Positions 1-64,000 of a DNA stretch of 64,000 nucleotides are shown one piece after another. Both the position numbers and the translations under genes were made by a program. The DNA is taken from the IMG/VR virus record IMGVR_UViG_3300040801_001572, positions 32,001 to 96,000 of that record. One strand, 5' to 3'. The stretch comes from a virus. Positions within the stretch are counted from its first letter, which is position 1. Every line of letters begins with the position of its first letter. Below the pieces are notes generated by a model, which had not been told where the DNA came from, ran no database searches, and was given only the letters and a program-made list of their open reading frames with translations.

Positions 1-79
1 CTACAATCACTTCGCCAGTGTCACGATCACGTATTGTGATATGACCTTTGATAAAGCTTTTCAATGTTTCGCCCAGCAT
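1..79 (-). CDS. Partial ORF, probable virion structural protein (MLGETLKSFIKGHITIRDRDTGEVIV...), runs off the window
   Basis: ATG at 79 with GAGGA upstream; shares an IxDxxTGxVxV motif with the 81-218 ORF. Confidence 0.55.
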   Translation of the reverse strand, partial: MLGETLKSFIKGHITIRDRDTGEVIV

Positions 80-80
80 C

Positions 81-218
81 TTATCCTCGTTTATTGACTA
101 GAACAGTCCCGGTATTCGGATCTTTGATCACAATGTATGCTGATACGTCGACTTTGGCATTTTCGTCAGGCTTATCGCTAGATTGCGTCTGTTTCTGTTC
201 GTTTTCATTATTTATCAT
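81..218 (-). CDS. 45-aa protein MINNENEQKQTQSSDKPDENAKVDVSAYIVIKDPNTGTVLVNKRG
   Basis: Manual translation (below the ORF track cut-off); lies within the late structural gene run. Confidence 0.55.
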   Translation of the reverse strand: MINNENEQKQTQSSDKPDENAKVDVSAYIVIKDPNTGTVLVNKRG

Positions 219-241
219 AAAGAATTAACCACCCTGTTTAT

Positions 242-3200
242 TTACGTGATACTTCGCACAAATTCCAAAACTTCTGGATACTTGTTAGGGAAGAAGGTAT
301 GATTTTCACCTTCGATCTCGATGTATTCAATTTGTGGGAACGTAGCTGCCATTAGCTGTGCCTGCGAAACGTCTACGATGATATCATCTGTTCCGTGCAG
401 GATTAGATATTCAACTGTGCCCGGCAATGGGTTCAGCGTAGGTGAAACTGCTGAACTTGGGAACGCACCTTGATATGCCGCAGCAAATGCGCCGCCTAGT
501 GTTGCAGGATCTAGCGTATCGAAATCATAAACTCCGTAGAAGCTGACTACACCGGAAACGTCTGTCGGGTCAAGCTGAGATGCTAGCGTTGCTAGATGGC
601 CGCCTGCGCTGAAGCCCATCATTATCACAGGCTGTCCGTATGTTGCTGCCATGAAGTTTTTAGCTTCGATTATGTCTTGTACGCCCAGGTCATGCACTCC
701 TAGTTCGTAGTTGATGTTCACTGTTGGATAGCCAAGTCGTGCATACTGTTGCATGATCTTAGAATCGAATTGAGGTCCAATCTGCTTGTCGCCAGTGAAC
801 CAGCCTCCGCCATGCACAAACATAACAACCGGCTTGTTGATCTGATTAGGAAGCACTGCATCGTATAAATTAAACACAGTATCGGCGCCGTACAATTCGT
901 CATACAAATATGTCAGGTTGCTTGTTGTTCCTGGGCAATCTAATAGGAAGCTTGCTTGTGCTGTACGTGCAAACAAAACTATGTCTCCGTTGGCATCTAC
1001 TTGAACTTCGCCGCTTCCTGCGACATCTGCTGAGAACCAAGGATCAGTTAGAGGTACACGATCGCCTCCGGTGTTAACAAACGTTTGATTAGTAGGCAGC
1101 GCTGCCACATCGTTTGGATCTTGAATTGCTTGTAGTTCGCTTCCGTCGTTTACTCGTGAACCCTGCGGATGACTTGCAATTCTGGTTCCGTTGGTTCCTC
1201 GGCGAATGTCGATTAGTGTATCACCGCTTATGATCCAGTATTCAATTCTTTCTGCATTAATCCAAATTACGCCTGGCTCGCCTACGTCTGGTACTGCTAG
1301 TACACTTGCGTCAGCAACGTCGATTGTTGTCGACAGTGGGGTCAAATCTTCTTCTAGTGTCGTAGAAGCAGCGTCACATGTTCTGCTGTACTCAAATGTT
1401 CCAAATGGAGTCTTGTGCAGTCTGTAGCCAATGTCAGTTGGTGCACCTGTGGTTGCATCCCACAAATCGCCGTCCCAGTTGCCTAGCAGAATAGGATCGG
1501 AGTTATCGTCAGTAAATCCGCTGTCAGTTGTATCCTGGTTGTCCCAGCCTACGCTTGCAGTTGCAATATAGTCTAGAGAAATCACAACGTCTTCTACAGG
1601 CGCAAGTAGGATCTGCTCTTCTGGAGTTTCCCCTGCAGAACCAAACGCACTAGCGTCGACAAGAAGATCAGGATCAGTTTCGCTGAACAAGAAGTCGCCA
1701 ATTGAACCGTTAAAGGTGTTTAGGTCCCATCCGTAAAGTAATTCGCCTAGTCCGTTCGAAACTTGTGTCCACACAATTCCTTGTGGAGTCACTGTAGATT
1801 CGTATCCACTCGGTACACCAGTTATTTCGTCAAAACCGAAAATAGTGATGTTGCCGTCTGACGGAACAGTGTCCCAGCCAAGCAAAAACGCTCCGCCTGA
1901 AATTGCAAGTCTGCTACAGTCTCCTGCCTGCGTATCTAGCAAGTATGACGGGCCGGTTGATGCAGCAAGGTCACCGTCGAATGCTGTAGTGTCCCATGGC
2001 TCCGAATCAAACTGCTCAGTGAAGGTAGACAGATATTCGTCGCGCTCTTCTTCGGAGCACCATACACGAGAATAATTCAGCCTAATGTTGAATAGTCTGA
2101 GGTTCTCTGTAATACTGTCATCGTCCCAATAGCAGCTTTCAGTAATTTCTTGGTCCGGGTTAATTGGATCAACAATCGGTGTATCTAGTGGCACACAAAT
2201 TCTTTCGCCAATGGCGTCGTCAAATGCAGTACCCGGTGCTAAGTCCTCTGTGGATACTAGAACTGTTGTTGCGTCACGCAGTTTGGTATGATATGGCTTC
2301 GCTTCCTCTACATATGACAAGAACTCGTCTAGTAGGTCCGGTTCGAAGTTTGGACGCTGTTCTAGTAGAACGTTATCCTGCAAGAATCTAATATAGGTAG
2401 TCTTGAATACCCAGTCCACATCTTTCTGCTCACTTAATGCATAATTAACCATCGAGAAGAAGAAGAAGTTTTCGTTAATCTCTAGCTCGCTGATGAACAC
2501 ATTGTCTCTTAGTGCAGTAAGAAGCTCACGAATTTCTCTGTACAGTGTTACATTGTTTTGATCAGTGTAAACAGTATCTAAGAAATTGATAGTTCCGTTC
2601 TGTCTGCGAACCAATGTGAAAGTTTCGTCAGATGCTGCATATTCGTAAATCTCGAATACGTCGTTTACGTCAGGTACTGTTGGGAATACTCTTACTAGCG
2701 TTCCGTCGGGTATTGTGCCTGCTAGTGCAAGCAACTCAGTTAAGTTTTCGACCTGCAGTTTTGCGGTTGTGTTTGTGGCATCGTAGCCGTCCTCGAACCA
2801 ATCTACAAACTGCCAGTATGTTCCGCCAGCAAAAGGATCAAGTGGATCATATCCTGTTAAGTCTTCGTTCCAGTTCAAGAATCTTGCATTCCACAACTGA
2901 ATATCGTTCATTATAGAATTGATTTTCTGCGCCATGACTTTACGGGCGCCATTGACGTCAACAAACAACGATTGCTGCGGCCTAATACGTATTCCGTATT
3001 TTTCGTTCTCGCTTAGTGTTGGGCTAGGCACAGGAAGAACAACCTCTGTGTCACTAACTGGCACACCTTGTGAATATTCATCTGCAGGCAGTACATCTGT
3101 GTAACCTACAAGAGAATCGATAGTTTTGTTCCAGAGATAATCCGGGATTTCTGAGAACCGGTCGCCTTCACCAATTAGTTGCCACTGGTCGTGCGCCACG

Positions 3201-6200
3201 TTTGCATCTTCACGCAGCTTGTAGTTAACCTGCAGAACAGCATTCCTGTTAGAAAGAATGTTGTCGACATTTGCAAAGGTCACGCTGTTTGTTTGCTCAG
3301 TTAACTGTATTGGGCTGAACCAGCTGTAACCAAGCGCACGAGGATTCGAAATCAGTCTTTCGATTTCTATAGTAGTTAACGTTCTGTTCGGTATGTTACT
3401 CGGCTTTTCGGTTTTGTCGGTAACCCAGAAATAATAATTTGTAGTTGTAATACGGTTAAACGTATCGAACTCGTCAATCTGCACAAAGTCAGTTGTGTTT
3501 CTTGGTGTGCCGTCTCCGTTGTATTGTGCCGGAGGAACAGGACTCTTAACCCATTCGTACACATCAGCAGAACTACCCGGGAACAATCTGCCCCAGTTGT
3601 CTCTTCTGTATAGAAGGTTGTTTGTTCTCTCAGTGAAGTCATTTCTCTGAGGGAAGATAGGTGGCTGTTCGTAATACAAGAATCTTGTATTAGTGTAGTC
3701 CCACCATATCATGCCAACTTGTGCTTCGCCGAATGTCCTAGAAGGATTAATCAGTCTCTCATCACTTGCATTAGTGTATCTAGCCGGGTCTCTTGCTGAT
3801 TTGAAATCGATGTTCTGATCTGCTGGGCCAGCTAGGATGTCCTTAAACGGATCATACACAGGCAAGCGAGAAAGTGTATCAGCAGTTCTGATATCACGTA
3901 TAAATGCGTTCTCGTACAGACTTGTATCTACTAGGACATTCTGCTGTCTGAATAGTGTGGTTCCTGTGTCAAATCCTTCGGTTCCGCTATCCCATGCAAG
4001 CGTATCCCATGCTTGGATACCGTCGCCTAGGAATTCGACTCTCCATAGTCCGTCGACATCGTCTACCCATGACAGATAGTTTCTATCAAAGTTATATTTT
4101 ACACGTTCGCTCTGTGTACGGAATCTCAAATTAAATGGCGTATACGCATTTATGAACGAAGTGTCAGTAGGTGCAAAAGTTTCGTCCCAAGACACAGGTG
4201 TTCCGTCTTGATTTTGCAAGAACCAGACACCTAAGTCACTGTCGTAGCTATAACGGTACACCTCGTTGAGGTCCGGTGTCTCAATAACAATTATTCCGCT
4301 GTCATTGAATGATCCGCTAAACTCGTGGTCAAGATATCTTCTTGGCAGCTCTTCGCTGTCGCCAATAAAGAAACTGTTGTCGATATCTAGCAGAACCATG
4401 TCTCCAGTTCCACCAGTCTCGCTATCCCAAGGATTGTTATCGAATTGGTTGTTACCGAATCCGTCTGCGCTAGATCTTATGTTTGATGCTGCTCCGGAGA
4501 ACAGAATATAAACGCCCCAATCTTCCTGTTTGTTAACTGCTACCCAAATAGTATCCTCGAATCCAAGTGGTTCGATGTCAGGCAACGAGAAAACTGCTTC
4601 AGTGTTAAATGCTGTACGGTTAACGTCATCTAGGTGCACGTAACCTGCGTTTGGTGCAGTGTAATCTAACCAATTTTTTTCTGTTGTCGGAACTGCAAAT
4701 CTTGCATCGACGCCGCGAGGACGAAGTACCCACTTGTCTGTGTCATCGATGTCGACTTCTACAATTGCATCAGTTGACAGATCTTGCACAACGTCAGGCT
4801 GGAACACACTGTATGCAAAGTCAGTCTGAGGATTTGATGTATCTACTCTCGTGTCTTCGATTACAATATCGGGTGCACCGGTGTATCCTTCGCCGGCGTT
4901 GGTTACTGTGATAGATTCTAGTCGGTTGTTGCTGTTCAGTGTTGCAGTTGCAGTTGCTTCTACAGTTGGTGTTTCACCATTAGCAGGTACTACAGTGATG
5001 CCTGGTACAGATGCATAGAAATCTTCTGCGTTATAGATCACAATGTCTCTAACAGAACCTGTGCCGCTGCGAACATAGTTCAAGCGATATGTCTGCGGGT
5101 CACTTCTTACTTCGTCGAAATTAGAAACAAACTCAATAGTAATGTTTTCATCTGTTCCGCCAAAGTCTGCGATCTTGAACGCCCACTCTTCAGTAAAGCT
5201 GATGTCATCTTTTCCGGTAATTGCATCGGAACGCAGCAGCTTGTCAACTGCATTAGCAGTACCTTTTTGGCGAATAAATCCTTGGTAGAAGTTAAACTGC
5301 ACATCGTCTGAAATTTCTAGTTCGTCTAAGAACTCTCTATTTTCTTGGCCAATAAGGTGTCTAGCACCTGCTTCGATTTCAGGATTGTCAAGCGCAGTTT
5401 CTGTGTCGTAGTAACGACGGATACTTTCTGCAAGGTTGTCAAAGTTCTGTATTAGTGTGTTGTCTTGCACAAGGAAGCCCGGCGCTTCTAGTTTACCGAA
5501 CCAGTTGTTAGTCTTGGTTCCTGTAAACTGTAGACGGTCTTGTCGCACACGAAGTAGCGGATCATACACAGTATCGTTGAACTCTGTAATGTTATCAAAC
5601 AGAACAATATGCTCTGTTTCTTTTGCACTAACTCGTAGATAGTATACACCGGTTCCGAGATCATTAGGAACAACCTGGATAAATCTATCCTGTCTGTTAA
5701 TCAGTGTATCTTGTGGATTGATGCTTACACCGCGCTTGTCGAGAATACTGTAAACACCGTTGCTTAATTTCTCAACGTTTGCTGGATAACCTGTTTCGAC
5801 TTCTAGTGTTACTGCATCTGCGCCTGGGCTCAGGAACAGCGCATTGTCTGGAGCCCACTCGTTAACAACCCAGAACAAGAACTGATCGCCTGCTAGGCGC
5901 CAGTTCAGTATTTGATTAAGATCGTTTGATCTTTCAAAGTTAAATCCTTCACTTTCTAAGAAAGCACCGTATCCGATTAGGAAATCGAATACTGCCTGTG
6001 CGTCTGGAAGGATGGTTGCATAAGGTACAATTTCTGGTTCGTCTACTCTGTCTGGGAAATAGGTAACAGTGATTCCGCCTACCTCTGGCAATGCATTTAG
6101 TCTAGTCCAGTTTGCAGACACAAACGTATCGGCAGTATGTGAAACATTTGCCTGATAGAATTGTGTGCGGTATCTTACAATATCGCCAGCTGAGTAAGTC

Positions 6201-9200
6201 TCACCGAATTCAAATTCACGGAACGCTGCTGGCGTGCCGCCTTGATTGACCTGTATTGCGCGACTGGTGTCTCTTGCCGGCAACACTTTAAATGTTTGGC
6301 ACAGTAGATCATAGCCATAAACAGTGAATGTTCCGTCTGCATTTGCGCGAACAATTACACCGCTGTATGTGTAATCTCTAATGCTAGATCCAGTGTAGAG
6401 GAATGTCTGGTAGTTATTAGTCGGTACCAATAAGTTTCCTGTTGACGACCCAGTGCTGCTGCTTGATAATCTAAAGCGCAGTGTATCCTGGTTAGTGAAC
6501 GATGCTGTTTTGTAACCCAGATTGATGTCTAGGTTGCGCACAAGATTACCGAAGTTGTCGGTAATATTCTTGCTCAAGAAAAACAGCCTGTCGGAAATAT
6601 ATTGCTGGTAACCAGTACGGTATACTACAGAGCCGCTAACGGTTTCGCCGTGAACAGTTTGTGTTTCGTTCTTAAGTCTTTCGTTTGTGAGCAGGTCAAG
6701 TAACTGGTCTCCACGGAAATCTAAATCAGCGGGTGCCCAGAAAAATTCTCCGAACTCTGCAGGACGCATTAGGTAATAAAATTCTAGTTGACTGAAATAG
6801 TATTCACTCGATTCGTACCATGCTCTTTCTACTGGCGCGCCATCACCGTATACCCACGGTCCGTCTACTCCGTCCCACTGACCAAGAGGATCTAGCCCAA
6901 AGATATCTGCAATAGGTCGTATTGCTCCTGCGCCGTCTACAGGAAGCACTGTGCTTAGTCCTGGACGTACAAATTCTTCATTAACGCCTGCGCGAGTTCC
7001 ACGACGAACTAATCCTGCTTCTAGGTCAGCCCACAGAGGATCTGTGCTAGGGTATGGTCCAGGGCCGTATCCGTTGAAGCCGTCTCCTGTATCAGGTGTA
7101 GCTTCCCACCAGTCTGGCTCTCTACTAAATCCAAGCATCTCCCACGGGGCATCAGCAGGATCACAAGTATCGTATAACCACTCGAATATTCCTTTCCAGT
7201 GTCCTGGTAAGTTTTCTCCTGTTAGCGGATCTACTTGAGTACTGTAATTCCATGTTCTCCATTCTGCAGAATTATAGAATTCGTTAATCCTGTAATCTGC
7301 TCTGTTCTCTGCGCTCCACTTTGAGAAGAAGCTTTCTGTAATCTTATAAAATTCGTCTCGGGTGTAACGATTAATATCAGTTTCGATAATCTCGTTGTTT
7401 ACTGTGTCTAACTGACGGAAATATCCAGGACGAATATCCTCGATGCGAAGCAATGTGTTCGGATCACGGTTAAATTTCGGATTAATGCCGTTGTAAATTC
7501 TTTTCTCAAGTTCGTACAGCAGTAGATCCCTAATATCGGTACTAGTCGGAATATTTTCCGCATCAAATGTGATATCACCGAATGTAGGAGTTTTAGATCC
7601 GTCGTGACCAACAAGAACAAAAATTGGTGTAACATAAGAATCGTCTAGTTCAAACCTAGGCTGAACTGCTGGCGCCATTCCTAGCTTGGCAGGAGTTGCA
7701 GGAATAAATGCCGGAGGAGAATCTTCGTAAATTCTTCCGATAATCTCGTCACCAAACGAAAGTATGTCGCTAGGCAGGAACGTAATTTCTGTGCCGAGCT
7801 CTGTGCCAGTCACAATATAATCACGGTCAACAAGCAACAGCTCTGCCTGCTCGTAGATGTCGTTGTTATCTGTATCTACAATTTTGTATAGGTACAGCAC
7901 ATTAGTCGGGTCGGACAAATCGACATCAAAGAAACTAGGATTGTTAAAGTCTACTGTGGTTTCTTCTGTACGGAAAACATCAGACCTGCCAATCATATAA
8001 CTGAAAGCAAAAGAGTCAGAAAACTCTCTAGTAGCCGACAGCACAGCTAGGATTTCTTCTAGCCACAGGTCGATGAAGATTTCATTCTCTCCTACAAGTG
8101 GACTAAATCCTGCAATGTCTCTTTGTGTTGCAATTTTCAAGAACCTGGCCTTGAAGTTTACATACTCATTTTGTGCAAAACGAATTGCCGGAATTACATC
8201 AACATCATCTGTAGAAGATGCAAACATTGTGCGCAACAGGCTGGCTTGGTTTTGTAGAATGAATGTACCCAGCGAAGGATCTTGAAGCGTATCTCTGTAT
8301 GTATTCTTGCCTAGGCTGTTTCCTGTTACACCGATTTGGTTACCAATGATTGTGGTAAAGTGCGGAGTAAGATCACTAAAGCTCTGGTCAAACACTTCTA
8401 GGTTAGTCGGGTTAGCTTCTATCTGCTGAGGTATCTCAAAATAGCCTAAGTCTTCTTCTTGCAGGCGCCCATAAGTATAAGTGAAAGCTTCAATCACATC
8501 GTTCTGTACGATGTCTTGTGCTTCTGGTTCATCGCTGTTTACACCGTTGATTAGTCTAAGAGTTGGTTCCCCGTTCACATACAAGAACTGGAAATTAGTT
8601 GTCGGTTCGCTGTTAACAAACACTTCCATGTTTGCAGCATCGTCATTAAGCGGTGCAAGGCTAAGAATATAATCAATTTGTGTGCTATCAGTTCGGAAAG
8701 CAGCATAGCGATCGATTACTCGCTGGCGACTCTCGGCTTCGGTTTGGTACCAGCCGTTATCTAGTTGCCATGTTGTCTGATCAGCTTCGTCGTCGGTTAA
8801 GCTAGTTGTTCTGTAATAGTAATAACCAGGAATAGAAACAAGGTTGTTGTCTACAACATAACTGTATCTTTCAGTCTGTAAATCGTTTTCGAATACAATG
8901 TCACTTAGCTGGCCAAGCGATTCAAATACAATTGGTAGTCCTAAAACGCCATCGATAACTGCTTCAGGATCAGTAGACAATTTGTAAGAGAATATTTCTG
9001 ATCCACCGAAGTTGCTGCCTGGGAATAGCACATCGTCATCTAGTGGGACATATGTTTCTCCACCTAGTGAGTCTAGTGCGTAAAGGTTGAACTTAGGAAA
9101 AGGTGTGTCCGCAGTTTTCTGCGATTCTGCCAGTACCCACAGTCCTGGTTCCCATGTTGCGTTGTCGCTTGGTGTGCCAACGTCAGCTGTGAAGAAGTGT

Positions 9201-10708
9201 GTTTCACCGAAGTGGTTATACACATTGTTTCTAGGACCATTATTAATTAGAATAATGTCGCCTTCGTTGATAGCTGCGTTCTGTGGCATAAGTGGGTCAA
9301 CAACTTCGCCTTCTTTATAAGGCACAAGTACCACAGTGTCGGTGCCACCGTCGTCGACAATTGTGATTTGCCACACAAACTGTCGTACAGTTAGAGGGTT
9401 ACCTTCGTCGTCGAGTACTTGGTCGTAATCCCATTCTAGGCCGTCCCAGTTACCCCTCAGTATCGGCGAGAATGTTTCGTCTAGTTCACCAGTTGGTGTC
9501 GGGTCCTGGTTATCCCAACCCGACGGAATTGACAGGGTAGAAAAATCACAAGGGAAAACAATTCTAGTTCCTGCAGAAACAGGACCTTCACTGAATATCG
9601 GAAGCGCTTGTACATCTGCAAGCGGCTGTCCTTGTACTGTGTTGAACTGCAAAGAGTTCACATCGCAACAGGTTATGCTGTTTCCGTTACCATTATCGTC
9701 TTTGTTTACGACCTGTGCAAAGTATTCTACTTCTGTTAAGAAATTTGTACCCGAACGGAATAATTCAATGTCACGGAAGAACTCGATGATTGGTCGTTGT
9801 GCTCTAACTGCATTGTCTGGGAAACCTTGTCCAGCGCCTGCAGATATAGCTTGGTTAATTACATCAATGTGATACCATTTGTTAGTTCTGCTCCATGCAT
9901 TAAGGTCTAGTGCACCTCGTTGCATAGTTACGTAATCAGGATTGAAGTTTGCAGTGTTGATACTGTCGAACGGCTGCGAATCCCATCTTGTGTTGTCGGA
10001 ACTAGGATCATTCGGGAACGAACTATCCCATGGCAAGTTAGCAGGATCTTCTTGTATTTGAATTTCTGTCTGATCAGCAACTAACAGTATTGCATCACCT
10101 ACATTTTCCACAGTGTAGATACGATTGTAACTTGCCGAACCTTGGAAACGAACACGCAGACCGCTAGTAAATTCTATGTCTTGTGGCGAAGCTGCTACGA
10201 CCTGAGTAGTATTGAAGTTTGCTTGTCCTAACACAAGTGTCTCAACATCAGTGTCAGTCATTCCTGAGATAATGATGTCGCTTAGTCTGTTAGGTAGCCA
10301 GAAATAGTTCTGGAAGTTTACAAACTTGTCTACGTCAATCGGAGGACTGTAGCTGTAGTATTCACCGTTAAACAATCTGTCGTGATTCTCAACGTCGCCT
10401 CCGTAGAAGCGAATTCGATCAATCATGTCTTTGTAGAAGAACTGATTGGTTTTCTCGAGCGTGTCGATATTAGTCGAATATGCAGTCGGTTCAAGCTGAT
10501 ACCAAGTTCTGTCTTTATCTGGCTCCGGCAAATAGAAATCGTTAATAGGATCGAACTCGCCGCCTACGCGACGACCGATAAATCCAGTTAGTCTATCTGC
10601 ATCTCTTTTAGAAAATACCTGATCAAACGTCGCATCAAAGAACTTGCGTTCTGTTACTGTTTGAAAGACGCTAGGTAAGCGACGGATGGTATCTGTGTTA
10701 TTTGCCAT
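242..10708 (-). CDS. Giant (3488 aa) baseplate/virion structural protein with C-terminal alpha/beta-hydrolase (HSL-family esterase) domain
   Basis: Downstream of the gp6-like wedge gene; acidic with repeated WDxxxWD motifs; C-terminus has HGGG, GFSAG, HGTDDIIV and ENH motifs. Confidence 0.75.
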   Translation of the reverse strand: MANNTDTIRRLPSVFQTVTERKFFDATFDQVFSKRDADRLTGFIGRRVGGEFDPINDFYLPEPDKDRTWYQLEPTAYSTNIDTLEKTNQFFYKDMIDRIRFYGGDVENHDRLFNGEYYSYSPPIDVDKFVNFQNYFWLPNRLSDIIISGMTDTDVETLVLGQANFNTTQVVAASPQDIEFTSGLRVRFQGSASYNRIYTVENVGDAILLVADQTEIQIQEDPANLPWDSSFPNDPSSDNTRWDSQPFDSINTANFNPDYVTMQRGALDLNAWSRTNKWYHIDVINQAISAGAGQGFPDNAVRAQRPIIEFFRDIELFRSGTNFLTEVEYFAQVVNKDDNGNGNSITCCDVNSLQFNTVQGQPLADVQALPIFSEGPVSAGTRIVFPCDFSTLSIPSGWDNQDPTPTGELDETFSPILRGNWDGLEWDYDQVLDDEGNPLTVRQFVWQITIVDDGGTDTVVLVPYKEGEVVDPLMPQNAAINEGDIILINNGPRNNVYNHFGETHFFTADVGTPSDNATWEPGLWVLAESQKTADTPFPKFNLYALDSLGGETYVPLDDDVLFPGSNFGGSEIFSYKLSTDPEAVIDGVLGLPIVFESLGQLSDIVFENDLQTERYSYVVDNNLVSIPGYYYYRTTSLTDDEADQTTWQLDNGWYQTEAESRQRVIDRYAAFRTDSTQIDYILSLAPLNDDAANMEVFVNSEPTTNFQFLYVNGEPTLRLINGVNSDEPEAQDIVQNDVIEAFTYTYGRLQEEDLGYFEIPQQIEANPTNLEVFDQSFSDLTPHFTTIIGNQIGVTGNSLGKNTYRDTLQDPSLGTFILQNQASLLRTMFASSTDDVDVIPAIRFAQNEYVNFKARFLKIATQRDIAGFSPLVGENEIFIDLWLEEILAVLSATREFSDSFAFSYMIGRSDVFRTEETTVDFNNPSFFDVDLSDPTNVLYLYKIVDTDNNDIYEQAELLLVDRDYIVTGTELGTEITFLPSDILSFGDEIIGRIYEDSPPAFIPATPAKLGMAPAVQPRFELDDSYVTPIFVLVGHDGSKTPTFGDITFDAENIPTSTDIRDLLLYELEKRIYNGINPKFNRDPNTLLRIEDIRPGYFRQLDTVNNEIIETDINRYTRDEFYKITESFFSKWSAENRADYRINEFYNSAEWRTWNYSTQVDPLTGENLPGHWKGIFEWLYDTCDPADAPWEMLGFSREPDWWEATPDTGDGFNGYGPGPYPSTDPLWADLEAGLVRRGTRAGVNEEFVRPGLSTVLPVDGAGAIRPIADIFGLDPLGQWDGVDGPWVYGDGAPVERAWYESSEYYFSQLEFYYLMRPAEFGEFFWAPADLDFRGDQLLDLLTNERLKNETQTVHGETVSGSVVYRTGYQQYISDRLFFLSKNITDNFGNLVRNLDINLGYKTASFTNQDTLRFRLSSSSTGSSTGNLLVPTNNYQTFLYTGSSIRDYTYSGVIVRANADGTFTVYGYDLLCQTFKVLPARDTSRAIQVNQGGTPAAFREFEFGETYSAGDIVRYRTQFYQANVSHTADTFVSANWTRLNALPEVGGITVTYFPDRVDEPEIVPYATILPDAQAVFDFLIGYGAFLESEGFNFERSNDLNQILNWRLAGDQFLFWVVNEWAPDNALFLSPGADAVTLEVETGYPANVEKLSNGVYSILDKRGVSINPQDTLINRQDRFIQVVPNDLGTGVYYLRVSAKETEHIVLFDNITEFNDTVYDPLLRVRQDRLQFTGTKTNNWFGKLEAPGFLVQDNTLIQNFDNLAESIRRYYDTETALDNPEIEAGARHLIGQENREFLDELEISDDVQFNFYQGFIRQKGTANAVDKLLRSDAITGKDDISFTEEWAFKIADFGGTDENITIEFVSNFDEVRSDPQTYRLNYVRSGTGSVRDIVIYNAEDFYASVPGITVVPANGETPTVEATATATLNSNNRLESITVTNAGEGYTGAPDIVIEDTRVDTSNPQTDFAYSVFQPDVVQDLSTDAIVEVDIDDTDKWVLRPRGVDARFAVPTTEKNWLDYTAPNAGYVHLDDVNRTAFNTEAVFSLPDIEPLGFEDTIWVAVNKQEDWGVYILFSGAASNIRSSADGFGNNQFDNNPWDSETGGTGDMVLLDIDNSFFIGDSEELPRRYLDHEFSGSFNDSGIIVIETPDLNEVYRYSYDSDLGVWFLQNQDGTPVSWDETFAPTDTSFINAYTPFNLRFRTQSERVKYNFDRNYLSWVDDVDGLWRVEFLGDGIQAWDTLAWDSGTEGFDTGTTLFRQQNVLVDTSLYENAFIRDIRTADTLSRLPVYDPFKDILAGPADQNIDFKSARDPARYTNASDERLINPSRTFGEAQVGMIWWDYTNTRFLYYEQPPIFPQRNDFTERTNNLLYRRDNWGRLFPGSSADVYEWVKSPVPPAQYNGDGTPRNTTDFVQIDEFDTFNRITTTNYYFWVTDKTEKPSNIPNRTLTTIEIERLISNPRALGYSWFSPIQLTEQTNSVTFANVDNILSNRNAVLQVNYKLREDANVAHDQWQLIGEGDRFSEIPDYLWNKTIDSLVGYTDVLPADEYSQGVPVSDTEVVLPVPSPTLSENEKYGIRIRPQQSLFVDVNGARKVMAQKINSIMNDIQLWNARFLNWNEDLTGYDPLDPFAGGTYWQFVDWFEDGYDATNTTAKLQVENLTELLALAGTIPDGTLVRVFPTVPDVNDVFEIYEYAASDETFTLVRRQNGTINFLDTVYTDQNNVTLYREIRELLTALRDNVFISELEINENFFFFSMVNYALSEQKDVDWVFKTTYIRFLQDNVLLEQRPNFEPDLLDEFLSYVEEAKPYHTKLRDATTVLVSTEDLAPGTAFDDAIGERICVPLDTPIVDPINPDQEITESCYWDDDSITENLRLFNIRLNYSRVWCSEEERDEYLSTFTEQFDSEPWDTTAFDGDLAASTGPSYLLDTQAGDCSRLAISGGAFLLGWDTVPSDGNITIFGFDEITGVPSGYESTVTPQGIVWTQVSNGLGELLYGWDLNTFNGSIGDFLFSETDPDLLVDASAFGSAGETPEEQILLAPVEDVVISLDYIATASVGWDNQDTTDSGFTDDNSDPILLGNWDGDLWDATTGAPTDIGYRLHKTPFGTFEYSRTCDAASTTLEEDLTPLSTTIDVADASVLAVPDVGEPGVIWINAERIEYWIISGDTLIDIRRGTNGTRIASHPQGSRVNDGSELQAIQDPNDVAALPTNQTFVNTGGDRVPLTDPWFSADVAGSGEVQVDANGDIVLFARTAQASFLLDCPGTTSNLTYLYDELYGADTVFNLYDAVLPNQINKPVVMFVHGGGWFTGDKQIGPQFDSKIMQQYARLGYPTVNINYELGVHDLGVQDIIEAKNFMAATYGQPVIMMGFSAGGHLATLASQLDPTDVSGVVSFYGVYDFDTLDPATLGGAFAAAYQGAFPSSAVSPTLNPLPGTVEYLILHGTDDIIVDVSQAQLMAATFPQIEYIEIEGENHTFFPNKYPEVLEFVRSIT

Positions 10709-10711
10709 GTA

Positions 10712-13700
10712 TTAAAGTCTCAAGTTTGTATCAGTATAGTTTGCTACAATTACCACGCTGTCTACTGTAGCAGTAGACAGGAATATTTCATCTGGGTTTG
10801 ATGTAATTTCGAATAAGTCGCCGAATTCTGATTCTTCCTTTTCAGGAACAATCACCACTGAGCTAAGGAATCTACTTAGCTGTGTATGGATAAACGCAGC
10901 TAGTTCTGTATAGTAGAATGTTTCACCGAAGTCCCAGTTATCAATATCAAAGTATTCATCAATTGCATCGATAATTCTTGTTTTCAACTCGTTGTCACTA
11001 ATTGTTGCAGTCGGTATTTTTACTGCCTTAAATGTTGCTCTTAGCTCTGGCTCTGCTTGCGGACCAAACAGAATTTTAAACTTGCCCGAGTTGTAAATAA
11101 TCTCATCTGAGATGCTCTTAAACTGGTTAAGTTCCCCAAACTGAACTCTTAGCTCTTCAGTTGTCGGAGGAGCCGGCAGATCAGCAGCAGTTCCTCTTTC
11201 GTCTTTCCATACTAAGACTGCATCGTTATACGAATTTGTTAATAGAACAGTGTCAATGATGTTAGTCGAGCTCGGATCAATTCTTTGGTCGGCTGGAGCA
11301 ACATGATTCCATTTGTAAACTAAAATCTCTCTGTCCGGAATCGGCACATTAGTATCTTGGTTGAACGATATGCCGTTTCTTCCGAAGTGGTTTGGATCTT
11401 GTTCTTCTGTAACAACAGTTCCATTTAACACTAAGTTTCGATACACAGGTGTGCCAATGTTTGTGCCCACAGGGCCTACGCGAAGTGTCTTGCTGTTAAT
11501 TGTAGAAACAAACGTTGACAGGTTCACGTTGGTCGAATACGTTGCATTTAGGATGTTCACAATCTCATCAATTACTGCTTGATCTAAGAAGATGAATATG
11601 TCCGCATCGCTTAATGCTAGTTCCAGGCCGCTGCCTTGTCCGAATCCCATCTCATCAATTGTTGCATTTGGTGTAGTAGGAATAATCACTTCTATGTTTG
11701 CCGCAGTTACAGATCCTAACAAATCACTCTGCCCGGACACCCACGGTCTTGTTCTTTCGTATCCGTCGATGTCTATAAATCTTTCAAAGATCACTTCGTC
11801 GTCGTCTGCTACTAGTTTTCTAAACGCAGCAGGTACATCCGGTGCTCCGTCTTCGTCTTGGTCAGCAGCTACTACTTCTATCTTTGCAGGATCCTGGAAA
11901 CCATCTTCCTGAATGAATACACCGGAAAGCTCCCAGCTTACTGTCTCGTCTAGTGGCTGGCCGTCTGCGTCGGTGTTTACATTTTTCACAATGTCAATTG
12001 TGTCTTGTACTGGTCTACCTGTTTGTGCGCTGAACACCTGCTGGTCAGGATCGAAGAAAAATCTAGCTTGGTTAAGTGATTCGAAAATTGTCACTGTTCC
12101 TCTAGAAATAAATTCGTAACTGTCGGCCTGGCCTTGTCCGCTGTTAAACTTCGCAAGTATTAACCACTCGCCTGGCTCAGCTCCTTGGATTAAGTTGCCG
12201 CCTGGTGCATTTAATTGGAATTGTGCAAATTCATCGACTTGTGCTGCATCTAGCACATACCACGGGTCAGCATTGTTACCGACGTTGTAGCCAAGTGCAA
12301 AGTCAACTCTCGCGGTAATTCTCGATTCGATGTCTGCTAACACCGATGCACTAAAGCTGTCGTTGAAGTTCGGGAAAACTTCAACGGCTTGATAATTTCT
12401 AATTACTTCCGCACCTAGTTCGATTGGACCGATACTGAATCCACTGCCAACAACACCGTTGTTAACAATTGACCTTACTGCAATGTTTCTAGTTTCTGTA
12501 GGAGTAGTTGCATTATCTTGGAAGATAAGTGTTGCTCCGCCCTCAATGTAAGAGTATGCAGGATTAGCCTGAGTAGAAACATTAATGCTGCTGTTTGGAT
12601 TATTCGAAGAAGAGTCTGTACTCAAGAAGCCAGTATCGTTTTTGGTCTTGTCTGGCAGATTCCTCCAGAAGTTCCCGTTAGTTCCAGTGAGCTCGAAATA
12701 ATTTTCGCCCGCATTACTAGGCTCTAAGAATTCACTTAGGTAATCGTTGTCAAAGAATGTTTGCAACGCCGTACTTTGTGCAAATTGTTCAATTTGGAAA
12801 GTAACTGCATCAGTAATCTCACTTTCTACTGTGCTGGTCAATTCAATTACAGATCTTTGTTCTTCGTTGTCGTTGTACAAGGCGCCATCGTCGCCCAACA
12901 CTGTTAGATCGGTATGGAAACCAGTCGGATCGTTTACTGCGATATAACGACTGTGACCTGCGTGAGTCCTATTAATAGCACGTATTTTTGCAATTTCGTT
13001 TCCGCGTAGCAAAGGAAAGACATTATAGTCTTCGTTGTTCACCATGCGCTCTTGCGTATAGTAGGTTTGCGGAGCACGTAGTTTAATCTGCTCGTCTGTT
13101 TCCGTTGCTGCACCATTTGCCACAGTCTGTAGCAAATCAAATGTAATAGTTAAGTTATAAGTCTGTCCATCTACACCAACATAAGGAATAGTGATTTGCA
13201 ATCCTGTTGCATCTTCCGGGCGAATAACAATGTTACGTCCGATGCTGGTTCTGTACCAGTAACGCAAAATGCCAGTTGGTGTATTACCGAAATTACCATC
13301 AGCATACTTGACAGAGATTCTATCGTTAACTTGTGTGATAACTTCGAATATATTTCTTTCGTTAAAGTTGACACTGTTAAAAATAACATTCGAGCCACTA
13401 ACACTAGGAACCTGCTCCCACTGGTTAATCACAACGCCCTGGTCGTCAATCTCTTGTACATACACATCAGTTTGGTTAATGTTGTCAACGTTAATGTCTT
13501 CTACACGGTTAGGAACAGGGAAATCATAACGGAAGTCCTGTTTCTGTAGTGTTCCCTGGCGGAAGTACAAAAAGAAACCTGTGTTATCGGAACTAGTGCC
13601 TAAACTGTCGTTTCTGTACAGCATGCCAAACGGTGCATCTGGATCTGGATCTCTCTCAAATATAGTCTCACCGTCGACAAAGTCAGGATTAACAACATCA

Positions 13701-14335
13701 ACAGGAACAGTCTCTCCGTTTACACGTATTGACACAGGCTGTGTCACGTTAAGACCCAGCACATTGTTTAGTTCGTACAGGTCAGTAGGAATACTGCCAA
13801 TTGTTCCGCTTTTAGTAGGACGGCCAAATGGATTAGTAGGGCTCAGTGCATTATTAATGATAGTAAGGAACTGATCGAACCAGTCTGGGTTGTTAGGATC
13901 ACTCCAAAATACCGCAGTGTTTTGCAAGCTGTTACCGACGCTGTCTGTAAGGGGCTGCGTTGTTCTTATGCTTGCTACTTTAAACAGTCCATTTGCTGCT
14001 AGGTTGCGTCGAGGCTGATAATTAATAAGTCTCGCAAGACGCACAATGCTTTCGCGTCTTTGGGCAGTGTCCATGATGTTTTCACGGCTGTTAAGATCGA
14101 CACGAAACGCTAGGCTAGTTCCTAGATACGCTAACAATTCAATGATTGCAATAAATTCTGAACTTTCAATGTAGTCATTGAAATCTTCTGGATACTGTGT
14201 TCTTACGTACTCAACCAATGCTTGTTTGATTGTGTCGAAATCATATGCGGTAAAATCAATGTCCTGGAAAGACTTATAGATTTTAGTGAAATCTTCAGCC
14301 GCAAACAGATTGCTCTGTCTAACTATCTGACTCAT
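10712..14335 (-). CDS. Baseplate wedge subunit (T4 gp6-like)
   Basis: N-terminal DFDTIKQAL...FNDY..SS motif, YADGNFGN and ETDEQIKLRAP...QERMV..EDY motifs; next to gp25-like gene. Confidence 0.85.
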   Translation of the reverse strand: MSQIVRQSNLFAAEDFTKIYKSFQDIDFTAYDFDTIKQALVEYVRTQYPEDFNDYIESSEFIAIIELLAYLGTSLAFRVDLNSRENIMDTAQRRESIVRLARLINYQPRRNLAANGLFKVASIRTTQPLTDSVGNSLQNTAVFWSDPNNPDWFDQFLTIINNALSPTNPFGRPTKSGTIGSIPTDLYELNNVLGLNVTQPVSIRVNGETVPVDVVNPDFVDGETIFERDPDPDAPFGMLYRNDSLGTSSDNTGFFLYFRQGTLQKQDFRYDFPVPNRVEDINVDNINQTDVYVQEIDDQGVVINQWEQVPSVSGSNVIFNSVNFNERNIFEVITQVNDRISVKYADGNFGNTPTGILRYWYRTSIGRNIVIRPEDATGLQITIPYVGVDGQTYNLTITFDLLQTVANGAATETDEQIKLRAPQTYYTQERMVNNEDYNVFPLLRGNEIAKIRAINRTHAGHSRYIAVNDPTGFHTDLTVLGDDGALYNDNEEQRSVIELTSTVESEITDAVTFQIEQFAQSTALQTFFDNDYLSEFLEPSNAGENYFELTGTNGNFWRNLPDKTKNDTGFLSTDSSSNNPNSSINVSTQANPAYSYIEGGATLIFQDNATTPTETRNIAVRSIVNNGVVGSGFSIGPIELGAEVIRNYQAVEVFPNFNDSFSASVLADIESRITARVDFALGYNVGNNADPWYVLDAAQVDEFAQFQLNAPGGNLIQGAEPGEWLILAKFNSGQGQADSYEFISRGTVTIFESLNQARFFFDPDQQVFSAQTGRPVQDTIDIVKNVNTDADGQPLDETVSWELSGVFIQEDGFQDPAKIEVVAADQDEDGAPDVPAAFRKLVADDDEVIFERFIDIDGYERTRPWVSGQSDLLGSVTAANIEVIIPTTPNATIDEMGFGQGSGLELALSDADIFIFLDQAVIDEIVNILNATYSTNVNLSTFVSTINSKTLRVGPVGTNIGTPVYRNLVLNGTVVTEEQDPNHFGRNGISFNQDTNVPIPDREILVYKWNHVAPADQRIDPSSTNIIDTVLLTNSYNDAVLVWKDERGTAADLPAPPTTEELRVQFGELNQFKSISDEIIYNSGKFKILFGPQAEPELRATFKAVKIPTATISDNELKTRIIDAIDEYFDIDNWDFGETFYYTELAAFIHTQLSRFLSSVVIVPEKEESEFGDLFEITSNPDEIFLSTATVDSVVIVANYTDTNLRL

Positions 14336-14739
14336 TAAACTGCGTCCTCGCTGTCTCTGACAAAGTCAATAAACAATGTCTCTGCTGTGTCGCCTGGCGT
14401 ATAAATTAATCTTAGTTCGATCTGAAGACCGTAGTCTGTTTCGACTACATTGGAACTTTCTAGTGTTGCACGAGGCTCAAATGTAAGAACACGGTCGATG
14501 TCTTCTAGTACTTCATCTCTAGTAAAGTCATCAAACGGCTCAAACAACAAATCATGAATTCTGCTTCCGAACTCTGGTAACATCACACGTTCGCCGATTC
14601 TAGTCTGAAACACATTAAGTAGATCTTGCTTAACACACTCAATATCGGTAACCGTGTAAGGCGGCTGAGTTCTTTGGTAGGTAGTGAATCCAACATATGT
14701 TGGTGTGCTAGCTCTGCTTTGCTGTGTAATAATCGGCAT
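14335..14739 (-). CDS. Baseplate wedge protein, gp25/GPW-like
   Basis: KQDLLNVFQTRIGERVMLPEFGS...LLFEP...EPR signature; ATG at 14739 preferred over the upstream TTG. Confidence 0.85.
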   Translation of the reverse strand: MPIITQQSRASTPTYVGFTTYQRTQPPYTVTDIECVKQDLLNVFQTRIGERVMLPEFGSRIHDLLFEPFDDFTRDEVLEDIDRVLTFEPRATLESSNVVETDYGLQIELRLIYTPGDTAETLFIDFVRDSEDAV

Positions 14740-14801
14740 TTTTGTTTCCAAAATTCATTTTCGTTTATTTATCATGGAATAATTAAGTGGTGTTTTAATT
14801 C

Positions 14802-14830
14802 TTGACATCAGCATTTCACGGTGCTATTAT
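14802..14830 (+). promoter_or_regulatory. sigma70-type early promoter
   Basis: TTGACA-17-TATTAT with TG extension. Confidence 0.75.
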
Positions 14831-14879
14831 TAGCGAGTGACTTAGGTCATACTGTGTTCAATAACCGAGAAATATAATA

Positions 14880-15116
14880 ATGAGCAGAAAAATTGACATC
14901 TCTCGTTTCGAATCTTTAGTTGGTGCTGCTGAGAAATATAACAGCAGCCATCCTGGCAAAAGATTTTACCCAATCCAAACACGAGAAGGAAAGATCTTGA
15001 TCTTCGGTATGTATGATTACAAGACCAAGAAATATTCCGTGTCTAAGCCGTTTGAGGACGTCAATAAGATTTTTGACGAAATTGAACAGATGCTCAAGCG
15101 AGCAAAAGCGCTTTAA
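14880..15116 (+). CDS. Hypothetical early protein (78 aa) in its own promoter/terminator cassette
   Basis: ORF track; bounded by the 14802 promoter and the 15121 hairpin. Confidence 0.65.
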   Translation: MSRKIDISRFESLVGAAEKYNSSHPGKRFYPIQTREGKILIFGMYDYKTKKYSVSKPFEDVNKIFDEIEQMLKRAKAL

Positions 15117-15120
15117 TTAA

Positions 15121-15140
15121 AGGGGCTTCGGCCCCTATTC
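15121..15140 (+). terminator. Intrinsic terminator hairpin, possibly bidirectional
   Basis: AGGGGC-TTCG-GCCCCT. Confidence 0.65.
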
Positions 15141-15198
15141 AAGAATAAAAGACCTTCAACTGTCGGGAAAAAACTCTTTTTCTGACATAAATATCTAT

Positions 15199-15411
15199 AT
15201 GAATATTAAAGAAGAACTCGAGTTAGCTGAAAGAGAACGCAGAGAATTCGAAGATAGTTTACCCCTAGAAGAAGAGAAAATTCGTCGGCTGATGAAGCGT
15301 AATCCTGAGTTAGAATATCCTAGATCCAGGGAATGGGCAATCGAAGAAATTCGAAAAATGTACAAGATAAGAATCGATTTACTAGAAAAAATACTAAAGT
15401 ACTCTAAATAA
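15199..15411 (+). CDS. Hypothetical protein (70 aa), probably leaderless late gene
   Basis: TAAATA + 5 nt + ATG. Confidence 0.6.
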   Translation: MNIKEELELAERERREFEDSLPLEEEKIRRLMKRNPELEYPRSREWAIEEIRKMYKIRIDLLEKILKYSK

Positions 15412-16063
15412 CTTTGCAATTTTCGAAATGCCACCTAACCATTCCCGATTTGTGTCCGGATTTATTGCAATGTGGGCAAGTCACAACGGGCGATAGCTGA
15501 GGTTTTCCTTTCTGTCTGGCAGATATTGCTTCGCCGAAAGATTTATCGTATTTTCTGCCCTTCTGATTTTGCGATCGTTTTTGACGCAACTCGTCAGAGA
15601 TGCCATTTTTGCGAAAATGTGATTTAAGTGATTCGCTAATCTTGATTTTAGTCGAATCAGAGATCTCTCTAGTGCTATTAGATTCCGAAATTCTCTGTCG
15701 CTGGTAGTCGGATAGTTCTCTGCCGGTCATTTGCTCTGAAACAGCATTGGCGTGTTTCCTTCGTAACCAGCCATACATTTTGTTGTTGCCGGCATTGCAA
15801 GTGGATCCGTCGGTCATCCTTTTAACAGCATAGATTAGACTGCGATTGTTGGGATTTAATTTAACCAGTAACTGATGAACGACAAAGTGTTCTTCAGGTG
15901 TCAGATACACTAGATTTTCTATATCATCTGAGCCTCCCAAACACCTAGGTACAATGTGGTGTAACTCAAAGTATCCTTTTTTATTTTTCTTTTGAAGCTT
16001 ACGAATTTTAAATTGATTTAAAGCCGAATATATTATATTGTCGTGTATCTTTTTATAATTCAT
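15404..16063 (-). mobile_element. Free-standing HNH homing endonuclease with NUMOD3-like repeats and C-terminal CxxC module
   Basis: ELHHIVPRCLGGSDDIENLVYLTPEEHFVVH; overlaps the 3' end of the gp5-like gene. Confidence 0.85.
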
Positions 16064-17756
16064 CCTGATCACCACGATTTAAATGTTCTCTGCAGGGTTC
16101 GTAGGTCATGAGCCTTTGAACTATAGTCTGGATCTCTTCTGTGTTGCGATCCCAGTAATTTGGAATTGTAGCGGTCCTCTGTGCGGAAGCAGCAGACACT
16201 CGACTGTTAGGGCCTTGGTCGTTTCCTAGCTTAATTACTGCGTCACCATTAAATTCCGCTAGAACGTTGGTTTTAGTAACTGTAGGAATTGCATCAATTG
16301 GTGTTGCTTCTGCAGCTTCCGGGCCAGTTGGAGGCGAAGGCTGTGATCCAGCACCGCCTCCACCTACGGCAGGATTCGATCCGCCGTGTACGTGTCCTAC
16401 CAATCCTACTGTTGGTGTTTGGAAATTAGTAGCAAACATCGACCCTTCAGCAACGACATTGCCATCTGTTCCGATGGTGCCACCTGCTAGGAATGTACCG
16501 GTAATTTCTAAATTGCCAGAGCTGTCTAAGTTAAAATTAGTTGACTTAGTAGCAGTTGAACCGCCCATGGTCTCTTGGTAATCGCCGTCTACACGTAAAT
16601 CTGCATTACCAGCAACACGCTCTGTTCTATTACCAGTTTGGATATCTGTATCAACATTGCCATTAGTAACTGTCGTGGAAACATTGTCGTCGACTAGAAC
16701 GTTTAGATTATTGGCCGCTTGGATGTTGATATCGCCGCCGGTGCCAGCACCTTCACCTACAATAGCAGTTCCGTCACTGTCTTGGGCAGCTTTCATGTTG
16801 ATACTCTGGCCGGCTTCGATGTTTACATTGCCATCTGCACGTAAATTAAAATCTTGCTCAGACCTCATAGATATGCTTTGGGCGCCAAAGATGTCCACGT
16901 TACCGTCAGCATCCATTTGTATCCACGATGTTCCTGCTTTGTTTATAGCATAAATTAAGCCGTTGGTTTCGTCTAGACGTATCATTGCACCAGAACGTGT
17001 ACGAAAACCGATGTACTCATCGTTGCCGTCAGTGTCGCCGTCGTCCATTACAAAGGTGTGGCCGCCCAGTCTCCCAATTCCTTGCTCCGGGTTGTTTCGT
17101 CTCGGATCAACAGGCCCTGGTGTACTAAGACCAAACACACGACTTGGCGATTCTCTCATTGCAGAGCTAGAAGTTAGCCCTCTCACACGATCACGTATTA
17201 GTCCTTGCTGGCCGATTCCTCTTGTTCTTGTTTCGTGCCAAGGACGTCTAGGGAAAATCTCATCAACTGTATCTAGTGTTCTGTCCCACTTGTTGTATTC
17301 TGATACCGGAACAGGTTCGTCTGGATTAGTTACGCTGACTCCGCCTGGTGCATTGTTCTTGTTCATAGAACTCGATGCGATACCTGGCACTTCATGTAGC
17401 ATGTATTCTTTAAATAGACTTCCGATCCAAAATGCTCTGTCAACTTGTCCACTGGCAAAAATTACCAAAACTTCGTTGTTGATATCGGGAGGCACAGCCC
17501 AAAAACCGTATGCATTTTGTGTGTCTTGTTGCGTATCAACAATGCTTTGCGAGTTAGCATTGCGGTCTGTTGCGCCTGCAAACGGCGAACAATAGTCGCA
17601 GGTAATCCACGTAGACTCGTCGAATTCGTCTCCGTCTTGATCAGGTATCCACACACGAATACGACCTGCTCTTTTTGAGTCTTGGTTATCTTTTACTATA
17701 CCGATATAAATTCGGTCTAGAAATTTTTCGCCTATAGTTCTATGTTGCTTTGGCAT
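16053..17756 (-). CDS. Baseplate hub/central spike, gp5/VgrG-like, with no evident lysozyme domain
   Basis: N-terminal OB-fold motifs (GRIRVWIP, GFWAVPPD), beta-helix repeats, HVH near the C-terminus. Confidence 0.8.
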   Translation of the reverse strand: MPKQHRTIGEKFLDRIYIGIVKDNQDSKRAGRIRVWIPDQDGDEFDESTWITCDYCSPFAGATDRNANSQSIVDTQQDTQNAYGFWAVPPDINNEVLVIFASGQVDRAFWIGSLFKEYMLHEVPGIASSSMNKNNAPGGVSVTNPDEPVPVSEYNKWDRTLDTVDEIFPRRPWHETRTRGIGQQGLIRDRVRGLTSSSAMRESPSRVFGLSTPGPVDPRRNNPEQGIGRLGGHTFVMDDGDTDGNDEYIGFRTRSGAMIRLDETNGLIYAINKAGTSWIQMDADGNVDIFGAQSISMRSEQDFNLRADGNVNIEAGQSINMKAAQDSDGTAIVGEGAGTGGDINIQAANNLNVLVDDNVSTTVTNGNVDTDIQTGNRTERVAGNADLRVDGDYQETMGGSTATKSTNFNLDSSGNLEITGTFLAGGTIGTDGNVVAEGSMFATNFQTPTVGLVGHVHGGSNPAVGGGGAGSQPSPPTGPEAAEATPIDAIPTVTKTNVLAEFNGDAVIKLGNDQGPNSRVSAASAQRTATIPNYWDRNTEEIQTIVQRLMTYEPCREHLNRGDQDEL

Positions 17757-19795
17757 TATTCTTCAATTCTGTTGAATACTTCTTCAATGTTTAATGTCGG
17801 ATCAACAGTTGCAGTCAATCTCTGTGTAAACTTGCCGTTTGAAAATTCGTGATCAATTGTGTTAACTAGATACACACCGTTAATTGCAGTTTCTCTTGCA
17901 CGTACTGTTCCGGTATTAACACCAGGCAATTCTGGAGTTCTTAGCGTGAACACAAACGCCGGCTGACCGATGAAAGAAGCAATCGGCTCGGGTATGTTTG
18001 GGAACGGTTGTCCGGAAGGGTCAGTAGGCTGAACTTCGTCCGGTTCAACAGAAGCGCCGAGCCAGTACGGGTCTCCTTTGATCATAACTTCAATATTAGC
18101 AAGGTCGCCACTCGGTCCCGTGAATGCCTGGTTAAACAAACTGTTCACATATGCTGGGCCACTAGATCTAGTTGTGTCTTGTCCCCTGTTGGTTTTATTA
18201 CCTTCTCTGTTTTTCTCAACAGACGTTTCTAGGAACGCAAGAGGGTACTTTCTAAACTGTGTGCCCTTCTCGAGGTCTTCGATTGTGATTTCCTCAACAA
18301 ATCTTGTTCTGCTTTGTCTTTCTGCAAATGGTATTCTTTCTTCTCGTGCATTATTCAGCAAACGAGTAATTGTTTCTTGTTCTTCGGGCGTTAGTTCGAT
18401 CTGCTGTATTTGTGCTGCTACAGACTCTGCTTCACGAGCAAATTCTGTCGGTGTAAGTTCTCTTGATCTTGCACTGGCTAGCTTGTCTAACAGCTCTGCA
18501 ACCTGTCTTTTGTTATCTCTCAGTCGTTGCAGGTCTTCTGCGAACTTCTTGCCTTCCGCTACGTGAGCATAGTCAGTTCCAAACCCTCCCTGCACTGGCA
18601 TGTTTACGTACCAGGAGAAGTTAAAGGTCAAATCAAACTCTAGCACCTGGTCGTTCTGGCCGGTAAATATGAAATAATATCTTTTGGCAAGAAGATCATT
18701 GTTTAAGTATTGCTGAAAACGATCTGAAGAACTGATATTAGTGTCAGCATTGTTAGCAACAATCTGCCCCATGAGATGAGGAACAACAATGTATGTAAAT
18801 TCACGCTGATATACTCCACGGCCGGTGTCGTACTCAAGCTGTCTTGTTTTAGTAATCACTCGGTGCAACTGTTTTAGTTCACCGTCTCTCTTGTCACGCT
18901 TGGCATCGTTGTTTTCTGTGTCGGTTTGCTGAGCAACTCGTTGGTAATCGGGACTAGAGGTCACAATTCTATTCACAGTATCAATGATGCTGATATTCTG
19001 TTCTGTTTTGATGGTTTTAACTTCGCTGCTGCCGACTTCGTCTTCCGTAAAGCCCGCATTACGATTAAGGTTAGCAAGGTCAGCATCTGTTAAGCGATAT
19101 GCAGCAATAGTAGGGTCTACAACAAATCGATACTGGTCAGGCTTCGTTAGGCCCGTAACAGACTGCTGCACAGATCTTAACGACATTTGCGTTGCTAATT
19201 GGTCAAGTGCTCCGCCTACTGTTCGGTCTGTAATTTGCCAGCTCTTGCTTACCATTCCGAACTCGTCTCTTTGTACAGCTTCGTCGTAATGATATGCAGT
19301 TACAGAATACGTGGAGCCACCTGCATCGATTGCAGTTTCTACTGAACCAATCAGTACTGGCCAGCGATATGTTAGGTTCGGAATAGAACCCTGTGGCTCG
19401 GATCCATTTGGCTCTTGCCTGTTTGCTTTGAACGTTAACTGAATGAAATATGGAATCTGAAAATAATTTTCTACGCCTAACTCTAAACTTGCAGCAATAA
19501 TTTTGTCAATTAAACTTGCGCCTGTGAATTCTCTCAGTGTCATGCTGAGCTGAGTAAATGTAGAGTTTTTAGAAGCCTTTGAATAACTAGGGTGGCTGCG
19601 AAATGTGAAATCTTCAATAAACACCTGGCTAGTTACACCAGACTGTGCAATCACAATTCCGTTAGACGGATCCCAGTCGACGGATCGGTTCTCGCTGCGA
19701 ATACTACGGTTCGGCAACATATAAAATGTTAAGTTATATGTTGTTAAGTTGTATTCGTCTAGTATGTTTCCCTGTGGTGTAAAGGTAGTGCTCAT
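17756..19795 (-). CDS. Putative baseplate hub protein (gp27-like)
   Basis: Position upstream of gp5; IKGDP and GVYLV..IDHEFSNGKFTQ motifs. Confidence 0.6.
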   Translation of the reverse strand: MSTTFTPQGNILDEYNLTTYNLTFYMLPNRSIRSENRSVDWDPSNGIVIAQSGVTSQVFIEDFTFRSHPSYSKASKNSTFTQLSMTLREFTGASLIDKIIAASLELGVENYFQIPYFIQLTFKANRQEPNGSEPQGSIPNLTYRWPVLIGSVETAIDAGGSTYSVTAYHYDEAVQRDEFGMVSKSWQITDRTVGGALDQLATQMSLRSVQQSVTGLTKPDQYRFVVDPTIAAYRLTDADLANLNRNAGFTEDEVGSSEVKTIKTEQNISIIDTVNRIVTSSPDYQRVAQQTDTENNDAKRDKRDGELKQLHRVITKTRQLEYDTGRGVYQREFTYIVVPHLMGQIVANNADTNISSSDRFQQYLNNDLLAKRYYFIFTGQNDQVLEFDLTFNFSWYVNMPVQGGFGTDYAHVAEGKKFAEDLQRLRDNKRQVAELLDKLASARSRELTPTEFAREAESVAAQIQQIELTPEEQETITRLLNNAREERIPFAERQSRTRFVEEITIEDLEKGTQFRKYPLAFLETSVEKNREGNKTNRGQDTTRSSGPAYVNSLFNQAFTGPSGDLANIEVMIKGDPYWLGASVEPDEVQPTDPSGQPFPNIPEPIASFIGQPAFVFTLRTPELPGVNTGTVRARETAINGVYLVNTIDHEFSNGKFTQRLTATVDPTLNIEEVFNRIEE

Positions 19796-20100
19796 TAGCT
19801 CAGTGATGGTAGTCTTTCAACTGCGTCTCTTGTTGGCGCAAAGATTAATATGCCCGACCTAAAATCATTGATAGGATCGATCAGTGTATCTGGATTTCTT
19901 ATTGCAAATACCCACCACAATCTTGGTGTACCGTACAGATCAAATGATAGCAGGTCTGGTCTTTCGTCGTACTTCGGGTCAACTTCAATCAACAGATCGT
20001 TTGGACTTTCGGGTATTTCTATTTCGGTCCAGAGATCCAAATAGAAATCTTTAATCGGTGTCCCGCGATATCTACTAGTAAACTTATGAATATCAGCCAT
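19795..20100 (-). CDS. Baseplate wedge protein, gp53/LysM-like
   Basis: ERPDLLSFDLYGTPRLWWVFA..N motif. Confidence 0.8.
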   Translation of the reverse strand: MADIHKFTSRYRGTPIKDFYLDLWTEIEIPESPNDLLIEVDPKYDERPDLLSFDLYGTPRLWWVFAIRNPDTLIDPINDFRSGILIFAPTRDAVERLPSLS

Positions 20101-20756
20101 TAGATAAATCCTGTATTACCGTCTCTATCTGCTAACAAGTCGCCATTTCTAAACTTAGCAAGATCGAAGTTTTCTCTAACTGTTCTTGGATTGTAGTTAA
20201 CATCCATAGTTATTGTGATGTTAATAAAAGTAGGCACATATGTGGTTTTGCCGTCTACTTCGACTGCAACGTAATCAACATCAGGCTGTAGAGCATAGGT
20301 GTAAGATTTGATAATAACTGGAACGTTAGTGAACATCTTTTCACCTAAGTAACTGAAGTTAACAATAGGAGGTGGAGTTCCTGCTAGGTTGCCGCCTTGT
20401 CTACCAAAGTTACTTTTAGTCACTGTCCTAAAGAAGTGCATACAGCCTAGCGTGTATTCGGCTTCTTCTTGTGTTTGACTAGTAAAGTCACAGGTAAGCA
20501 CAATTTCACTGATATAGGATCTAGAATACGCATTGTATTTGTAGATAGCATGAGTAAAGGTGTACTCTTCGTATTCTGCGTTGCCGGTTACCTGAATTGT
20601 CGGAGTGTAAGGAAACACTAATCCTCTTTTGTCTCGCAGCGGTCTAGTGATGTCTCCGGAGCCAAACAAATTCTCAAGTCTCGACGGGGCACCTGCACCA
20701 CTGGTCGCAGTGTTTCCTGTGCCTCTAGGGGTAATTCTCGCTCTAAAGTCTGGCAT
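20100..20756 (-). CDS. Baseplate/tail tube initiator-like protein (gp48/gp54-like)
   Basis: FPYTP and GTPPPIV motifs; position in the baseplate operon. Confidence 0.6.
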   Translation of the reverse strand: MPDFRARITPRGTGNTATSGAGAPSRLENLFGSGDITRPLRDKRGLVFPYTPTIQVTGNAEYEEYTFTHAIYKYNAYSRSYISEIVLTCDFTSQTQEEAEYTLGCMHFFRTVTKSNFGRQGGNLAGTPPPIVNFSYLGEKMFTNVPVIIKSYTYALQPDVDYVAVEVDGKTTYVPTFINITITMDVNYNPRTVRENFDLAKFRNGDLLADRDGNTGFI

Positions 20757-20828
20757 AATGTTCTCCGGTTTTCATTATTTATCAGAACATAATTAACTGC
20801 GTATTTAACTCGATAAATAGTATGTCGG

Positions 20829-20858
20829 TTGACATCCTGTTCCGATTTCACGTATAAT
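20829..20858 (+). promoter_or_regulatory. sigma70 promoter for the late sigma gene, next to divergent late TAAATA boxes (20777 minus, 20814 plus)
   Basis: TTGACA-18-TATAAT. Confidence 0.75.
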
Positions 20859-20897
20859 TGCAGCATAATAACTATAACACTTGCAAAGGATTGCTTA

Positions 20898-21749
20898 GTG
20901 AAAAAGAAAATCAATTATCTCAATAACAAGGATATGTTGTTAGAGATACACAGAAGCAAATTGTCCTTTTGCGACTACAAAGATCCTGAACATGGTTGGT
21001 TCGATCTGATCGTAGAAAATGTCGAAGATATCACAGCAGATGTAATTGACGAAGCAAAAGAGCGCAGAGCTGCTAGAATTGCTGACATGGCTTACAGAAA
21101 GGCTTTGTACGAGTCTACTAGCACGCCACGGCCAAAATTAAGCGAATACAAGTTCGATCCACAAACAATCGACGATTCGGAATTGGTATTTCGAGTGGTT
21201 ACTTGGGAACATATTCCGGAAGAACCAGGCCGTAAGAAGAACCCTAAAACAGTTGCTGACCACCATGTTCGCCTGAACTTTATTCCGTTCAAGCATTATG
21301 TGCTAGATCTAAGTAAAACTGTAAAGAAAGGCCCATTGCCTGTTATTGAAGTTTTGCGTTCTCACACAAAGGACGGCGAGTTCTGCATGACCCACGGATC
21401 AATTACCGATAAATTGGCTAAAATGTACATGCTGATGGTAAACAAGTATAGTCAGAAATCCAACTGGCGTGGGTACACATATCTAGAAGAAATGAAAGGA
21501 CAAGCGCTGTTACAGCTTAGTCAAATGGGACTACAGTTCAACGAAGCAAAATCGGATAATCCTTTCTCATATTACACAGCTTCTATCACAAATAGCTTTA
21601 CTCGTGTTCTGAACATTGAAAAGAAAAATCAGAACCTCAGGGATGACCTGCTCGTAGATGCAGGACAGAATCCAAGTTTCACTCGCCAGCTCGAGATTGA
21701 ACAAGAGATTCGAAAAATGCGAGAAGACGCTGCAATAGACAGCGAATAA
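20898..21749 (+). CDS. Late transcription sigma factor, T4 gp55-like
   Basis: NYLNNKD, NWRGYTYLEEM and KSDNPFSYYT motifs; upstream of gp47/gp46 as in T4; GTG start with AAGGA. Confidence 0.8.
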   Translation: MKKKINYLNNKDMLLEIHRSKLSFCDYKDPEHGWFDLIVENVEDITADVIDEAKERRAARIADMAYRKALYESTSTPRPKLSEYKFDPQTIDDSELVFRVVTWEHIPEEPGRKKNPKTVADHHVRLNFIPFKHYVLDLSKTVKKGPLPVIEVLRSHTKDGEFCMTHGSITDKLAKMYMLMVNKYSQKSNWRGYTYLEEMKGQALLQLSQMGLQFNEAKSDNPFSYYTASITNSFTRVLNIEKKNQNLRDDLLVDAGQNPSFTRQLEIEQEIRKMREDAAIDSE

Positions 21750-21760
21750 GGAGGGAAACC

Positions 21761-22048
21761 GTGAGTTTTATACGGGTATCTCAAGACGGGTATGATCAAG
21801 TTGAGGTTGACCCTGCACATCGGCACACCATAAAAAAATCTTTAGAAGGATGGGTCGATTTCGATAGTTGTTTTAGATCAGGAGTAATCGAAGGCGAAAT
21901 TTGTCCTTACGAAGTCGGTGTTGGTGTTCCTCCAGCGATCACAGGCAATTTCGCACAAGAAAAGGAATACGTAAGGGAAGTTCGGTCATTTCGCGAATTG
22001 CAAGGCGAATGTGCCCCCCAGAAGCAATCATGCAACAGGCTCCCCTAA
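21761..22048 (+). CDS. Hypothetical protein
   Basis: GGAGG SD before GTG. Confidence 0.45.
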   Translation: MSFIRVSQDGYDQVEVDPAHRHTIKKSLEGWVDFDSCFRSGVIEGEICPYEVGVGVPPAITGNFAQEKEYVREVRSFRELQGECAPQKQSCNRLP

Positions 22049-22196
22049 GATATACGACGAAGATATTTTAATTGTCGAGACTTACTACGACCAAGACGAA
22101 AACAATTTCGGCATATTCGTACACTATGACAATGATAAGCTAAAAGAATATTGGGTATACGACGTTTGTTCATCTACAAAATCACAAATCTGGTAA
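22011..22196 (+). CDS. Hypothetical protein
   Basis: ORF track only. Confidence 0.35.
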   Translation: MPPRSNHATGSPKIYDEDILIVETYYDQDENNFGIFVHYDNDKLKEYWVYDVCSSTKSQIW

Positions 22197-22978
22197 ACAA
22201 GAAAATTTACATCGGATACGACACTAGCAGTACCGACGAGTGTTTACGCTGGAAGTATCACTTAATTGCATACAAAAGAAAGAATGCAAAAAAGCGACTT
22301 TATCTAGCAATGAAAAAATACGGCGCTGAGAAATTTTGTCACGAAGTTCTCGATACTGCCGAATCACTCGACGAGCTTAAAGAAAAAGAGATACTGTACA
22401 TCAGTATATTAGAGTCTACCGATCGAAGCGTCGGCTATAACGATACACGCGGCGGCGACGGAGGTGACACATTTATATATAAGTCCGAAGACGAGCTTAA
22501 CCTCATCAAAGAAAGGATGAGTATTTCAGCAAAAACAAGATGGGAGAATATCTCAGACAGCGAAAAAGAGCTTATATTAAAGAATTTTATCGGGTCTAAA
22601 TGGAAGAACGTGTCTGTGCAAGATAGAAAAAGAAAAATGCAACACCTCTACACCAGCGAAGTTAGCAGCAAGAAGTCGCAGACACTGAAGAAATTTTACG
22701 CAGGCTGCTCTGATCGAGGAGCTGAAAAAGGGCGAGCCATTAAAGAGTGGCAAAACAAGAACAAAAACATCGTTAGAAAACAGAATAAAATTGCAGCGGA
22801 AAAAGCAGCAGAAAAGAAAAGACAAAGAATAAAAGCAATCAGCCCTTTGGGAGAAACACTTTTCTTTAACTCAAAGAAAGAGTTCAAAGAAAAACACGGG
22901 TATATCCTAGATAGAATAATTAAAAAGACAGCTAATAATAGCAGTCACAACGGATGGAGAGCATGGGAAATTGAGTGA
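22151..22978 (+). mobile_element. GIY-YIG (Seg-like) homing endonuclease
   Basis: IYKITNLVNKKIYIG and GYNDTRGG motifs; Lys-rich; immediately upstream of gp47. Confidence 0.8.
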
Positions 22979-23987
22979 CCAACTATTTAAACGGTTAGCT
23001 GCGTTTACAGATATCCACTTTGGAAATAAACACAACAGCAGACTACACAATGCAGATTGTGAAGAGTTTGTGTTGTGGTTTATTGACGAAGCTAAAAAGA
23101 GAAATTGTGATACTTGCATCTTCTTAGGAGACTGGCACCATCACAGAGCAGCAGTTAATGTTTCCACAATGAATTACACTGTGAGTAACATCGGCTTTTT
23201 AAACGATGCTTTCGAGAAAGTATACATCATTACCGGCAACCACGACCTGTTTTACAGAGAAAAACGAGAGATCCATTCCTTAGTAATGGGTAAGAACTTT
23301 GAGAATGTGGTTCTAGTCGACGAACCTGTAATAGATGGTGACGTTGCTATTGTGCCATGGCTAATTGAAGACGAATGGAAGAAAGTCAAAAAGATTAAGA
23401 CCAAGTACATGTTCGGTCACTTTGAGATCCCCGGGTTCAAAATGAACGCACAGATTGAGATGCCAGACCATGGTGCAATCAACAAGCGTCATTTCGAGCA
23501 TCAGGACTTAGTGTTCAGTGGACACTTTCACAAAAGACAAAACGATGGGCACATTCACTACATTGGCAATCCGTTCGGACACAACTTTGCAGATGCATGG
23601 GACTTTAATCGTGGGGCAATGTTCTTGGAATGGGACAAAGAACCAGAGTATGTGAATTATCCGCATGGTCCTAGATACATTACTTGTTATCTTAGCGAAC
23701 TGCTTGACAACACCGAAGATTATCTTAAGCCAAAGACATATGTCCGTGTGACACTGGACTCAAATATCTCTTACGAAGAAATTAACTTCTTGAGAGAAAC
23801 ACTAATCGAAAACTATGAGATTCGAGATTTAAAACTAATATACGATCGCACTGTTGAAGAAGATATTGAATTCGAGGGTGAGATCACTTTCCAGACTGTT
23901 GATCAGATTGTAACCGAACAATTGAGCAACCTGGACCTAGGAACGTACGACCGTAAAAAACTTGTTGAGATTTACAATAACCTATAA
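22971..23987 (+). CDS. Recombination endonuclease subunit (gp47/SbcD/Mre11)
   Basis: DIHFG, GDWHH, GNHD and SGHFH metallophosphoesterase motifs. Confidence 0.92.
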   Translation: MSDQLFKRLAAFTDIHFGNKHNSRLHNADCEEFVLWFIDEAKKRNCDTCIFLGDWHHHRAAVNVSTMNYTVSNIGFLNDAFEKVYIITGNHDLFYREKREIHSLVMGKNFENVVLVDEPVIDGDVAIVPWLIEDEWKKVKKIKTKYMFGHFEIPGFKMNAQIEMPDHGAINKRHFEHQDLVFSGHFHKRQNDGHIHYIGNPFGHNFADAWDFNRGAMFLEWDKEPEYVNYPHGPRYITCYLSELLDNTEDYLKPKTYVRVTLDSNISYEEINFLRETLIENYEIRDLKLIYDRTVEEDIEFEGEITFQTVDQIVTEQLSNLDLGTYDRKKLVEIYNNL

Positions 23988-23989
23988 AC

Positions 23990-25759
23990 ATGATTAATCT
24001 TAAAAACGTCACTATCAAAAATTTCATGTCTGTGGGCAATGTGTCTCAGGCAATTAGCTTTTCCGAAAACGAACTTGTGCTAGTGCTAGGTGAGAATCTA
24101 GACCTAGGCGGCAATGACAGCAGGAACGGTGTAGGTAAGAGTACTGCACTTAATGCGCTCAGTTACGCACTGTACGGAGAGGCACTTGTAAAGATCAAGC
24201 GAGATAACTTGATTAACAAGGTTAACGGGAAAGGCATGATGGTTACGCTGGACTTCGAAAAAGACGGAGTAACCTATCGTATCGAACGCGGACGCAAGCC
24301 TAACATATTCAAGTTCATTGTGAACGGGCACGAGATTGAGGATGAGACTGACGAAGCACAAGGCGACAGTCGTCTCACTCAGGAAGAAGTCGAAAGAGTC
24401 ATGGGCATCTCCCATGACATGTTCAAGCAGATTGTGGCACTTAACACATACAGCGAACCGTTTCTTAGCTTACGTGCCAACGATCAAAGATCAATCATTG
24501 AGCAGCTACTAGGCATCACCAAGTTGTCAGAAAAAGCCGAAGTGCTAAAGACACAGCTCAAGGAGGTTAGAGATGCCATTAAGGAAGAGGAGTTCCGGGT
24601 TAAAGCGACCCAGGAGGCGAATAAAAAGATTGAGGAGAACATTAAGACGCTTACGCTCCGTTCCCAAGCGTGGGAGAAAACCAAAACTAACACGATTAAA
24701 GACTACGAAGACAGCCTCCTCGCCCTCGACGAAGTCGACATCGAAAAAGAGCTTGAGACGCATAAAGAGAATAAGAAGGCTCGGGAGTCGATAAGAGAGC
24801 GCGACAAACTGGAACGTGAGATTAAATCTCTAACTCGCGAAATCAAGCTGCACAAGAACAGTTTAGAGCAAGTCGAAAAGAACATACACAGAACTTCTGA
24901 AGGCAAAGAGTGTCCTACTTGTCACCAAGAAATGGACAAAGAAACACACGAAAGGGTCCATGCAGAGTACGAAGCACAGGCACTGCAAGCTCGTGATAAA
25001 ATTGCCGAAAAGCAGCAAGAATTAGATGAGCTAGAAGCAGTGTTGTCGTCTACTCCTGACGTAAACGAAGAAGACACCTTTTATAGCTTTGTGGAAGATG
25101 CATATAACCACAGATCCACAATGCAAGAGCTTGCGAACAATCTTGCACGTGAGCAAAGTTCGGAAAATCCGTACACTGAACAGATCGAAAGCTTACAGAC
25201 ATCTGGTATTCAGCAGGTTGATTACTCGTACATTAACGAAATGACCAGCTTGCGTGATCACCAAGAGTTTCTGCTCAGTCTACTAATCAACAAAGACAGT
25301 TTTATTCGCAAGAAAATTATTGATCAGAATCTGCTGTATCTAAACAACAGACTGTCTCACTACTTAGGCAAGTTAGGTTTGCCCCACGAAGTTAAGTTTA
25401 AGTCAGATCTCGAAGTCGAAATCACACAATACGGCAGAGACTTTGACTTTGACAACCTCAGCCGAGGTGAACGCACACGACTAATACTAAGCCTCAGCTT
25501 TGCTTTCCGTGATGTTTACGAAAGCTTAAACACCAAGATCAATCTGCTGTTCATTGACGAACTAATAGATAGTGGTCTTGACACAGCTGGTGTAGAAAAC
25601 GCACTAGCAGTATTCAAAGGTATGACAAGGGAACAAAGAAGAAACATCTTCTTGATCAGTCATCGTGACGAACTCATTGGACGAGTTACTAGCGTATTAA
25701 AAGTGATCAAAGAAGGGGGCTTTACATCCTTTGATAGTACCGACACAAACTTAATATAA
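23990..25759 (+). CDS. Recombination ATPase subunit (gp46/SbcC/Rad50)
   Basis: Walker A NGVGKS, CPTC zinc hook, LSRGE signature, LFIDE Walker B, ISH. Confidence 0.93.
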   Translation: MINLKNVTIKNFMSVGNVSQAISFSENELVLVLGENLDLGGNDSRNGVGKSTALNALSYALYGEALVKIKRDNLINKVNGKGMMVTLDFEKDGVTYRIERGRKPNIFKFIVNGHEIEDETDEAQGDSRLTQEEVERVMGISHDMFKQIVALNTYSEPFLSLRANDQRSIIEQLLGITKLSEKAEVLKTQLKEVRDAIKEEEFRVKATQEANKKIEENIKTLTLRSQAWEKTKTNTIKDYEDSLLALDEVDIEKELETHKENKKARESIRERDKLEREIKSLTREIKLHKNSLEQVEKNIHRTSEGKECPTCHQEMDKETHERVHAEYEAQALQARDKIAEKQQELDELEAVLSSTPDVNEEDTFYSFVEDAYNHRSTMQELANNLAREQSSENPYTEQIESLQTSGIQQVDYSYINEMTSLRDHQEFLLSLLINKDSFIRKKIIDQNLLYLNNRLSHYLGKLGLPHEVKFKSDLEVEITQYGRDFDFDNLSRGERTRLILSLSFAFRDVYESLNTKINLLFIDELIDSGLDTAGVENALAVFKGMTREQRRNIFLISHRDELIGRVTSVLKVIKEGGFTSFDSTDTNLI

Positions 25760-25777
25760 AAATAAAAAGGTACACAC

Positions 25778-26443
25778 ATGAAATTTACCCCGAGCTACCT
25801 CTGCAAGGAGGACACACTTAAGGTTTTACCGGGATCCCTTTATAGAGAAGTGCTGTATAAGCAGCAAGAGCTCTACTACAACAACCTCAGTAATCTAAAT
25901 TTCAAACAGATACGTTTTGCAAATTTAGATCCTTCTGAAGTTCCTCCGACAGATTCTATCGACTATATACGTGACTGGATGGGCTGTGTTCCTGTCGGTG
26001 TTCTGCCTATCTACGGTAGACACGGCGACGATGGTATTACACCAGACGGCACAGGCATCGAAACAAAGACACTTATGATTGACGAAGACAAATGGGAACG
26101 CGGCCCAAGAGGTGGTATTCGCTCAAAAAGCAAAGGTAATTGCAACATGGGCAGCTACTACAACATCGGCTACGGAAACGACCATGGTATTTTTGACACA
26201 GAACATAAAGTCAAAGACACCTATGTGATTATCATTTCCCGTGCATTAGATCAAGTAGTGTCGGTGTTCTACTTAGATCCAGATGCTGTAAGAGAACGCC
26301 TCAACAATTACGGCGGTAGTTGCAAAAAGATCTATCTACGTCACATTTTAAACGATGGTATTGACGTTAGCGGACAAGGCGACGTAATGGAAGCGATTGG
26401 TTGGGAACGATATCAACAGTTTTTAGACAGCTATATCGTTTAA
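25778..26443 (+). CDS. Hypothetical protein, possible PD-(D/E)xK nuclease
   Basis: HGDDGITPDGTGIETK motif. Confidence 0.45.
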   Translation: MKFTPSYLCKEDTLKVLPGSLYREVLYKQQELYYNNLSNLNFKQIRFANLDPSEVPPTDSIDYIRDWMGCVPVGVLPIYGRHGDDGITPDGTGIETKTLMIDEDKWERGPRGGIRSKSKGNCNMGSYYNIGYGNDHGIFDTEHKVKDTYVIIISRALDQVVSVFYLDPDAVRERLNNYGGSCKKIYLRHILNDGIDVSGQGDVMEAIGWERYQQFLDSYIV

Positions 26444-26859
26444 TCTAGTCGCGCCTTTTCAGGGCACTTTCCGGTCTTCCCAAGGAACTCATTGTAATAG
26501 CGTCTGCTTGGTATAGCATCTTCCATTACAATGCGTTTGGTTTCGCCGTAGCTAAGTTCCCACTTGGTATCATACAATTCCAGTATAGTAAAGGTAAACT
26601 TGTCTTTGCCTAATTTTTCTATATCTGCGTTTAGCTCTTTAGATGAGCCTGTGTATGTGCGCCAATCTGACTCTTTAGTGCTGCGGCGGCGGTTCTTTCG
26701 GCCTTTGAGCGGAGGCTTAGAGACTTTGAAATGCAAGAGTTTTTGCCCTATGTATTTGCGGCCATCTACAGTGTTTACTATCTCGTAAACAAAGCCTAGA
26801 TGGTCAGCAGGATCGAATTCGGGGCCGGACCAATGTCCGTAATCAGTTTTTTCGCTCAT
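26440..26859 (-). CDS. Small GIY-YIG endonuclease (EndoII/DenA-like type conserved in T4-like phages)
   Basis: GFVYEIVN..DGRKYIGQK, ESDWRTYTGSS and YYN motifs. Confidence 0.75.
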   Translation of the reverse strand: MSEKTDYGHWSGPEFDPADHLGFVYEIVNTVDGRKYIGQKLLHFKVSKPPLKGRKNRRRSTKESDWRTYTGSSKELNADIEKLGKDKFTFTILELYDTKWELSYGETKRIVMEDAIPSRRYYNEFLGKTGKCPEKARLD

Positions 26860-26915
26860 TTTAAAACAGCTTGCATAATTATGTATGCTGTTATTTACCA
26901 GGCAAAAAGTTTCGG

Positions 26916-26945
26916 TTGACTGCCAAATGGTAAAGACATTATACT
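26916..26945 (+). promoter_or_regulatory. sigma70 promoter pointing into a non-coding structured region
   Basis: TTGACT-18-TATACT. Confidence 0.65.
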
Positions 26946-26951
26946 TTTATA

Positions 26952-27446
26952 TAGAAGCTTGTGAGACTATCGCGACTCGCAAGTCGAAAATCGCAGCGTT
27001 AGATTACTTCGCAAAGCCCCCGCTGACAATGCTAGGCGGGAATTGGTACTCAGCATTAAATTAGGCTATCTGACTCACTACAATCGGCAATATCGCACAG
27101 CACTCGGCCATTTGTGCTGTGTCCTATTGAGACTGCCAGCGCGAGCTGTTGCCGTCGGACACTTAGGAGCCGAATCTCAATAACGATTGTGCTCTACGCC
27201 TCCGATATCGGAGAATAAATCGAATGCAGATATGCAGCGTAACACAGTCCGAAATACATTACTTCACTATGGTGTATTTTGGTTCCGTTGTTGGCGGATC
27301 GATGGTACCGGGCAACCGCCTACTAGCCATGCGTTAGTACTTTGCTGTGAGTCGCAAGGATCGATTGTAGTGAAAGACCCAGATGGCCTCAACCAAGGCA
27401 CTGACTGTTAACTAGAAGAAGATTACCCTCTGGGTGATCTTTTTTT
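26952..27446 (+). ncRNA. Candidate ~490-nt structured ncRNA of unknown family
   Basis: Promoter and terminator bounded; long-range helices TCACTACAATCG/CGATTGTAGTGA and GCGACTCGC/GTGAGTCGC; no credible ORF. Confidence 0.55.
27419..27446 (+). terminator. Intrinsic terminator
   Basis: AAGATTACCC-TCT-GGGTGATCTT followed by a T run. Confidence 0.75.
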
Positions 27447-27695
27447 AGTGGCCCTGAAAAGGGCTAGAGTCATGACCGATAAATCAGTCATTCCTCTTTT
27501 GTTGACAGACAATTCCTAACCAATCATATTCAGTTCGTCTGCTCAAGCAGCCGTATTTAAACAGAACCAGAATAAGATATGGTAGATAAACCAACGAGCT
27601 TGCGAGTTAGGGATAGATACCATATCTTCGAGAGCAGCTTCGCTGCCTCGATTAACTATTAGGGAGTAACAGTTATTTCTAAACAATCTCGAGTT

Positions 27696-27968
27696 ATGCT
27701 AGGGCAAGTTCTGAGTATTGCAAAGACAATAGGGTACTCAGATACAATTCAACGTTTCGTAATTAATGAACTTCGCAAAGATCTCAGTGATGATTGTGCG
27801 AGTGTTTGTAAGAAATGTGGCAGGAAAATATATCAGGTAGTGCTACAGAGCTATGTGAATCAATTGCCAAGAAAAAAGCGCATCTGTTCCCAGTGCGCTC
27901 ATTTAAAAGATGATTTTAAACCCAACTGCACATATCAAGCAGCTTGGGATAAAAATGTCAAGGTGTAG
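27696..27968 (+). CDS. Small zinc-ribbon protein
   Basis: CKKC and CSQC motifs. Confidence 0.5.
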   Translation: MLGQVLSIAKTIGYSDTIQRFVINELRKDLSDDCASVCKKCGRKIYQVVLQSYVNQLPRKKRICSQCAHLKDDFKPNCTYQAAWDKNVKV

Positions 27969-28464
27969 GTAACTTCTTATACACTTTCTTAAATAGCTTT
28001 TCGGCTTCTGGTGGGAATTGTGCTAGGGCTGGCTGAAATGGCTTGAGCCATACACGACGAATATCACTGCCTACTGATTCAAATGTGACACAGCCTGAAT
28101 GTTTCTGCATGTACATGGTCACAAATGCACTGATTCTCAAATCCACTGCACCCACAACTTCATCCTCAAATTGCTCACTGAAATGATCCCAGTGAGCTAA
28201 CCACTTGACTTCTCCTCTCTGCACAATTGCTTGTGTGAATTTTACCTGGCCGGTATTTTCTTCTAGATACACATCTGTTGATACTTCAGTGATTGTGTTG
28301 AGAAATTGTGGCTCCGAATGGTAAAATGGTTCCTGGAGGAACGGTAGCCATTGTATGTTTTGTGCGTCTAGTACACGAGTAAGATCATATACCCAGTTTA
28401 GCTTAGGGTATCTTGTGTATGCTTCTCTATCTATGCGGGGAAAATCATATTCTAGGTAATTCAT
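27958..28464 (-). CDS. Hypothetical protein
   Basis: ORF track; translationally coupled to the upstream gene. Confidence 0.6.
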   Translation of the reverse strand: MNYLEYDFPRIDREAYTRYPKLNWVYDLTRVLDAQNIQWLPFLQEPFYHSEPQFLNTITEVSTDVYLEENTGQVKFTQAIVQRGEVKWLAHWDHFSEQFEDEVVGAVDLRISAFVTMYMQKHSGCVTFESVGSDIRRVWLKPFQPALAQFPPEAEKLFKKVYKKLPTP

Positions 28465-28682
28465 TACATGTACTCCCTTCCGTCTCCGCTCATTTTCTGT
28501 AGTGTCTTGTTGATCATTGTGATTATCTTTTTGCGGCTGATGTGATCAATTGCCCACGCTTGATCCCAGGTCACTCCGCCTCTCATCCAGTAACATATAT
28601 CAATAATCTGCTGGGTCAGTGCATTTGTGTCTCGATCTAAATCTTTAATGAACTCGGAAATCTCTTCAGGACTTCTGGTCAT
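28464..28682 (-). CDS. Tail/baseplate assembly chaperone C-terminal ORF, probable -1 frameshift extension of 28682-29524
   Basis: TAATG junction; slippery run in the upstream ORF. Confidence 0.6.
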   Translation of the reverse strand: MTRSPEEISEFIKDLDRDTNALTQQIIDICYWMRGGVTWDQAWAIDHISRKKIITMINKTLQKMSGDGREYM

Positions 28683-29524
28683 TAAGACCCCATAAAAAAA
28701 TTTACAGGATTAAAGTCCACTGTAGATTTCCACTTGTGCTCGCACTTTTCACATGTAGCATCAAAATCTTTGCGCACACCGATTGAATTAATGCTAGAAA
28801 TAAGATTGTCTACAGCTTTGTAGGTTTTCTTATCGAGGTTAGCCATATATTCGTCTATGTGTGCTCGTTCTGTTACTTCCACTCCGTCTGGTGTAACAAT
28901 TTTCTGAATGCTGTTGATTAACAGCTCGATGTTTGTTTCTGATATCTTTTGATAGCTCTTAGAGAACAGAGCAAGTCTAGTGTCTTCGTCTATGTTTTCT
29001 TTTGCAAACACTTTGCTGGCTTTGATCTGTTCAAACTGAATTTTAAGGGCACTTACGCCGTCTTTATACGTGTACGGTCTTACGTATATGACTACCCCGC
29101 TCTCTGTGTGAACTGTGTATTCTGGGTCTAAATGATCCATTTGTGCCAAGTTTACACTGAGGTCAACGGTGTAAGTATTTTCGTGCTGACAGTTCGGACA
29201 AGGAGTTTTGATTTCCAAATCCTCTGCATATGTAGCGTGTCGAATACCAATCATAATAGCATCAACGTCGTTTGCCAGTAGCTGCTTTGGGTCTTTGATG
29301 CTAGGTGCACAGCTTTTGATAATATCTAGGATAGCATCGCCGTTAAGTAGTGCATCTGGATTTTTAGTGATCATTTCATCACGTGCTGTCATTGGCATGA
29401 TGCCAATTTCGCCTGAATCATTGAAGTCCACTACATCCGAGCCATAGTAGTTTGTGCCACTAGGCAAGCCGATGTAGATCTTTGTTGTCCTGAAATACTG
29501 TTGTAGCGGATTAGCTTCAGACAT
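28682..29524 (-). CDS. Baseplate hub assembly protein / tail assembly chaperone (T4 gp26/gp51-like)
   Basis: LPSG, PMTARDE, CPNC and CEKC motifs, C-terminal NFF. Confidence 0.75.
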   Translation of the reverse strand: MSEANPLQQYFRTTKIYIGLPSGTNYYGSDVVDFNDSGEIGIMPMTARDEMITKNPDALLNGDAILDIIKSCAPSIKDPKQLLANDVDAIMIGIRHATYAEDLEIKTPCPNCQHENTYTVDLSVNLAQMDHLDPEYTVHTESGVVIYVRPYTYKDGVSALKIQFEQIKASKVFAKENIDEDTRLALFSKSYQKISETNIELLINSIQKIVTPDGVEVTERAHIDEYMANLDKKTYKAVDNLISSINSIGVRKDFDATCEKCEHKWKSTVDFNPVNFFMGS

Positions 29525-29542
29525 TTCGCAGTCTCCAAAAAG

Positions 29543-29576
29543 GTAGATAAATAATAAACTACGACTATTTATCTAC
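29543..29576. promoter_or_regulatory. Palindromic bidirectional late promoter
   Basis: GTAGATAAATA-12 nt-TATTTATCTAC perfect inverted repeat between divergent genes. Confidence 0.7.
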
Positions 29577-29599
29577 GTATTTAATGGTGGAAACAAAGA

Positions 29600-31666
29600 G
29601 TGGCTGATGGAGTAATTATTGAGGGCTATGGCCCCGGCGCGAAGCAGTGGGCAACTGAAGCTACTCAGGCTCAGGTACTAGCGACCCTGCAAAAGCTAGG
29701 CAGGCTTTCAGAAGACCAAATCAAAGAGATCAAAAAGGCAGCAGATGCCCAGTCTCCTGACGAATTGTTTAAAGGTGTCAAAAAAGAAGCAGACGAGCTA
29801 GACGAAGCTTTAGACGAACTAGAAAGTAGTACTAAAGGTCAAACCAAAGCCACAAAAGCAGCCACAAAAGAAACCAAAAACTATGCCGCAGCATTAGGTA
29901 AGTCTCTGCAAGAAACTGGTATTGCTACAGCAGCAACACTGGCAGCAGCAGGCACAGCATTCGCAGTTGGAGCAGCAGATCAGCTGCAGATGTACCTACA
30001 ATTAAATGCAGCAGGTATGAATTTAACTAGTTCAGTCGACGGAGTTCGCTCAGGGCTAGAAACATTTGCACGTTCAGCAGAAACAGCAGAATTAAGATTT
30101 GCTGATCTAGCAGATCTACAGCAACGTTACGGCAACGTACTAAACCTGTACGGTGTGCAACAGTTTGCTCGTGATTCTCAGCAACTAAACAATCAATTGA
30201 GTGTGCTAGGTTTTACTAGCCAAGAAACAGCAGAGTTCTTGTCTAGCTATGCAGAACAACAGCGTTTCTTTAGTCTCCAAGAACAGCTAGGCTCCCAAGA
30301 AAACATTAGACGAATAAACGAGTCTGCAAAAAGCTTAGATTCGTGGAGTAAGGTACTAGGTCGTTCCAGAACAGAGTTGTTAGATGATATCAAAGAAAGC
30401 CAGCAATCTAGTATAAATGTAGCAGGTTTCATTGCACAGCAGCTTGCAGGCGGAAACAACGATATTAAACAAGCAATGGCCGAAGTAGCCATCGGATTTG
30501 GTGATGCCGGTCAAGACGTAGCAGAATTATTTGCAGCTAGGGCAGCAGCAGAAGCTCCGATATTTCAACAATTAGCGATTACTGCACCTGATGCACTTAA
30601 TGCATTATTAGATATGCGTGAGCAGGTCAGAAACGGAGTAATACCTACCACAGAAGAAATGGCGAGAGTTACTTCGCTGGTAACTGATGCATCTATCACC
30701 TCAGCAAAGGCTATGGGTCCGTTGGGCGACGAAGCTATGGCAACTATTTTAAGTATGCAGAGGGCTAACGCAAATATAACGAAACGAGCAGAAATAGAAG
30801 CGAAAGAACAAGACAAAGCACTAGGTGCGCTTGCTGAGACAGCTAATGCTGTAACTAATGTTCAGGGTTCATTTGAAAGATCAGAGGCAAAAGCAGTCGG
30901 CACAGAAGAGTCGATGGACATTATAACTCGACAGTTAGATAAACTAGCTAACGAAGTGTTGGCACCTCAAAAGCTAGCTGAGATAACAGATAACATCGGT
31001 GAAGCAGGCGCAGACCTAATTTCAGCATTAGATGGTACTGCAAACGGATTGTTAGATCTGGCCAACGATATTATCAGTCCAGACTACAGTACAGGCGAAA
31101 TAATTGCTGCTGGTCTTGCAGGAATGTTCCTGAGTACCACGGTAGTAAAAGCAGCAGGTAGTGCTATTCTCGGCGGATTAGGAAAGTTATTAGGAGTTAA
31201 GTCCTTAGGCGGTGCACTAAGTACTACCGGAGCGGCCGCTGGCGGCCTTAGTACTGGCGCAGCTTTAGGAGTTGCAGGTGCAGGTATTGTAGGCTACGGT
31301 GCAGGCTCCCTCTTTAATACAGGGTACGAAAGATTAACTGGATCTTCTGTCGGTAGTGACTTGTTTGATTTCTTTACTGGTGGTAGCCAAGAAGCGCAAG
31401 TGGCTGCAATGCTATCTTCATCTAACGTTAATGTGAGAAACTCACCTGGTGTAATGCCTACTGATCAAGGAGCGTCAGTTAGTAAATCTACTCCTCCGAC
31501 GTCGGCTAGCTTAACCACATCCTCTAGTCAAACCACAATGGACTCGATAAATAGCTTGATATCGGTTGTTCAAGAACAAACTTCTGCAGTACACAGATCA
31601 AATGAACAGCTAGACATGGCAGTAAGCCACCTCAAACAGATTAGAAGAAACACGGAAGATACTTAA
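29600..31666 (+). CDS. Tape-measure-like tail protein
   Basis: Ala-rich helical composition with Gly/Ala hydrophobic segments; next to the chaperone genes. Confidence 0.55.
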   Translation: MADGVIIEGYGPGAKQWATEATQAQVLATLQKLGRLSEDQIKEIKKAADAQSPDELFKGVKKEADELDEALDELESSTKGQTKATKAATKETKNYAAALGKSLQETGIATAATLAAAGTAFAVGAADQLQMYLQLNAAGMNLTSSVDGVRSGLETFARSAETAELRFADLADLQQRYGNVLNLYGVQQFARDSQQLNNQLSVLGFTSQETAEFLSSYAEQQRFFSLQEQLGSQENIRRINESAKSLDSWSKVLGRSRTELLDDIKESQQSSINVAGFIAQQLAGGNNDIKQAMAEVAIGFGDAGQDVAELFAARAAAEAPIFQQLAITAPDALNALLDMREQVRNGVIPTTEEMARVTSLVTDASITSAKAMGPLGDEAMATILSMQRANANITKRAEIEAKEQDKALGALAETANAVTNVQGSFERSEAKAVGTEESMDIITRQLDKLANEVLAPQKLAEITDNIGEAGADLISALDGTANGLLDLANDIISPDYSTGEIIAAGLAGMFLSTTVVKAAGSAILGGLGKLLGVKSLGGALSTTGAAAGGLSTGAALGVAGAGIVGYGAGSLFNTGYERLTGSSVGSDLFDFFTGGSQEAQVAAMLSSSNVNVRNSPGVMPTDQGASVSKSTPPTSASLTTSSSQTTMDSINSLISVVQEQTSAVHRSNEQLDMAVSHLKQIRRNTEDT

Positions 31667-33369
31667 TGTCTTGGAAAAAACATTTTCGACCAGTCAACTC
31701 GGTGTTGCCTGCACAGTCTAGAAACATAGACAGCTCGTATGCTAGCGCAAGCAAGTACAATTCTTGGCTGCCGGAAGTGTATGCAGGTCCGCCTGACAGA
31801 TTGCAGCGTTACAACATATACGAAACAATGAATCTGGACCATGAGATTCATGCAGCCCTAGACACTATTGCTGATTTTTCAACAGAAGAAGATAACGAGA
31901 CTAAACTTCCGTTTGTGTTTGAGTGGGGTGATGATCCTACTCCGAACGAAATGCAAATCTTAGAAAAGAGTTTGCGTCAATGGTGTATTCTGAACGAATG
32001 GAACAAGCGTATCTGGAGTATGTTCCGCGGCGTATTAATGTACGGCGACCAGTTCTTTATTCGCGACCCCGAGTCTTACAAGCTATTCTGGTGCGATCCT
32101 AACAAGGTCATGAAAGTGATTGTCAATGAAAGCGAAGGCAAGAAAATCGAGCAGTATTATATGAAAGACCTCGATTTAAACCTTAAGGATCTTGTTGCAA
32201 CTAGTATGCAGGGTGCAAACCAAGATCATTACGGATCTACTAGCTTGGTGTTTAGCCCACCGCTCAATGGCAACATGAACTATACGTCCACATATTACGC
32301 TACACCAGGTGGAGGCACAGACAGCTTCCAGACAGCAGACGAAGTAGCAGTAGATGCTAACAATGTAGTACAGGTTACCATGAGTGACGGTATGAATGCT
32401 GCATGGCCATTTGGTCTTAGCATCCTCGAATACGTATATAAAGTATATAAGCAGAAAGAACTGCTAGAAGACAGCATCCTGATTTACAGAGTACACCGTG
32501 CACCAGAACGTCGTGTGTTCTTCATTGACGTGGGTAGCATGCCACCTAACAAGGCACAGCAATACCTAGAACGTATTCGCTACGAAGTACAGCAGAAGCG
32601 TATTCCTAGCCGCACAGGCGGCGGCCAGAACATTGTTGACTCTGCATACAATCCTATGAGTATGCTAGAAGACTATTTCTTTGCTGTAACAAGCGAAGGC
32701 CGCGGATCTAAAGTAGAAACACTACCAGGCGGCGAAAACTTAGGAGATATTGACGACCTAAGATACTTTAACAACAAGATGCTACGTGCACTAGGTGTAC
32801 CTAGCAGTTACTTGCCTACTGGTCCAGAAGATGGTACAGCAAGCTATAATGACGGCAGAGTAGGCACAGCGTTTATTCAAGAATTCCGCTTTGCTAAGGT
32901 GTGTGAGCGTTATCAAAGGCACATTATTAAGCCGCTTGACGAAGAATTTAAGTTGTTCCTAAAGAAACGTGGTGTACAGATTGATAACAGCTTGTTTGAG
33001 CTGAAGTTTACTCCTCCGCAGAGCTTTAGCGAATACAGACAGCTTGAGCTTGATGCTGCACAAATCAATGTATTCGGTGCTATGTCCGAAGTGCCATATA
33101 TTTCTAAGAGATTTGCACTAAAACGTTATCTCGGACTAAGTAACACTGAAGTTTCCGAAAACGAAAAACTTTGGAAAGAAGAAAAAGGCGATCAGCCTGC
33201 AGATGATGAACCAACAGGTAATGCTGCGTTAGGAGACATTGGCATTACACCGAGTGGCATAGATAACATGGCACCAGAGGGCGGGTTCGAGGATGCAGAA
33301 GATACAGAATCTGGCGCCGAAGAGTTAGATGTTAGTCAGGACGAAATTTCTAATTTTGGAGAGGAATAA
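31666..33369 (+). CDS. Portal protein (T4 gp20-like)
   Basis: IYRVHRAPERRVFFIDVGSMP, MLEDYFF and ETLPGGENLG motifs. Confidence 0.95.
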   Translation: MSWKKHFRPVNSVLPAQSRNIDSSYASASKYNSWLPEVYAGPPDRLQRYNIYETMNLDHEIHAALDTIADFSTEEDNETKLPFVFEWGDDPTPNEMQILEKSLRQWCILNEWNKRIWSMFRGVLMYGDQFFIRDPESYKLFWCDPNKVMKVIVNESEGKKIEQYYMKDLDLNLKDLVATSMQGANQDHYGSTSLVFSPPLNGNMNYTSTYYATPGGGTDSFQTADEVAVDANNVVQVTMSDGMNAAWPFGLSILEYVYKVYKQKELLEDSILIYRVHRAPERRVFFIDVGSMPPNKAQQYLERIRYEVQQKRIPSRTGGGQNIVDSAYNPMSMLEDYFFAVTSEGRGSKVETLPGGENLGDIDDLRYFNNKMLRALGVPSSYLPTGPEDGTASYNDGRVGTAFIQEFRFAKVCERYQRHIIKPLDEEFKLFLKKRGVQIDNSLFELKFTPPQSFSEYRQLELDAAQINVFGAMSEVPYISKRFALKRYLGLSNTEVSENEKLWKEEKGDQPADDEPTGNAALGDIGITPSGIDNMAPEGGFEDAEDTESGAEELDVSQDEISNFGEE

Positions 33370-33581
33370 TGAAAGCTAGGGAAATGTTGGTGGAATTCTA
33401 CGACATGGCCAACGATGATTTGGAGCAGTGGAATTACGACGATACACGCCGACCTAGATTGACCCTAGGGCAGTTGCATAAGATGAGACTTGCTAAGGAT
33501 GCCGAGAGAGCAGATAAAGCAGATCATCTTGCATTTTTGCCTACCATGTACAATCAAAGTACTGGTTTAGAGGGTGAATAA
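33369..33581 (+). CDS. Small head-module protein
   Basis: GAGG SD; between portal and core genes. Confidence 0.6.
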   Translation: MKAREMLVEFYDMANDDLEQWNYDDTRRPRLTLGQLHKMRLAKDAERADKADHLAFLPTMYNQSTGLEGE

Positions 33582-33761
33582 ACCCAGCTAAAAAATACAG
33601 TAAAACACAAACGAAATTTTACTGAACACCGCATAAATATCACACAGGGTCGCAAAAACACCTTCTTTTTGACCCTTTTGCCCCTTCTTTTGTCTTTTTT
33701 CTATTAAATACTGTTAGATAATTTATGTATCTACATATTTCTATTAAGGAGACTGCAAGCA

Positions 33762-34694
33762 ATGTCACAACAATCAAAACTTGAGCAGATTCTTGATTTC
33801 CTAGTAAACGAGGAGACAGAAAAGGCTGAAGACCTACTGCATGATCTCGTTGTAGAAAAGGCCCGCAATATCTACGAAGAGCTAGTCAACGAAGAAGACG
33901 ACGACGAAGCTGAGATGGACGAAGAGATGGAAGAGTCTATCGGCGGAGATATGAAGCAGGACTTTGTCGGCGAAATCGAGGCTGCAAAAGAAGACATCCA
34001 AGCTGACGAACTTCAAGACGGTCACGTAAGTGAAGACGAAGATGAAGACAGCGATGACGAAGAAGAACATAGCGAACATGACTACGACGGCGACGGCGAA
34101 CATGACGATCACGAAGAAGATCACATGGACGTTGAAGACAAAGTCGAAGATCTAGAAAAAGAGCTGGAAGAGCTACGCGCAGATTTCGAACGCCTAATGG
34201 CAGACGAAATGGAAGAGCCATACCACGATGAAGAAGATTTCAACATGGATATGGACAGCGGCGAAGGCACAATGGGCGACATGGAAGACGAGATGCCAGA
34301 AGGCATGTACGAAGATGAAGCTCTTGAAGAAGCTACTAAGCTACAGCACGAAGTTCCAGGTACTGGACAGGAAACAGAGTCCGGTAAGCTAGCAGGAACA
34401 GGTGCACACTCCAAGACAGGTGCTACTGGTAAAGAAGCTCCGTATACAAATGCTCCTTCAAAGAGCGTAGACGGTTCTGATCCAGTTGATTTCACCAAAG
34501 GTACTGCACCAGAGGGCGGTAGCGCAGAATCAGCAAAAGATCACACACCTAGCTCAAACATCGACGAAAATCCGTCCGATGTTAGCCACGGTGAACAAAC
34601 AGCTGAAGGCGACTTTGTAGGAACAGGTAAGGGGTCTAAGAAAGGTGCAACAAACACCGATAGCCCACTTACTGATGCTCCTAAGAAGCCGTAA
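33762..34694 (+). CDS. Acidic prohead core/scaffold-like protein
   Basis: Extremely D/E-rich; AAGGAG SD; between portal and protease. Confidence 0.6.
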   Translation: MSQQSKLEQILDFLVNEETEKAEDLLHDLVVEKARNIYEELVNEEDDDEAEMDEEMEESIGGDMKQDFVGEIEAAKEDIQADELQDGHVSEDEDEDSDDEEEHSEHDYDGDGEHDDHEEDHMDVEDKVEDLEKELEELRADFERLMADEMEEPYHDEEDFNMDMDSGEGTMGDMEDEMPEGMYEDEALEEATKLQHEVPGTGQETESGKLAGTGAHSKTGATGKEAPYTNAPSKSVDGSDPVDFTKGTAPEGGSAESAKDHTPSSNIDENPSDVSHGEQTAEGDFVGTGKGSKKGATNTDSPLTDAPKKP

Positions 34695-34705
34695 CGGTGA
34701 GGTAA

Positions 34706-35344
34706 GTGGTGGCGAACAAGCTGTATGAATACTTGAACTTTGATACTGCTCATTGTGTGTTGGAAGAATCTGACAACGGCAAGGGCGGAAAAGATCTTTT
34801 CATGAAAGGGATCTTTATTCAGGGTGACGTTCGTAATCAGAACCAGCGTGTTTATCCACTGAGAGAGATCAATCAAGCAGTTAACATCATCAATGAGAAA
34901 ATCAACGGTGGTGAACCTGTACTAGGTGAACTTGATCACCCTGAAGAGTTATCAATCAACCTCGATCGTGTATCACACATGATCACTGAGATGTGGATGG
35001 ATGGCAACGATGGGTACGGTAAGCTTAAGATTGTTCCTACTCCGTGCGGAGAAATTGCAAGGACATTGCTACATTCGGGAGCGAAACTAGGTGTTAGCTC
35101 CCGTGGTTCTGGCAATGTTGATGACTCCGGTGCTGTGAGTGATTTCGAAATAGTCACAGTTGATATCGTAGCGCAACCGAGCGCGCCAGATGCTTATCCA
35201 CGCACAATTTACGAGAGCCTATTTAACATGAAAGGTGGTTCTCAGATCTTAGAGACAGCACGTGGTGTTGTCCATAATGATCCATATGCACAGAAACACT
35301 TACAGAAAGACATTATCAAGTTTATTAACGAACTTAAAATTTAA
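34706..35344 (+). CDS. Prohead protease (T4 gp21-like)
   Basis: NQNQRVYP, GELDHP, LGVSSRGSG and DIVAQPSAPDA motifs. Confidence 0.93.
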   Translation: MVANKLYEYLNFDTAHCVLEESDNGKGGKDLFMKGIFIQGDVRNQNQRVYPLREINQAVNIINEKINGGEPVLGELDHPEELSINLDRVSHMITEMWMDGNDGYGKLKIVPTPCGEIARTLLHSGAKLGVSSRGSGNVDDSGAVSDFEIVTVDIVAQPSAPDAYPRTIYESLFNMKGGSQILETARGVVHNDPYAQKHLQKDIIKFINELKI

Positions 35345-35358
35345 GGGAGAAACTCAAG

Positions 35359-36480
35359 ATGCCAAAGGATATCAACAAAGTCTTGAGTGAGAGCGCAAGT
35401 CTAACAGAGGAGCAGCAGGCTCAGATTAGCGAAGCATGGGAAGCAAAGCTTGAAGAAGCTCGCGAAGAAGTTACAGCCCAGCTACGTGAAGAGTATGCAA
35501 AAAAGTACGAGCACGATAAAGGTGTTCTTGCTGAAGCAGTAGATCAGTTCCTCACTGATAAGATTCGCGTTGAACTCGAAGAATTTGCCGAAGACAAGAA
35601 GGCACTTGTCGCAGAACGCATTGCGTACAAAGGCAAGATTACAGAACACACTGAGCTCCTAAACAAGTTCATCACAGAAGCAGTTGCAAAGGAAGTAAAA
35701 GAACTACATTCAGACAAGGCGCGCATGTCAGAGAGCATGAAGCAGCTTGAAAATTTTGTTCTTAAGCAACTAGCAGAAGAGATTCGCGAATTCCGTTCGG
35801 ATAAGCGCGAGCTTGTTGAGCAAAAAGTTAAGATGGTTGCAGAGGGCAAGGAGAAGTTGGCCGAAACCAAGAAGCAATTTATCAAACGTGCTGCTAAGGT
35901 TGTTGAAGAAAACATCAACAAGGTTCTTAGAACTGAAATTGATCAATTCAAAGATGACATCAAGTTTGCACGTGAAAATGAGTTTGGTCGTCGCATGTTT
36001 GAGGCTTTCGTTGGCGAGTACATGACTTCACACCTAAATGAAGGTACTGAAGTTAGCAAGCTAGTTAAAGTTATCGAAGCGAAGGACGCAGAGATTAATG
36101 CATTGTCTACATCTGTTTCAGAGAAGGCGAAAATTGCAGAAGGTCTTGAGTCTCAGCTTAATGTGGCAAAAGATCGAATTAACAGAACTAAAGTAATGTC
36201 CGAACTACTGTCTCCACTTTCTAACGAAAAGAAAGCAGTAATGAAAGACTTACTTGAATCAGTACAGACACAAGATCTTGAAAAGCAGTACAACAAGTAT
36301 CTACCTGCTGTACTAAACGAAACGGCTGTTCCTCAGAAGAAAGCAAAAACACTCACAGAGAACAAAAAACTTTCTGAAAGAACAGGAAACAGGGCTACTG
36401 ATAAAGCCCTCCAAGAGAGCATCGACAATGAGACCAAGTCTCAGCTTGACGAGATTAGGGCTCTTGCAGGTTTAAAATAA
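35359..36480 (+). CDS. Prohead scaffolding protein (T4 gp22-like)
   Basis: Coiled-coil composition; between protease and capsid genes. Confidence 0.8.
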   Translation: MPKDINKVLSESASLTEEQQAQISEAWEAKLEEAREEVTAQLREEYAKKYEHDKGVLAEAVDQFLTDKIRVELEEFAEDKKALVAERIAYKGKITEHTELLNKFITEAVAKEVKELHSDKARMSESMKQLENFVLKQLAEEIREFRSDKRELVEQKVKMVAEGKEKLAETKKQFIKRAAKVVEENINKVLRTEIDQFKDDIKFARENEFGRRMFEAFVGEYMTSHLNEGTEVSKLVKVIEAKDAEINALSTSVSEKAKIAEGLESQLNVAKDRINRTKVMSELLSPLSNEKKAVMKDLLESVQTQDLEKQYNKYLPAVLNETAVPQKKAKTLTENKKLSERTGNRATDKALQESIDNETKSQLDEIRALAGLK

Positions 36481-36495
36481 TAGGAGAATAAAACA

Positions 36496-37698
36496 ATGGC
36501 AAATAAGCTATTTGAAAGCAACTGGGGTGCTACCAAGGACGCTCTTCTTGAAGGCCTTGACGGTTCCCGCAGATCAACAATGGAAACTGTACTTGAGAAC
36601 GCTCGTAAGCACATGAGCAACAACGTGCTAACAGAATCCGCTACAGGCGGCGCAACTCAAGCAGGTAACATTGCAGTACTTAACAAGGTAATGCTTCCGC
36701 TGATCCGACGTGTTATGCCTACTGTTATTGCTAACGAAATCATGGGTGTTCAGCCTATGACTGGTCCTGTTGGCCAGATCCACACTCTACGTGTTCGTTA
36801 CGCTGACAGCAAAGCTGGCCTAACAGCTGGTACAGAAGCACTATCTCCGTTCGAACTAGCTCGCGCTTACTCCGGTAACGAAGTAGCTAACGGCGGAACA
36901 AACCCTGCACCAGGTGCGGCACAGACAGCAATGCTAGAAGGCCTACCAGGTAACAGACTAAGCATCCAGATCTTGAAAGAGACTGTTGAAGCTAAGTCTC
37001 GTAAACTAAGCGCTCGTTGGACTTTCGAAGCTGCTCAAGACGCTAACGCTATTCACGGTGTTGACGTTGAAGCTGAGATCATGCAGGCGCTAGCACAAGA
37101 GATCACTGTTGAGATCGACCAGGAAATGCTACAAAACCTACGTAACCTAGTTCCAGTTGCTCCGGTAACTTTCGACCAGGGTGCGGTAAGTGGTACTGCT
37201 ACTTACGTTGGTGACGAGCACGCCGCTCTAGCGGTACTGATCAACCAACAGGCGAACCTAATCGCTGCACGTACACGTCGTGGCGCTGCTAACTGGGCGG
37301 TTGTATCCCCAACCACTCTAACTATCATGCAGTCTGCTACTACTTCTACTTTTGCACGTACAACTGAAGGTACTTTTGAAGCACCTACAAACACCAAGTT
37401 TGTTGGTACTCTAAACAGCACCATGCGTGTATACGTAGACCAGTACGCTGCTGACGATGAAGCGGTTCTTATTGGTTACAAAGGTCCTACTGAGACTGAT
37501 GCTGCGGCATACTACTGCCCATACATTCCTCTAATGAGCACCGGTCCTGTAATGGATCCAGACACCTTCGAGCCAGTGGTTAGCTTTATGACCCGTTACG
37601 GTTATCTAGAGCTTACTAACACTGCTAACAGCTTCGGTAACGCAGCTGACTATCTAAGCAAGGTTGGTATCAACTCCGCTAACTTGAAGTTCCTCTAA
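36496..37698 (+). CDS. Major capsid protein (T4 gp23-like)
   Basis: GVQPMTGPVGQI, EAKSRKLSARWT.E.AQD, YCPYIPL and TRYG motifs; strong codon bias. Confidence 0.96.
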   Translation: MANKLFESNWGATKDALLEGLDGSRRSTMETVLENARKHMSNNVLTESATGGATQAGNIAVLNKVMLPLIRRVMPTVIANEIMGVQPMTGPVGQIHTLRVRYADSKAGLTAGTEALSPFELARAYSGNEVANGGTNPAPGAAQTAMLEGLPGNRLSIQILKETVEAKSRKLSARWTFEAAQDANAIHGVDVEAEIMQALAQEITVEIDQEMLQNLRNLVPVAPVTFDQGAVSGTATYVGDEHAALAVLINQQANLIAARTRRGAANWAVVSPTTLTIMQSATTSTFARTTEGTFEAPTNTKFVGTLNSTMRVYVDQYAADDEAVLIGYKGPTETDAAAYYCPYIPLMSTGPVMDPDTFEPVVSFMTRYGYLELTNTANSFGNAADYLSKVGINSANLKFL

Positions 37699-37724
37699 TC
37701 GTAAGATTAGTAACCTTAATAGAG

Positions 37725-37752
37725 AAAGCGCTCCTTATGGGGCGCTTTTTTT
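37725..37752 (+). terminator. Intrinsic terminator after the capsid gene
   Basis: AAAGCGCTCC-TTAT-GGGGCGCTTT plus T run. Confidence 0.8.
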
Positions 37753-37820
37753 ATGCCCGCTAAATTTTATCCAAAATCTTGATAAATACTGAAAACATCC
37801 ATTTCTTAGGACAGAGTTAG

Positions 37821-40514
37821 ATGACGGATATCCATCGTTCACAAAGTGGCAATGTAGAATGGGCCGCAACACCAGATGCATTAGGTTTACCTAGAGACCT
37901 AGAAGGGTTATTCCTTGGTAATCTAGAAGTGCAAGGGACTATTACAGTTGAGGACATTACTTCAACTACAGACCTTACTATTGATCCAACCGGAGATCTT
38001 ATACTAAAGGGCGGAGTAACTTTTCCCCCGACTGCTGGCGCCAGTGGTGAAGTCCTTACTCTTGTCGATAACATGGGCACAACTGCTTGGCAACCAGGCG
38101 GCGGTGGCGGATCTACTAACTTCATTGGCTTAACTGACACACCTGGCACCTATGCAGGCCAATCTGGTTTTGCAGTAGTTGTCAATGGTGCTGAAGATGG
38201 ATTAGAGTTTGTATCACTAGCAGGCGGCACAACAGATTTCACAGGCTTAACTGATACACCAGCTAACTATACCGGCGCAGCATTAACGCTGGTTAGAGTA
38301 AACGCAGGACAGACTGCACTAGAATTTGGAGCAGACCTAAGTAACCTAGACGACGTGAGTGCATCTGTACCAAACGATGGCGATGTACTAACCTGGAACA
38401 ACACAGGCAGTACATGGGAACCTTCTGCTCCAACTGGCGGCGCCAGTGATTTTGTAAGCTTAACTGATACCCCGGCTAACTACTCGGGCGCAAGCGGGCT
38501 GTTTGTCCGTGTAAATGTAGGCGAAACCGGGTTAGAATTCGTGGCAGGAAGCGGTAGTGGACTCAACGACGTAGTCGACGACCTTACCCCGCAATTAGGC
38601 GGTGATTTAGACGTAAACGGCTTTGATATTATAAGTGTGTCGGGCAACGATATTAATCTTCTTCCTGACAGCGGAATCGTTAACTTGGGAACTGCAGGCG
38701 ATGCAACAATTTCTAGTGACCCAGGCAGCGAATTAATACTTGAATCGGGCACAGGTACAGTTACTATAGGTTCGAGCGGCACTGCAATTATTACATCAGA
38801 TCCAGCAGAAGACTTAGAACTAACTCCTGGTGCAACACTAGTGCTAGACGGATTAAACTGGCCAACAGCAGATGGAACAAATGGTCAAGTACTAACTACA
38901 GACGGAGCCGGTACACTAAGCTTTACCACAGTAGCAGGCGGTAGTGGACTCAACGACGTAGTCGACGACCTTACCCCGCAACTAGGCGGAAATCTAGATG
39001 TGAATGGCCAAAGTATTGTCTCTGTTAGTAATGGCAATATTGATATTACTCCAGACGGCTCCGGTCAAATCACATTCGGCGGCAACCCAGTGTTGATTAC
39101 TACAGGTGCAATGCAGCTAGAGTCCGGAACTGATTTTGATGTTGTCGCTGGCGCCGGTGACCTATCTCTATCGAGCGGCGGAGGAGCAGGCCAAGATATT
39201 AATCTTTTTGCAGGCGCTCTCGGTAACATGAATTTCGACAACGGGTCTGGTGTCACACCATTTGTTATTGTGCCGACTGCATCTGGTGCAAACGCTCTGC
39301 AACTTGCAGCCGGAACAACAGGCAACGGACCGACTTTATCTGCAACAGGTGAAACTAACAGCGATATTGTTATCCTTCCTGCAGGAACAGGTGTTATTAG
39401 TGTAGCAGGTACCACTGATTACGAAAACAACGTAACCGACGACGACGATATTCCTAACAAGAAGTACGTTGACGACGAAATTGCTGCTATTTCTGCGGGC
39501 AACCAAATTAGCCAATTAGACTCTAGCGTAACAGTTACTGACACAGGCTCTGATGGTACCATTACCACTGTTGCAGATAGCACCACAATGATGACCACAA
39601 CATCGACTGGTACCACATTTAATACCGGTACTGTTAGTGTTACAGCACTTGATGGTGTCACAGGCGAAGCAGGCAATGCGTTAAACGGTGCCGATGATGG
39701 CACACTAACGTATGTTGATGGTTCTGGAACACTAACATTGATGAGTGGCGTTTGGTATGGCGATTCCGGCAAAGGTGGACCTGTCGTAGGATTCGACGGA
39801 GGTGAAATACATTTCGCTGCTGCAACGAACGACGGACTGACAATTAACAACACCGGTATTCAGGGAAGCAGCCAACAAAACTTAATACTAGAAGCAAACA
39901 GTACATTTGATCTGTTTATCCAGTCTAACACTGGTGACATCATCCAGAGAGTAAATGGTGATGTCGTGCTAAGGTTGTCTAATCCGAGCAACGAAACAGT
40001 AAACGGTTTGCAGATTGACGGTGCTATCACCGGAAACAATCCTACTATCAGCATTGAAAACACACTTAACACACCAGACACTAATGTCGATATTGTTATT
40101 GTTCCAAATGGAACAGGTGTTATTAGTGTAGCTGGCACAACCAACTACGAAGATAACGTAACTGACGACGACGATATTCCTAACAAGGCGTATGTCGATC
40201 CTACTGTGCAAGCAGGCGGCACAGTAACCGCTAACACAGATTTTGATCCTGATAGCGGTACAGAAATTCATTGGACATTCGGCGCAGCAGCTACAGCAGA
40301 AGTTGGTTTTGCAGCATCTAGTATACCTTCTACAGAAGTCACAATGGAAGTTACAAATGGTGGGCAAGGCACACTTACTTGGGGCTCAGAAATACAGTGG
40401 GCAGGCGGTACTGCACCTACACTAACAGCAGCAGGAACTGACTTGTTAAAATTCTGGACTAGAGATAGTGGTACTACTTGGATAGGCTGGACTGTAGCTC
40501 TTAACGTAAGTTAA
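37821..40514 (+). CDS. Fibre-like virion structural protein with internal repeats
   Basis: Gly/Thr-rich; repeats FxGLTDTP (3x), DxTPQLGGxLDVNG (2x), DDDDIPNK (2x); late TAAATA upstream. Confidence 0.7.
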   Translation: MTDIHRSQSGNVEWAATPDALGLPRDLEGLFLGNLEVQGTITVEDITSTTDLTIDPTGDLILKGGVTFPPTAGASGEVLTLVDNMGTTAWQPGGGGGSTNFIGLTDTPGTYAGQSGFAVVVNGAEDGLEFVSLAGGTTDFTGLTDTPANYTGAALTLVRVNAGQTALEFGADLSNLDDVSASVPNDGDVLTWNNTGSTWEPSAPTGGASDFVSLTDTPANYSGASGLFVRVNVGETGLEFVAGSGSGLNDVVDDLTPQLGGDLDVNGFDIISVSGNDINLLPDSGIVNLGTAGDATISSDPGSELILESGTGTVTIGSSGTAIITSDPAEDLELTPGATLVLDGLNWPTADGTNGQVLTTDGAGTLSFTTVAGGSGLNDVVDDLTPQLGGNLDVNGQSIVSVSNGNIDITPDGSGQITFGGNPVLITTGAMQLESGTDFDVVAGAGDLSLSSGGGAGQDINLFAGALGNMNFDNGSGVTPFVIVPTASGANALQLAAGTTGNGPTLSATGETNSDIVILPAGTGVISVAGTTDYENNVTDDDDIPNKKYVDDEIAAISAGNQISQLDSSVTVTDTGSDGTITTVADSTTMMTTTSTGTTFNTGTVSVTALDGVTGEAGNALNGADDGTLTYVDGSGTLTLMSGVWYGDSGKGGPVVGFDGGEIHFAAATNDGLTINNTGIQGSSQQNLILEANSTFDLFIQSNTGDIIQRVNGDVVLRLSNPSNETVNGLQIDGAITGNNPTISIENTLNTPDTNVDIVIVPNGTGVISVAGTTNYEDNVTDDDDIPNKAYVDPTVQAGGTVTANTDFDPDSGTEIHWTFGAAATAEVGFAASSIPSTEVTMEVTNGGQGTLTWGSEIQWAGGTAPTLTAAGTDLLKFWTRDSGTTWIGWTVALNVS
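38551..38981 (+). repeat. Exact ~44-bp direct repeat in the fibre gene (38551-38594 and 38938-38981)
   Basis: GCGGTAGTGGACTCAACGACGTAGTCGACGACCTTACCCCGCAA twice. Confidence 0.8.
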
Positions 40515-41026
40515 TATCTACAATCTTTCATCATTTCAAACACTTCGATATAATGTCTGAATTTAGTCTTAACATTCTGTAGAATGTTTAAGTACTCGAG
40601 TTTTTCGCTTTCTTTTTTGTTGTAGTGCTCGATTTGAAATTCAGTGATAACTTGGCAATCTTCTTTTAAGTCTCTTATCAATTCATCGACCCATCTGTGG
40701 TCTTTGAACTGATCGATTAGCCAAACACAAAAATCGTTTTCTTCGTCGTACTTGAATAATACTTCTTGTAGATTCTGATATAGTGCATCAACGGGATTAA
40801 TTGATCTTCTATAATCTGCTAGGATGGTAGGGTATCTATATTTTGTATTCTTGCTGTTAAGATTATTAAGCAATCGATTGTAATTGTCGAAAAAGCTATT
40901 CGGTCGACATGAAGTGTTACGACATTTGCTACCCACGGCAATAGAACGCTGTTCTTGATTTTCATCAGCGGCACGTTCTCTTAATCGTTTTTGTGCTTCC
41001 AGGAAGCAAATGATCTTAGCACTCAT
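40511..41026 (-). CDS. Hypothetical protein, leaderless late gene
   Basis: TAAATA + 5 nt + ATG on the minus strand. Confidence 0.65.
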   Translation of the reverse strand: MSAKIICFLEAQKRLRERAADENQEQRSIAVGSKCRNTSCRPNSFFDNYNRLLNNLNSKNTKYRYPTILADYRRSINPVDALYQNLQEVLFKYDEENDFCVWLIDQFKDHRWVDELIRDLKEDCQVITEFQIEHYNKKESEKLEYLNILQNVKTKFRHYIEVFEMMKDCRY

Positions 41027-41041
41027 GCTAATATTTAGCTG

Positions 41042-41491
41042 TTATTTGTGTTGCTCTAAGATCATGTGGAGTTTTTCTACCGATTTTTTCTTGCAAAGTG
41101 ACTGTTTTGCACCACTGTGCATTGGTTTAGGCCATACACCTAATTTTGTCCAAGCATAGCCAACAGCTTCCTGGTTGATGTCGGGTGTAAACTCACTGTC
41201 AACTACACATACGAATGTGTAATAACGAAAGTGGCCATCTTTTGATTCGTATATATCAAACGGATAGAATTTTTCAATGTCCGGAACAAACCCGATCTCT
41301 TCGTCAAGTTCTCGCAGCAAAGTCTCTTTAGGGGTTTCTCCTGATTCCATCATACCTCCCCATAGACTCCAGCACAGGCTATGTGTTTTATAGGGTGCTC
41401 TTAGATTAAGCATGACGCGAGAAGTTTTAGAGCAAAGAAAGATTGCACCAACTCCGGTCTTTTCTGTTTCTTTCATGTTAGCACTGATCAC
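41042..41491 (-). CDS. Nudix hydrolase
   Basis: GGMMESGETPKETLLRELDEEIG Nudix box. Confidence 0.9.
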   Translation of the reverse strand: MISANMKETEKTGVGAIFLCSKTSRVMLNLRAPYKTHSLCWSLWGGMMESGETPKETLLRELDEEIGFVPDIEKFYPFDIYESKDGHFRYYTFVCVVDSEFTPDINQEAVGYAWTKLGVWPKPMHSGAKQSLCKKKSVEKLHMILEQHK

Positions 41492-42920
41492 TTGGACTCT
41501 GGTCCAAAGGATCTCCGTTATCTGTACTTGTTGCTAGATTTTCTACTCTCCAGTAGCCCGGGAAATATTCTCCCAGGTATGTGAACACCCAGCCATCGTC
41601 TGTAAATTTATAATGGTTAAGCGATGAAAGATTTACAACGTATTGATCTGTATTTTCAGTTTGGCTGTTGAAACTCACAAACCAACGAGTTCCGTCGTAT
41701 TCGATGATGTCGTTCTCGTTTGCACGTATAATTCCCCAAGGAGAATTTGCAGCATCGGGTGTTGCAGCTTCTTCGCCGTTTGTTAGATCACTAACTAGCA
41801 AATATCTTTGCCCTGGAGCAGAGGCAGGAAGTTCTTTACCTGGCAATTTCTTGTGCGGGTCTACAATTGCATCAATTGCAGGAATCGTACTAGGCAAAGT
41901 ATCTTCATCAACTGTGAAGGTTAAAATGTTCGGTCTGGAGTCGTCATATGCTACTGTGCCCAGTATGTCCGAATCGAAGTTTTCGATATCGTCGTCGAGC
42001 TTGAGTCTAATCCGCGTCTCGTTGTCTTGCAGATTACCGTATGCTTCAAACAAGCTCCTCCAACTGAGAGTAGGATCTGCTACTCCGTGTTTAGTGAGAA
42101 GTATAATTTCGTTGTTTGCGATTCCGTCTGTGCCTACGCCGATTCTAAAGTTACCAGGCGTAACGATGCATTGTGCTAATCTTCCTCCTAAGCAACCAAA
42201 TGGATCGTATATGCTCTCGTCAAAGTCGTCAGGATCAATTGCATTTACATCGTGCATGTTAGTCACAATCTGTTCGATTATCTTAATGTGCTTAACTTTA
42301 GCAGGCGGATTAATCCAAATTGGTATTTTAAACTGCATACTTGCAACATCTCTGTCTGCTTCGGTGCCTTGCGGTATACCTCTGTTGCTCCAATTGATGT
42401 CAACTAGTTCTAATTCGAATATGCTAGTCCAGTCAAATTTGTTTGAGTTTTGTTGTAGCTGCACCATCGGGTTAAAGATAGTCATCAGTTGCTCTAAAAT
42501 TTGTAGCTTAGTTGTGGTCGTAGTTGTCCATATATCTAGCTGCATAGTTAAGTCGTAAGGAACAGGCATGTAACGTTCGATAGTATAGCGATTACCGACT
42601 TCGTTGCCGTACTCGCCGTTTTCAAAGCTGCGTTCTATCGCATTAATCTTGCTTTCAAACGCAGGATCCTGTCTTCGCTGTGGAGCCAGTTCTAAGTTTG
42701 CAATCCATGCAGCCATCATTGGACTAGGCAGAACTGTGTTTTCGCTTTGTCCTTTAATGATCTGAGAAACCATCCAAGAAGGATCACCGTATACAATTGG
42801 CACACGAGTTTGGACCAGTGTACCTTCATCTAAGCTGCCAGATTCTATCTTGACATCACTGAACGCACGGATGAACTGAAGTAAGTAACGCCTTACTTGA
42901 CCATCATAGTGAAAATCCAT
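41478..42920 (-). CDS. Tail completion / sheath stabiliser (T4 gp15-like)
   Basis: RVPIVYG, PVPYDL and QILEQL...FNP motifs. Confidence 0.8.
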   Translation of the reverse strand: MDFHYDGQVRRYLLQFIRAFSDVKIESGSLDEGTLVQTRVPIVYGDPSWMVSQIIKGQSENTVLPSPMMAAWIANLELAPQRRQDPAFESKINAIERSFENGEYGNEVGNRYTIERYMPVPYDLTMQLDIWTTTTTTKLQILEQLMTIFNPMVQLQQNSNKFDWTSIFELELVDINWSNRGIPQGTEADRDVASMQFKIPIWINPPAKVKHIKIIEQIVTNMHDVNAIDPDDFDESIYDPFGCLGGRLAQCIVTPGNFRIGVGTDGIANNEIILLTKHGVADPTLSWRSLFEAYGNLQDNETRIRLKLDDDIENFDSDILGTVAYDDSRPNILTFTVDEDTLPSTIPAIDAIVDPHKKLPGKELPASAPGQRYLLVSDLTNGEEAATPDAANSPWGIIRANENDIIEYDGTRWFVSFNSQTENTDQYVVNLSSLNHYKFTDDGWVFTYLGEYFPGYWRVENLATSTDNGDPLDQSPSDQC

Positions 42921-43110
42921 TCTCGGTGTTTCCCTTAGGTTCGTTGGTTTTGATGTGTCGTCTAAGACTGCCGTTTATTCTTTTTTCTTTGCGAAGCTTT
43001 TTCTTAAGCCTTGCAATTTCTTTGTTTTCGGGCTCGACAGTTGTTTTAGCAGCAGATGTAACACCCATGAGCTCGTCTAACTCTTTCTTCCAATCGTTGT
43101 GTGTTCTCAT
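42904..43110 (-). CDS. Hypothetical protein
   Basis: ORF track; coupled to neighbouring genes. Confidence 0.5.
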   Translation of the reverse strand: MRTHNDWKKELDELMGVTSAAKTTVEPENKEIARLKKKLRKEKRINGSLRRHIKTNEPKGNTENGFSL

Positions 43111-44294
43111 TCTGCACCATCTAGTTTCTTAGCAATACGACTTCTTTTTTCTTCGTTGTCTTTTATTTCTTGCTTCTTCTCAGCATTAAGATCTTCACGC
43201 TGAGGAATGACTTCACTGATAGATTGTTTTTCTCTCACTGTAGTACCGTCGTCTAACACAGTTTCGTTGATGTTGTCGATGTAAGTATCTAAGCGCCTAT
43301 TGTATGCAGTCCATACTTTTCTTAGATCATCTTCGATCCTTACATAACAATTGCCTTGCTTCTGGAACAAACGATCGGGTTCAAAATCTAGGCGCAGGAA
43401 GTATTCTCCGTCGTTCATATCTTCGGGGAACTGTGTACCCATTCCTACAAGCGGAGCACCATTAGGAGGTACGCCGTCGCCGCCAGCCCAATACTCTACA
43501 CAAGGGTAATCGTTCTCATCTAATGTTATCCAAAGATGCGCAGTCTCGAAATATTTAGGATCAAAACAAACATTATCTTCTGCTTCTTGGATAATTTCGT
43601 CTGTGATACCTAGTATCTTGCAATATCTATTCAGGCTGTCGATTAAATCTCTGTTGGTACCAAACCCAGGGTTTCCATCTGCATCTACTGTTTCCGAATA
43701 ACCCGGTGGCATAAGACCAGTGCCTTCACCTTCTGCACCAGCAGTATCGCCTGTTGCTGCTTTGTCGAGTATATCTTGAAACTCTGGCGCCGCAGGCATC
43801 TTCTTGGCTCTTACTTTCCAGAGATGCGGTCTCCAAGTGAACGAATATCCTGGTGCAGAAAATAGCGCATCTTGAACAACGTAGTAATCGTTTACCCATC
43901 CCCCTTCTAGAGTCACGTCTCTTTTGTTCGGTAGCTCAATAATATCTCCTGCCATGATCTTTCTGCCAAGCAAGCGAATCATATCATTGTAGTGGAATGT
44001 GAATCTCAGCGTATCACTTGAAAGGAATATACCAAATTGGGTAAGATCGTAATCTACGTCCTCTGGTGTGTAGAAACCTCGCACCTCGTACACAGTGTCG
44101 TCGTAGTTTCTATCTCTGTTTTCCAGGAACAGAAAGTCTTGTATATCGGTTACGTCTTCTTCGCCGCCTTCTACACCGATGTATTTGTGAAGTAATGTTC
44201 CTACACCGCCAATAAACAGATTTTCGCCCGATACCTGATCAGCGTATTCGTAATCTAATCCCTTGTGCGGGTTCCACATTGATATCTTCGGCAT
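43107..44294 (-). CDS. Neck protein (T4 gp14-like)
   Basis: LTQFGIFLSSD and GDIIELP motifs; upstream of gp15-like; GGAG SD before ATG 44294. Confidence 0.7.
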   Translation of the reverse strand: MPKISMWNPHKGLDYEYADQVSGENLFIGGVGTLLHKYIGVEGGEEDVTDIQDFLFLENRDRNYDDTVYEVRGFYTPEDVDYDLTQFGIFLSSDTLRFTFHYNDMIRLLGRKIMAGDIIELPNKRDVTLEGGWVNDYYVVQDALFSAPGYSFTWRPHLWKVRAKKMPAAPEFQDILDKAATGDTAGAEGEGTGLMPPGYSETVDADGNPGFGTNRDLIDSLNRYCKILGITDEIIQEAEDNVCFDPKYFETAHLWITLDENDYPCVEYWAGGDGVPPNGAPLVGMGTQFPEDMNDGEYFLRLDFEPDRLFQKQGNCYVRIEDDLRKVWTAYNRRLDTYIDNINETVLDDGTTVREKQSISEVIPQREDLNAEKKQEIKDNEEKRSRIAKKLDGAE

Positions 44295-44419
44295 AGGAGT
44301 CTCCTTTTTACTATTTATCTTATAAATTTCTAGAAAGTCTGTGCAGTGATAAATACATGAAACTTCCGTGACTAGCAGCAATTGCTAGACAGACAATAGT
44401 CTGACATAGGAGACACAGT

Positions 44420-45793
44420 GTGGCAGTAACAATAAATGCGAAGGGAACTTCTTCGCAGAACTTTAATATCGGTAAGCAGGGAAACGGAACAGCTACTCTT
44501 AGCACATCCGGCTCTAATGACCTGCAACTTTCACCAGGCGGATCGTTAATCTTAGATTATGTGTCTTTTCCTGCCGAAGATGGTCAGAACGGACAAGTTT
44601 TAACCACAGACGGTGCAGGTAACCTTACATGGGAATCAGTTGCCGCAGGCGGAGGACTTAATAATGTAGTCGAAGACACTTCTCCTCAGCTAGGTGGCAA
44701 TTTAGACGTAAATGGATTTGATATTGTTAGCGTCGGTGCCACTGACGTTGTTATAGAATCAGGATCGGGCAACATTGTGTTAGGTGCCACAGGAGCAGCA
44801 ACCCTTGCATCTGACCCGGGACAAGGTCTAGCTCTCGAATCAGGTTCGGGTGTAGTTTCGGTAGGTGTTTCGGGAACTGGCATAATTACTACCGACCCGG
44901 GCGAGGATCTGATAATTGCAGCAGGAAGTAATACACTGCAAATCGGAGACACAAGCACGGGCTCTACTGTAATTGCAACAGACTCGGGCGAGGACCTAGT
45001 GTTCGAGTCTAGTTCCGGAACGGTGTTCTTTGGCACTAGTGGCGCTAGCGAGATTACAACAGAGAATAACGAAGACCTTACTCTCAAAGCTGGCAGCGGG
45101 AATGTTATATTAGGCGAATCGGGTGCTGCAACCTTAGCAACCGATCCTGGTCAAGGACTTGCATTAGAAGCAGGCTCCGGCGTAGTAACAGTTGGTGTGT
45201 CAGGCACCGGAACTATCGGCACCGATGCAGGTGAAAACTTAGAATTGGTTCCAGGCAGCGCAATTGTTGCAGTAACAGGCGAACTAACTACAACTACTGG
45301 TTTGACAGCAGGCGACCTAACAGCAGAAGAAGTTGTATATGCAGGAACAGGCGGCAAACTGTCATCGGATGCAAACTTCACATACGACGGAACCGTATTA
45401 ACAGTCGGCACATTTAGCGGAGACGAACTACAGTTAGCAGGCACAGGTGGAAATAGATTTGTAGTTGACGGCAGCGCTAACCCAATCGCACCAGCATACA
45501 CTAATTTAAATTTTGACTACGACACAACAGCTAATACAGCATATTCGTTTAACACATACACCAGTGTTGTTAATTATCAGTATAATTTTGTCGATGGGTT
45601 TGTTTATACTAACAGGAACGACACAGCGAATGCTCCGGCACCTACTAATAATGTGTTAACGTCGAAAGCATATGTTGACGGACAAATATCAGGACTGCAA
45701 TCGCAAATTGATACCATTAACACAACACTGTCTTCTCTGCAGAGCCAGATTGACGCACTTGATGTCAGAGTCGATGCCCTAGAGAATCCGTAA
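44420..45793 (+). CDS. Fibre-like structural protein, paralogous to 37821-40514
   Basis: Shares DTSPQLGGNLDVNG and GQVLTTDGAG; C-terminal coiled coil. Confidence 0.65.
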   Translation: MAVTINAKGTSSQNFNIGKQGNGTATLSTSGSNDLQLSPGGSLILDYVSFPAEDGQNGQVLTTDGAGNLTWESVAAGGGLNNVVEDTSPQLGGNLDVNGFDIVSVGATDVVIESGSGNIVLGATGAATLASDPGQGLALESGSGVVSVGVSGTGIITTDPGEDLIIAAGSNTLQIGDTSTGSTVIATDSGEDLVFESSSGTVFFGTSGASEITTENNEDLTLKAGSGNVILGESGAATLATDPGQGLALEAGSGVVTVGVSGTGTIGTDAGENLELVPGSAIVAVTGELTTTTGLTAGDLTAEEVVYAGTGGKLSSDANFTYDGTVLTVGTFSGDELQLAGTGGNRFVVDGSANPIAPAYTNLNFDYDTTANTAYSFNTYTSVVNYQYNFVDGFVYTNRNDTANAPAPTNNVLTSKAYVDGQISGLQSQIDTINTTLSSLQSQIDALDVRVDALENP

Positions 45794-45828
45794 TTGACAA
45801 CAAACAGTCTTGGTCGTAATGTATAAGG

Positions 45829-46212
45829 ATGAATAGACGTCTCGACCAAGGCATAGTTAGTGCTATAGAAGTTTTCTTTATGTACGGCATCGATCCGGGA
45901 TCGTGCACCAGTCTTTTGCTACAAGGCAAATACGACGAAGCAGTAAATCACGCACATTCTTTTTATCGTGCAGGAATGACTGAAGAGTGGTCGAGCTTGC
46001 TTTGGTTCATCGATACTTGCGTACCCCATTGCTGCAAAGGGGCGAATTACAATACGTGGCGAGGCTGGATCGACGAAAGCAAAGAGAATCCAGAACTACT
46101 CACATATATAAAGCTTACGCTAACTGACGATACTAATTTGATGCTATGGTTAGCACAGCACGAAGCACTGTGCTTGATAGGAATAGAAGATGGCAAACCA
46201 GTTGTTCGATGA
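45829..46212 (+). CDS. Hypothetical early protein
   Basis: TTGACA-17-TAATGT at 45794-45822, ending 6 nt before the ATG. Confidence 0.6.
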   Translation: MNRRLDQGIVSAIEVFFMYGIDPGSCTSLLLQGKYDEAVNHAHSFYRAGMTEEWSSLLWFIDTCVPHCCKGANYNTWRGWIDESKENPELLTYIKLTLTDDTNLMLWLAQHEALCLIGIEDGKPVVR

Positions 46213-46591
46213 TAGCATGACACGTTGGGCGGAAGCTGCAAAACAGTTCCGCGCAGATTTACATGAGATCACTTATTTCTCTAGAGACAGAAGAAATCGA
46301 TATCAGGAAATTTACGCCAGTCACGGTGGCGATCGAAACATATACGTATACCTCAATATGTTCACACACGAAATACTTCGTATTGTGATCTCGTGCGATT
46401 ATTCTGCTGACTCGCACCAGAATCAAACCGAATCAGTTGACATTTTAACTAACGATGCTAACTTAAAACTTCAGATCGAGAGTTTAGACTCGGTCAGAGA
46501 AATGCGTGAATCGATGTCAGTATGTCGCAAACTTGCATACGAAGACACAGTTTACGCTACATTAAAGTATGGAAAATTGAAACCTTTCTAA
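46190..46591 (+). CDS. Hypothetical protein
   Basis: ORF track. Confidence 0.6.
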   Translation: MANQLFDDSMTRWAEAAKQFRADLHEITYFSRDRRNRYQEIYASHGGDRNIYVYLNMFTHEILRIVISCDYSADSHQNQTESVDILTNDANLKLQIESLDSVREMRESMSVCRKLAYEDTVYATLKYGKLKPF

Positions 46592-46634
46592 AGAAGGAGT
46601 CGAACATGAATTAACATGTTGTTATAATTTTCAA

Positions 46635-47110
46635 CTATACTTAAGAATGCTCGGGTACGAGCTGCCTCTAGTTGGAAGGAATGTCCGCCACCAATTATGT
46701 AAAATATTCGACAACAGACCCTGGGACATAAAGGCTGTTGTGGGTTGATCACAAACCTAACCGAAATTTGTGTGCCTCTTGTTCAGCCTTACATGAATAA
46801 TGCAAACTAGTCAACGATGGTAGTACCCGCTGCTTTAGTAAGGATAGGCAGCGACATTTAAGTGAAACTGTGCGGCATTGGAGCCGCGTCGACAAGGGAG
46901 AGTTTACTCCCAGTACAAGATAGCACAGACGCTGTGAGCGGAAATACGTCAGAGACTGCCAAATCGCAGTGACCAATTTTTCTGCAAGATGGTGCTCGCA
47001 GAAGAGCAATCAGCTGAATCCCCTGAGTGGACAAGTCGATGGCGATGACCTTGTGCAAAGACGGACAGTGGGCGGGGTAGAGTCCGCCCTCACTTAATTA
47101 CTCACTTTTT
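46635..47110 (+). ncRNA. Candidate ~470-nt structured ncRNA of unknown family
   Basis: Extended -10 TGnTATAAT at 46620-46628; nested helices; terminal GC-rich hairpin and T run; no credible ORF. Confidence 0.55.
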
Positions 47111-47122
47111 TATAAAAAGCAG

Positions 47123-47150
47123 TTGACAGAACATAAATAAACTTTATACT
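47123..47150 (+). promoter_or_regulatory. sigma70 promoter P1 of the tRNA array
   Basis: TTGACA-16-TATACT. Confidence 0.7.
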
Positions 47151-47216
47151 GCACCGCATTGTTTAGCGATTTTGGCATTGAAGGCCAAAAACTGCAAAAA
47201 AACCTGTTAAAAGAGG

Positions 47217-47245
47217 TTGACTTTTGTTTGGAAGCTAAATATAAT
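47217..47245 (+). promoter_or_regulatory. sigma70 promoter P2 of the tRNA array, with overlapping late TAAATA
   Basis: TTGACT-17-TATAAT. Confidence 0.8.
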
Positions 47246-47293
47246 TGCGGAACAGTTAACGAGTTCCACTGCGTTGGGCTCTAATTAAAGGAA

Positions 47294-47458
47294 ATGGTAA
47301 GACAAATGTTTACGATATTACACGACAAGCAACTCGGACATCGCTGGCAAGCGACCGCATCCGTGTTGGCGTGTGGATCAGAACTGAGTCTGATGGAACC
47401 TGGCTTTAATTATGATCCGATTAGCGCAGCTTCTTTAGGGGAGGAAGAGCTTTACTAG
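47294..47458 (+). CDS. Putative attenuator leader peptide MVRQMFTILHDKQLGHRWQATASVLACGSELSLMEPGFNYDPISAASLGEEELY
   Basis: AAGGA upstream; in-frame ATGs at 47294 and 47306; all 20 amino acids; overlaps the antiterminator strand. Confidence 0.65.
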   Translation: MVRQMFTILHDKQLGHRWQATASVLACGSELSLMEPGFNYDPISAASLGEEELY

Positions 47459-47491
47459 AATGACTTAGTGAACTCAAGCAAGAACCTAAAG

Positions 47492-47517
47492 AAGCAGCTC
47501 AAGAAGCTGCTTTTTTT
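47492..47517 (+). terminator. Conditional intrinsic terminator (attenuator)
   Basis: AAGCAGCT-CAAGA-AGCTGCTT plus T run; both strands are complementary to 47426-47439. Confidence 0.8.
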
Positions 47518-47801
47518 ATGGCTAAAGTTTTGTAAGGCAGCTTGGATAGAAAACTTTAGCCCGTGTAGACACCAACTACGCGGTGATGGTAAGGACGGCT
47601 TAGTATGAAAGCGCAGAGGTTGAAATCCCTCCCGACTCATACTTTGGCAACCCCGGCTAGTGCGGTAGCTAGTTCGGTCCAGGTACCCCGGAACTCTATT
47701 CGTGAGGACGAATTTTGCGGGATAGAATTTGTCCTTGATTTTTCGGTGGGCGAAAGGAAATAGGTCCGAGTAGCCCACTTTTAATATTAAGTGCTTTTTG
47801 T

Positions 47802-47890
47802 GGTGGCTGTGACGAAATTGGTAGCCGTGCAAGGTTGTGACCCTTGTGTCTGTAATGGACGTGGGAGTTCGAGTCTCCTCAGTCACCCCA
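47802..47890 (+). tRNA. tRNA-His(GTG) with G-1:C73 and an unusual long variable arm
   Basis: Cloverleaf; CAAGG-TTGTGAC-CCTTG; encoded CCA. Confidence 0.9.
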
Positions 47891-47965
47891 AAGAGCATTT
47901 GTAATACCCCAAGAACTATGTGACCTCAACCTTGGCATATAAATGAATCACATAGGAGAAATGTT

Positions 47966-48343
47966 ATGATTTACGTAGAAGACTTTCAGTCTTGGGAAGA
48001 TGTTGAGCAGTGCTTCAACATGAAAGAGGATAATGCAATTCCGTTATACGCTGAGTATACCTACGAGAACTACGATGGCTCTGCTTTCGTGTTGTATGTT
48101 GATCGTCGTGATATGCAGTTGTATGCGGTATACGGAGGACACTGTTCTTGCTACGGCTTAGAAGACCAGTGGGATCCTGAGCATATTCCTTGGAATGTAT
48201 CTGCAGAGATGGTAGGTAAAACTGCTAGCTTAGGTGGATACGAACAGGTTGTTCTTGACATGATAAACTCAATCGTGGGCTCCGGTTCCGAAGAGGACAT
48301 CATGCAAGGATTAACTGTGTTCAAACTAAAGCACTCAGTGTAG
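47966..48343 (+). CDS. Hypothetical protein (HCSCYGLE motif)
   Basis: GGAG SD. Confidence 0.65.
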   Translation: MIYVEDFQSWEDVEQCFNMKEDNAIPLYAEYTYENYDGSAFVLYVDRRDMQLYAVYGGHCSCYGLEDQWDPEHIPWNVSAEMVGKTASLGGYEQVVLDMINSIVGSGSEEDIMQGLTVFKLKHSV

Positions 48344-48359
48344 GAAACTACACTGTTTT

Positions 48360-48434
48360 CTCCCGGTCGATTATTGGTTAAATCATCTGCCTTTCAAGCA
48401 GAAGCACGGAGTTCGATCCTCCGTCGGGAGACCA
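48360..48434 (+). tRNA. tRNA-Glu(TTC)
   Basis: TCTGC-CTTTCAA-GCAGA; CCA. Confidence 0.88.
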
Positions 48435-48437
48435 AAT

Positions 48438-48580
48438 TAGGTAGTATGCTACGAACCTCACATGGAGGAGACGCGGATCTACCGAGTCGTTAGAATAGAT
48501 GATTAGCATGAACCTTGCTCGACCATCTAATAGTTCTAGACTATTAGACTCAAGCGACTGGATTGCTAGTGTACTACCTA
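48438..48580 (+). ncRNA. Candidate ~145-nt rod-shaped RNA between two tRNA-Glu genes
   Basis: 14-bp closing helix TAGGTAGTATGCTA/TAGTGTACTACCTA plus inner helices. Confidence 0.45.
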
Positions 48581-48595
48581 GCGGCGGGCTTATAT

Positions 48596-48683
48596 GTCGT
48601 AGTGGACGAATGGTAGAGTCGCCGGGCTTTCACCCCGGAGTTGCGTATGCATGTTGCGAGTTCGAGTCTCATCTACGATTCCA
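48596..48683 (+). tRNA. tRNA-Glu(TTC) with long variable arm and U73
   Basis: CCGGG-CTTTCAC-CCCGG; CCA. Confidence 0.8.
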
Positions 48684-48705
48684 AACAAGTTTTATAAATA
48701 GGTGT

Positions 48706-49365
48706 ATGATCTACATTGTTTATAAAACAACAAATACTGCTAACGGAAAAGAATACATCGGATGCCATAAAACAAAAGACATTGACGATGGCTATTTAGG
48801 GTCCGGAAGATTGCTTCGAGAAGCAATAGTTAAATACGGCATAGATTCTTTTCGTAGAGAGATTATTGCTATATTAGATAGCGAAAAAGAAATGTTTGCG
48901 TTAGAAGCAAGTATTGTTGATCGAAATTACGTCGATAGAAACGATACATATAATTTAACATTAGGTGGCCATGGAGGATTCTCTCATATATCGAAAGAAT
49001 CTATGTTAGAGAGAAACTTGCAAATTAATTCACATCGTGATTACGAGTGTGAACTTTACAAAGAAAATTTAAAAGCATCTCTTGCTACTGTAGACTACAG
49101 CGAAAGAAATAAGCGAAGAAGAGAAACGTTAGTTAATCGATATGGCTGCGTTCCTTCTTCGTTTAAAGGCAGAGAGCATACTGATGAATCAAAGAAGAAA
49201 ATTGGTTCGGCAAATTCAAAACACCAGCAAGGCACCGGCAACAGCCAATACGGAACTTGTTGGATATACAATTTGCATCTAAAGAAGAATCAGAAAATTC
49301 CTAAATGCGATCTTGATGCGTGGCTAGATAAAGGCTGGCACAAAGGTCGTAAGCTAAAATTTTAG
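48706..49365 (+). mobile_element. GIY-YIG (Seg-like) homing endonuclease
   Basis: IVYKTTN...EYIG and YLGSG motifs; TATAAATA + 5 nt + ATG. Confidence 0.87.
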
Positions 49366-49436
49366 GGGGTGCCATATGGGATGGACTTTGCACTTGCACT
49401 GCGAATGGCGGGGATCGTTACCCCGTTCCTCCACCA
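49365..49436 (+). tRNA. tRNA-Ala(TGC) with degenerate D arm
   Basis: G3:U70; TTGCA-CTTGCAC-TGCGA; CCA. Confidence 0.75.
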
Positions 49437-49442
49437 AATTAT

Positions 49443-49519
49443 GCCGATGACGCGTCCTGGGGGACCAACACGACTGTCTATCGTGTGCATGGCGGGTTCG
49501 ATTCCCGTCTTCGGCGCCA
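49443..49519 (+). tRNA. tRNA-Asp(GTC)
   Basis: CACGA-CTGTCTA-TCGTG; G73; CCA. Confidence 0.85.
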
Positions 49520-49589
49520 AACATGATATGTACTTTTCCGTTAGTCAGCTACTCCAGTAGCCGAGAAAATGCCTCTATCAACTTTTTAT

Positions 49590-49677
49590 GCCCCGGTAGG
49601 CGAATTGGTATAGCCAGCAGGCTGAGAACTTGCGTCCCTCTGTAGACTTGTCGGTTCGAGTCCGACTCGGGGCACCA
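49590..49677 (+). tRNA. tRNA-Leu(GAG)
   Basis: GCAGG-CTGAGAA-CTTGC; long variable arm; CCA. Confidence 0.9.
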
Positions 49678-49730
49678 TCTTCATACTAGTTTATTGTGCT
49701 GTACGAAAACTAGTTTATTGTGTTAAAAAT

Positions 49731-49806
49731 GTGTGCGTGACAGAATGGCTAATGTAGCGGATTGCAACCCCGTTTTTTGCTGGTTCGATTCCAGTCGCAC
49801 ACTCCA
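49731..49806 (+). tRNA. tRNA-Cys(GCA)
   Basis: Loop TTGCAAC; U73; CCA. Confidence 0.88.
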
Positions 49807-49814
49807 AATTCCAT

Positions 49815-49888
49815 GCCCGGTTAGTTTAATGGAAAAACATCTGTGTTACATACAGAAGACGTTGGCTCGATTCCAGCACTGGGTACCA
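49815..49888 (+). tRNA. tRNA-Val(TAC)
   Basis: TCTGT-GTTACAT-ACAGA; CCA. Confidence 0.85.
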
Positions 49889-49894
49889 AACAAT

Positions 49895-49972
49895 GGGGGG
49901 TGAGCTAGTCTGGTGATTCAGCGTCCGCCTGAAGAGCGGAAGAACTTGGTTCGATTCCAAGACCCTTCACCA
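49895..49972 (+). tRNA. tRNA-Phe(GAA)
   Basis: TCCGC-CTGAAGA-GCGGA; CCA. Confidence 0.9.
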
Positions 49973-50016
49973 AATATAGATATTTCCGACTAAATACAAA
50001 TTTAGGAGGAGATATC

Positions 50017-50385
50017 ATGGCAGTAAATCAAATACCGAGCAAACATGCTTTTGCTTTTACAGTAACTGACACCGCTGGTGTAGAACATAAACTTTGGTGG
50101 GATCTAGTGCAAAGTGTATATTTTGCATGGGAAACCGGAGTGTTCCTTATACACCTAGACGACGGTGTTTACAAGCGTATCGCCGCGGCCGACCTGTACC
50201 CAGAATCACAAGCTCCAGAAGGGCGATATGTGAAATTGGTAAACGATTGTCGTAGTACGTTTAATGAAAAGATTTCTAGCATGTTTCTTACTGCAGAGTT
50301 AGGTGAACACCCAGTCGATGACGAAGCATTTGATGCACTAGTCACCGGACTAGTGTGGGATCCTGAAGCACAACAGTTCAAATAA
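50017..50385 (+). CDS. Hypothetical late protein
   Basis: AGGAGG SD inside a hairpin that also contains TAAATA. Confidence 0.7.
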   Translation: MAVNQIPSKHAFAFTVTDTAGVEHKLWWDLVQSVYFAWETGVFLIHLDDGVYKRIAAADLYPESQAPEGRYVKLVNDCRSTFNEKISSMFLTAELGEHPVDDEAFDALVTGLVWDPEAQQFK

Positions 50386-50386
50386 C

Positions 50387-50470
50387 GCGGGCTGCAGGCT
50401 AACTGGCGTAGCCGACGGGCTTCCACCCCGTTCCGAAAGGTTCAGAGTTCGATTCTCTCAGTCCGCTCCA
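50387..50470 (+). tRNA. tRNA-Gly(TCC) with 8/4 fold and a short variable-arm hairpin
   Basis: GCGGGCTG/CAGTCCGC acceptor; 4-bp T stem; U73; CCA. Confidence 0.82.
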
Positions 50471-50476
50471 ATTTTT

Positions 50477-50550
50477 GCGTGTGTAGTATAATGGTATTAT
50501 GCTAGGTTGCCAGCTTAGTGATGCAGGTTCGATTCCTGTCACCCGCACCA
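50477..50550 (+). tRNA. tRNA-Gly(GCC)
   Basis: CTAGG-TTGCCAG-CTTAG; CCA. Confidence 0.88.
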
Positions 50551-50556
50551 AACAAT

Positions 50557-50627
50557 GGGTCGTTGCTCTGGGAGCAAATTGGATTCCAAACCCAATGAGG
50601 AGGGTTCGAAACCTTCACGGCCTGCCA
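50557..50627 (+). tRNA. tRNA-Trp(CCA) with short D arm
   Basis: Loop TTCCAAA; G73; CCA. Confidence 0.8.
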
Positions 50628-50689
50628 ATCATGCACATATAAGTCGGTAGGTACGTTGATCCTGACTATATCACTGTGCACTAAATAAT

Positions 50690-50742
50690 GCCCCGGTAGT
50701 GTAATGGCCATCACGCTTGACTGTCTATCAGGAAACCGGAGT
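50690..50742 (+). pseudogene. 3'-truncated tRNA-Asp(GTC)
   Basis: 5' acceptor strand, D arm and CTTGA-CTGTCTA-TCAGG present; breaks at the T loop where the HNH promoter begins. Confidence 0.75.
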
Positions 50743-50758
50743 AAAGATAAATAGTATT

Positions 50759-51466
50759 ATGAATTATACAAGAATTTATAATGCTATTATTTCGAGAGCA
50801 AAAATGCGTCCGGTTTTAGAAGGATACGCCGAAAGGCACCACATAATTCCTAGATCATTAGGCGGCACAGACGATTTAGATAATCTAGTTATGTTAACAG
50901 CCAAGGAGCATTTTATATGCCACCTGCTTTTAGCTAAGATGTACGAGAAAAATTCTGTGGAATGGCAAAAGATGACCAAGGCATTGATGATGATGCGAGC
51001 GTCTGGTAATGCACATGACAGATATACGTCGGCAACATACGAGTATTTTAAAGAGGCGTTTTCCGAAGCACAGAGTTATGCACAACGAGGCAGTCGAAAT
51101 AGTAGTTATGGAACTCGATGGATTCACAGTTTAGAATTTAAGCAATCTAAAAAAATCTGTAAAAAGGCACCTTTGCCTGATGGCTGGAACGAAGGCAGAA
51201 TTATTGACTTTGAAAAACATGCCTCTGCTATGATGAAGAAAAAGTTATTAGAAGATCAACAAGCAGAATGGGTTGCCAGGTTAGGCATAATATTAGAATA
51301 TTATAGAGATAACGATATTTCCATCAGGGCGTTGTCGAAAAAGTTTAATGTAAACGGTAACATTTATAAGCAGTTTGAAAAATATTACCCAGAAGAATAT
51401 CGAGATATTGTGATGGATAAGCCTCGCAATAGCAACAAAGGAAAAGGTAGATATATGCCTGCGTAG
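50759..51466 (+). mobile_element. HNH homing endonuclease
   Basis: ERHHIIPRSLGGTDDLDNLVMLTAKEHFICH; TAAATA + 5 nt + ATG. Confidence 0.87.
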
Positions 51467-51532
51467 CTCAATCGGGAGAGCACCGGCCTGTCACGTCGGA
51501 GGTAGTGAGATCGAAACTCATCGCAGGCGCCA
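51457..51532 (+). tRNA. tRNA-Asp(GTC)
   Basis: CCGGC-CTGTCAC-GTCGG; G73; CCA. Confidence 0.9.
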
Positions 51533-51605
51533 AATTACTTAAACGGAGAATGTATGTTCAACACTAGTTAAGCACTTCTTATTCATGGAATAAGGAGGTG
51601 CTATT

Positions 51606-51830
51606 ATGAACAGAGCACAATATATGACTCCTGAGCAAAAAGCTCTTTGGGAGTCCGCTGAAAAGCGTGAGGGTCGCAAGATTAAAAGGACCCACGAGAA
51701 CTGCCGCAAAATCCTAGGCCGTTACATTACGGTCAAGGACAATGCGGGAAACAAAACCCGCGTGTTTCGCCCTGGCGTGGCGAGACCTGGCAAGACTGCG
51801 CGAGATCGCGCAAGGAGGCGCGGGAAGTAA
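51606..51830 (+). CDS. Small, very basic protein (74 aa)
   Basis: TAAGGAGGT SD; Arg/Lys-rich. Confidence 0.7.
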   Translation: MNRAQYMTPEQKALWESAEKREGRKIKRTHENCRKILGRYITVKDNAGNKTRVFRPGVARPGKTARDRARRRGK

Positions 51831-51837
51831 AAACAGA

Positions 51838-51928
51838 GGAGGGTGATCCTGTCTGGGACAGGCGTGGTCTTGAAAACCAATGGAGGGTAGAAATATCCTT
51901 GCAGTTCGATTCTAGCCGCCCTCTGCCA
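51838..51928 (+). tRNA. tRNA-Ser(TGA) with tRNA-Sec-like / allo-tRNA-like 8/4 architecture
   Basis: 8-bp acceptor; 6-bp D stem CCTGTC-TGG-GACAGG; long variable arm; G73; CCA. Confidence 0.8.
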
Positions 51929-51932
51929 AATT

Positions 51933-52143
51933 GCGTCGGTGTCTTCCATGCTTAACTTTTAGCGAAGTGAGGGGAGACGAACGTATAGCTTGTACGAACG
52001 GTGTCCTAACGCTGCGCCACGTTTCTCGCTATTCGTTAGGTGTCAAGCTTAAGAAGCGGCCAACAAAACAGGTTATTTCGGGCAGGGCAGAGACGAGCGT
52101 AACCCCCGAATGACTTGGGCAGGAGTTGCGACCTGTCGACGCA
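51933..52143 (+). ncRNA. ~210-nt structured RNA closed by a tRNA-like acceptor/T-arm domain
   Basis: GCGTCG/CGACGC closing helix stacked on GCAGG-AGTTGCGA-CCTGT; long internal hairpins. Confidence 0.55.
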
Positions 52144-52151
52144 CTTATTAG

Positions 52152-52201
52152 CCGTCCTGATGATGACTTAGAGGAGTCGAAACACCACATGGTGTAGGCG
52201 G
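52152..52201 (+). ncRNA. Type I hammerhead ribozyme
   Basis: CCGTC / CTGATGA / GACTT-AGAG-GAGTC / GAAA / ACACC-ACAT-GGTGT / A / GGCGG; predicted cut after A52196. Confidence 0.85.
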
Positions 52202-52253
52202 AGTAGAAGCGTAACTGTAAATGATAAATAAAGTAGTCGGTAAAGGCTACTTT

Positions 52254-53033
52254 ATGAATTATGAAAAAATTTACAGTTCTTTAATAGAAAGAAGCAGACA
52301 TAGAAAACTCTCAGGGTATGTCGAAAGGCACCATGTTGTTCCTAGGTGTCTCGGTGGAACTGACGACGCTAGTAATATCGTCGAACTCACTCCAGAAGAG
52401 CACTATTTGGCTCATCAACTACTAGTCAAAATGTATCCAAAATCTTCGCCTTTAGTTCGAGCTGCTCAGATGATGGTACCGAACCGCCCTTCTAATAAAT
52501 TATACGGCTGGGTCAGAAGACGATTTGCTAAAATTCAAAGCGAAACGCAATCCGGTAGAGGTAATACCCAATTTGGTACTATGTGGATCTTTAATGAGGA
52601 ACTTAAGGAATCTAAGAAGATACCGGTTAACTCGGAAATACCGAAAGGTTGGGAAAAAGGCCGAGTTGTAAAATTTGATGAGAAGTTTAGAGAAAGGCGC
52701 GAAACTGAGCAGAACAGAAAACCTCGTGTATTATGTTCGGAAAGAGAGAAGAAATTAAGACGCATTAAGTCTAAGCATAGAAAAATAAGAAGATCAGAGA
52801 AATATATGTCTGCAAAAACAAAAAAACTTTATTTAGAGTTTCTTTCAGCAGATTTGTCATTAAGAAATTTTGCAAAACAAAAAGGCATAGTGCCGATGAC
52901 ACTTTCTAATTGGTTTAATAAGTATATCGATGAGTATGATATAATACCCAGAACCAAAGCAAACAAACAATTAGGGGCGGACGTATCCTTGGGAGATACA
53001 ACAGGTTGTAACCCTGTCGCGAAGGCTAGGTAG
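52254..53033 (+). mobile_element. HNH homing endonuclease
   Basis: ERHHVVPRCLGGTDDASNIVELTPEEHYLAH; reading frame ends inside tRNA-Tyr. Confidence 0.87.
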
Positions 53034-53057
53034 GTTCGATTCCTACCCGCCCCACCA
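52974..53057 (+). tRNA. tRNA-Tyr(GTA)
   Basis: ACAGG-TTGTAAC-CCTGT; variable arm; CCA. Confidence 0.9.
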
Positions 53058-53097
53058 GATTATTTCGCGGAGTTAACTACTCCGCCACCAAATTTTT

Positions 53098-53192
53098 GCC
53101 GGATGGTGTAATTAACAAGCCTCTTTGAAAGCGTAGGTTTAACCTATTTGAATGCTGAGGAACTGCAGGTATCGAATCCTGCTCCGGCCCCA
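53098..53192 (+). ncRNA. CCA-ended tRNA-like RNA lacking a canonical anticodon loop
   Basis: GCCGGA/TCCGGC acceptor; GCAGG-TATCGAAT-CCTGC T arm; CCTC/GAGG stem capped by a 33-nt insert. Confidence 0.6.
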
Positions 53193-53211
53193 TTTATTTT
53201 ATAGAAACAAT

Positions 53212-53285
53212 CTGTGCGTAGCTCAACGGTAGAGTGCTGGCTTTGGAAGCTTGAGGTGCTGGTTCGACTCCAGTCGCACTGACCA
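53212..53285 (+). tRNA. tRNA-Pro(TGG)
   Basis: Loop TTTGGAA; C1:G72; A73; CCA. Confidence 0.85.
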
Positions 53286-53293
53286 AATTCAAA

Positions 53294-53367
53294 CTCCCCT
53301 TAGTTCAATGGTAGAACGGTCCGTTTGGGACGGAGTGACGTTGGTTCGATTCCAACAGGGGTGACCA
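53294..53367 (+). tRNA. tRNA-Pro(TGG), second isodecoder
   Basis: Loop TTTGGGA; CCA. Confidence 0.85.
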
Positions 53368-53423
53368 AACATTGCAATAGATCTGTACAAGTGTTAATAT
53401 TTAATTTTCAGCGAGAATTCACT

Positions 53424-53726
53424 GTGCAAAAAGTTATTGAATTTATTGCAGCAAACATCGACACTGTTGACACGTTCTTCTCCTCCAGATTTGATTCTGT
53501 TGAGGTAACTGCGATAAGCGCAGATCGTGTTTATGTGAACGTAACTGTATCGGACGACGACAAGAAGGCGTTCGGTGAGAAAATGAAGAAGCTCTCGGTG
53601 TTTAAAAAGGCATATGTTGAAACAACTGATGTGAACTTTTCCGTCAGCGATATCTATGACGAAAATTTCGTTGTCCCGAAGGGTGCATTTGACTATAAGA
53701 CGAAGTATCAAATCTACGAAGTATAA
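53424..53726 (+). CDS. Hypothetical protein
   Basis: In-frame GTG after the tRNA; the longer ORF-track start overlaps tRNA-Pro. Confidence 0.55.
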   Translation: MQKVIEFIAANIDTVDTFFSSRFDSVEVTAISADRVYVNVTVSDDDKKAFGEKMKKLSVFKKAYVETTDVNFSVSDIYDENFVVPKGAFDYKTKYQIYEV

Positions 53727-53758
53727 TTCCGGAGAGTCTAAACACGATAAATAGCATA

Positions 53759-54259
53759 ATGCGACATTTCGAACTTAGAGAAGCACGTGAACTACCGTGG
53801 AACGGTAACATTAATGTTGGCTGGTGGGAAGACCAGTCTAAGCTTACATTATATCACGGCACTCATGTCAGCAATGTCGATTCTGTTATCAAGAACGGCT
53901 TAAACAAAGCAGACCCCGACACCGGAATGATATCGCTTACACTTGATCCTTTTACTGCTCGCGGATATGCAGCAATGCACGGCGGAGAAGCAGAGTTTCG
54001 TAAAGCAGGAAACAAAGCACAGCACGTTCCGATGAATCAAAGAGCAGTGTTTGTGTTCGACATCCCAACAGAATGGATCAAAGCAAATATGGATCCACGG
54101 TTCGGAGGTAATGTAGGATCGGCAGCAGGTAAACTGTCCGATCGTGAGCAATACGAACAATGGACTGGATCGGATACAGAATACTATCAGCTAACAGAAT
54201 TTCGAGTTAGCAAAGCAGTACCTCCCCGCTTTATCAAAGGCTACATGCTTACCAAATAA
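53759..54259 (+). CDS. ADP-ribosyltransferase-fold protein (Tpt1/KptA NAD-binding-lobe-like)
   Basis: LYHGT...IKNGL, ISLT.D..TARGYA and E.RV..AVPPRFI motifs; leaderless late start. Confidence 0.65.
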   Translation: MRHFELREARELPWNGNINVGWWEDQSKLTLYHGTHVSNVDSVIKNGLNKADPDTGMISLTLDPFTARGYAAMHGGEAEFRKAGNKAQHVPMNQRAVFVFDIPTEWIKANMDPRFGGNVGSAAGKLSDREQYEQWTGSDTEYYQLTEFRVSKAVPPRFIKGYMLTK

Positions 54260-54326
54260 ATTTGCACTTCTAGCTGTACTTTGCTAGACTGTTTTCTACT
54301 CAAAAGCTTGACAGCAGGTATACAAA

Positions 54327-54800
54327 ATGCTGAATGATATTGTTATCCATGTCGGACTAGATCCACTCGGCGACCTAGTTGCCATGCTCAATGGCAATAG
54401 TGGAGGAACAGAAAGAATAGCAGAGGGCATATACCAAATTGGTCATTTCAATTTTAACCATGTGCTCGAGGCTAGTGGTTACCGACTTGAAGAATACCCT
54501 AAAGATCTTGTGGATTCCGGCGTTGATGACGATCCTTTTGGCTGGGGGTTTAGTCCGTACGGTGTGTGCGATGATCCGCAGCAAATACTAGATCGCTGCC
54601 CTACACTGCAATCACCGGACAGAGATTTTGTGATATCTGTTACTCCGATTCTAAAAGAGAATCAGGAAAAACATGGCGGTTGGCGCTGGCATAAATGGGG
54701 CGAGTATATCGGTGTTCACGAGATTACTAGCGAGTATCTCTACGATGAGCCAGTTGTAGAAAAGGTGTACTGCTACCACATTTACGAAATAATAGAATAA
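54327..54800 (+). CDS. Hypothetical protein (GGWRWHKWGEYIG motif)
   Basis: ORF track. Confidence 0.65.
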   Translation: MLNDIVIHVGLDPLGDLVAMLNGNSGGTERIAEGIYQIGHFNFNHVLEASGYRLEEYPKDLVDSGVDDDPFGWGFSPYGVCDDPQQILDRCPTLQSPDRDFVISVTPILKENQEKHGGWRWHKWGEYIGVHEITSEYLYDEPVVEKVYCYHIYEIIE

Positions 54801-54801
54801 T

Positions 54802-54886
54802 TCCAGGGTGCGCAGAGAGGTAATGCAGCCGGCTGTTAACCGGTCGTCGAAAGACATCGTTGGTTCGATCCCAACCCCTGGAGCCA
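54802..54886 (+). tRNA. tRNA-Asn(GTT) with non-canonical variable-arm hairpin
   Basis: GCCGG-CTGTTAA-CCGGT; GTC-GAAA-GAC arm; U1:A72; G73; CCA. Confidence 0.88.
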
Positions 54887-54887
54887 A

Positions 54888-55157
54888 TTAACCCCACGGT
54901 GCAATTTCTAATTCGACACCGTGTTTTAGTTGTTGTTCGGCACGTTTGCGGACAGCATCATCCCAGTTTTTAGCAAAAGCATAACCTTTGCCAAATTCGT
55001 CCACAATTACGTATTCCTGTTCAGTTACTTCAGGCGGAGTAGGATACCAACGATCGGTAATTTCGTCGTAAGTCATGCCTCGGTCTTTTTGTACCTGTGC
55101 ATGACGCTTCTTTGAAGGAAACTTCACGACGTTTTCGGTTATCTCGGAAACTTTCAT
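54888..55157 (-). CDS. Hypothetical late protein, antisense to the array
   Basis: TAAATA + 5 nt + ATG on the minus strand; N-terminus MKVSEITE. Confidence 0.65.
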   Translation of the reverse strand: MKVSEITENVVKFPSKKRHAQVQKDRGMTYDEITDRWYPTPPEVTEQEYVIVDEFGKGYAFAKNWDDAVRKRAEQQLKHGVELEIAPWG

Positions 55158-55171
55158 AAATATATTTATCT

Positions 55172-55260
55172 GGAAGGTAAATCAGTCAGGGTACTGAGGG
55201 GACCTGCTAAGTCTTTCGTCTGCTTAACGCGGATCTGTTTCGATTACAGTGCCTTCCGCC
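55172..55260 (+). tRNA. tRNA-Ser(GCT) with 8/4 fold; CCA not fully encoded
   Basis: GGAAGGTA/TGCCTTCC; GGGAC-CTGCTAA-GTCTT; long variable arm; G73. Confidence 0.8.
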
Positions 55261-55321
55261 CTTGGGGCAACATCTGCCCAGTGTACGAATACAAATGCAG
55301 TGTGTTCGAATAAATAGTGTT

Positions 55322-55945
55322 ATGTATTACACGATTTATAAAATCACCAATCAAATCAATGGCAAGCAATACATTGGTGCGCATAAGACCACAGATTTAG
55401 AAGATGATTATATGGGCTCGGGGAAGCTATTAATCCGAGCTATTGAAAAGTACGGCATAGAAAATTTCAGTAAAGAAATTTTAGCTGTATTTGATTCTGC
55501 AGAAGAGATGTTCTCACTTGAAAAAGAACTTGTGAACGAAGAGTACGTTAATAGAAACGATACTTATAATTTGACAAAAGGAGGCTCCGGCGGTAATCGA
55601 CTTTTACCGGGAAATTCGACTTGGTCATCCGAGCATTCTAAAATGATGACAGAGAAAAGATTAAAAATTTATACCGAAGATGAACGACGTGAATGGTCTA
55701 GAAAAGGCGGCCTGGCAATAAAGAAAAAAGGCACTGGTATATTTTCTCCGGAAAACAAAAGAAACAAGGGTAAGCCCCATTCCGAGGAGCACAAGAGAAA
55801 GATAGGAAAGGCAAATTCTGTGTCTCAGAAAGGATCTAAGAATTCTCAGTATGGAACTAGGTGGATTACCAATGGAATTCTTAATAGAAAAATTAAAAAT
55901 GGCGACTGTATTCCGGAAGGTTGGGTATATGGTCGTACACGATAG
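55322..55945 (+). mobile_element. GIY-YIG (Seg-like) homing endonuclease
   Basis: IYKITNQINGKQYIG and YMGSG motifs; TAAATA + 5 nt + ATG. Confidence 0.87.
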
Positions 55946-56018
55946 GCCCTTAGCTTAATGGTTAAAGCGTCGGACTCTGACTCCGAATATATCTGTTCGA
56001 CTCAGATAGGGCCCGCCA
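55944..56018 (+). tRNA. tRNA-Gln(CTG)
   Basis: TCGGA-CTCTGAC-TCCGA; unpaired 1:72; G73; CCA. Confidence 0.88.
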
Positions 56019-56052
56019 ATTTGATAAATATGTGTAACTTGGGAGGTTACAC

Positions 56053-56334
56053 ATGTCTAAAGAAATGCGAAGAATAATGAATATTTTAGAAAATTATCAT
56101 TATGTATTTGCAGATGAAGCACACGACACCCCTGAAGAATTTCGTAAAAATTTGCATAAGGAAGTTATTGCAAATTATTTGAAAGAGAAACATGGTTTAG
56201 ACTTCAACGAATCTGATGAAGATTATATCGCTGCGCTTCAACAAGGCATTGGGCATTTGATGGCGTTAGATCTCTCAAACTCAGAATTAGAAAGCTACTC
56301 ATATCGGAGCGATGTTCCGCTATTTAAGGAATAG
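56053..56334 (+). CDS. Hypothetical late protein (MSKEMRRIM N-terminus)
   Basis: GGAGG SD inside a hairpin; TAAATA upstream. Confidence 0.7.
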   Translation: MSKEMRRIMNILENYHYVFADEAHDTPEEFRKNLHKEVIANYLKEKHGLDFNESDEDYIAALQQGIGHLMALDLSNSELESYSYRSDVPLFKE

Positions 56335-56360
56335 CCCTAACACAACCCACTAAACACCTT

Positions 56361-56436
56361 CCCTGGCTAGCATAATGGTAAATGCACTCGGCTGATAACC
56401 GAGCGAGTCTGTGTTCGATTCACAGGTCAGGGACCA
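56361..56436 (+). tRNA. tRNA-Ile(GAT)
   Basis: CTCGG-CTGATAA-CCGAG; CCA. Confidence 0.9.
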
Positions 56437-56476
56437 AATTATTACAAGTAGTCAAAGTAAACAACTAAATACGCTT

Positions 56477-57133
56477 GTGAAATATTATATTTTATACAAG
56501 ACTACCAACTTAATAACAGGCCAATATTATATAGGTAAACACGAGACAGACAATTTAGACGATAATTATCTGGGCTCAGGGCTGCGGTTAAATCGTGCAA
56601 TCAAAAAATACGGTAAAGAGAATTTTAAAAAAGAAATTCTTTGTTTTCTAGAAAATTCGGCAATATTAAACGATTCAGAAAAAATGTTAATAAATGAGCA
56701 CTTGGAAAATCCGAAATGTTATAATTTAGCACCCGGAGGCCAAGGAGGCCACGTGTATGCTCATTATACAGAAGAAGATAAGAAAAACATTTATGCTAAG
56801 ATTAGCAAAACTTTAAAAAGAAAGAAAATCGCTCCACCGAGGCCCGACCTAAAGGGCAGAACACTGTCCGACGAACACAAGAGGAAGATTAGCGAATCAC
56901 AGAAAGGTCGCAAAAAGCCCACTAGGTCAGCTGAACACTGTAGGAATATTAGTAAATCTCTCAAGGGTAAGAAGCTAAGTAAAAACATGAAGCTTCGTCT
57001 GTCAAACAAAATGAAACAGAATCATGCCAACCATAAAGAATTAACTTGTCCCCACTGCATGAAAAATGGAAAAAGTGGATCTATGTATAGATGGCATTTT
57101 GATAACTGCAAAAATAAGCGCGGGTTAGAGTAG
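56477..57133 (+). mobile_element. GIY-YIG homing endonuclease with NUMOD3-like repeats and CxxC module
   Basis: LYKTTNLITGQYYIG and YLGSG motifs; TAAATA + 5 nt + GTG. Confidence 0.85.
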
Positions 57134-57192
57134 TGGTTACTCATGGGTCTCATAAGCCCACTAGGTCGGTTCGATTCCGGCACCCGCTACCA
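57119..57192 (+). tRNA. tRNA-Met(CAT), initiator-like
   Basis: C1 mismatch; A11:U24; three G:C pairs in the anticodon stem; CCA. Confidence 0.85.
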
Positions 57193-57200
57193 AACACAAT

Positions 57201-57277
57201 GCCGCCGTAGCCCAATTGGCAGAGGCAGTAGGTTTAGAACCTATTCAGTGTGAGTTCGAGTCTCACCGGCGGCACCA
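57201..57277 (+). tRNA. tRNA-Leu(TAG) lacking the long variable arm
   Basis: GTAGG-TTTAGAA-CCTAT; A73; CCA. Confidence 0.88.
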
Positions 57278-57375
57278 ATTAGAGGAGAAATGTTATGTGC
57301 AACTTACGAGTGAAACAACAAACCATAACAATGGCTCCAGTAACTCTAGGTACGATTTTACTCGTGCCTCCCTAT

Positions 57376-57452
57376 GGGTGATTAGTTCAGCTGGTTAGAA
57401 CGGCGGCCTGTTAAGTCGTATGTCCCCGGTTCGAGTCCGGGATCGCCCTCCA
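57376..57452 (+). tRNA. tRNA-Asn(GTT), second isodecoder with U73
   Basis: GCGGC-CTGTTAA-GTCGT; CCA. Confidence 0.85.
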
Positions 57453-57459
57453 AATTCAT

Positions 57460-57488
57460 TTGCATTGTTGTTCCAGAGAGTGTATAAT
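57460..57488 (+). promoter_or_regulatory. sigma70 promoter, leaderless start of the sbtA-like gene
   Basis: TTGCAT-17-TATAAT; ATG 7 nt downstream. Confidence 0.7.
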
Positions 57489-57495
57489 TCCCCCT

Positions 57496-58419
57496 ATGGA
57501 TCCTGCAATTTTATTTTTTGTTTTAGGCTTTATTGCAACACTACTGGGTAGCAATATACGTTTTCCGGAATCAACTGCAAAGGCAGTTAGTCTTTACTTG
57601 CTAATCGCAATCGGCTATAAAGGCGGAATGTCGATGGCAACCGCTGCACTGAGTTATTCAATGGCAATGTCACTAGGACTTGCTTTAGCTGCTAGCGTTG
57701 TTGTTCCGTTAGTCGCATATCTGTTGCTAAGAAAATTAGAAAAACTCGAAGATGCTGTGAGCATTGCAGCAACATATGGTTCGGTTAGTGCAGTGACGTT
57801 TGTCACAGCCGTTGCATTCTTAGAGGCAGCAGGCATAGTGTTTGGCGGTTACATGGTAGCAGCACTGACTGTGATGGAAGCACCTAGTATTGTAATGGCA
57901 CTACTACTTTATAACCGAAGCACTAGTGAAAGCAAAACTTCACTGAAAGAGTTAGGTAGAATTATCTTTGCAGAAAAAAGCATTGCTATCTTGTTAGGTA
58001 GTATGTTTATCGGATATTTTGCAGGTGCCGAATACCAATTAGCACTAGCAATTAAAGGTGATATTTTTAAATTTGCCCTTTGTTTATTTTTGTTAGACAT
58101 GGGCGCAAAGGTTGGTGAACGTTTCCGAGTAACAAAAACACTTGAAATTCATAATGTTCTTTTTGCTCTGTTAATGCCAATTACAGCAAGTATTACCATG
58201 CTGTTAGTGGCTAGTATGTTATCACTTCCGGTAGGTAATGCTTTGTTGCTTGCAATACTGGCAGGATCAGCAAGCTATATTGTTGTTCCGGCCGTTATGC
58301 AAGAAGCTATGCCTGATGCAGATCATGCAAAATATTTTACAATGAGCCTAGCTATCACTTTTCCGTTTAACGTAATTGTTGGCATACCTGCTTATTACTA
58401 TTTGTTGCTGTTGCTATGA
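57496..58419 (+). CDS. sbtA: Sodium-dependent bicarbonate transporter family permease (SbtA-like)
   Basis: DPAILFF.LG, IGYKGG, AATYGSVSAVTF, MEAP, SASYI.VPA and ITFPFN motifs; many hydrophobic segments. Confidence 0.82.
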   Translation: MDPAILFFVLGFIATLLGSNIRFPESTAKAVSLYLLIAIGYKGGMSMATAALSYSMAMSLGLALAASVVVPLVAYLLLRKLEKLEDAVSIAATYGSVSAVTFVTAVAFLEAAGIVFGGYMVAALTVMEAPSIVMALLLYNRSTSESKTSLKELGRIIFAEKSIAILLGSMFIGYFAGAEYQLALAIKGDIFKFALCLFLLDMGAKVGERFRVTKTLEIHNVLFALLMPITASITMLLVASMLSLPVGNALLLAILAGSASYIVVPAVMQEAMPDADHAKYFTMSLAITFPFNVIVGIPAYYYLLLLL

Positions 58420-58673
58420 AAGCAGTTGTTGTACAAGAATCCGATATAGAAAAGGCACTAACCAAAGCAGGTTATATGTCTACACCATACGGCGATAAAC
58501 ATATAGCAAGAGTGTTGGACATTTCAGAAAACCAATCTGTGGTCACACTTAGTACAGGCGAATCTTACTTTTGTGAAACCACAGAAGGACCTAGCTCACA
58601 CGCATACATGAAAATATTCACTGTAGTGGGCAACGTACCTGTTCCGGGAATCGAAGTTGTTCGATTCCCATAA
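58416..58673 (+). CDS. Small protein coupled to sbtA, possibly a diverged SbtB/PII-like partner
   Basis: ATGA overlap; position matches sbtB, sequence resemblance weak. Confidence 0.4.
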   Translation: MKAVVVQESDIEKALTKAGYMSTPYGDKHIARVLDISENQSVVTLSTGESYFCETTEGPSSHAYMKIFTVVGNVPVPGIEVVRFP

Positions 58674-58674
58674 T

Positions 58675-58751
58675 GCCGGTGTACCAGAATAGGCATATGG
58701 ACCTGGTTCAAACCCAGGGGTTTGTGGGTTCGACCCCCACCACCGGTACCA
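58675..58751 (+). tRNA. tRNA-Leu(CAA) lacking the long variable arm
   Basis: CCTGG-TTCAAAC-CCAGG; CCA. Confidence 0.88.
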
Positions 58752-58823
58752 AACATGCGATATACACAGGAAAGCCTCCCTGTTGTGAGCAGGGCAAAGC
58801 GCCTGCAGTCACTATCGCAAATT

Positions 58824-59013
58824 TTTCAGAGGAAAGTCAGGACACGGCGGAAGCCAGGTGGGAGACGAAAGTCGCTAGAACCACAAGATACGAAAGCGCC
58901 GTGCAACACAAACAGTCCAGAGATAAGCTTCAATTGTAGACGGACGGGTAGTGGCACTAGATGAATGACGGTTGAAAAAACAGAATCCTGCTTACGTAGA
59001 ACCGTCGCTGAAA
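58824..59013 (+). ncRNA. rnpB: RNase P RNA, minimal and apparently circularly permuted
   Basis: GAGGAAAGTCAGGAC...AGATGAATGAC...ACAGAATCCTGCTTA conserved regions with compensatory P4 changes; P2 and P3 partner strands lie 3' of P4. Confidence 0.85.
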
Positions 59014-59016
59014 CTT

Positions 59017-59093
59017 GCTCCTAAAGCATTTATTTGGATGATGCCTGGTTTTGTAATCCGGAGAATGGGGTTCGATTCCTCATGGGAGCACCA
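59017..59093 (+). tRNA. tRNA-Thr(TGT)
   Basis: GCTCCTA/TGGGAGC; loop TTTGTAA; CCA. Confidence 0.85.
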
Positions 59094-59111
59094 AATTTAA
59101 TAAATAGCTGT

Positions 59112-59573
59112 ATGAAGCTATACGAAGTCATACAAGAAGAACCATTCGACAGTTCCGAAGTCGGAATGGGCCTTACTCAATACTATAATAGCAATTTTGT
59201 TATGTGGGGCGGAATGCGTTCCGGCAATAGTCCTGCTGGTCAAACACGATTGAAATTTATGGTATTTGATCGAAAGCAACTCGAAGCAGGCGTCGATCAA
59301 GAAGAAGCAGAGATAGGGTTTGTAGAGTTGTTTGTGAAAGACGGGACACAAGAAATAGTTGGTCTAGTTAATATCGAACTCAACAAAGATTTGAGAAAAA
59401 CAGGTTACGGAAGAAAGCTAGTCCGTGATATAGTCGATACCACACAGTCAGGTCTGACTGTTAATGATATCCAGAAACGAGCTAAGGGTTTTTGGAAAAA
59501 GCAAGGCGTAGAATTTACCGATAAAGCAGAAAGATTTGGTAAGATAGATAAAGACCAAAACTCCGATATGTGA
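59112..59573 (+). CDS. GNAT-family acetyltransferase
   Basis: RKTGYGRKLV (motif A) and AKGFWKKQG (motif B); leaderless late start. Confidence 0.75.
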   Translation: MKLYEVIQEEPFDSSEVGMGLTQYYNSNFVMWGGMRSGNSPAGQTRLKFMVFDRKQLEAGVDQEEAEIGFVELFVKDGTQEIVGLVNIELNKDLRKTGYGRKLVRDIVDTTQSGLTVNDIQKRAKGFWKKQGVEFTDKAERFGKIDKDQNSDM

Positions 59574-59605
59574 TAAATACAACAAAACAACACACGGAGT
59601 TTAGC

Positions 59606-60520
59606 ATGTCTTCAGAAATGCGCAAACTAATGGAAGCTGTAATTGGCATGACTTCCGCAGGTGATACTACACCTGATGCTGTTCCAGTAAAAGAAGAACC
59701 AGAACATGCGGATGATGTAATCCGTCTAAGCATGTTGCAAGAAGAAATGCTGGATAATCTAAGAGAATTCAACGACATTGTAGTCAAGATTGCAGGCTAC
59801 GATAGTTCAGTCCATGAAAGATTCAAGCGCCATGTATTTGCTAATATTATGGCAGCAATTGATAATAGTACCTACGGTAGCCGTGGGCACGACATGAACG
59901 ACATTATTACAGACATTCAAGAGAGAATTGATACAGATAGTATTGATGCGCCGGATGTCGATATGGATCAGCTTGAGCGTGACGTAGAGCAGTCATTTCG
60001 CCAAGAAGAATCTTACTTACTAGATGATTACAGTGACCCCGACAGCTTGATGCAAATGCTAAAAGCAGAAGGACACGAAATGGTAGCAGCAGGCCGCGAT
60101 GCAAAGATAGTTGCTGCAATCTTAGGAAAGAAAGCAGGCCTAGACGCTACTAATACCGAAATACTTTATCACGAATTGTTAGATAAAGAGTATGATAGAT
60201 TCCGTGAATCGGTTACTGCAGAATTAGATGAAATTGAAAAGAAATTAGCAGTTTTCGAAAGCAAGATTTTACTAGCAGAAGATCATCAACAGCCTTTGCC
60301 AGGTGCAATTTCTGCTAAGTTGCAACAAGCGCAAAAGCGATATGATGCAGCTAGATCAGGTCTAAGCATTGCGCATAGACTTCCAGATGGCGAAGAAAAA
60401 GCAATGCACATGAAGCGTATTTTTGGAAATATGAATCGTCTTCGTGCTGAAGTTAAAAGAGTCGAAAAAGAACTTGCCCAAGCAGAACAAGATCTTTCAA
60501 GGATGGTAGGTAAGCTGTAA
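59606..60520 (+). CDS. Hypothetical late protein (MSSEMRKLME N-terminus)
   Basis: GGAG SD inside a hairpin with TAAATA in the loop. Confidence 0.7.
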   Translation: MSSEMRKLMEAVIGMTSAGDTTPDAVPVKEEPEHADDVIRLSMLQEEMLDNLREFNDIVVKIAGYDSSVHERFKRHVFANIMAAIDNSTYGSRGHDMNDIITDIQERIDTDSIDAPDVDMDQLERDVEQSFRQEESYLLDDYSDPDSLMQMLKAEGHEMVAAGRDAKIVAAILGKKAGLDATNTEILYHELLDKEYDRFRESVTAELDEIEKKLAVFESKILLAEDHQQPLPGAISAKLQQAQKRYDAARSGLSIAHRLPDGEEKAMHMKRIFGNMNRLRAEVKRVEKELAQAEQDLSRMVGKL

Positions 60521-61080
60521 TGCGCTTAATCGAACTTGACATGAGTCCACAGCGAATGAGGCTAACTCCTGAAGAAATGGAGTTTGTGCTCGATCTTGTG
60601 AAAGACGAAATTATGACTCAGTCAGAACTTTCTGCAAAGGTTAAAGATGCGACAGTTGACTATTCTCGAAATAAAAACAGTTTGAGAATGGCAGCACCCA
60701 GGATTTATACACTGGTACACGGTGAACTTCCTTTAGATATGGAAGACCGAGCAGGTTGGTTTGCCGAGATGCCGAACACAATGATTCGGTTCTTGCAATC
60801 AAAGGGATACGACGTTGCAGACAATATTCGTCGTGCTAAGATTGATGCTAGACACCGAACCAAGAAGCCAACAAGGCAGCAAGCTAAAGACATTATGATC
60901 AGTTATTTTAACGATCATGAGGAACACTTAGACAGAGATGCCGTTGTAAAAAACCGAGAGAAGATACAGAGACAGATTCAACAAGGAGATCACATCGAAC
61001 TTGTGTTTCGTCCTTTCTACCTCGATGAATCTGTTTTTGAATCAATAATAGATCAAAAAGGATTACAGCATTTGCTGTAG
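60520..61080 (+). CDS. Hypothetical protein
   Basis: TAATG coupling. Confidence 0.65.
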   Translation: MRLIELDMSPQRMRLTPEEMEFVLDLVKDEIMTQSELSAKVKDATVDYSRNKNSLRMAAPRIYTLVHGELPLDMEDRAGWFAEMPNTMIRFLQSKGYDVADNIRRAKIDARHRTKKPTRQQAKDIMISYFNDHEEHLDRDAVVKNREKIQRQIQQGDHIELVFRPFYLDESVFESIIDQKGLQHLL

Positions 61081-61092
61081 GAGATTAAAATA

Positions 61093-61545
61093 ATGGATAG
61101 CATTTGGAAATATATTGCCGCAATTTTCACCGGCATTCTTGCACTGCTTGGCATGGGTTGCAGCAACCTAGAGTCAGTCGATCCTGTAGAAACAGGCGAA
61201 GTAATTGGTTTTGTTTACACAATGACCAAGGACGAGCTTGACGAGGATCACCGTGAAGCAGTTGAAGAAGCTTATGCGGTTTTTGTTGAAGTAGTAAACA
61301 ACTTCGACGAGAATGGTAACATCGATCTTAAGCAGACTCTTTTCAATGTACTTGAAGAGAAGTTCCCAGGTGAAACTGGTGACAACGCCCAGACAAAGGC
61401 GATTGTTAAGATGATCGTTAACCGTTACTGGGATCGTGTAGACGAGAAGTATGGCATTACCAACCGTATTCCTAGCGAGCAGATTGCAATCGTTCGTCAG
61501 GTTTACATCGGTATTGAGCGCGGCCTAGGACGCGAAGTAGAGTAA
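61093..61545 (+). CDS. Putative lipoprotein
   Basis: Hydrophobic signal ending LLGMG-C; GGAG SD; downstream hairpin GCCGGA/TCCGGC plus T run. Confidence 0.7.
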   Translation: MDSIWKYIAAIFTGILALLGMGCSNLESVDPVETGEVIGFVYTMTKDELDEDHREAVEEAYAVFVEVVNNFDENGNIDLKQTLFNVLEEKFPGETGDNAQTKAIVKMIVNRYWDRVDEKYGITNRIPSEQIAIVRQVYIGIERGLGREVE

Positions 61546-61576
61546 AACGATAGCCGGATTTATTCCGGCTTTCTAT

Positions 61577-61650
61577 GCCCCCGCCGGCGGATCCGGTCTT
61601 TCGGCTACGAACCGAGATGATGGCGAGTTCGACTCTCCCCGGGGGTTCCA
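61577..61650 (+). tRNA. tRNA-Arg(ACG) with degenerate D arm
   Basis: TTCGG-CTACGAA-CCGAG; CCA. Confidence 0.75.
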
Positions 61651-61668
61651 AATTTTAGGAAAATAATT

Positions 61669-61989
61669 ATGTCAGCAAACGAAATGCGCAAGATCATGGA
61701 AGCAATACGACTTGCCGAAAGCGCACAATATGCATACAATGTTTATTTTGAAACTGACAGTGGATATGATGTGCAAGCCACTGTTGCTTATTATCCGGGA
61801 GACCCGGGTATGCGTACTATGCCAAATGGTGATCCGGGTTATCCACCGTCAGGTGCAGAAGTCGAAATTTATGACACCTTTATAGACGGTAAGCCATATC
61901 TGCCAACAGACGAAGAGCAAGAGCGTTGGGAAGAAGACGTATTGGAGAATCCTGAAAAATATTTTAGGTCTCCTGGGGATGAATACTAA
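61669..61989 (+). CDS. Hypothetical acidic protein (MSANEMRKIME N-terminus)
   Basis: AGGA SD. Confidence 0.7.
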   Translation: MSANEMRKIMEAIRLAESAQYAYNVYFETDSGYDVQATVAYYPGDPGMRTMPNGDPGYPPSGAEVEIYDTFIDGKPYLPTDEEQERWEEDVLENPEKYFRSPGDEY

Positions 61990-62729
61990 TGTCAGCAAAC
62001 GATATGCGTAAACTAATGGAAACTGTTGCACGGTTTTCAGAAGATGAGAGCGAAGCACAAAAGAAAGCCAAAAACGTAGCAACAGCAGTTGAGAATGTTT
62101 GGCAAACCATTGGTCATGATTTTTCCGGAGAATACTCCGCAGAAGAAGTTGTTGAACTATCGACAGACGGACATCGTTTAGCAACTTTCGGATTTGAGCG
62201 CGACAATGAATTATGGGCTGACCTAGTTAATTCTATGGGAGCATCGGACGCAATGAGTCTTGTTGCTGACTACATGAGCGACGATTACTATATGGGCGCA
62301 GAAGAGGAAGAGTATACAGATTATCACGATTTTGATGATGTATATGAGTCTGATACAAATATTCCGTTTGGCAAGTGGGTAGAATATGACGCCGACTCGC
62401 TAGAAGCAGTAGTTGATGAGCTACACCGAGACGCAGGATACTACACCCAGTTCGGAGAAGATTTTTATGTTTTCTACGAAATAACAGGTGTTAAAAGCAA
62501 GCGAGGCACATTTAGTCCGAGAGCGTCTGACCCCGAAGAATACCACGGTTATCGTACAGTTAACAGTGAGCCAAAGTATGTTATACTGTTTAATGACAAT
62601 GACCAAATGATGGCAATGGACTACGATAAAATGCCGGACCGTAGCTTGCAATATGACGCCGAGATGGCAGCAGACGAAGCAGCACAAGAGCAAGACGTTA
62701 GTGACAGTGATTTTGATCCTAGATACTAA
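61989..62729 (+). CDS. Hypothetical acidic protein (MSANDMRKLME N-terminus)
   Basis: TAATG coupling. Confidence 0.7.
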   Translation: MSANDMRKLMETVARFSEDESEAQKKAKNVATAVENVWQTIGHDFSGEYSAEEVVELSTDGHRLATFGFERDNELWADLVNSMGASDAMSLVADYMSDDYYMGAEEEEYTDYHDFDDVYESDTNIPFGKWVEYDADSLEAVVDELHRDAGYYTQFGEDFYVFYEITGVKSKRGTFSPRASDPEEYHGYRTVNSEPKYVILFNDNDQMMAMDYDKMPDRSLQYDAEMAADEAAQEQDVSDSDFDPRY

Positions 62730-62741
62730 TGGCAGCATAGT

Positions 62742-63008
62742 GTGAAAAGGCTTGCAAAAACTTTTATCGATTTTGTTTGGTGGCTGTTTCTTATGCCATC
62801 GAACTATGACCAAGAAAGAAGAAATTCACCCGAATACAAAGCAAGATTGCGCATAGTCCAATCAGCGTGGACTGTGGTCGGAATCTTTATGCTATTTGTC
62901 TTATTCTTTTATCCCGGCCTCCCGGGGTTAGCGATGTGCATGGTCTTAGGACTGTTAATGACGTTCGGAGCCTTTATGTTCCTGGACGAATACCACATCG
63001 ACGACTAG
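62742..63008 (+). CDS. Small membrane protein
   Basis: Two hydrophobic helices. Confidence 0.55.
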   Translation: MKRLAKTFIDFVWWLFLMPSNYDQERRNSPEYKARLRIVQSAWTVVGIFMLFVLFFYPGLPGLAMCMVLGLLMTFGAFMFLDEYHIDD

Positions 63009-63014
63009 TTTTAT

Positions 63015-63120
63015 GGGCGTATAGTTTGAATGGATAAAACGACAGGCTCCACACCTGTAGATCCGGAGCGGAAGCGCTGCAGAGCTGAAGCTAATGGTTC
63101 GAGTCCCGGTGCGCTCGCCA
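63015..63120 (+). tRNA. tRNA-Trp(CCA) with a ~30-nt structured insertion in the T-stem 5' strand
   Basis: GGGCGTA/TGCGCTC; ACAGG-CTCCACA-CCTGT; G73; CCA. Confidence 0.7.
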
Positions 63121-63126
63121 ATTTAT

Positions 63127-63186
63127 GCCGATGTCTATATAGTGGTCTAGAGGAGACCAAAATCACTAGATACAACGTCGGCGCCA
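63127..63186 (+). ncRNA. 60-nt CCA-ended minihelix RNA with an Asp-like acceptor stem
   Basis: GCCGATG/CGTCGGC-G-CCA; no D, anticodon or T arms. Confidence 0.55.
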
Positions 63187-63263
63187 AATCTTGACCTCTG
63201 ATTAGAAATGCACTATGCTGATAAATATTGTGTAACTATTACACAAATACAGAGGTTGACACA

Positions 63264-64000
63264 GTGCTTAAAAGAGTATGTGGACCAATACTTATAATAT
63301 TTTCTACTGTGTCTGTTGCACAAATGGACACAGAGTACTACAAAGGTTCTGCTTTAGATAGGCAAAATCGTATACTGCAATATCAGGTAGCGCTAGAGCA
63401 AGCAGAGCGAACTGGCGGCGCATATTCTTCAGATCTTGGCGAAATTTTGTTAGGACTCGGCAGGGTTTACCAAGAGTTCGGCGAGCACGAAGATGCAATT
63501 ACAATCTTCAAAAGATCAGCACACCTTACTAGAATCAATGAAGGCCTAAATAGCGAAGGACATCTAGCAGCATTAGAAGAGCTATTAGAAAGTTATCTGC
63601 AGACAGGTGACATTGCTCATGCGGATGACATTAGAAACAGAATGTTTCGAGTACAACGAAATCTGTATCCGATAGACAGCAACGAATATTTAGATGCAAT
63701 GACTGAATATGTGCAATGGCAACAAGTTGCATACCGTTACAAATTTGGACCACGTACATATGCTCGACTTTTGTCAATTGAAGAGTTAGACAAAGAAGCA
63801 TCGCAGTCGCACCCCGATCTAACAATTGAACGTTTTTATAATTGTTACTTGGTTAAAGCATACAAAGGCGAGCCTGTTCCAAAAATGCAAATAAGCGTAA
63901 ATGGACAAGGCGGCCAACAAGATAGAAATGCAGATGTCGATTGGCACAAATTTAGAGCATTTGGTAGACACGTATATCAAAACGGTGTGAAAATGCTCGA
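63264..64000 (+). CDS. Partial exported TPR-like protein, runs off the window
   Basis: GAGGT SD; GTG start; N-terminal hydrophobic segment; LGRVYQEFGEHEDAITIFKRS TPR-like repeat; absent from the ORF track. Confidence 0.6.
   Translation, partial: MLKRVCGPILIIFSTVSVAQMDTEYYKGSALDRQNRILQYQVALEQAERTGGAYSSDLGEILLGLGRVYQEFGEHEDAITIFKRSAHLTRINEGLNSEGHLAALEELLESYLQTGDIAHADDIRNRMFRVQRNLYPIDSNEYLDAMTEYVQWQQVAYRYKFGPRTYARLLSIEELDKEASQSHPDLTIERFYNCYLVKAYKGEPVPKMQISVNGQGGQQDRNADVDWHKFRAFGRHVYQNGVKML

Follow-up and report, generated by a model that had tools for sequence, protein, structure and literature searches.

The 5' edge of a tRNA array in a giant phage carries an element that is quite probably a ribosome-operated transcription attenuator, heading the array with a leader kept complete for the 20 amino acids. 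It was studied within a stretch of 64,000 nucleotides of the phage record (the window); the coordinates given below are those of the window, and all features lie on its plus strand. Comparison of related sequences establishes the architecture of the element, its link to tRNA arrays and its covarying alternative pairings, and largely supports the attenuator reading proposed in a preliminary description of this DNA, in the absence of any experiment on translation, termination or read-through. The physiological signal to which the switch would respond is inferred.

Source phage and tRNA array

The source is a record of 114.6 kb in IMG/VR from a giant phage whose major capsid protein is 76% identical to that of PA5oct, and this phage, like all the relatives with the leader layout, is uncultured. 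The region of PA5oct 3' of the capsid gene contains no tRNA array and no comparable leader, and attenuation is not mentioned in the PA5oct paper. ARAGORN detected 24 tRNAs in the window; over the full record the number is 42, which covers nearly every codon. The first tRNA of the array, for His (GTG), lies at 47803..47890, and the array extends past the end of the window. The arrays of genomes G001 and G003 include tRNAs for all 20 amino acids, and that of G015 is without Trp, Phe and Tyr tRNAs, with its Cys tRNA at a distance. A single attenuator cannot alone govern an array of more than 35 kb with internal ORFs and probably internal promoters.

Recurrence of the cassette in related phages

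The preliminary description had proposed that the same architecture should be sought upstream of the tRNA arrays of related phages, and it was found there in 46 distinct leader variants, on viral and metagenome contigs of related giant phages. The layout, made up of promoter, ORF, a 5' antiterminator strand (A), an inner hairpin and a terminator, is present in the nearest relative, L002, in the complete genomes G001-G003, in G015, in 14 IMG/VR contigs and in two more, and in 45 of the 46 loci recovered as metagenome pattern matches. One candidate of the metagenome scan, L173, was a false positive in which a bacterial tRNA is followed by a terminator. Nine of the 24 matches to the first terminator pattern were unrelated terminators, and a degenerate GFNYDPI pattern gave 14 chance matches, its sole true match being L002/L017. 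Searches of viral contigs with the window's own peptide and neighbouring sequences returned nothing useful, and no further G015-type leaders were found in five related records.

Of 54 loci with 800 nt or more of downstream flank, 53 have same-strand tRNAs no more than 3 kb downstream, the first of them usually at +210-300, and no tRNA was found within 3 kb upstream in any of 50 loci; the position of the cassette is always the 5' edge of the array. The clade of the window is divergent: in linkage clustering its peptide merges with the main clade only when the threshold is as low as 40-50% identity. It differs from the main clade in strand A (GCTTCTTTAGG), in its terminator (GCAGCT/AGCTGC), in its first tRNA, which is His instead of Tyr, and in having a different structured spacer.

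Promoters and leader ORF

Two strong sigma70-type promoters precede the leader ORF. P1 (TTGACA-16-TATACT, 47123..47150) and P2 (TTGACT-17-TATAAT, 47217..47245), the latter already noted in the preliminary description, each have 11 of 12 matches, and L002 carries a promoter of the same kind (11/12) at the relative place of P1 and a TTGACA-17-TATAAT (12/12) at that of P2. By inference, the P2 transcript is expected to start near 47252.

The leader ORF runs from a conserved ATG through 50 codons to a TAG (47306..47458) and contains all 20 amino acids. Its frame and its ATG are kept in 46 of 46 distinct members of the family, indels being multiples of three, and its length stays between 46 and 63 codons, in keeping with the conserved length anticipated earlier. 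The ORF had been taken to start at 47294, and in that 54-codon version (47294-47458) there are indeed 41 distinct sense codons, the set of 20 amino acids being complete by codon 40. Either start gives the full set, but the conserved one is the second ATG, at 47306; the first is not conserved, is absent from L002 and has its AAAGGA only 1 nt upstream. Relative to the conserved ATG, this Shine-Dalgarno-like AAAGGA is poorly spaced in the window and in L002, at a distance of 12-13 nt; most family members have a GGA motif about 7 nt 5' of the ATG. Translation of the ORF is inferred, without experiment.

The peptide itself is variable, as had been anticipated, over its N-terminal two thirds only. 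Peptide identity between clades is about 40-50%, whereas the C-terminal 15 residues or so are conserved (main clade, EQDP..ASFYKESGN; clade of the window, NYDPI..ASL), partly because the same codons encode an RNA strand. No match was found for the leader peptide among PHROG families, its only match among 5.8 billion proteins was the window's own copy, and searches of GenBank phages (INPHARED) with DNA and peptide revealed no relative of the window, main-clade or G015 leader types. The neighbouring 125-aa protein has only distant relatives, on short contigs.

An ORF with its own promoters and a strong terminator, a conserved C-terminus and some synonymous third-position changes at its D-P codons could be an ordinary small phage protein gene that precedes the tRNA array by chance, in which case the C-terminal motif would reflect protein function and the pairing of A with the terminator, described below, would be a by-product or a stabiliser of the mRNA 3' end. 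We give this explanation very little credence, since pN/pS is about 0.7 with the N-terminal two thirds freely variable, no homolog was found outside these loci, and the gene occupies an invariable place at the 5' edge of the array. Further points against it arise from the RNA structures and from the composition of the peptide.

Alternative RNA structures

Strand A (GCTTCTTTAGG, 47429..47439) lies in the Ala-Ser-Leu-Gly codons, codons 42-45 of 50, and is, as first reported, the exact reverse complement of the segment T5 (CCTAAAGAAGC, 47485..47495), of which 8 nt are shared with the 5' strand of the terminator. A perfect 11-nt complement was rare in dinucleotide shuffles (P=0.002), and among 44 terminator-like hairpins in the 114.6-kb record this was the only one with an upstream complement of at least 9 nt. 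The intrinsic terminator (47488..47517, -14.3 kcal/mol) consists of a 12-bp stem (47488-47499 / 47505-47516) closed by the loop CAAGA and a tract of 7 U (47511-47517). It is kept in all family members, with a different loop in L002 and with a compensatory change in the stem of L136, from GCCGCT/AGCGGC to GCCACT/AGTGGC. Between A and T5, an inner hairpin (47447..47475) has the TAG that ends the ORF (47456-47458) at its apical loop, in agreement with the preliminary description. Each of 43 distinct relatives has this hairpin (mean z -3.0), its stem built from many different, covarying sequences, and the stop codon lies in or at its loop throughout the family. A second complementarity that had been pointed out, between GCAGCTTCTT (47426-35) and 47501-10 in the 3' strand of the terminator, is exact but is not kept in L002, and it exists because the GCAGCT/AGCTGC stem is palindromic; it was discarded as a conserved feature.

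The longest perfect A:T5 complement in each sequence measures 8-15 nt (P from 0.009 to <0.0003), and four different sequences make the pairing in four clades. Because MAFFT failed to align three divergent clades structurally, covariation was assessed on gap-free pairing anchored on the core. At the single position of the core where the search pattern constrained neither side, 33 C-G and 10 U-A pairs were counted with no mismatches, which bears out the covarying antiterminator pairs that had been predicted, and the gap-free extension at positions 8-13 was Watson-Crick in 80% of cases, versus 24-48% in shifted registers. RNAalifold did not predict the antiterminator. A possible upstream hairpin with GATCCGA received no RNAalifold support and is absent from some members, and it was not retained. 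These pairings weigh further against a protein gene: the ASFYK codons coincide exactly with the RNA strand found to covary with the 5' half of the terminator, and the presence of the stop codon in a covarying hairpin loop would be left unexplained.

In five representatives the unconstrained minimum-energy fold is the antiterminator (-26.5 to -33.3 kcal/mol), and the full terminator forms when the 8-nt core of A is held single-stranded; for the whole leader, the minimum-energy structure contains the terminator. The direction of the switch and a pause of RNA polymerase at the inner hairpin are inferred. As a ribosome on the stop codon would reach only the last few bases of A, its masking of A must, by inference, be partly steric or kinetic.

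The terminator had been reported to stand just before about 28 tRNAs. The terminator is real, but it does not directly precede the tRNAs, because a spacer of 285 nt (47518..47802) intervenes, and the ARAGORN counts given above replace that figure. The spacer, which lies 3' of the switch, is a conserved and structured RNA of unknown function, with 63 predicted pairs, 15 of them with compensatory changes among the three sequences compared, and without a match in Rfam. Contigs from RNA libraries cover it and, spanning 47378-47690 and 47444-47745, cross the terminator; these come from two metatranscriptome runs of one sample, and DNA carry-over is not excluded. They show only that the joined form exists, as RNA ends, strand and level are not readable from such contigs and the parts left uncovered are uninformative.

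Since naked RNA defaults to the antiterminator, some factor must favour termination, and this factor might not be a ribosome. A translation-independent RNA switch, a binding site for a phage or host protein, or a processing or processive-antitermination signal for the untranslated array, with the ORF merely incidental, would be compatible with the conserved and covarying hairpins, with the presence of another conserved structured RNA directly 3' and with the poor Shine-Dalgarno spacing in the window. We nevertheless see only a slight chance that any of these applies. A frame of 46-63 codons with its ATG persists in all 46 members despite the low peptide identity between clades, the position of the stop codon at the hairpin loop is invariable, and amino-acid completeness upstream of A, documented in the next section, would be meaningless in an untranslated RNA. 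Nor was any Rfam family, T-box included, found to account for the element at E<=1: the search of 46500-64000 gave no T-box and no Trp, His, Leu, Thr or Phe leader, its matches being of tRNA type, a weak RNase P and Plastid-ycf2 on the reverse strand of three tRNAs.

Amino-acid completeness of the leader

All 20 amino acids occur in 42 of the 46 leaders (46-63 aa), or in 20 of 24 clusters at 70% identity. When amino-acid types were counted only before strand A, 39 of 46 leaders were already complete, the window included, where the 41 codons 5' of A (47306..47428) would form the sensing part. There is no run of codons for one amino acid in the leader, most amino acids being present 1-5 times. 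Such completeness is found in 0.6-1.7% of real protein windows of 50-58 aa and in 0.06-0.4% of those of 40-47 aa; independent draws reached it in 2-7% of cases with the pooled composition of the leaders and in 13-30% with a uniform composition. Shuffling within alignment columns, which keeps per-column conservation, left a mean of 4.0 of 16 leaders complete, with a maximum of 11 in 20,000 shuffles, versus 16 of 16 observed, and in the main clade alone 5.0 of 13 versus 13 of 13. This shortfall implies that rare residues move between positions, as in ARLCAG (L127) versus ACLRAG (L131). On these comparative grounds, selection for a complete amino-acid set in the leader is demonstrated as far as sequences allow. 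Completeness held by compensating changes, far above what column conservation would give, is also a further point against an ordinary protein gene.

The four incomplete leaders are L154, without Cys, L177, without Val, L163, without four amino acids, and G015, without Cys and Trp. A match between the amino acids of the leader and the tRNA set was considered and fails in G015, where Cys and Trp are missing from the leader but Trp, Phe and Tyr tRNAs from the array. D, P, Q and I are often found solely in a conserved motif 3-6 codons before A, and a ribosome stalled at this motif would partly cover A.

The codon diversity on which the preliminary description had placed weight holds up only in part. 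None of 2301 54-codon windows from long ORFs of the genome reached 41 distinct codons, but synonymous-codon diversity was 39 against 34.5 +/- 2.0 predicted from the peptide and codon usage (P=0.02). In random sequence of the same composition, at least 41 codons were obtained in 2.2% of cases, all 20 amino acids in 5.9% and both in 0.4%. As codon diversity is only mildly above prediction, the selected property is taken to be amino-acid completeness and not the 41 codons.

A leader of this kind could also act as a general coupling sensor, reporting only whether a ribosome follows the polymerase, and hence ribosome availability, initiation or host shut-off; completeness would then be incidental, a result of low codon bias and of an ancestral peptide that was already diverse. 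The antitermination default would make overall loss of translation open the array, the runs typical of classical attenuators are missing, each amino acid being represented by one or a few codons, and four members are incomplete. We hold this explanation to be improbable, since the column shuffles indicate that completeness itself is maintained, 39 of the 46 leaders are complete before A, where stalls would count, and single codons suffice in the whiB7 uORF discussed below.

Comparison with known systems

Classical leader-peptide attenuators (trpL, hisL, leuL, pheL, thrL, ilvL) have a short translated leader with runs of regulatory codons and mutually exclusive antiterminator and terminator structures, the 5' strand of the antiterminator lying at the end of the ORF and an intrinsic terminator preceding the regulated genes. 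The phage element shares with them the antiterminator strand at the ORF end and the terminator before the regulated genes, and it fulfils two of the criteria for an attenuator: a terminator separates the leader ORF from the regulated genes, and an antiterminator that excludes this terminator is placed where a ribosome can mask it. It differs in the length of its leader, 3-4 times that of trpL or hisL, and in the regulated genes, which are tRNAs. As it has no supported 1:2 "protector" hairpin, its default fold is read-through. The absence of a codon run for one amino acid is what makes it new among attenuators.

No published account of the element was found, the closest in print being the whiB7 uORF attenuator. 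In the whiB7/wblC attenuator of Actinobacteria, a fairly long and diverse uORF likewise precedes an intrinsic terminator against which an antiterminator competes, and, as proposed for the phage switch, efficient translation leads to termination and stalling to read-through (PMC10274678). The composition of this uORF sets the amino acids sensed, and the attenuator responds to general translation stress; the M. smegmatis uORF contains every amino acid but Cys. In the whiB7 system, Trp deprivation had a strongly reduced effect when the only Trp codon of the uORF was removed, and His deprivation had none when the His codons were removed (PMC10274678). On the other hand, the whiB7/wblC attenuator is bacterial, has no sequence relation to the phage element and controls a transcription factor gene, not tRNAs. 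Its uORF is enriched in Ala and in many species misses several amino acids, whereas completeness is conserved in the phage leaders, in which Ala makes up 10.5% of the pooled residues versus 6.9% in the phage proteome, a mild difference. The placement of the stop codon in a hairpin loop is not described in that paper. The phage element would work like the whiB7 attenuator without being a member of it.

A long tRNA array of Anabaena sp. PCC 7120, the trn operon, offers a second parallel, as it is a supernumerary array that is kept low and is induced under translational stress, when translation is impaired, but its control is exerted by a DNA-binding repressor, TrcR, at the promoter (PMC8421152; PMC10272220). 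The words leader, attenuator and terminator do not occur in either of these two papers.

Discussion

If the element is a ribosome-operated attenuator, host RNA polymerase would start at P1 or P2 and transcribe the leader of about 50 codons while a ribosome translates it. A ribosome that keeps pace would be on or just past A, at the last codons or the stop, as T5 and the 3' strand of the terminator (T3) emerge; A would be masked, the 12-bp terminator with its U-tract would form, and the transcript would end at about 47517. If A is left free, it would pair with T5, stacked on the inner hairpin, the terminator would not form, and transcription would read through into the spacer and the tRNAs. As the part of the leader upstream of A contains every amino acid, a shortage of any one charged tRNA, or a general failure of translation, would delay the ribosome and open the array. 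Starvation, tRNA-cleaving defences or a host tRNA pool that matches poorly could each cause such a shortage. Termination would return when decoding regains its speed, to which the tRNAs of the phage would contribute.

We are evenly divided on a stronger proposal, that of a "pangram" sensor, in which selection keeps at least one codon per amino acid before the antiterminator, loss of any charged tRNA species derepresses the whole array and the phage tRNAs close the loop. Its triggers could include host tRNA-cleaving defences of the PrrC, PARIS or Schlafen type, host tRNA decay induced by the phage, or a poor match to the host pool. The earlier suggestion that the phage would express its tRNAs only when those of the host fail goes beyond the evidence, as homeostatic feedback through the phage tRNAs fits equally well.

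How phage tRNA arrays are regulated, and why phages carry them, is an open and currently active question, and recent work (for example PMC10264068 and PMC11464382) has dealt with tRNA-cleaving immune systems and with phage tRNAs as a countermeasure. The cassette of about 270 nt makes this question directly testable and may find use as a compact, general-purpose sensor of translation stress. The cis-regulatory logic of the element would be the first to be described for phage tRNA arrays, and the element would be a natural attenuator tuned to 20 amino acids rather than one. Selection for completeness in a peptide of about 50 residues bears on composition and not on sequence, which makes it an unusual evolutionary constraint. 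Should the pangram reading be true, these phages would encode a homeostat of translation capacity that is also an inducible counter-defence.

The leader, its proposed switch and the terminator precede the tRNA array

The window represents bases 32001-96000 of an IMG/VR virus record of 114,654 bases, estimated to be 31% complete, whose major capsid protein shares 76% identity with that of the Pseudomonas jumbo phage PA5oct and 67% with the GAP32/CBB group. Because PA5oct has been reported to depend on the host RNA polymerase (PMC7318152), sigma70-type promoters and intrinsic terminators are meaningful signals in its phage group. According to ARAGORN, the + strand carries 24 tRNA genes between 47803 and the end of the window; the record as a whole has 42. 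The first one (47803-47890, +), called as His (GTG), has a long variable arm and resembles tRNA-Leu genes of T5-like phages by blastn. Other matches along the array included a tRNA-like gene at 51838-51924 without an ARAGORN call (Rfam tRNA-Sec score 48.5, gathering score 47), weak tRNA-like matches at 49442-49516, 50557-50624, 50690-50743 and 63015-63117, which may include the missing tRNA-Trp, and, at 58798-59013, a low-scoring hit to class A RNase P RNA of bacteria (28.4 bits, gathering score 100, E 1e-5), immediately 5' of the tRNA-Thr at 59017.

Every element that the preliminary description had listed upstream of this array could be located on the + strand. A promoter (TTGACT-17-TATAAT, 47217-47245), preceded by a second one at 47123-47150, leads to an ORF (47294-47458) that uses 41 distinct sense codons and has encoded every one of the 20 amino acids by codon 40. 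Within its last codons, strand A (GCTTCTTTAGG, 47429-47439) is the exact complement of 47485-47495 (T5), which overlaps the 5' half of the terminator (47488-47517; predicted 12-bp stem 47488-47499/47505-47516 followed by seven U), and an inner hairpin between both strands (47447-47475) carries the stop codon.

None of 2301 54-codon windows in long ORFs of the phage record had at least 41 distinct codons (mean 30.7), and in random sequence 41 distinct codons, all 20 amino acids, or both were obtained in 2.2%, 5.9% and 0.4% of the trials, respectively. As one of the record's 304 short ORFs showed both properties, the diversity of this leader alone could be a look-elsewhere effect. The A:T5 complementarity (P=0.002 against dinucleotide shuffles) stands on its own, independently of codon diversity, and among 44 terminator-like hairpins in the record only that of the leader had an upstream complement of at least 9 nt to its 5' half.

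The same architecture is found before tRNA arrays of related phages

Queries with the window's own peptide and the neighbouring proteins yielded no relatives at first. A syntenic locus, L002, 71% identical, was reached via a structural protein 3 kb away, and has two promoters at positions matching those of the window, the same ORF from the second ATG, and the same terminator; the first ATG of the window (47294) is not conserved in it. The A:T5 pair, GCTTCTTTA/TAAAGAAGC in the window and GCTTCCTTA/TAAGGAAGC in L002, differs by one compensatory change.

Complete-genome relatives were reached through capsid relatives. Three of them (G001-G003, 363-385 kb) present the same layout 5' of the first tRNA. 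In a fourth genome, G015 (310 kb), an apparently unrelated leader ORF of 85 codons with a good Shine-Dalgarno sequence, lacking Cys and Trp, is followed by a terminator 120 nt 5' of tRNA-His, the first tRNA of the array (locus L103, 1221-1530). A 12-nt perfect complement pair (CTGCCTTTATGC / GCATAAAGGCAG), starting 19 nt past the ORF end, overlaps this terminator, and the loop between the pairing strands is 45 nt long, as in the window. G015 is a more distant relative with the same switch geometry. Its array lacks Trp, Phe and Tyr according to ARAGORN, with Cys 9 kb away. The arrays of G001 and G003 comprise 42-43 tRNAs covering all 20 amino acids, and each array of G003 (L186-L188) and G001 (L189-L191) contains a tRNA with the anticodon CUA, of the amber-suppressor type. 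The leader stop codon is TAG in the window and TAA or TGA in the main clade.

Searching IMG/VR with a terminator pattern added 14 loci, and two others came from pattern searching in related records. A metagenome scan gave 46 loci, 45 of them family members and 1 a false positive; its pattern constrained nothing beyond the 8-nt core of A, the strand pairing with it and the outline of the terminator. The resulting 46 distinct leader peptides grouped into 24 clusters at an identity threshold of 70% and into 6 at 50%. The window's clade is divergent, differing from the main clade in A strand, terminator, first tRNA and spacer. Same-strand tRNAs were present within 3 kb in 53 of the 54 loci with at least 800 nt of downstream sequence, the first usually 210-300 nt past the terminator, and no tRNA was found upstream in any of the 50 loci with at least 1 kb of upstream sequence, so the leader-terminator element marks the 5' edge of the tRNA array. 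The architecture that had been anticipated before tRNA arrays of related phages is therefore borne out by these 46 leaders.

Leaders conserve a complete set of amino acids

Among the 46 distinct leaders, 42 encoded all 20 amino acids in 46-63 residues, compared with expectations of 0.6-1.7% for same-length windows in the proteins of the window phage, 1.5-4.4% for independent draws from its composition, 2-7% for draws from the pooled composition of the leaders, and 13-30% for a uniform composition. Because the leaders are related, we also shuffled residues within the columns of the alignment, which keeps conservation and breaks the combinations within each sequence, with the caveat that close relatives have combinations in common. 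A mean of 4.0 of 16 shuffled leaders was complete (maximum 11 in 20,000 shuffles) versus 16/16 observed, and 5.0/13 versus 13/13 within the main clade. The residues lost in shuffles were V, R, H, C, W and I, whose positions differ among real leaders (ARLCAG in L127, ACLRAG in L131). Completeness was also found in each of three deeply divergent groups, namely the window's clade, the L123/L147 group, and L164, which is just 46 residues long.

The set was complete before the first codon of A, the region where stalls should count under an attenuation model, in 39 of 46 leaders, compared with 0.06-0.4% of real windows of 40-47 residues. Incomplete leaders were those of L154 (no Cys), L177 (no Val), L163 (four missing; 40 aa, at the end of a contig) and G015. 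A 12-nt tandem triplication (peptide CAGYCAGYCAGYW) is present in the leaders of L145, L152, L160, L166, L167 and L182, which still contain all 20 amino acids. With a pN/pS of about 0.7, the leader peptide is weakly constrained. The codon diversity originally emphasized fared less well: synonymous-codon diversity only slightly exceeds that predicted from peptide and codon usage (39 versus 34.5 +/- 2.0 in the window, P=0.02; 40 versus 35.2 and 33 versus 30.8 in two relatives), which indicates that the conserved property is the amino-acid set and not the number of codons.

Covariation supports two alternative RNA structures

With the core as anchor, A:T5 pairs were read outward without allowing gaps, and hence were not fitted to structure. 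At the core position left unfixed on both strands by the search pattern, distinct sequences showed 33 C-G and 10 U-A pairs with no mismatch or wobble, the U-A form being present in both the main and the window's clades; the covarying antiterminator pairs predicted for relatives thus exist. The helix extension varies by clade (AGG/CCT, ATATAA/TTATAT, ATTTG/CAAAT, AAGT/ACTT and others), and was 80% Watson-Crick in register versus 24-48% with the partner slid by 1-4 bases. A hairpin between A and T5 was predicted in 43/43 distinct sequences (mean z -3.0), with many different stems and the stop codon in or at its apical loop.

When the 3' segment of five representatives was folded without constraint, the minimum-energy structure was the antiterminator, with A:T5 stacked on the inner hairpin. 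Keeping the 8-nt core of A unpaired, to mimic an occupying ribosome, gave the full terminator at an energy 3-7 kcal/mol higher. For the whole leader, RNAalifold returned the terminator conformation together with a small hairpin formed locally within A, and folding the window's own whole leader likewise gave the terminator. As whole-leader folds favour the terminator and 3'-segment folds the antiterminator, the two states are close in energy, as would be expected for a kinetic switch.

Flanking elements and transcripts

The spacer between terminator and first tRNA (47518-47802) is structured and conserved in the window's clade (window, L002, L177), with 63 predicted pairs, 15 of them with compensatory changes; it matches no Rfam family and most of it is covered by RNA-library contigs. 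Two metatranscriptome runs of one microbial-mat sample contained contigs identical to 47378-47690 and 47444-47745, bridging the terminator, and DNA runs of the same sample covered the stretch in other pieces. These contigs fit a read-through RNA plus a stable spacer RNA; contigs are uninformative about RNA ends and abundance, and they might stem from carried-over DNA.

A non-coding block 5' of the promoters (46620-47110), ending in a GGGCGGG/CCGCCC hairpin and a T-run, is partly conserved in L002 and is a candidate separate ncRNA; a single RNA-library contig, with 4 differences, lies on 46774-47020. In L108, L111, L112, L114, L116, L117, L119, L126, L127, L130 and L131, a conserved motif, GATGATAAATAA(C/A)TTTGT, lies about 45-60 nt 5' of the leader ATG, with a covarying 5' hairpin after it. 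The motif resembles the core of a phage late or middle promoter; a sigma70-like promoter is present in addition further upstream. L002 carries GAGATAAATAAC, and in the window TAAATA occurs within the spacers of both promoters.

Relation to known systems and proposed mechanism

An Rfam search of 46500-64000 (E<=1) found no family for the leader, only tRNA-type matches, the weak RNase P match, and Plastid-ycf2 (reverse strand, three tRNAs), and full-text literature searches turned up no description of tRNA genes, or of phage tRNA arrays, under the control of a leader-peptide attenuator. The element would work like classical attenuators, but lacks their defining "run of cognate codons". Its closest working likeness, although in an unmatched genomic context, is the whiB7 uORF attenuator, in which the response to Trp deprivation became much weaker once the sole Trp codon was removed, and that to His deprivation disappeared once the His codons were (PMC10274678), results that provide published support for single-codon sensing. 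In Anabaena, a trn array is induced by translational stress via the repressor TrcR (PMC8421152; PMC10272220).

The leader-switch feature is real, and its interpretation as a translation-sensing attenuator for the tRNA array is upheld in its essentials by the comparison, which, at the level of sequence, demonstrates a conserved, translatable leader with all 20 amino acids before A, mutually exclusive pairings, a strong terminator, and tRNAs downstream. The mechanism is inferred, without experimental data on translation or termination. A ribosome keeping pace with the polymerase would sit on the last codons or the stop codon as T5 and the terminator 3' half (T3) emerge, making A unavailable, so that the terminator would form and transcription would end around 47517. 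At the stop codon the ribosome would cover just the last bases of A, and exclusion of A:T5 would be partly steric, which is a weak point of the model. The inner hairpin may, speculatively, also make the polymerase pause and so give the ribosome time to catch up. With a ribosome delayed in the first ~40 codons, or absent, A would be free to pair with T5 once made, and the polymerase would continue through the spacer to the tRNA genes. Damage to host tRNAs, starvation, host shut-off or a host tRNA pool that suits the phage poorly could each be the natural signal, and a feedback loop via the tRNAs of the phage itself would fit just as well.

Follow-up and report, generated by a model that had tools for sequence, protein, structure and literature searches.

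The segB gene of bacteriophage T4 encodes a free-standing GIY-YIG homing endonuclease and is located between two tRNA genes, 41 nt past tRNA-Ile. Brok-Volchanskaya et al. 2008 (PMC2330249) proposed that a hairpin covers the AUG and the ribosome-binding site of segB, and that processing of the tRNA precursor cuts the mRNA between the last sense codon and the stop codon. The idea that tRNA processing attenuates the expression of homing endonuclease genes (HEGs) is therefore not new, and lowered expression via transcript processing has also been reported as a proposal for the T5 endonucleases (F-Tfl) (PMC2330249). The annotated overlap with the downstream tRNA is 14 nt for hegC, 23 nt for hegD, and 24 nt for T5.069 of phage T5. 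The first two are HNH proteins of the F-Tfl group and the third has a T5orf172/MUG113 domain. Where another annotated ORF of real length precedes a tRNA or stable RNA in T5 (from T5.058 upwards), it stops 0–15 nt short of that RNA. In the Vibrio phage VB_VaC_SRILMA, a homing endonuclease CDS ends 10 nt inside tRNA-Thr, which corresponds to U8-A9-G10; a neighbouring ORF stops 1 nt short of tRNA-Ile. The punctuation of mitochondrial transcripts by tRNAs, with incomplete stop codons, was reportedly described by Ojala et al. in 1981. Escherichia coli arfA is regulated via a non-stop mRNA produced by RNase III cleavage.

The window, which is the whole 64,000-nt stretch of DNA analysed here, belongs to a 114-kb contig of a large phage and contains a long tRNA array that continues past the window. 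The array has many duplicated isoacceptors, and the duplicated tRNAs have diverged from one another. Five HEGs are present in the window's part of the array, three encoding SegB-like GIY-YIG and two encoding Mob-like HNH endonucleases; all five have PHROG and Pfam matches, and a scan of the other ORFs there revealed no sixth endonuclease. Each of the five ORFs ends 1–60 nt within the next tRNA on the same strand (Table 1), and all five stop positions given by the sequence-only reading were reproduced.

Table 1. Coordinates of the HEGs, tRNAs, and associated features in the window
Feature	Position	Strand	Remarks
Two sigma-70-like promoters, near-consensus	47123..47245	+	Upstream of array; 11/12 matches at 47123-47150 and 47217-47245
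tRNA-Glu(UUC)	48596..48683	+	Rfam 45.9 bits; 22-nt gap to endonuclease 1
Hairpin over endonuclease 1 Shine-Dalgarno (AGGUG) and AUG	48689..48728	+	-12.7 kcal/mol, z = -3.05 vs shuffles
Endonuclease 1, SegB-like GIY-YIG homing endonuclease, 219 aa	48706..49365	+	phrog_314 1e-39; PF19835
tRNA-Ala(UGC)-like gene, atypical	49364..49436	+	ARAGORN; G3:U70 present
Ordinary ORF without family match	50017..50385	+	1-nt gap from TAA to tRNA-Gly(UCC) at 50387
tRNA-like remnant, anticodon GUC, without T arm	50690..50743	+	Rfam tRNA 25.7 bits; directly upstream of endonuclease 2
Hairpin over endonuclease 2 AUG	50745..50792	+	-13.7 kcal/mol, z = -3.97
Endonuclease 2, Mob-like HNH homing endonuclease	50759..51466	+	phrog_655 9e-45; PF01844
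tRNA-Asp(GUC)	51457..51532	+	59.6 bits (Rfam)
Endonuclease 3, HNH homing endonuclease, 270 aa	52221..53033	+	phrog_655 1e-49, residues 11-239
tRNA-Tyr(GUA), class II	52974..53057	+	Clean cloverleaf
Ordinary ORF, phrog_18298 (unknown function)	54327..54800	+	1-nt gap from TAA to tRNA-Asn at 54802
tRNA-Ser(GCU)	55172..55260	+	Upstream of endonuclease 4; 61-nt leader
Endonuclease 4, SegB-like GIY-YIG + NUMOD3, 207 aa	55322..55945	+	phrog_314 4e-49
tRNA-Gln(CUG), A1/C72 mismatch	55944..56018	+	63.7 bits; Rfam start identical
tRNA-Ile(GAU)	56361..56436	+	Rfam; upstream of endonuclease 5; 40-nt leader
Endonuclease 5, GIY-YIG + NUMOD3, GTG start	56477..57133	+	phrog_314 1e-46
tRNA-Met(CAU)	57119..57192	+	49.5 bits (Rfam)
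Ordinary ORF	58416..58673	+	1-nt gap from TAA to tRNA-Leu(CAA) at 58675

Along their full length, the GIY-YIG ORFs of the window show 38–43% identity to T4 SegB (39% for endonuclease 1 and 43% for endonuclease 4), and endonucleases 1 and 4 have in common with SegB a C-terminal GWxKGRK-type motif that ends at the tRNA. However, segB has its own TAA 5 nt before tRNA-Arg, whereas the window HEGs lack such a stop and end within the tRNA; moreover, this array holds five endonucleases of two families. T5 shares the overlaps but belongs to another phage family, local profiles detect no close relation between its HNH proteins and endonucleases 2 and 3, and one of its overlapped tRNAs is annotated as a pseudogene. 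Among annotated proteins, the best match of endonuclease 2 (52% identity) is the HNH homologue in VB_VaC_SRILMA, which differs in being a cultured phage.

Two of the embedded stops lie at the junction, and the others occupy U8-A9-G10, nt 13-15, and nt 58-60 of the tRNA. Endonuclease 1 ends with ...GWHKGRKLKF and shares the last 1–2 nt of its TAG (49363-65) with the tRNA-Ala-like gene. The G of this codon had been taken as G1 of the tRNA; the acceptor stem is indeed better with a start at 49365, but ARAGORN places the start at 49364. With no Rfam tRNA match at E<1, a T loop of ATCGTTA, and just 1 nt between its acceptor and D stems, this gene may be a non-working tRNA or a pseudogene. The TAG of endonuclease 2 (51464-66) corresponds to U8-A9-G10 (nt 8-10) of tRNA-Asp. 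Its matches are annotated as Mob-type and other homing endonucleases, and the tRNA-like remnant upstream has 1 nt in place of 19 T-arm model positions. Endonuclease 3, previously listed as the ORF at 52254, reads 60 nt into tRNA-Tyr; its final 20 codons are tRNA sequence and its conserved domain is over by about residue 239. Endonuclease 4 ends with ...IPEGWVYGRTR, and its TAG (55943-45) straddles the 5' end of tRNA-Gln, with the A and G serving as nt 1-2. Four codons and the TAG (57131-33, nt 13-15) of endonuclease 5 lie within nt 1-15 of tRNA-Met. The starts in Table 1 are likely the true ones for all five HEGs, including the ATG of endonuclease 2, whose frame is open from TTG 50717.

The ordinary ORFs of the array behave differently. 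Those at 50017, 54327, and 58416 stop just before their tRNAs, as noted earlier, each with a TAA and a 1-nt gap; the ORF at 62742 (end 63008) stops 6 nt ahead of a weak Rfam tRNA match at 63015-63117. Pooled ordinary ORFs are clustered at a gap of 0–1 nt before the tRNA (15/70, p = 1e-6). About 69% of tRNAs have T at position -1, a known preference of RNase P.

Beyond the window, another endonuclease-like ORF overlaps tRNA-Met by 23 nt, the stop of an HNH ORF falls 8 nt short of tRNA-Leu, and one further endonuclease ORF has no tRNA after it. On the single contig, overlap was found in 6/7 endonuclease ORFs and 2/16 others (Fisher p = 0.0017). We then counted ORFs whose ends lie within a tRNA or no more than 40 nt ahead of one in a pooled set of the 114-kb contig, 80 IMG/VR loci, T4, and T5. 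In this cross-genome count, a check proposed by the sequence-only reading, endonuclease ORFs were strongly enriched in tRNA overlaps (30/44 versus 9/79 others, the latter class taking in unverified ORFs of at least 60 aa; OR 16.7, p = 1.4e-10). The enrichment held without the 114-kb contig (24/37 versus 7/63, p = 4.6e-8) and with one junction per source (median p 5e-6). Dereplication leaves some dependence among the junctions because the IMG/VR loci were picked by homology to one overlapping endonuclease. The counts involve twenty isoacceptors. Not every such endonuclease shows the overlap: of the 80 SegB-like homologues, about half end more than 50 nt from any downstream tRNA or have none nearby. 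A few non-nuclease ORFs, such as a PfkB-like kinase in locus L005, also overlap a tRNA. The stop-in-tRNA layout is genuine and occurs commonly in phage tRNA arrays. It has already been described for T4 and T5, and our contribution is a quantified generalisation of this known layout.

Two related contigs show empty and filled insertion sites. In L005, tRNA-Ser and tRNA-Met are separated by 1 nt with no cassette, while in L004 a cassette of 712 nt fills this site and ends at nt 13-15 of tRNA-Met; a tRNA-Cys site provides the reciprocal case. The spacers between tRNAs at these sites are 1–8 nt, and a cassette consists of a leader of ~60 nt and the ORF, with no 3' UTR. Therefore, the first in-frame stop falls in the tRNA. 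The median read-in of HEGs is 12 nt, compared with 31 nt for random frames, and none reads through the whole tRNA against 30% expected from the random-frame null. Because the read-ins are shorter than random, the embedded stops appear to be used on unprocessed precursors, as this bias suggests.

These observations are best explained if HEGs in tRNA spacers borrow the stops of the tRNAs and their output is kept low because the full frame exists only on the precursor; we give this explanation a probability of roughly 0.6. Free-standing HEGs of the SegB-type GIY-YIG and Mob-type HNH groups have settled in the few-nucleotide spacers of the array. The window cassettes carry a 5' leader with a ribosome-binding site, 22–61 nt past the upstream tRNA where known, and the conserved C-terminus lies flush with +1 of the downstream tRNA, the cassette having no stop codon itself. 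Translation thus runs on to the first in-frame stop of the tRNA. The two promoters upstream of the array, called by a consensus scan alone, are likely the source of a polycistronic tRNA/ORF precursor; the scan found no comparably strong promoter on the + strand directly before any endonuclease gene. The HEGs are probably co-transcribed with the tRNAs; thus, a complete reading frame would be present only on the unprocessed precursor. Maturation of the tRNA 5' end by RNase P would strip the HEG stop codon, and this loss, together with the start-site hairpins, may result in low and brief nuclease output. Ordinary array genes may keep an intact TAA 0–1 nt before the cut because they need to be expressed from processed RNA, whereas selfish endonucleases could tolerate the loss of the stop or gain by it. 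Attenuation of HEG expression by tRNA processing is thus plausible from the sequence. Mitochondrial transcripts are similar in that ORFs abut tRNAs without a spacer and tRNA excision would set the mRNA 3' ends; at two window junctions, cleavage by RNase P would leave T or TA, and the addition of an A-tail could then restore UAA. However, the setting here is bacterial and phage, the ordinary ORFs keep a full TAA, and stop completion by polyadenylation is hypothetical. The analogy with arfA concerns the mechanism only: a ribonuclease strips the stop codon and protein output hinges on ribosome-rescue capacity, but the nuclease and the purpose are different and no tRNA is involved.

The overlap could also be a neutral by-product of flush landing in a tiny spacer under relaxed selection on a selfish gene; it would then leave expression unaffected, with coupled translation completed before the tRNA folds and is cut. 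With spacers of 1–8 nt, a flush ORF without its own stop must enter the tRNA, and a first-in-frame-stop rule predicts the stops seen at nt 8-10 and 13-15, where tRNAs have conserved stop-like triplets; the incomplete occurrence of the overlap in the SegB-like family fits as well. However, ordinary array ORFs keep complete stops 0–1 nt before the cut, so processing seems to matter for the translation of array mRNAs, and the start-site hairpins point to independent down-regulation. We regard this possibility as rather unlikely, yet the strongest of the alternatives.

Somewhat less probable is that the overlap was selected for producing non-stop messages, whose products would be tmRNA-tagged and degraded to limit toxicity. 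RNase P cleavage between -1 and +1 would deprive all five ORFs of their stop codon, which upholds that part of the sequence-only reading, and the enrichment among endonucleases is strong. SegB, which has relaxed specificity and is described as potentially toxic to the host, showed no detectable activity in infected-cell extracts (PMC2330249). However, the read-ins are strongly biased to early stops and never extend through a whole tRNA, while messages that were always non-stop would leave the position of the embedded stop without selection; a purely non-stop reading therefore fits poorly. Rescue by ArfA or ArfB would release untagged, probably active protein, which also argues against this explanation, and no tmRNA gene was found in the 114-kb contig.

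It is doubtful that the overlap reflects a tight link between nuclease and cargo, in which domesticated SegB-like nucleases amplify tRNA segments against tRNA-targeting defences. According to Chihara et al. 2026 (PMC13096335), SegB of phage T6 amplifies a segment with the tRNA-Tyr and segB genes and thereby evades Septu, and co-localisation of tRNAs with homologues of SegB is seen across phages. The richness of the array in duplicated isoacceptors agrees with this idea, but these copies are mutually diverged. Furthermore, overlaps and stop codons are unmentioned in that paper, and amplification accounts for co-location rather than for a stop inside the tRNA. A retention device that binds the endonuclease to a useful tRNA is very improbable: T4 endonuclease genes carrying promoters for essential neighbours are thought to be retained in this way (PMC2988022), but no strong promoter was found inside the cassettes by the consensus scan, and the claim that the overlap makes clean deletion harder is unsupported because the shared bases are all tRNA, so that removal of the ORF upstream of +1 spares the tRNA, and natural endonuclease-free alleles in related contigs keep intact tRNA pairs.

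The five homing endonuclease genes (HEGs 1–5) of the tRNA array all end within the next tRNA or across its 5' end, and the five stop positions agree with those of the sequence-only reading. All of them belong to homing endonuclease families according to PHROG matches (E values of 1e-39 to 1e-50), as had also been claimed there, and Pfam detected GIY-YIG, NUMOD3, or HNH domains in four of the five. The three GIY-YIG proteins (HEGs 1, 4, and 5) match PF19835/PF01541 and phrog_314 (1e-39 to 4e-49). Their full-length identity to T4 SegB is 38–43%, and 34 columns of their alignment with SegB are invariant, among them the tyrosines and glycines of the GIY and YIG motifs. NUMOD3 is present in HEGs 4 and 5. 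The C-terminal GWxKGRK-type motif of SegB is retained in HEGs 1 and 4, where it reaches right up to the tRNA, and the C-terminal module of HEG 5 differs from this type. These three genes are free-standing and located between tRNA genes. SegB-type enzymes are characterized by site-specific cleavage of tRNA genes at the T-loop motif GGTTCRANTCC. HEG 2 matches PF01844 and phrog_655 (9e-45), and its tblastn matches include MobD-type and other annotated homing endonucleases of cultured phages. HEG 3 matches phrog_655 (1e-49) and has no Pfam match at E<0.01. Other array ORFs of the window that were scanned yielded no further endonuclease. Beyond the window, the last 23 nt of an endonuclease-like ORF lie within tRNA-Met, an HNH ORF ends 8 nt before tRNA-Leu, and a DUF559/NUMOD3 ORF has no tRNA after it. 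One ORF of locus L003 also has a TAG across the start of a tRNA-Gln; it was rejected as an endonuclease because it has no detectable endonuclease similarity.

Positions of the endonuclease genes, ordinary (non-endonuclease) ORFs, and other elements discussed in the text (L003 stops are counted within this contig; L004 and L005 are IMG/VR loci with HEG 4 homologues)
Feature	Position	Stop or junction
HEG 1, SegB-like GIY-YIG	window 48706–49365	TAG 49363–65, across 'tRNA-Ala' start
HEG 2, Mob-like HNH	window 50759–51466	TAG 51464–66, nt 8–10 of tRNA-Asp
HEG 3, Mob-like HNH	window 52221–53033	reads 60 nt into tRNA-Tyr
HEG 4, SegB-like GIY-YIG	window 55322–55945	TAG 55943–45, across tRNA-Gln start
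HEG 5, SegB-like GIY-YIG	window 56477–57133	TAG 57131–33, nt 13–15 of tRNA-Met
Ordinary ORF	window 50385	TAA 1 nt before tRNA 5' end
Ordinary ORF	window 54800	TAA 1 nt before tRNA 5' end
Ordinary ORF	window 58673	TAA 1 nt before tRNA 5' end
Ordinary ORF	L003 1412	TAA 1 nt before tRNA 5' end
Ordinary ORF	L003 9165	TAA 1 nt before tRNA 5' end
Ordinary ORF	L003 19080	TAA 1 nt before tRNA 5' end
Ordinary ORF (upstream of window)	genome position 2591	TAA 1 nt before tRNA 5' end
ORF rejected as endonuclease	L003:2906–3337	TAG across tRNA-Gln start
Class II tRNA, tRNA-Ser(UGA)	window 51838–51924	
tRNA remnant without T arm	window 50690–50743	directly 5' of HEG 2
Degenerate tRNA-like element	window 50557–50624	
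Degenerate tRNA-like element	window 49442–49516	
SbtA-type transporter gene	window 57460–58419	
RNase P RNA-like match	window 58798–59013	just upstream of tRNA-Thr
Cassette pair at different tRNA junctions	L004:4004–4669 and L005:970–1602	
Joint in one DNA run	window 55224 to 57196	tRNA-Ser(GCU) to spacer before tRNA-Leu(UAG)

The source record is an IMG/VR virus of 114,654 bp with a CheckV completeness of 31%, and its bases 32001–96000 form the window. ARAGORN located 24 same-strand tRNAs from 47.8 kb onward in the window; the array reaches the record end, and the record has 42 tRNAs in total. Adjacent tRNAs are tightly packed, with spacers of 3–9 nt, and nearly all of them encode CCA. Rfam strongly supports tRNA-Asp, tRNA-Gln, and tRNA-Met downstream of HEGs 2, 4, and 5, and the tRNA-Tyr after HEG 3 has a clean cloverleaf of the class II type. 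The 'tRNA-Ala' after HEG 1 is atypical and was not detected by Rfam. For four of the five junctions, wrong frames or false tRNAs are rejected as an artefact explanation; it is left only for this 'tRNA-Ala', which is possibly non-functional. A class II tRNA missed by ARAGORN was matched by the Rfam tRNA-Sec model (48.5 bits); it was assigned as tRNA-Ser(UGA) because its anticodon loop, CUUGAAA, gives the anticodon UGA.

An enrichment of stop-in-tRNA overlaps among endonuclease ORFs, which the sequence-only reading had named as a check, was found across genomes. The count covered this contig, T4, T5, and 80 IMG/VR loci returned by a homology search with HEG 4. It included ORFs of at least 60 aa outside the tRNA that ended inside a same-strand tRNA or at most 40 nt upstream of it; they were classified with local profiles and PHROG and Pfam checks and dereplicated at 80% identity. 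Overlaps were found for 30/44 endonuclease ORFs versus 9/79 others (Fisher p = 1.4e-10, OR 16.7). The corresponding values are 24/37 versus 7/63 without this contig (p = 4.6e-8), 6/7 versus 2/16 in this contig alone (p = 0.0017), and 30/41 versus 9/37 when only flush ORFs, overlapping or with a gap of 0–5 nt, are considered (p = 3e-5). With one junction per source the median p is 5e-6, and 20 isoacceptors are represented among the junctions. Before dereplication, the HEG 4 homologue ends inside the next tRNA in 15 of the 80 loci and 0–4 nt before it in 13; in the remainder it ends further off or no downstream tRNA is present. In 65 of these loci, the gene is preceded by a tRNA at a distance of at most about 100 nt. 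In T5, the annotated hegC, hegD, and T5.069 (T5orf172/MUG113 domain) overlap tRNAs by 14–24 nt, and the other annotated ORFs of real length before a tRNA or stable RNA end 0–15 nt short of it. A homologue of HEG 2 in Vibrio phage VB_VaC_SRILMA ends 10 nt inside tRNA-Thr.

Ordinary ORFs are concentrated at a gap of 0–1 nt (15/70, p = 1e-6), with a modal gap of 1 nt, and in seven ordinary ORFs of this contig the TAA lies exactly 1 nt 5' of the tRNA. The same mode was observed in the IMG/VR loci, T5, and VB_VaC_SRILMA. For the cargo genes of phage tRNA arrays, this placement is equivalent to a rule resembling punctuation. Approximately 69% of tRNAs have T at position −1, in agreement with the preference known for RNase P. 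The arrays follow a quantified rule in which selfish nucleases end within the next tRNA and cargo genes end one base before it. The rule is also useful for annotation, since ORFs of this kind tend to be shortened or omitted by gene callers.

Related contigs show how the overlaps may arise. L004 and L005 have reciprocal empty and filled sites. In L005, tRNA-Ser and tRNA-Met are separated by 1 nt; at the same junction, L004 carries a 712-nt cassette, which consists of the ORF and, ahead of it, a conserved leader of about 60 nt that includes a ribosome-binding site. The last conserved residues abut the tRNA, and the frame ends at a TAG corresponding to nt 13–15 of tRNA-Met. Conversely, the tRNA-Cys site has an 8-nt spacer in L004 and is filled in L005 and L008, another locus with a HEG 4 homologue, where the cassettes end at a TGA corresponding to nt 2–4 of tRNA-Cys. 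Presence and absence of the homologues at the same site was therefore seen among these three loci. These sites indicate that the cassette has neither a 3' UTR nor its own stop codon, and that the stop is supplied by the tRNA. They also show that homing cassettes fit into spacers of 1–8 nt. The leader and the catalytic half of one L004 cassette are nearly identical to those of an L005 cassette at a different tRNA junction; their middle DNA-binding parts differ sharply, and the last approximately 12 codons are common to both. Judged from these sequences, the pair looks like retargeting by module exchange.

For frames that enter tRNAs at random, the expected read-in (the length translated into the tRNA) has a median of 31 nt, and 30% of such frames would not stop before the far end of the tRNA. 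The endonuclease ORFs read into the tRNA by a median of 12 nt; 73% do so by 16 nt or less, and none traverses the whole tRNA (Mann-Whitney p = 4e-6). The bias toward short read-ins is difficult to explain with embedded stops that are never used. It points to termination at these stops on unprocessed precursor RNA. Strong promoter-like sites were found in a consensus scan only upstream of the array, which fits one long precursor transcript, and the same type of scan revealed no terminator-like sites at the HEG/tRNA junctions. As the sequence-only reading implied, all five stop codons either contain the predicted RNase P site (−1/+1) or lie downstream of it. The start sites of HEGs 1 and 2 are covered by hairpins, which include the Shine-Dalgarno sequence and AUG in HEG 1 (z = −3.1) and the AUG in HEG 2 (z = −4.0); a start-site hairpin device has been described for segB and other T4 endonucleases (PMC2330249, PMC2988022).

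The best-supported account combines these elements. In it, stop-less cassettes are inserted flush into tiny spacers and their read-in is kept short by selection, and 5' processing of the tRNA would remove the stop from any processed message. HEG output would then probably be limited to the precursor, and surplus mRNA would be left as a non-stop message. A purely neutral by-product is a real rival explanation of the overlap. The earlier proposal that such non-stop messages limit nuclease output through tmRNA-type ribosome rescue is possible, although it is weakened by the read-in bias. We consider it rather unlikely that phage tRNA arrays run a mitochondria-like punctuation in full, in which RNase P sets every array-mRNA 3' end, cargo genes are selected for a TAA 0–1 nt ahead of the tRNA, and stop-less HEG cassettes depend on a race. 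How far a HEG is expressed would depend on whether the ribosome finishes translation before the tRNA folds and is cut; only the unprocessed precursor would yield protein, the remaining messages would lack a stop codon, and UAA could be restored by A-tailing at T|AG or TA|G junctions. As in mitochondrial-type punctuation, ORFs directly abut tRNAs here; unlike the incomplete stops of that system, the ordinary ORFs have full TAA codons. The idea that overlap with a useful tRNA protects the nuclease gene from clean deletion was not supported.

The kind of layout is already known. According to a proposal by Brok-Volchanskaya et al. (2008), segB mRNA is cleaved between its final sense codon and the stop when the tRNA precursor is processed; these authors also state that reduced expression by way of transcript processing had been proposed for the T5 F-Tfl endonucleases (PMC2330249). 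A 2010 review ascribed the segB cut to RNase E (PMC2988022). Chihara et al. (2026) showed that, across phages, SegB homologues are found together with tRNAs and that they drive tRNA-gene amplification; overlaps and stop codons are not mentioned there (PMC13096335). Our literature search found no paper quantifying the contrast between endonuclease and other ORFs; what is added here is the rule across genomes and the comparison of empty with filled sites. With this rule, the idea put forward for T4 segB in 2008, a limitation of endonuclease expression by tRNA processing, can be tested directly in T5 or a culturable Vibrio phage. Restraint of SegB-type expression is of wider interest because recent work showed that these nucleases counter tRNA-targeting defences by amplifying tRNA genes (PMC13096335).

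Neither megablast against the phage collection nor scans of IMG/VR for exact matches to the 5' halves of tRNA-Gln and tRNA-Met found relatives of this phage, and the homology search returned no related loci for HEG 3. Four DNA runs from one microbial-mat study yielded only short low-depth contigs, with two joints that have short sides (24–30 nt) and are not readable as endonuclease-free alleles. In one run, a contig at about 5x local depth joins tRNA-Ser(GCU) to the spacer before tRNA-Leu(UAG) and leaves out 1971 nt with two endonucleases and three tRNAs. Its matching side is only 30 nt, and it may derive from a related phage or from cross-matching of tRNAs. Insertion of each cassette into a broken tRNA accompanied by a spare copy was rejected, since the 260 nt upstream of each HEG have no significant similarity to the downstream tRNA. 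Three degenerate tRNA-like elements were observed in the array. Only HEG 2 has such a remnant directly upstream; it lacks the whole T arm and shares the anticodon GUC with the intact downstream tRNA-Asp(GUC) but is unrelated to it in sequence. Nuclease activity at T loops may have left this remnant as a scar.

A segment of only 216 nt covers the complete Rfam model of class A bacterial RNase P RNA, but the match is weak (E = 1.2e-5; 28.4 bits, where the gathering score is 100). A genuine match would mean that the phage encodes a minimal RNase P RNA, with direct relevance to how this array is processed. The array also contains a full-length gene for an SbtA-type sodium-dependent bicarbonate transporter (PF05982, E = 1e-90). 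This possible auxiliary metabolic gene is also a hint at the host; the DNA runs containing this stretch are from a microbial-mat metagenome.

Follow-up and report, generated by a model that had tools for sequence, protein, structure and literature searches.

The window analyzed here is a 64,000-nucleotide stretch of an IMG/VR viral record that is 114.6 kb long, with an estimated completeness of ~31%. The phage is a myovirus, as its genes for portal, sheath, and baseplate proteins show. Comparison of portal proteins places it closest, among cultured phages, to the PA5oct group of Pseudomonas jumbo phages (57% identity) and to Agrobacterium phage Atu_ph07 (50% identity); neither PA5oct nor Atu_ph07 has a match to RF00010, the Rfam model to which Escherichia coli RNase P RNA belongs. 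A tRNA array with 24 tRNA genes, 23 of which encode CCA, spans positions 47803 to 61650. A long variable arm or a long D loop is seen in several of these tRNAs, a tRNA-Sec-like match (48.5 bits) lies at 51838 to 51924, and a 319-amino-acid open reading frame sits inside the array at 57460 to 58419, just upstream of tRNA-Leu.

Between tRNA-Leu and tRNA-Thr, the plus strand of this large uncultured phage carries a miniature type A-like RNase P RNA of 190 nt (58824 to 59013). The first-pass annotation had already called this segment a minimal RNase P RNA, and a sequence check found each motif that it had named at the position given: GAGGAAAGTCAGGAC at 58829 to 58843, ACAGAATCCTGCTTA at 58980 to 58994, TGACGGTT at 58966 to 58973, AACCGTCG at 59000 to 59007, CTGAAA at 59008 to 59013, and TTTCAG at 58824 to 58829. 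At Rfam gathering thresholds, only tRNAs were reported at the locus. A permissive scan of 58700 to 59150 aligned RF00010 to positions 58798 to 59013 with 28.4 bits (E value of 3e-7 on 451 nt, and 1.8e-8 for the same match over the whole record), which does not meet the gathering score of 100. Searching the whole record with RF00010 gave no second RNase P RNA copy. The features of the locus are collected in Table 1.

Table 1. Features of the RNase P RNA locus and its tRNA neighbors, with the support for each
Feature	Position	Strand	Support
tRNA-Leu(CAA), CCA encoded, upstream array neighbor	58675-58751	+	ARAGORN; Rfam tRNA, 55.5 bits
Structured 64-nt spacer, 7-bp stem around two hairpins	58756-58819	+	Fold z = -3.35, 0/200 shuffles
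Decayed relic of ancestral conventional P2 5' strand, AGTCACTATCGC, inside spacer	~58806-58818	+	Aligns to 5' P2/P3 of L032/L027
P3 3' strand UUUCAG, predicted at or near functional RNA 5' end	58824-58829	+	Pairs with 59008-59013; in MFE folds
CR-I: J3/4 AGGAAAG and P4 5' strand (58834-58842, U58837 bulged)	58830-58842	+	Invariant family columns
P5 5' strand CACGGCG	58843-58849	+	Pairs with 58897-58903; covaries
P6 pseudoknot 5' strand GAAGC	58850-58854	+	Pairs with GCUUC 58927-58931; covaries
S-domain stub: GUGG/CCAC helix around GAC-GAAA-GUC hairpin; CR-II/CR-III absent	58855-58896	+	RF00010 alignment, fold
P5 3' strand CGCCGUG and J5/15 CAA (CR-IV)	58897-58906	+	RF00010 alignment, conserved columns
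P15 (CAC/GUG), P16 (GUCC/GGAC), loop with P6 3' strand (58927-58931)	58907-58956	+	
L15 GGGUA, CCA-binding GGU; P18 absent after 58956	58946-58950	+	
J18/2 CUAGAUGAA	58957-58965	+	Fits RF00010 consensus
P2 3' strand UGACGGUU	58966-58973	+	8 bp with 59000-59007, duplex -10.3 kcal/mol
J2/4 and CR-V: ACAGAA, P4 3' strand (58986-58993), A58994	58974-58994	+	RF00010 alignment, conserved columns
5-nt linker CGUAG in the place of P1	58995-58999	+	Aligns with P1 3'/P1 5' vestige in L032
P2 5' strand AACCGUCG, downstream of P4' (the permutation), family signature ...UCG-CUG	59000-59007	+	
P3 5' strand CUGAAA	59008-59013	+	Pairs with 58824-58829
CUU, tRNA-Thr leader of 3 nt and predicted ribozyme 3' tail	59014-59016	+	
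tRNA-Thr(UGU), long D loop, CCA encoded	59017-59093	+	ARAGORN; Rfam tRNA, 31.7 bits

In the RF00010 alignment, the blocks GAGGAAAGUC, GCAA, CGGGUA, CUAGAUGAAUG, and ACAGAAUCCUGCUUAC all agree with the consensus. CR-I (GAGGAAAGUC, 58829 to 58842) and CR-V (ACAGAA..GCUUA, 58980 to 58994) form a P4 of 8 bp with its bulged U, while CR-IV/J5/15 (GCAA..., 58903 to 58906) and J18/2 (AGAUGAAUG, 58957 to 58967) fit the consensus at family-invariant columns. The L15 GGU and the P6 pseudoknot to the P16/17 loop are likewise in place. What the element lacks, apart from the gathering score, is the S-domain, P18, and a P1 with the order P1-P2-P3-P4...P2'-P4'-P1'. The S-domain and P18 are deleted in the alignment, with ~140 model positions dropped between the P5 strands, where 47 nt (58850 to 58896) stand in place of the CR-II/CR-III specificity domain (P7 to P14). 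The P1, P2, and P3 pairs that the model forces onto the window are largely noncanonical. These results bear out the earlier account of P5, P15, P16, the L15 GGGTA, and a P6-like GAAGC/GCTTC, as well as of an absent P18 and an S-domain of ~47 nt.

We scanned sequence collections for AGGAAAGTCNGGNC followed, after a gap of 90 to 182 nt, by ACAGAANCCNGCTTA; the metagenome scan left out CR-I/CR-V spacings above 151 nt. Contigs matched numbered 12, 15, and 1 in IMG/VR (three gap ranges), 71 in metagenomes, and 22 in a genome collection, the last mostly MAG. In total, the viral, metagenome, and genome collections hold ~100 distinct mini RNase P RNAs. Most lie within or beside tRNA arrays, some also with tmRNA. 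Those of conventional order score 49 to 72 bits with RF00010, under its gathering score. The class is unannotated because every member falls below the Rfam threshold. We found no paper that describes a phage-encoded RNase P RNA, and Rfam 15 is without a family for the minis. The contig of one conventional mini, L010, also carries a GOLLD RNA with an internal tRNA at 5642 to 6103 (RF02032, 178.9 bits), and a conventional mini flanked by tRNAs occurs in the isolate Achromobacter anxifer LMG 26857. The genome collection contributed conventional minis (L118 to L139) on MAG contigs labeled Gemmataceae/Planctomycetia (many) and “Candidatus Shapirobacteria” (2); whether these belong to a prophage, to a misbinned phage, or to the cell as its own RNase P RNA is unclear.

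Nearly all minis have the normal order P1-P2-P3-core-P2'-P4'-P1'. Their 5' flank consists of the P1 5' strand, the P2 5' strand (ending ...CG), and the P3 hairpin, and then AGGAAAG; P2' begins at the UG just past a conserved AAUG, and P1' comes after GCUUA. By spacing from CR-I to CR-V (~90 to 180 nt for the class, 136 nt in the window), S-domain stub, P18 (usually absent), and tRNA-array location, the window element belongs to this class. It shares with conventional phage minis (e.g., L010, L032, L070, and L004) the reduced core, the stub (GGUGGGAG... motif), P6, the tRNA-array context, and the abutment to a tRNA. It differs in that conventional minis place P1 (7 to 12 bp), P2, and the P3 hairpin 5' of CR-I, whereas the window uses strands downstream of CR-V and, immediately 5' of AGGAAAG, has a decayed relic only.

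The core itself is well kept. In 94 conventional minis, 36 columns reach a conservation of 90% or more, and the window does not deviate at any of them, although 25 of these columns were imposed by the search pattern and 11 are independent. This agrees with the call of a minimal RNase P RNA, as do the RF00010 match and the conserved blocks. P5 covaries in relatives. P6 covaries across 10 relatives (GAAGC/GCUUC in the window, AGAGU/ACUCU in L010, UGUAGGU/ACUUACA in L041, and GUAAGAGA/UCUCUUAU in L070), which supports the predicted pseudoknot. The terminal branch is long (0.22 to 0.31 substitutions per site), yet the ~40 base pairs of P2 to P6, P15, and P16 are without exception standard; as far as sequence comparison can tell, this speaks for a structure kept by selection and against decay. 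By descent and in function, the element represents bacterial type A RNase P RNA pared down to the catalytic domain, with catalysis being inferred.

We then turn to strand order. The P2' strand of the window (UGACGGUU) has no good partner upstream; its partner, AACCGUCG, begins 5 nt past CR-V. Directly after it, CUGAAA pairs with the UUUCAG that lies immediately 5' of AGGAAAG. The downstream P2 and P3 strands thus form 8 + 6 pairs with no mismatch and one G-U pair (in P2). An anchored score was computed for a P2 strand plus adjacent P3 strand downstream of CR-V. The window scored 33. Of 20,000 shuffles of the downstream 60-nt flank, 14 did at least as well, and none of the ~100 conventional elements did; the shuffle P value for the window alone is modest, about 7e-4. 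The P2' duplex with the downstream strand has an energy of -10.3 kcal/mol versus -4.3 kcal/mol for the best upstream alternative (GUCA/UGAC). Minimum free energy (MFE) folds of 58824 to 59016 and of 58752 to 59016, the latter with the upstream spacer included, both form the permuted P2 and P3.

These data could instead be read as a mini of conventional order (58798 to 59013) whose P1 to P3 are degenerate, with the downstream complementarity being a chance feature of the tRNA-Thr leader. Upstream AGCG...CAGUCACUAUCG would then pair weakly with UGACGG and ...CGCU, and a weak conventional pairing of GUCA/UGAC plus one further pair is indeed present. In its favor, all of the nearest relatives have the conventional order, the upstream segment shares homology with their conventional 5' strands, and an end-to-end alignment in that order can be forced with cmscan. 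Such an alignment, however, contains many noncanonical pairs, P1 would be only 4 bp, and no P3 hairpin is possible in CAAAUUUUUCAG. The upstream duplex is by far the weaker one, and its strand is locked in a fold of its own: the 72-nt spacer that follows tRNA-Leu adopts a stable three-helix fold, which sequesters the relic P2 5' strand. That fold may prevent mispairing or help to define the 5' end, which is speculation. Chance complementarity also sits poorly with the rarity of the anchored score in shuffles and its absence from conventional homologues, and with the recurrence of the rotated order, with covariation, in two other sequences (see below). We therefore give the conventional reading very little credence. 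The first-pass annotation had proposed a permuted RNA opened in P3, with P2 and P3 strands downstream of P4 and a linker of a few nucleotides for P1, and the shuffles, duplex energies, and recurrence uphold it on these points. It had also named conventional homologues with a P1 as grounds for refutation; the nearest homologues are of that kind, but the upstream CAGTCA...ATCG of the window is only a decayed relic. It had expected, too, that the native sequence would fail to align with RF00010 over the full length; the P1 to P3 pairs are mostly noncanonical and the score is low, but the alignment runs from end to end.

The same rotated order was found in two metagenome sequences, L025 (Ga0307377_10004365) and L054 (Ga0307376_10132191); the core of L054 recurs in L064, from another sample. 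In both, P2 is GAUUAUCG/UGAUAAUC, while P3 is CUGGAAUUUU/AAAAUUCCAG in L025 and CUAAAGUUUU/AAAACUUUAG in L054. The shuffle test gave 0 of 20,000 for each. Three P3 positions are changed on both strands between L025 and L054, and P2 shows four double compensatory changes between these two and the window. All 50 of the P2/P3 pairs in the window, L025, and L054 are standard (3 G-U). As in the window, the P2/P3 5' strands (...UCG-CU...) lie 3' of CR-V, which defines a permuted subclass made up of the window, L025, and L054/L064. RNAalifold returned P3 and P2 as the closing helices on a segment-anchored alignment, but the alignment itself favors those columns. L025 and L054 retain P1, which forms a capped hairpin that separates CR-V from the P2 strand, as is expected when the native ends are joined. 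The permuted copies score 28 to 39 bits with RF00010 versus 63 to 72 bits for their nearest conventional relatives, a drop that is expected if P1 to P3 cannot be aligned in the native order.

L025 (8793 to 9038) and L054 (795 to 1039) also contain a covarying extra hairpin in J2/4, between P2' and ACAGAA (ACUAUAUU...AAUAUAGU versus GCCUCGU...ACGAGGU), that is absent from the other minis read by eye. Promoter and terminator matches around L025 and L054 were no more numerous than in shuffles, and for that reason a TATAAT before the L025 P3 strand was dropped as a start site. One further candidate, L055, scored as permuted at first yet proved to be a tandem duplicate, and the other permuted flags from unanchored scoring were noise.

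Targeted scans yielded no more permuted copies. The lineage word ATATTGGATTATCGCT had 17 matches in IMG/VR, all due to chance, and a search for CR-V followed by TCGCT (3 to 33 nt) or ATCGCT (34 to 64 nt) gave only chance matches and two conventional copies. With three lineage representatives in ~100 minis, the permuted form is thus rare in the collections scanned. No close relative of the window phage was present in any collection searched. The element and conventional L010 had no BLASTN match in 50,697 phage records; relatives sought through the neighboring 316-amino-acid protein (TBLASTN and patterns) were not found in phage records or IMG/VR, and a collection of 5.8 billion proteins returned only that protein itself. 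Within-lineage covariation is consequently out of reach for the P2/P3 of the window, and its support rests on the analogy with L025/L054 and on statistics. For the covariation check that had been suggested, the compensatory changes come from L025 and L054, not from the lineage of the window.

Traces of the ancestral arrangement remain at the locus. Upstream, the relic AGTCACTATCG-C...CAG can be aligned to the 5' region of L032, a conventional mini, and the flank there, CUGCAGUCACUAUCGC-AAAUUUUUCAG, to the P1-P2-P3 that the nearest relatives have in the conventional 5' place (L032: CUGAGUCAUCGCUGGAAACAG). Downstream, CGTAGAACCGTCGCTGAAAC aligns with the same L032 region, from P1 5' through the P3 loop, and in the alignment CGUAGAACCGUCGCUGAAAC spans the end of the conventional P1 5' strand, the P2 and P3 5' strands, and the P3 loop. 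In L025, the upstream relic resembles L004, and the downstream piece aligns with the L004 5' flank plus P1-P2-P3. A tandem arrangement exists in L055 (Ga0265735_100288, oriented 1136 to 1512), where the CR-I of a second mini gene follows the first by 281 nt. Copy 1 lacks part of its P2 5' strand, and its P2' fits the corresponding strand of copy 2, within which the contig ends. L055 is a possible intermediate toward permutation. Separately, L066 has two CR-I motifs 226 nt apart with one CR-V, and L120 has two copies 2.4 kb apart.

Given the homology of both the relic and the new strands and the tandem copies of L055, tandem duplication followed by reciprocal loss is the most likely origin, although the route is inferred. 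A conventional phage mini gene would have been duplicated in tandem, after which the P1'-spacer-P1 segment would have been deleted, copy 2 lost beyond its P3 loop, and the upstream P2/P3 strands of copy 1 left to decay. A maximum likelihood (ML) tree places the window in a clade with five conventional copies, L010, L041, L070, L027, and L032 (100/98 support), and L025/L054 elsewhere. None of 200 bootstrap trees united the window with L025/L054, but an AU test did not reject a single clade (P = 0.39). Two independent permutation events are likely but not shown.

A duplication of this kind need not have left a working gene. The element could be a nonfunctional remnant, i.e., a decaying tandem-duplication product with residual pairing and no ribozyme action, and several observations fit this: its terminal branch is long, the relic means that parts of the locus have already decayed, P1 is missing, its RF00010 score is the lowest among all copies, and there are no expression data. 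Decay does not readily account for the absence of any deviation at the 36 family-conserved columns or for ~40 bp of core helices that are intact while differing from relatives in a compensatory manner. Moreover, the new P2 differs from the ancestral type on both strands, which implies that the strands coevolved after the rearrangement, and the record has no other RNase P RNA copy to which RF00010 points. A remnant is unlikely on this evidence, though it retains some weight. Taken together, statistics, thermodynamics, relic/new-strand homology, and recurrence with covariation in two sequences support the permuted reading.

The model that follows is a prediction. The RNA would begin with the P3 3' strand, opened in the P3 loop, and continue through the catalytic core: J3/4, P4, P5, P6, the 47-nt stub, J5/15, P15-P16 with the L15 GGU, J18/2, P2', J2/4, and P4'. 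The 5-nt linker would then stand in for P1, as the first-pass annotation had it, and the P2 and P3 5' strands would close the chain. P3 would be the helix that closes the molecule, with P2 as a short-range hairpin. We judge it reasonably probable that 58824 to 59016 is such a gene, namely, one for a circularly permuted type A RNase P RNA of ~190 nt that consists of the catalytic domain only. Its catalysis, ends, protein partner, and evolutionary route are all inferred.

No sigma-70-like promoter or intrinsic terminator was found in 58400 to 59300, so the element is probably part of the array transcript and cotranscribed with the tRNAs. CTGAAA ends 3 nt before the start of tRNA-Thr(UGU). The distance given previously is correct, but direct abutment is not special to the permuted form: conventional minis lie 1 nt (L010), 0 nt (L041), 4 nt (L070), and 3 nt (L003) from the downstream tRNA, and abutment is typical of the whole mini class. 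Under the permuted model, the RNase P cut at the tRNA-Thr 5' end (59016/59017), whether due to the host enzyme or to the phage RNA, would create the ribozyme 3' end. We infer that the RNA serves to mature the 5' ends of the CCA-bearing pre-tRNAs that the phage itself encodes, and the CCA-bearing tRNAs and the retained L15 GGU match as substrate and enzyme. RnpA (PF00825) was not found in the 114.6-kb record, whose estimated completeness is only ~31%; the host RnpA protein is our default assumption for the partner, and the RNA would probably act with it.

The structure might also be real without being a general pre-tRNA enzyme, serving as a decoy or sponge for host RnpA or as a cis-acting processing or stability module for tRNA-Thr only. 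The 3-nt distance to tRNA-Thr, the lack of an S-domain, and the failure to find a phage RnpA are all compatible with such a role. A decoy would have no need for the full set of catalytic-core nucleotides or for the L15 GGU, both of which are kept, and L025 and L054 share the design but are not adjacent to a tRNA. We find this explanation quite improbable. Beyond the identity of the element, the evidence is evenly balanced on the wider proposal that phages rewired the mini RNase P RNA, probably repeatedly, by duplication and reciprocal decay, dispensing with P1, and that the product is active and releases itself from a tRNA polycistron.

The core of the element is like that of E. coli M1 RNA (rnpB, RF00010) in CR-I, CR-IV, CR-V, the bulged U of P4, P5, the P6 pseudoknot, P15-P16 with the L15 GGU that binds the 3'-CCA, J18/2, J2/4, and coaxial P2-P3. 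Unlike M1 RNA, it has ~190 nt rather than ~377 nt, an S-domain of 47 nt without CR-II/CR-III, neither P18 nor P1, and a rotated gene order with its 5' and 3' ends in the P3 loop. A precedent for an RNA with only the C-domain is the type T RNase P RNA (RF02357) of Pyrobaculum and other Thermoproteaceae, reportedly described by Lai et al. in PNAS in 2010. This natural RNA has lost almost the whole S-domain and is still a pre-tRNA-processing enzyme, but it belongs to the archaeal type, keeps P1 and the conventional order, acts with archaeal proteins, and shares no common descent with the phage minis. Among tmRNA genes and tRNA genes, permuted forms occur in nature. The two-piece, permuted genes for tmRNA are said to have been reported by Keiler et al. 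in 2000 from Alphaproteobacteria, some Betaproteobacteria, and cyanobacteria. These tmRNA genes set a precedent: in the gene for a structured RNA related to tRNA, circular permutation has arisen naturally more than once. The tmRNA precursor is cleaved into two parts, while the window RNA is expected to remain one chain.

For RNase P RNA itself, the Pace laboratory is said to have used circularly permuted constructs for photo-cross-linking. Engineered permuted RNase P RNAs tolerate joined native ends and new ends elsewhere, but they are laboratory constructs of full-size RNAs. Circularly permuted Bacillus subtilis RNase P RNAs used in folding studies do fold (PMC8632103). No natural permuted RNase P RNA gene appears in a 2024 review of RNase P (PMC11143913) or came up in full-text literature searches; in every natural example from the reviews and papers searched, both ends lie in P1.

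RNase P RNA is one of two universal ribozymes. If the permuted form without P1 is maintained, then neither 5'/3' connectivity nor P1 is essential in vivo. If the model holds, an RNA of ~190 nt would rank among the smallest bacterial-type RNase P RNAs and would offer a minimal scaffold for structural and engineering work. It would also document “permutation by duplication” for a ribozyme, with a tandem intermediate and relics still visible. The finding highlights a class of phage mini RNase P RNAs that standard annotation misses altogether, each one being below the Rfam threshold, and prompts one to ask why a large phage that has a tRNA array should carry a tRNA-processing ribozyme of its own.
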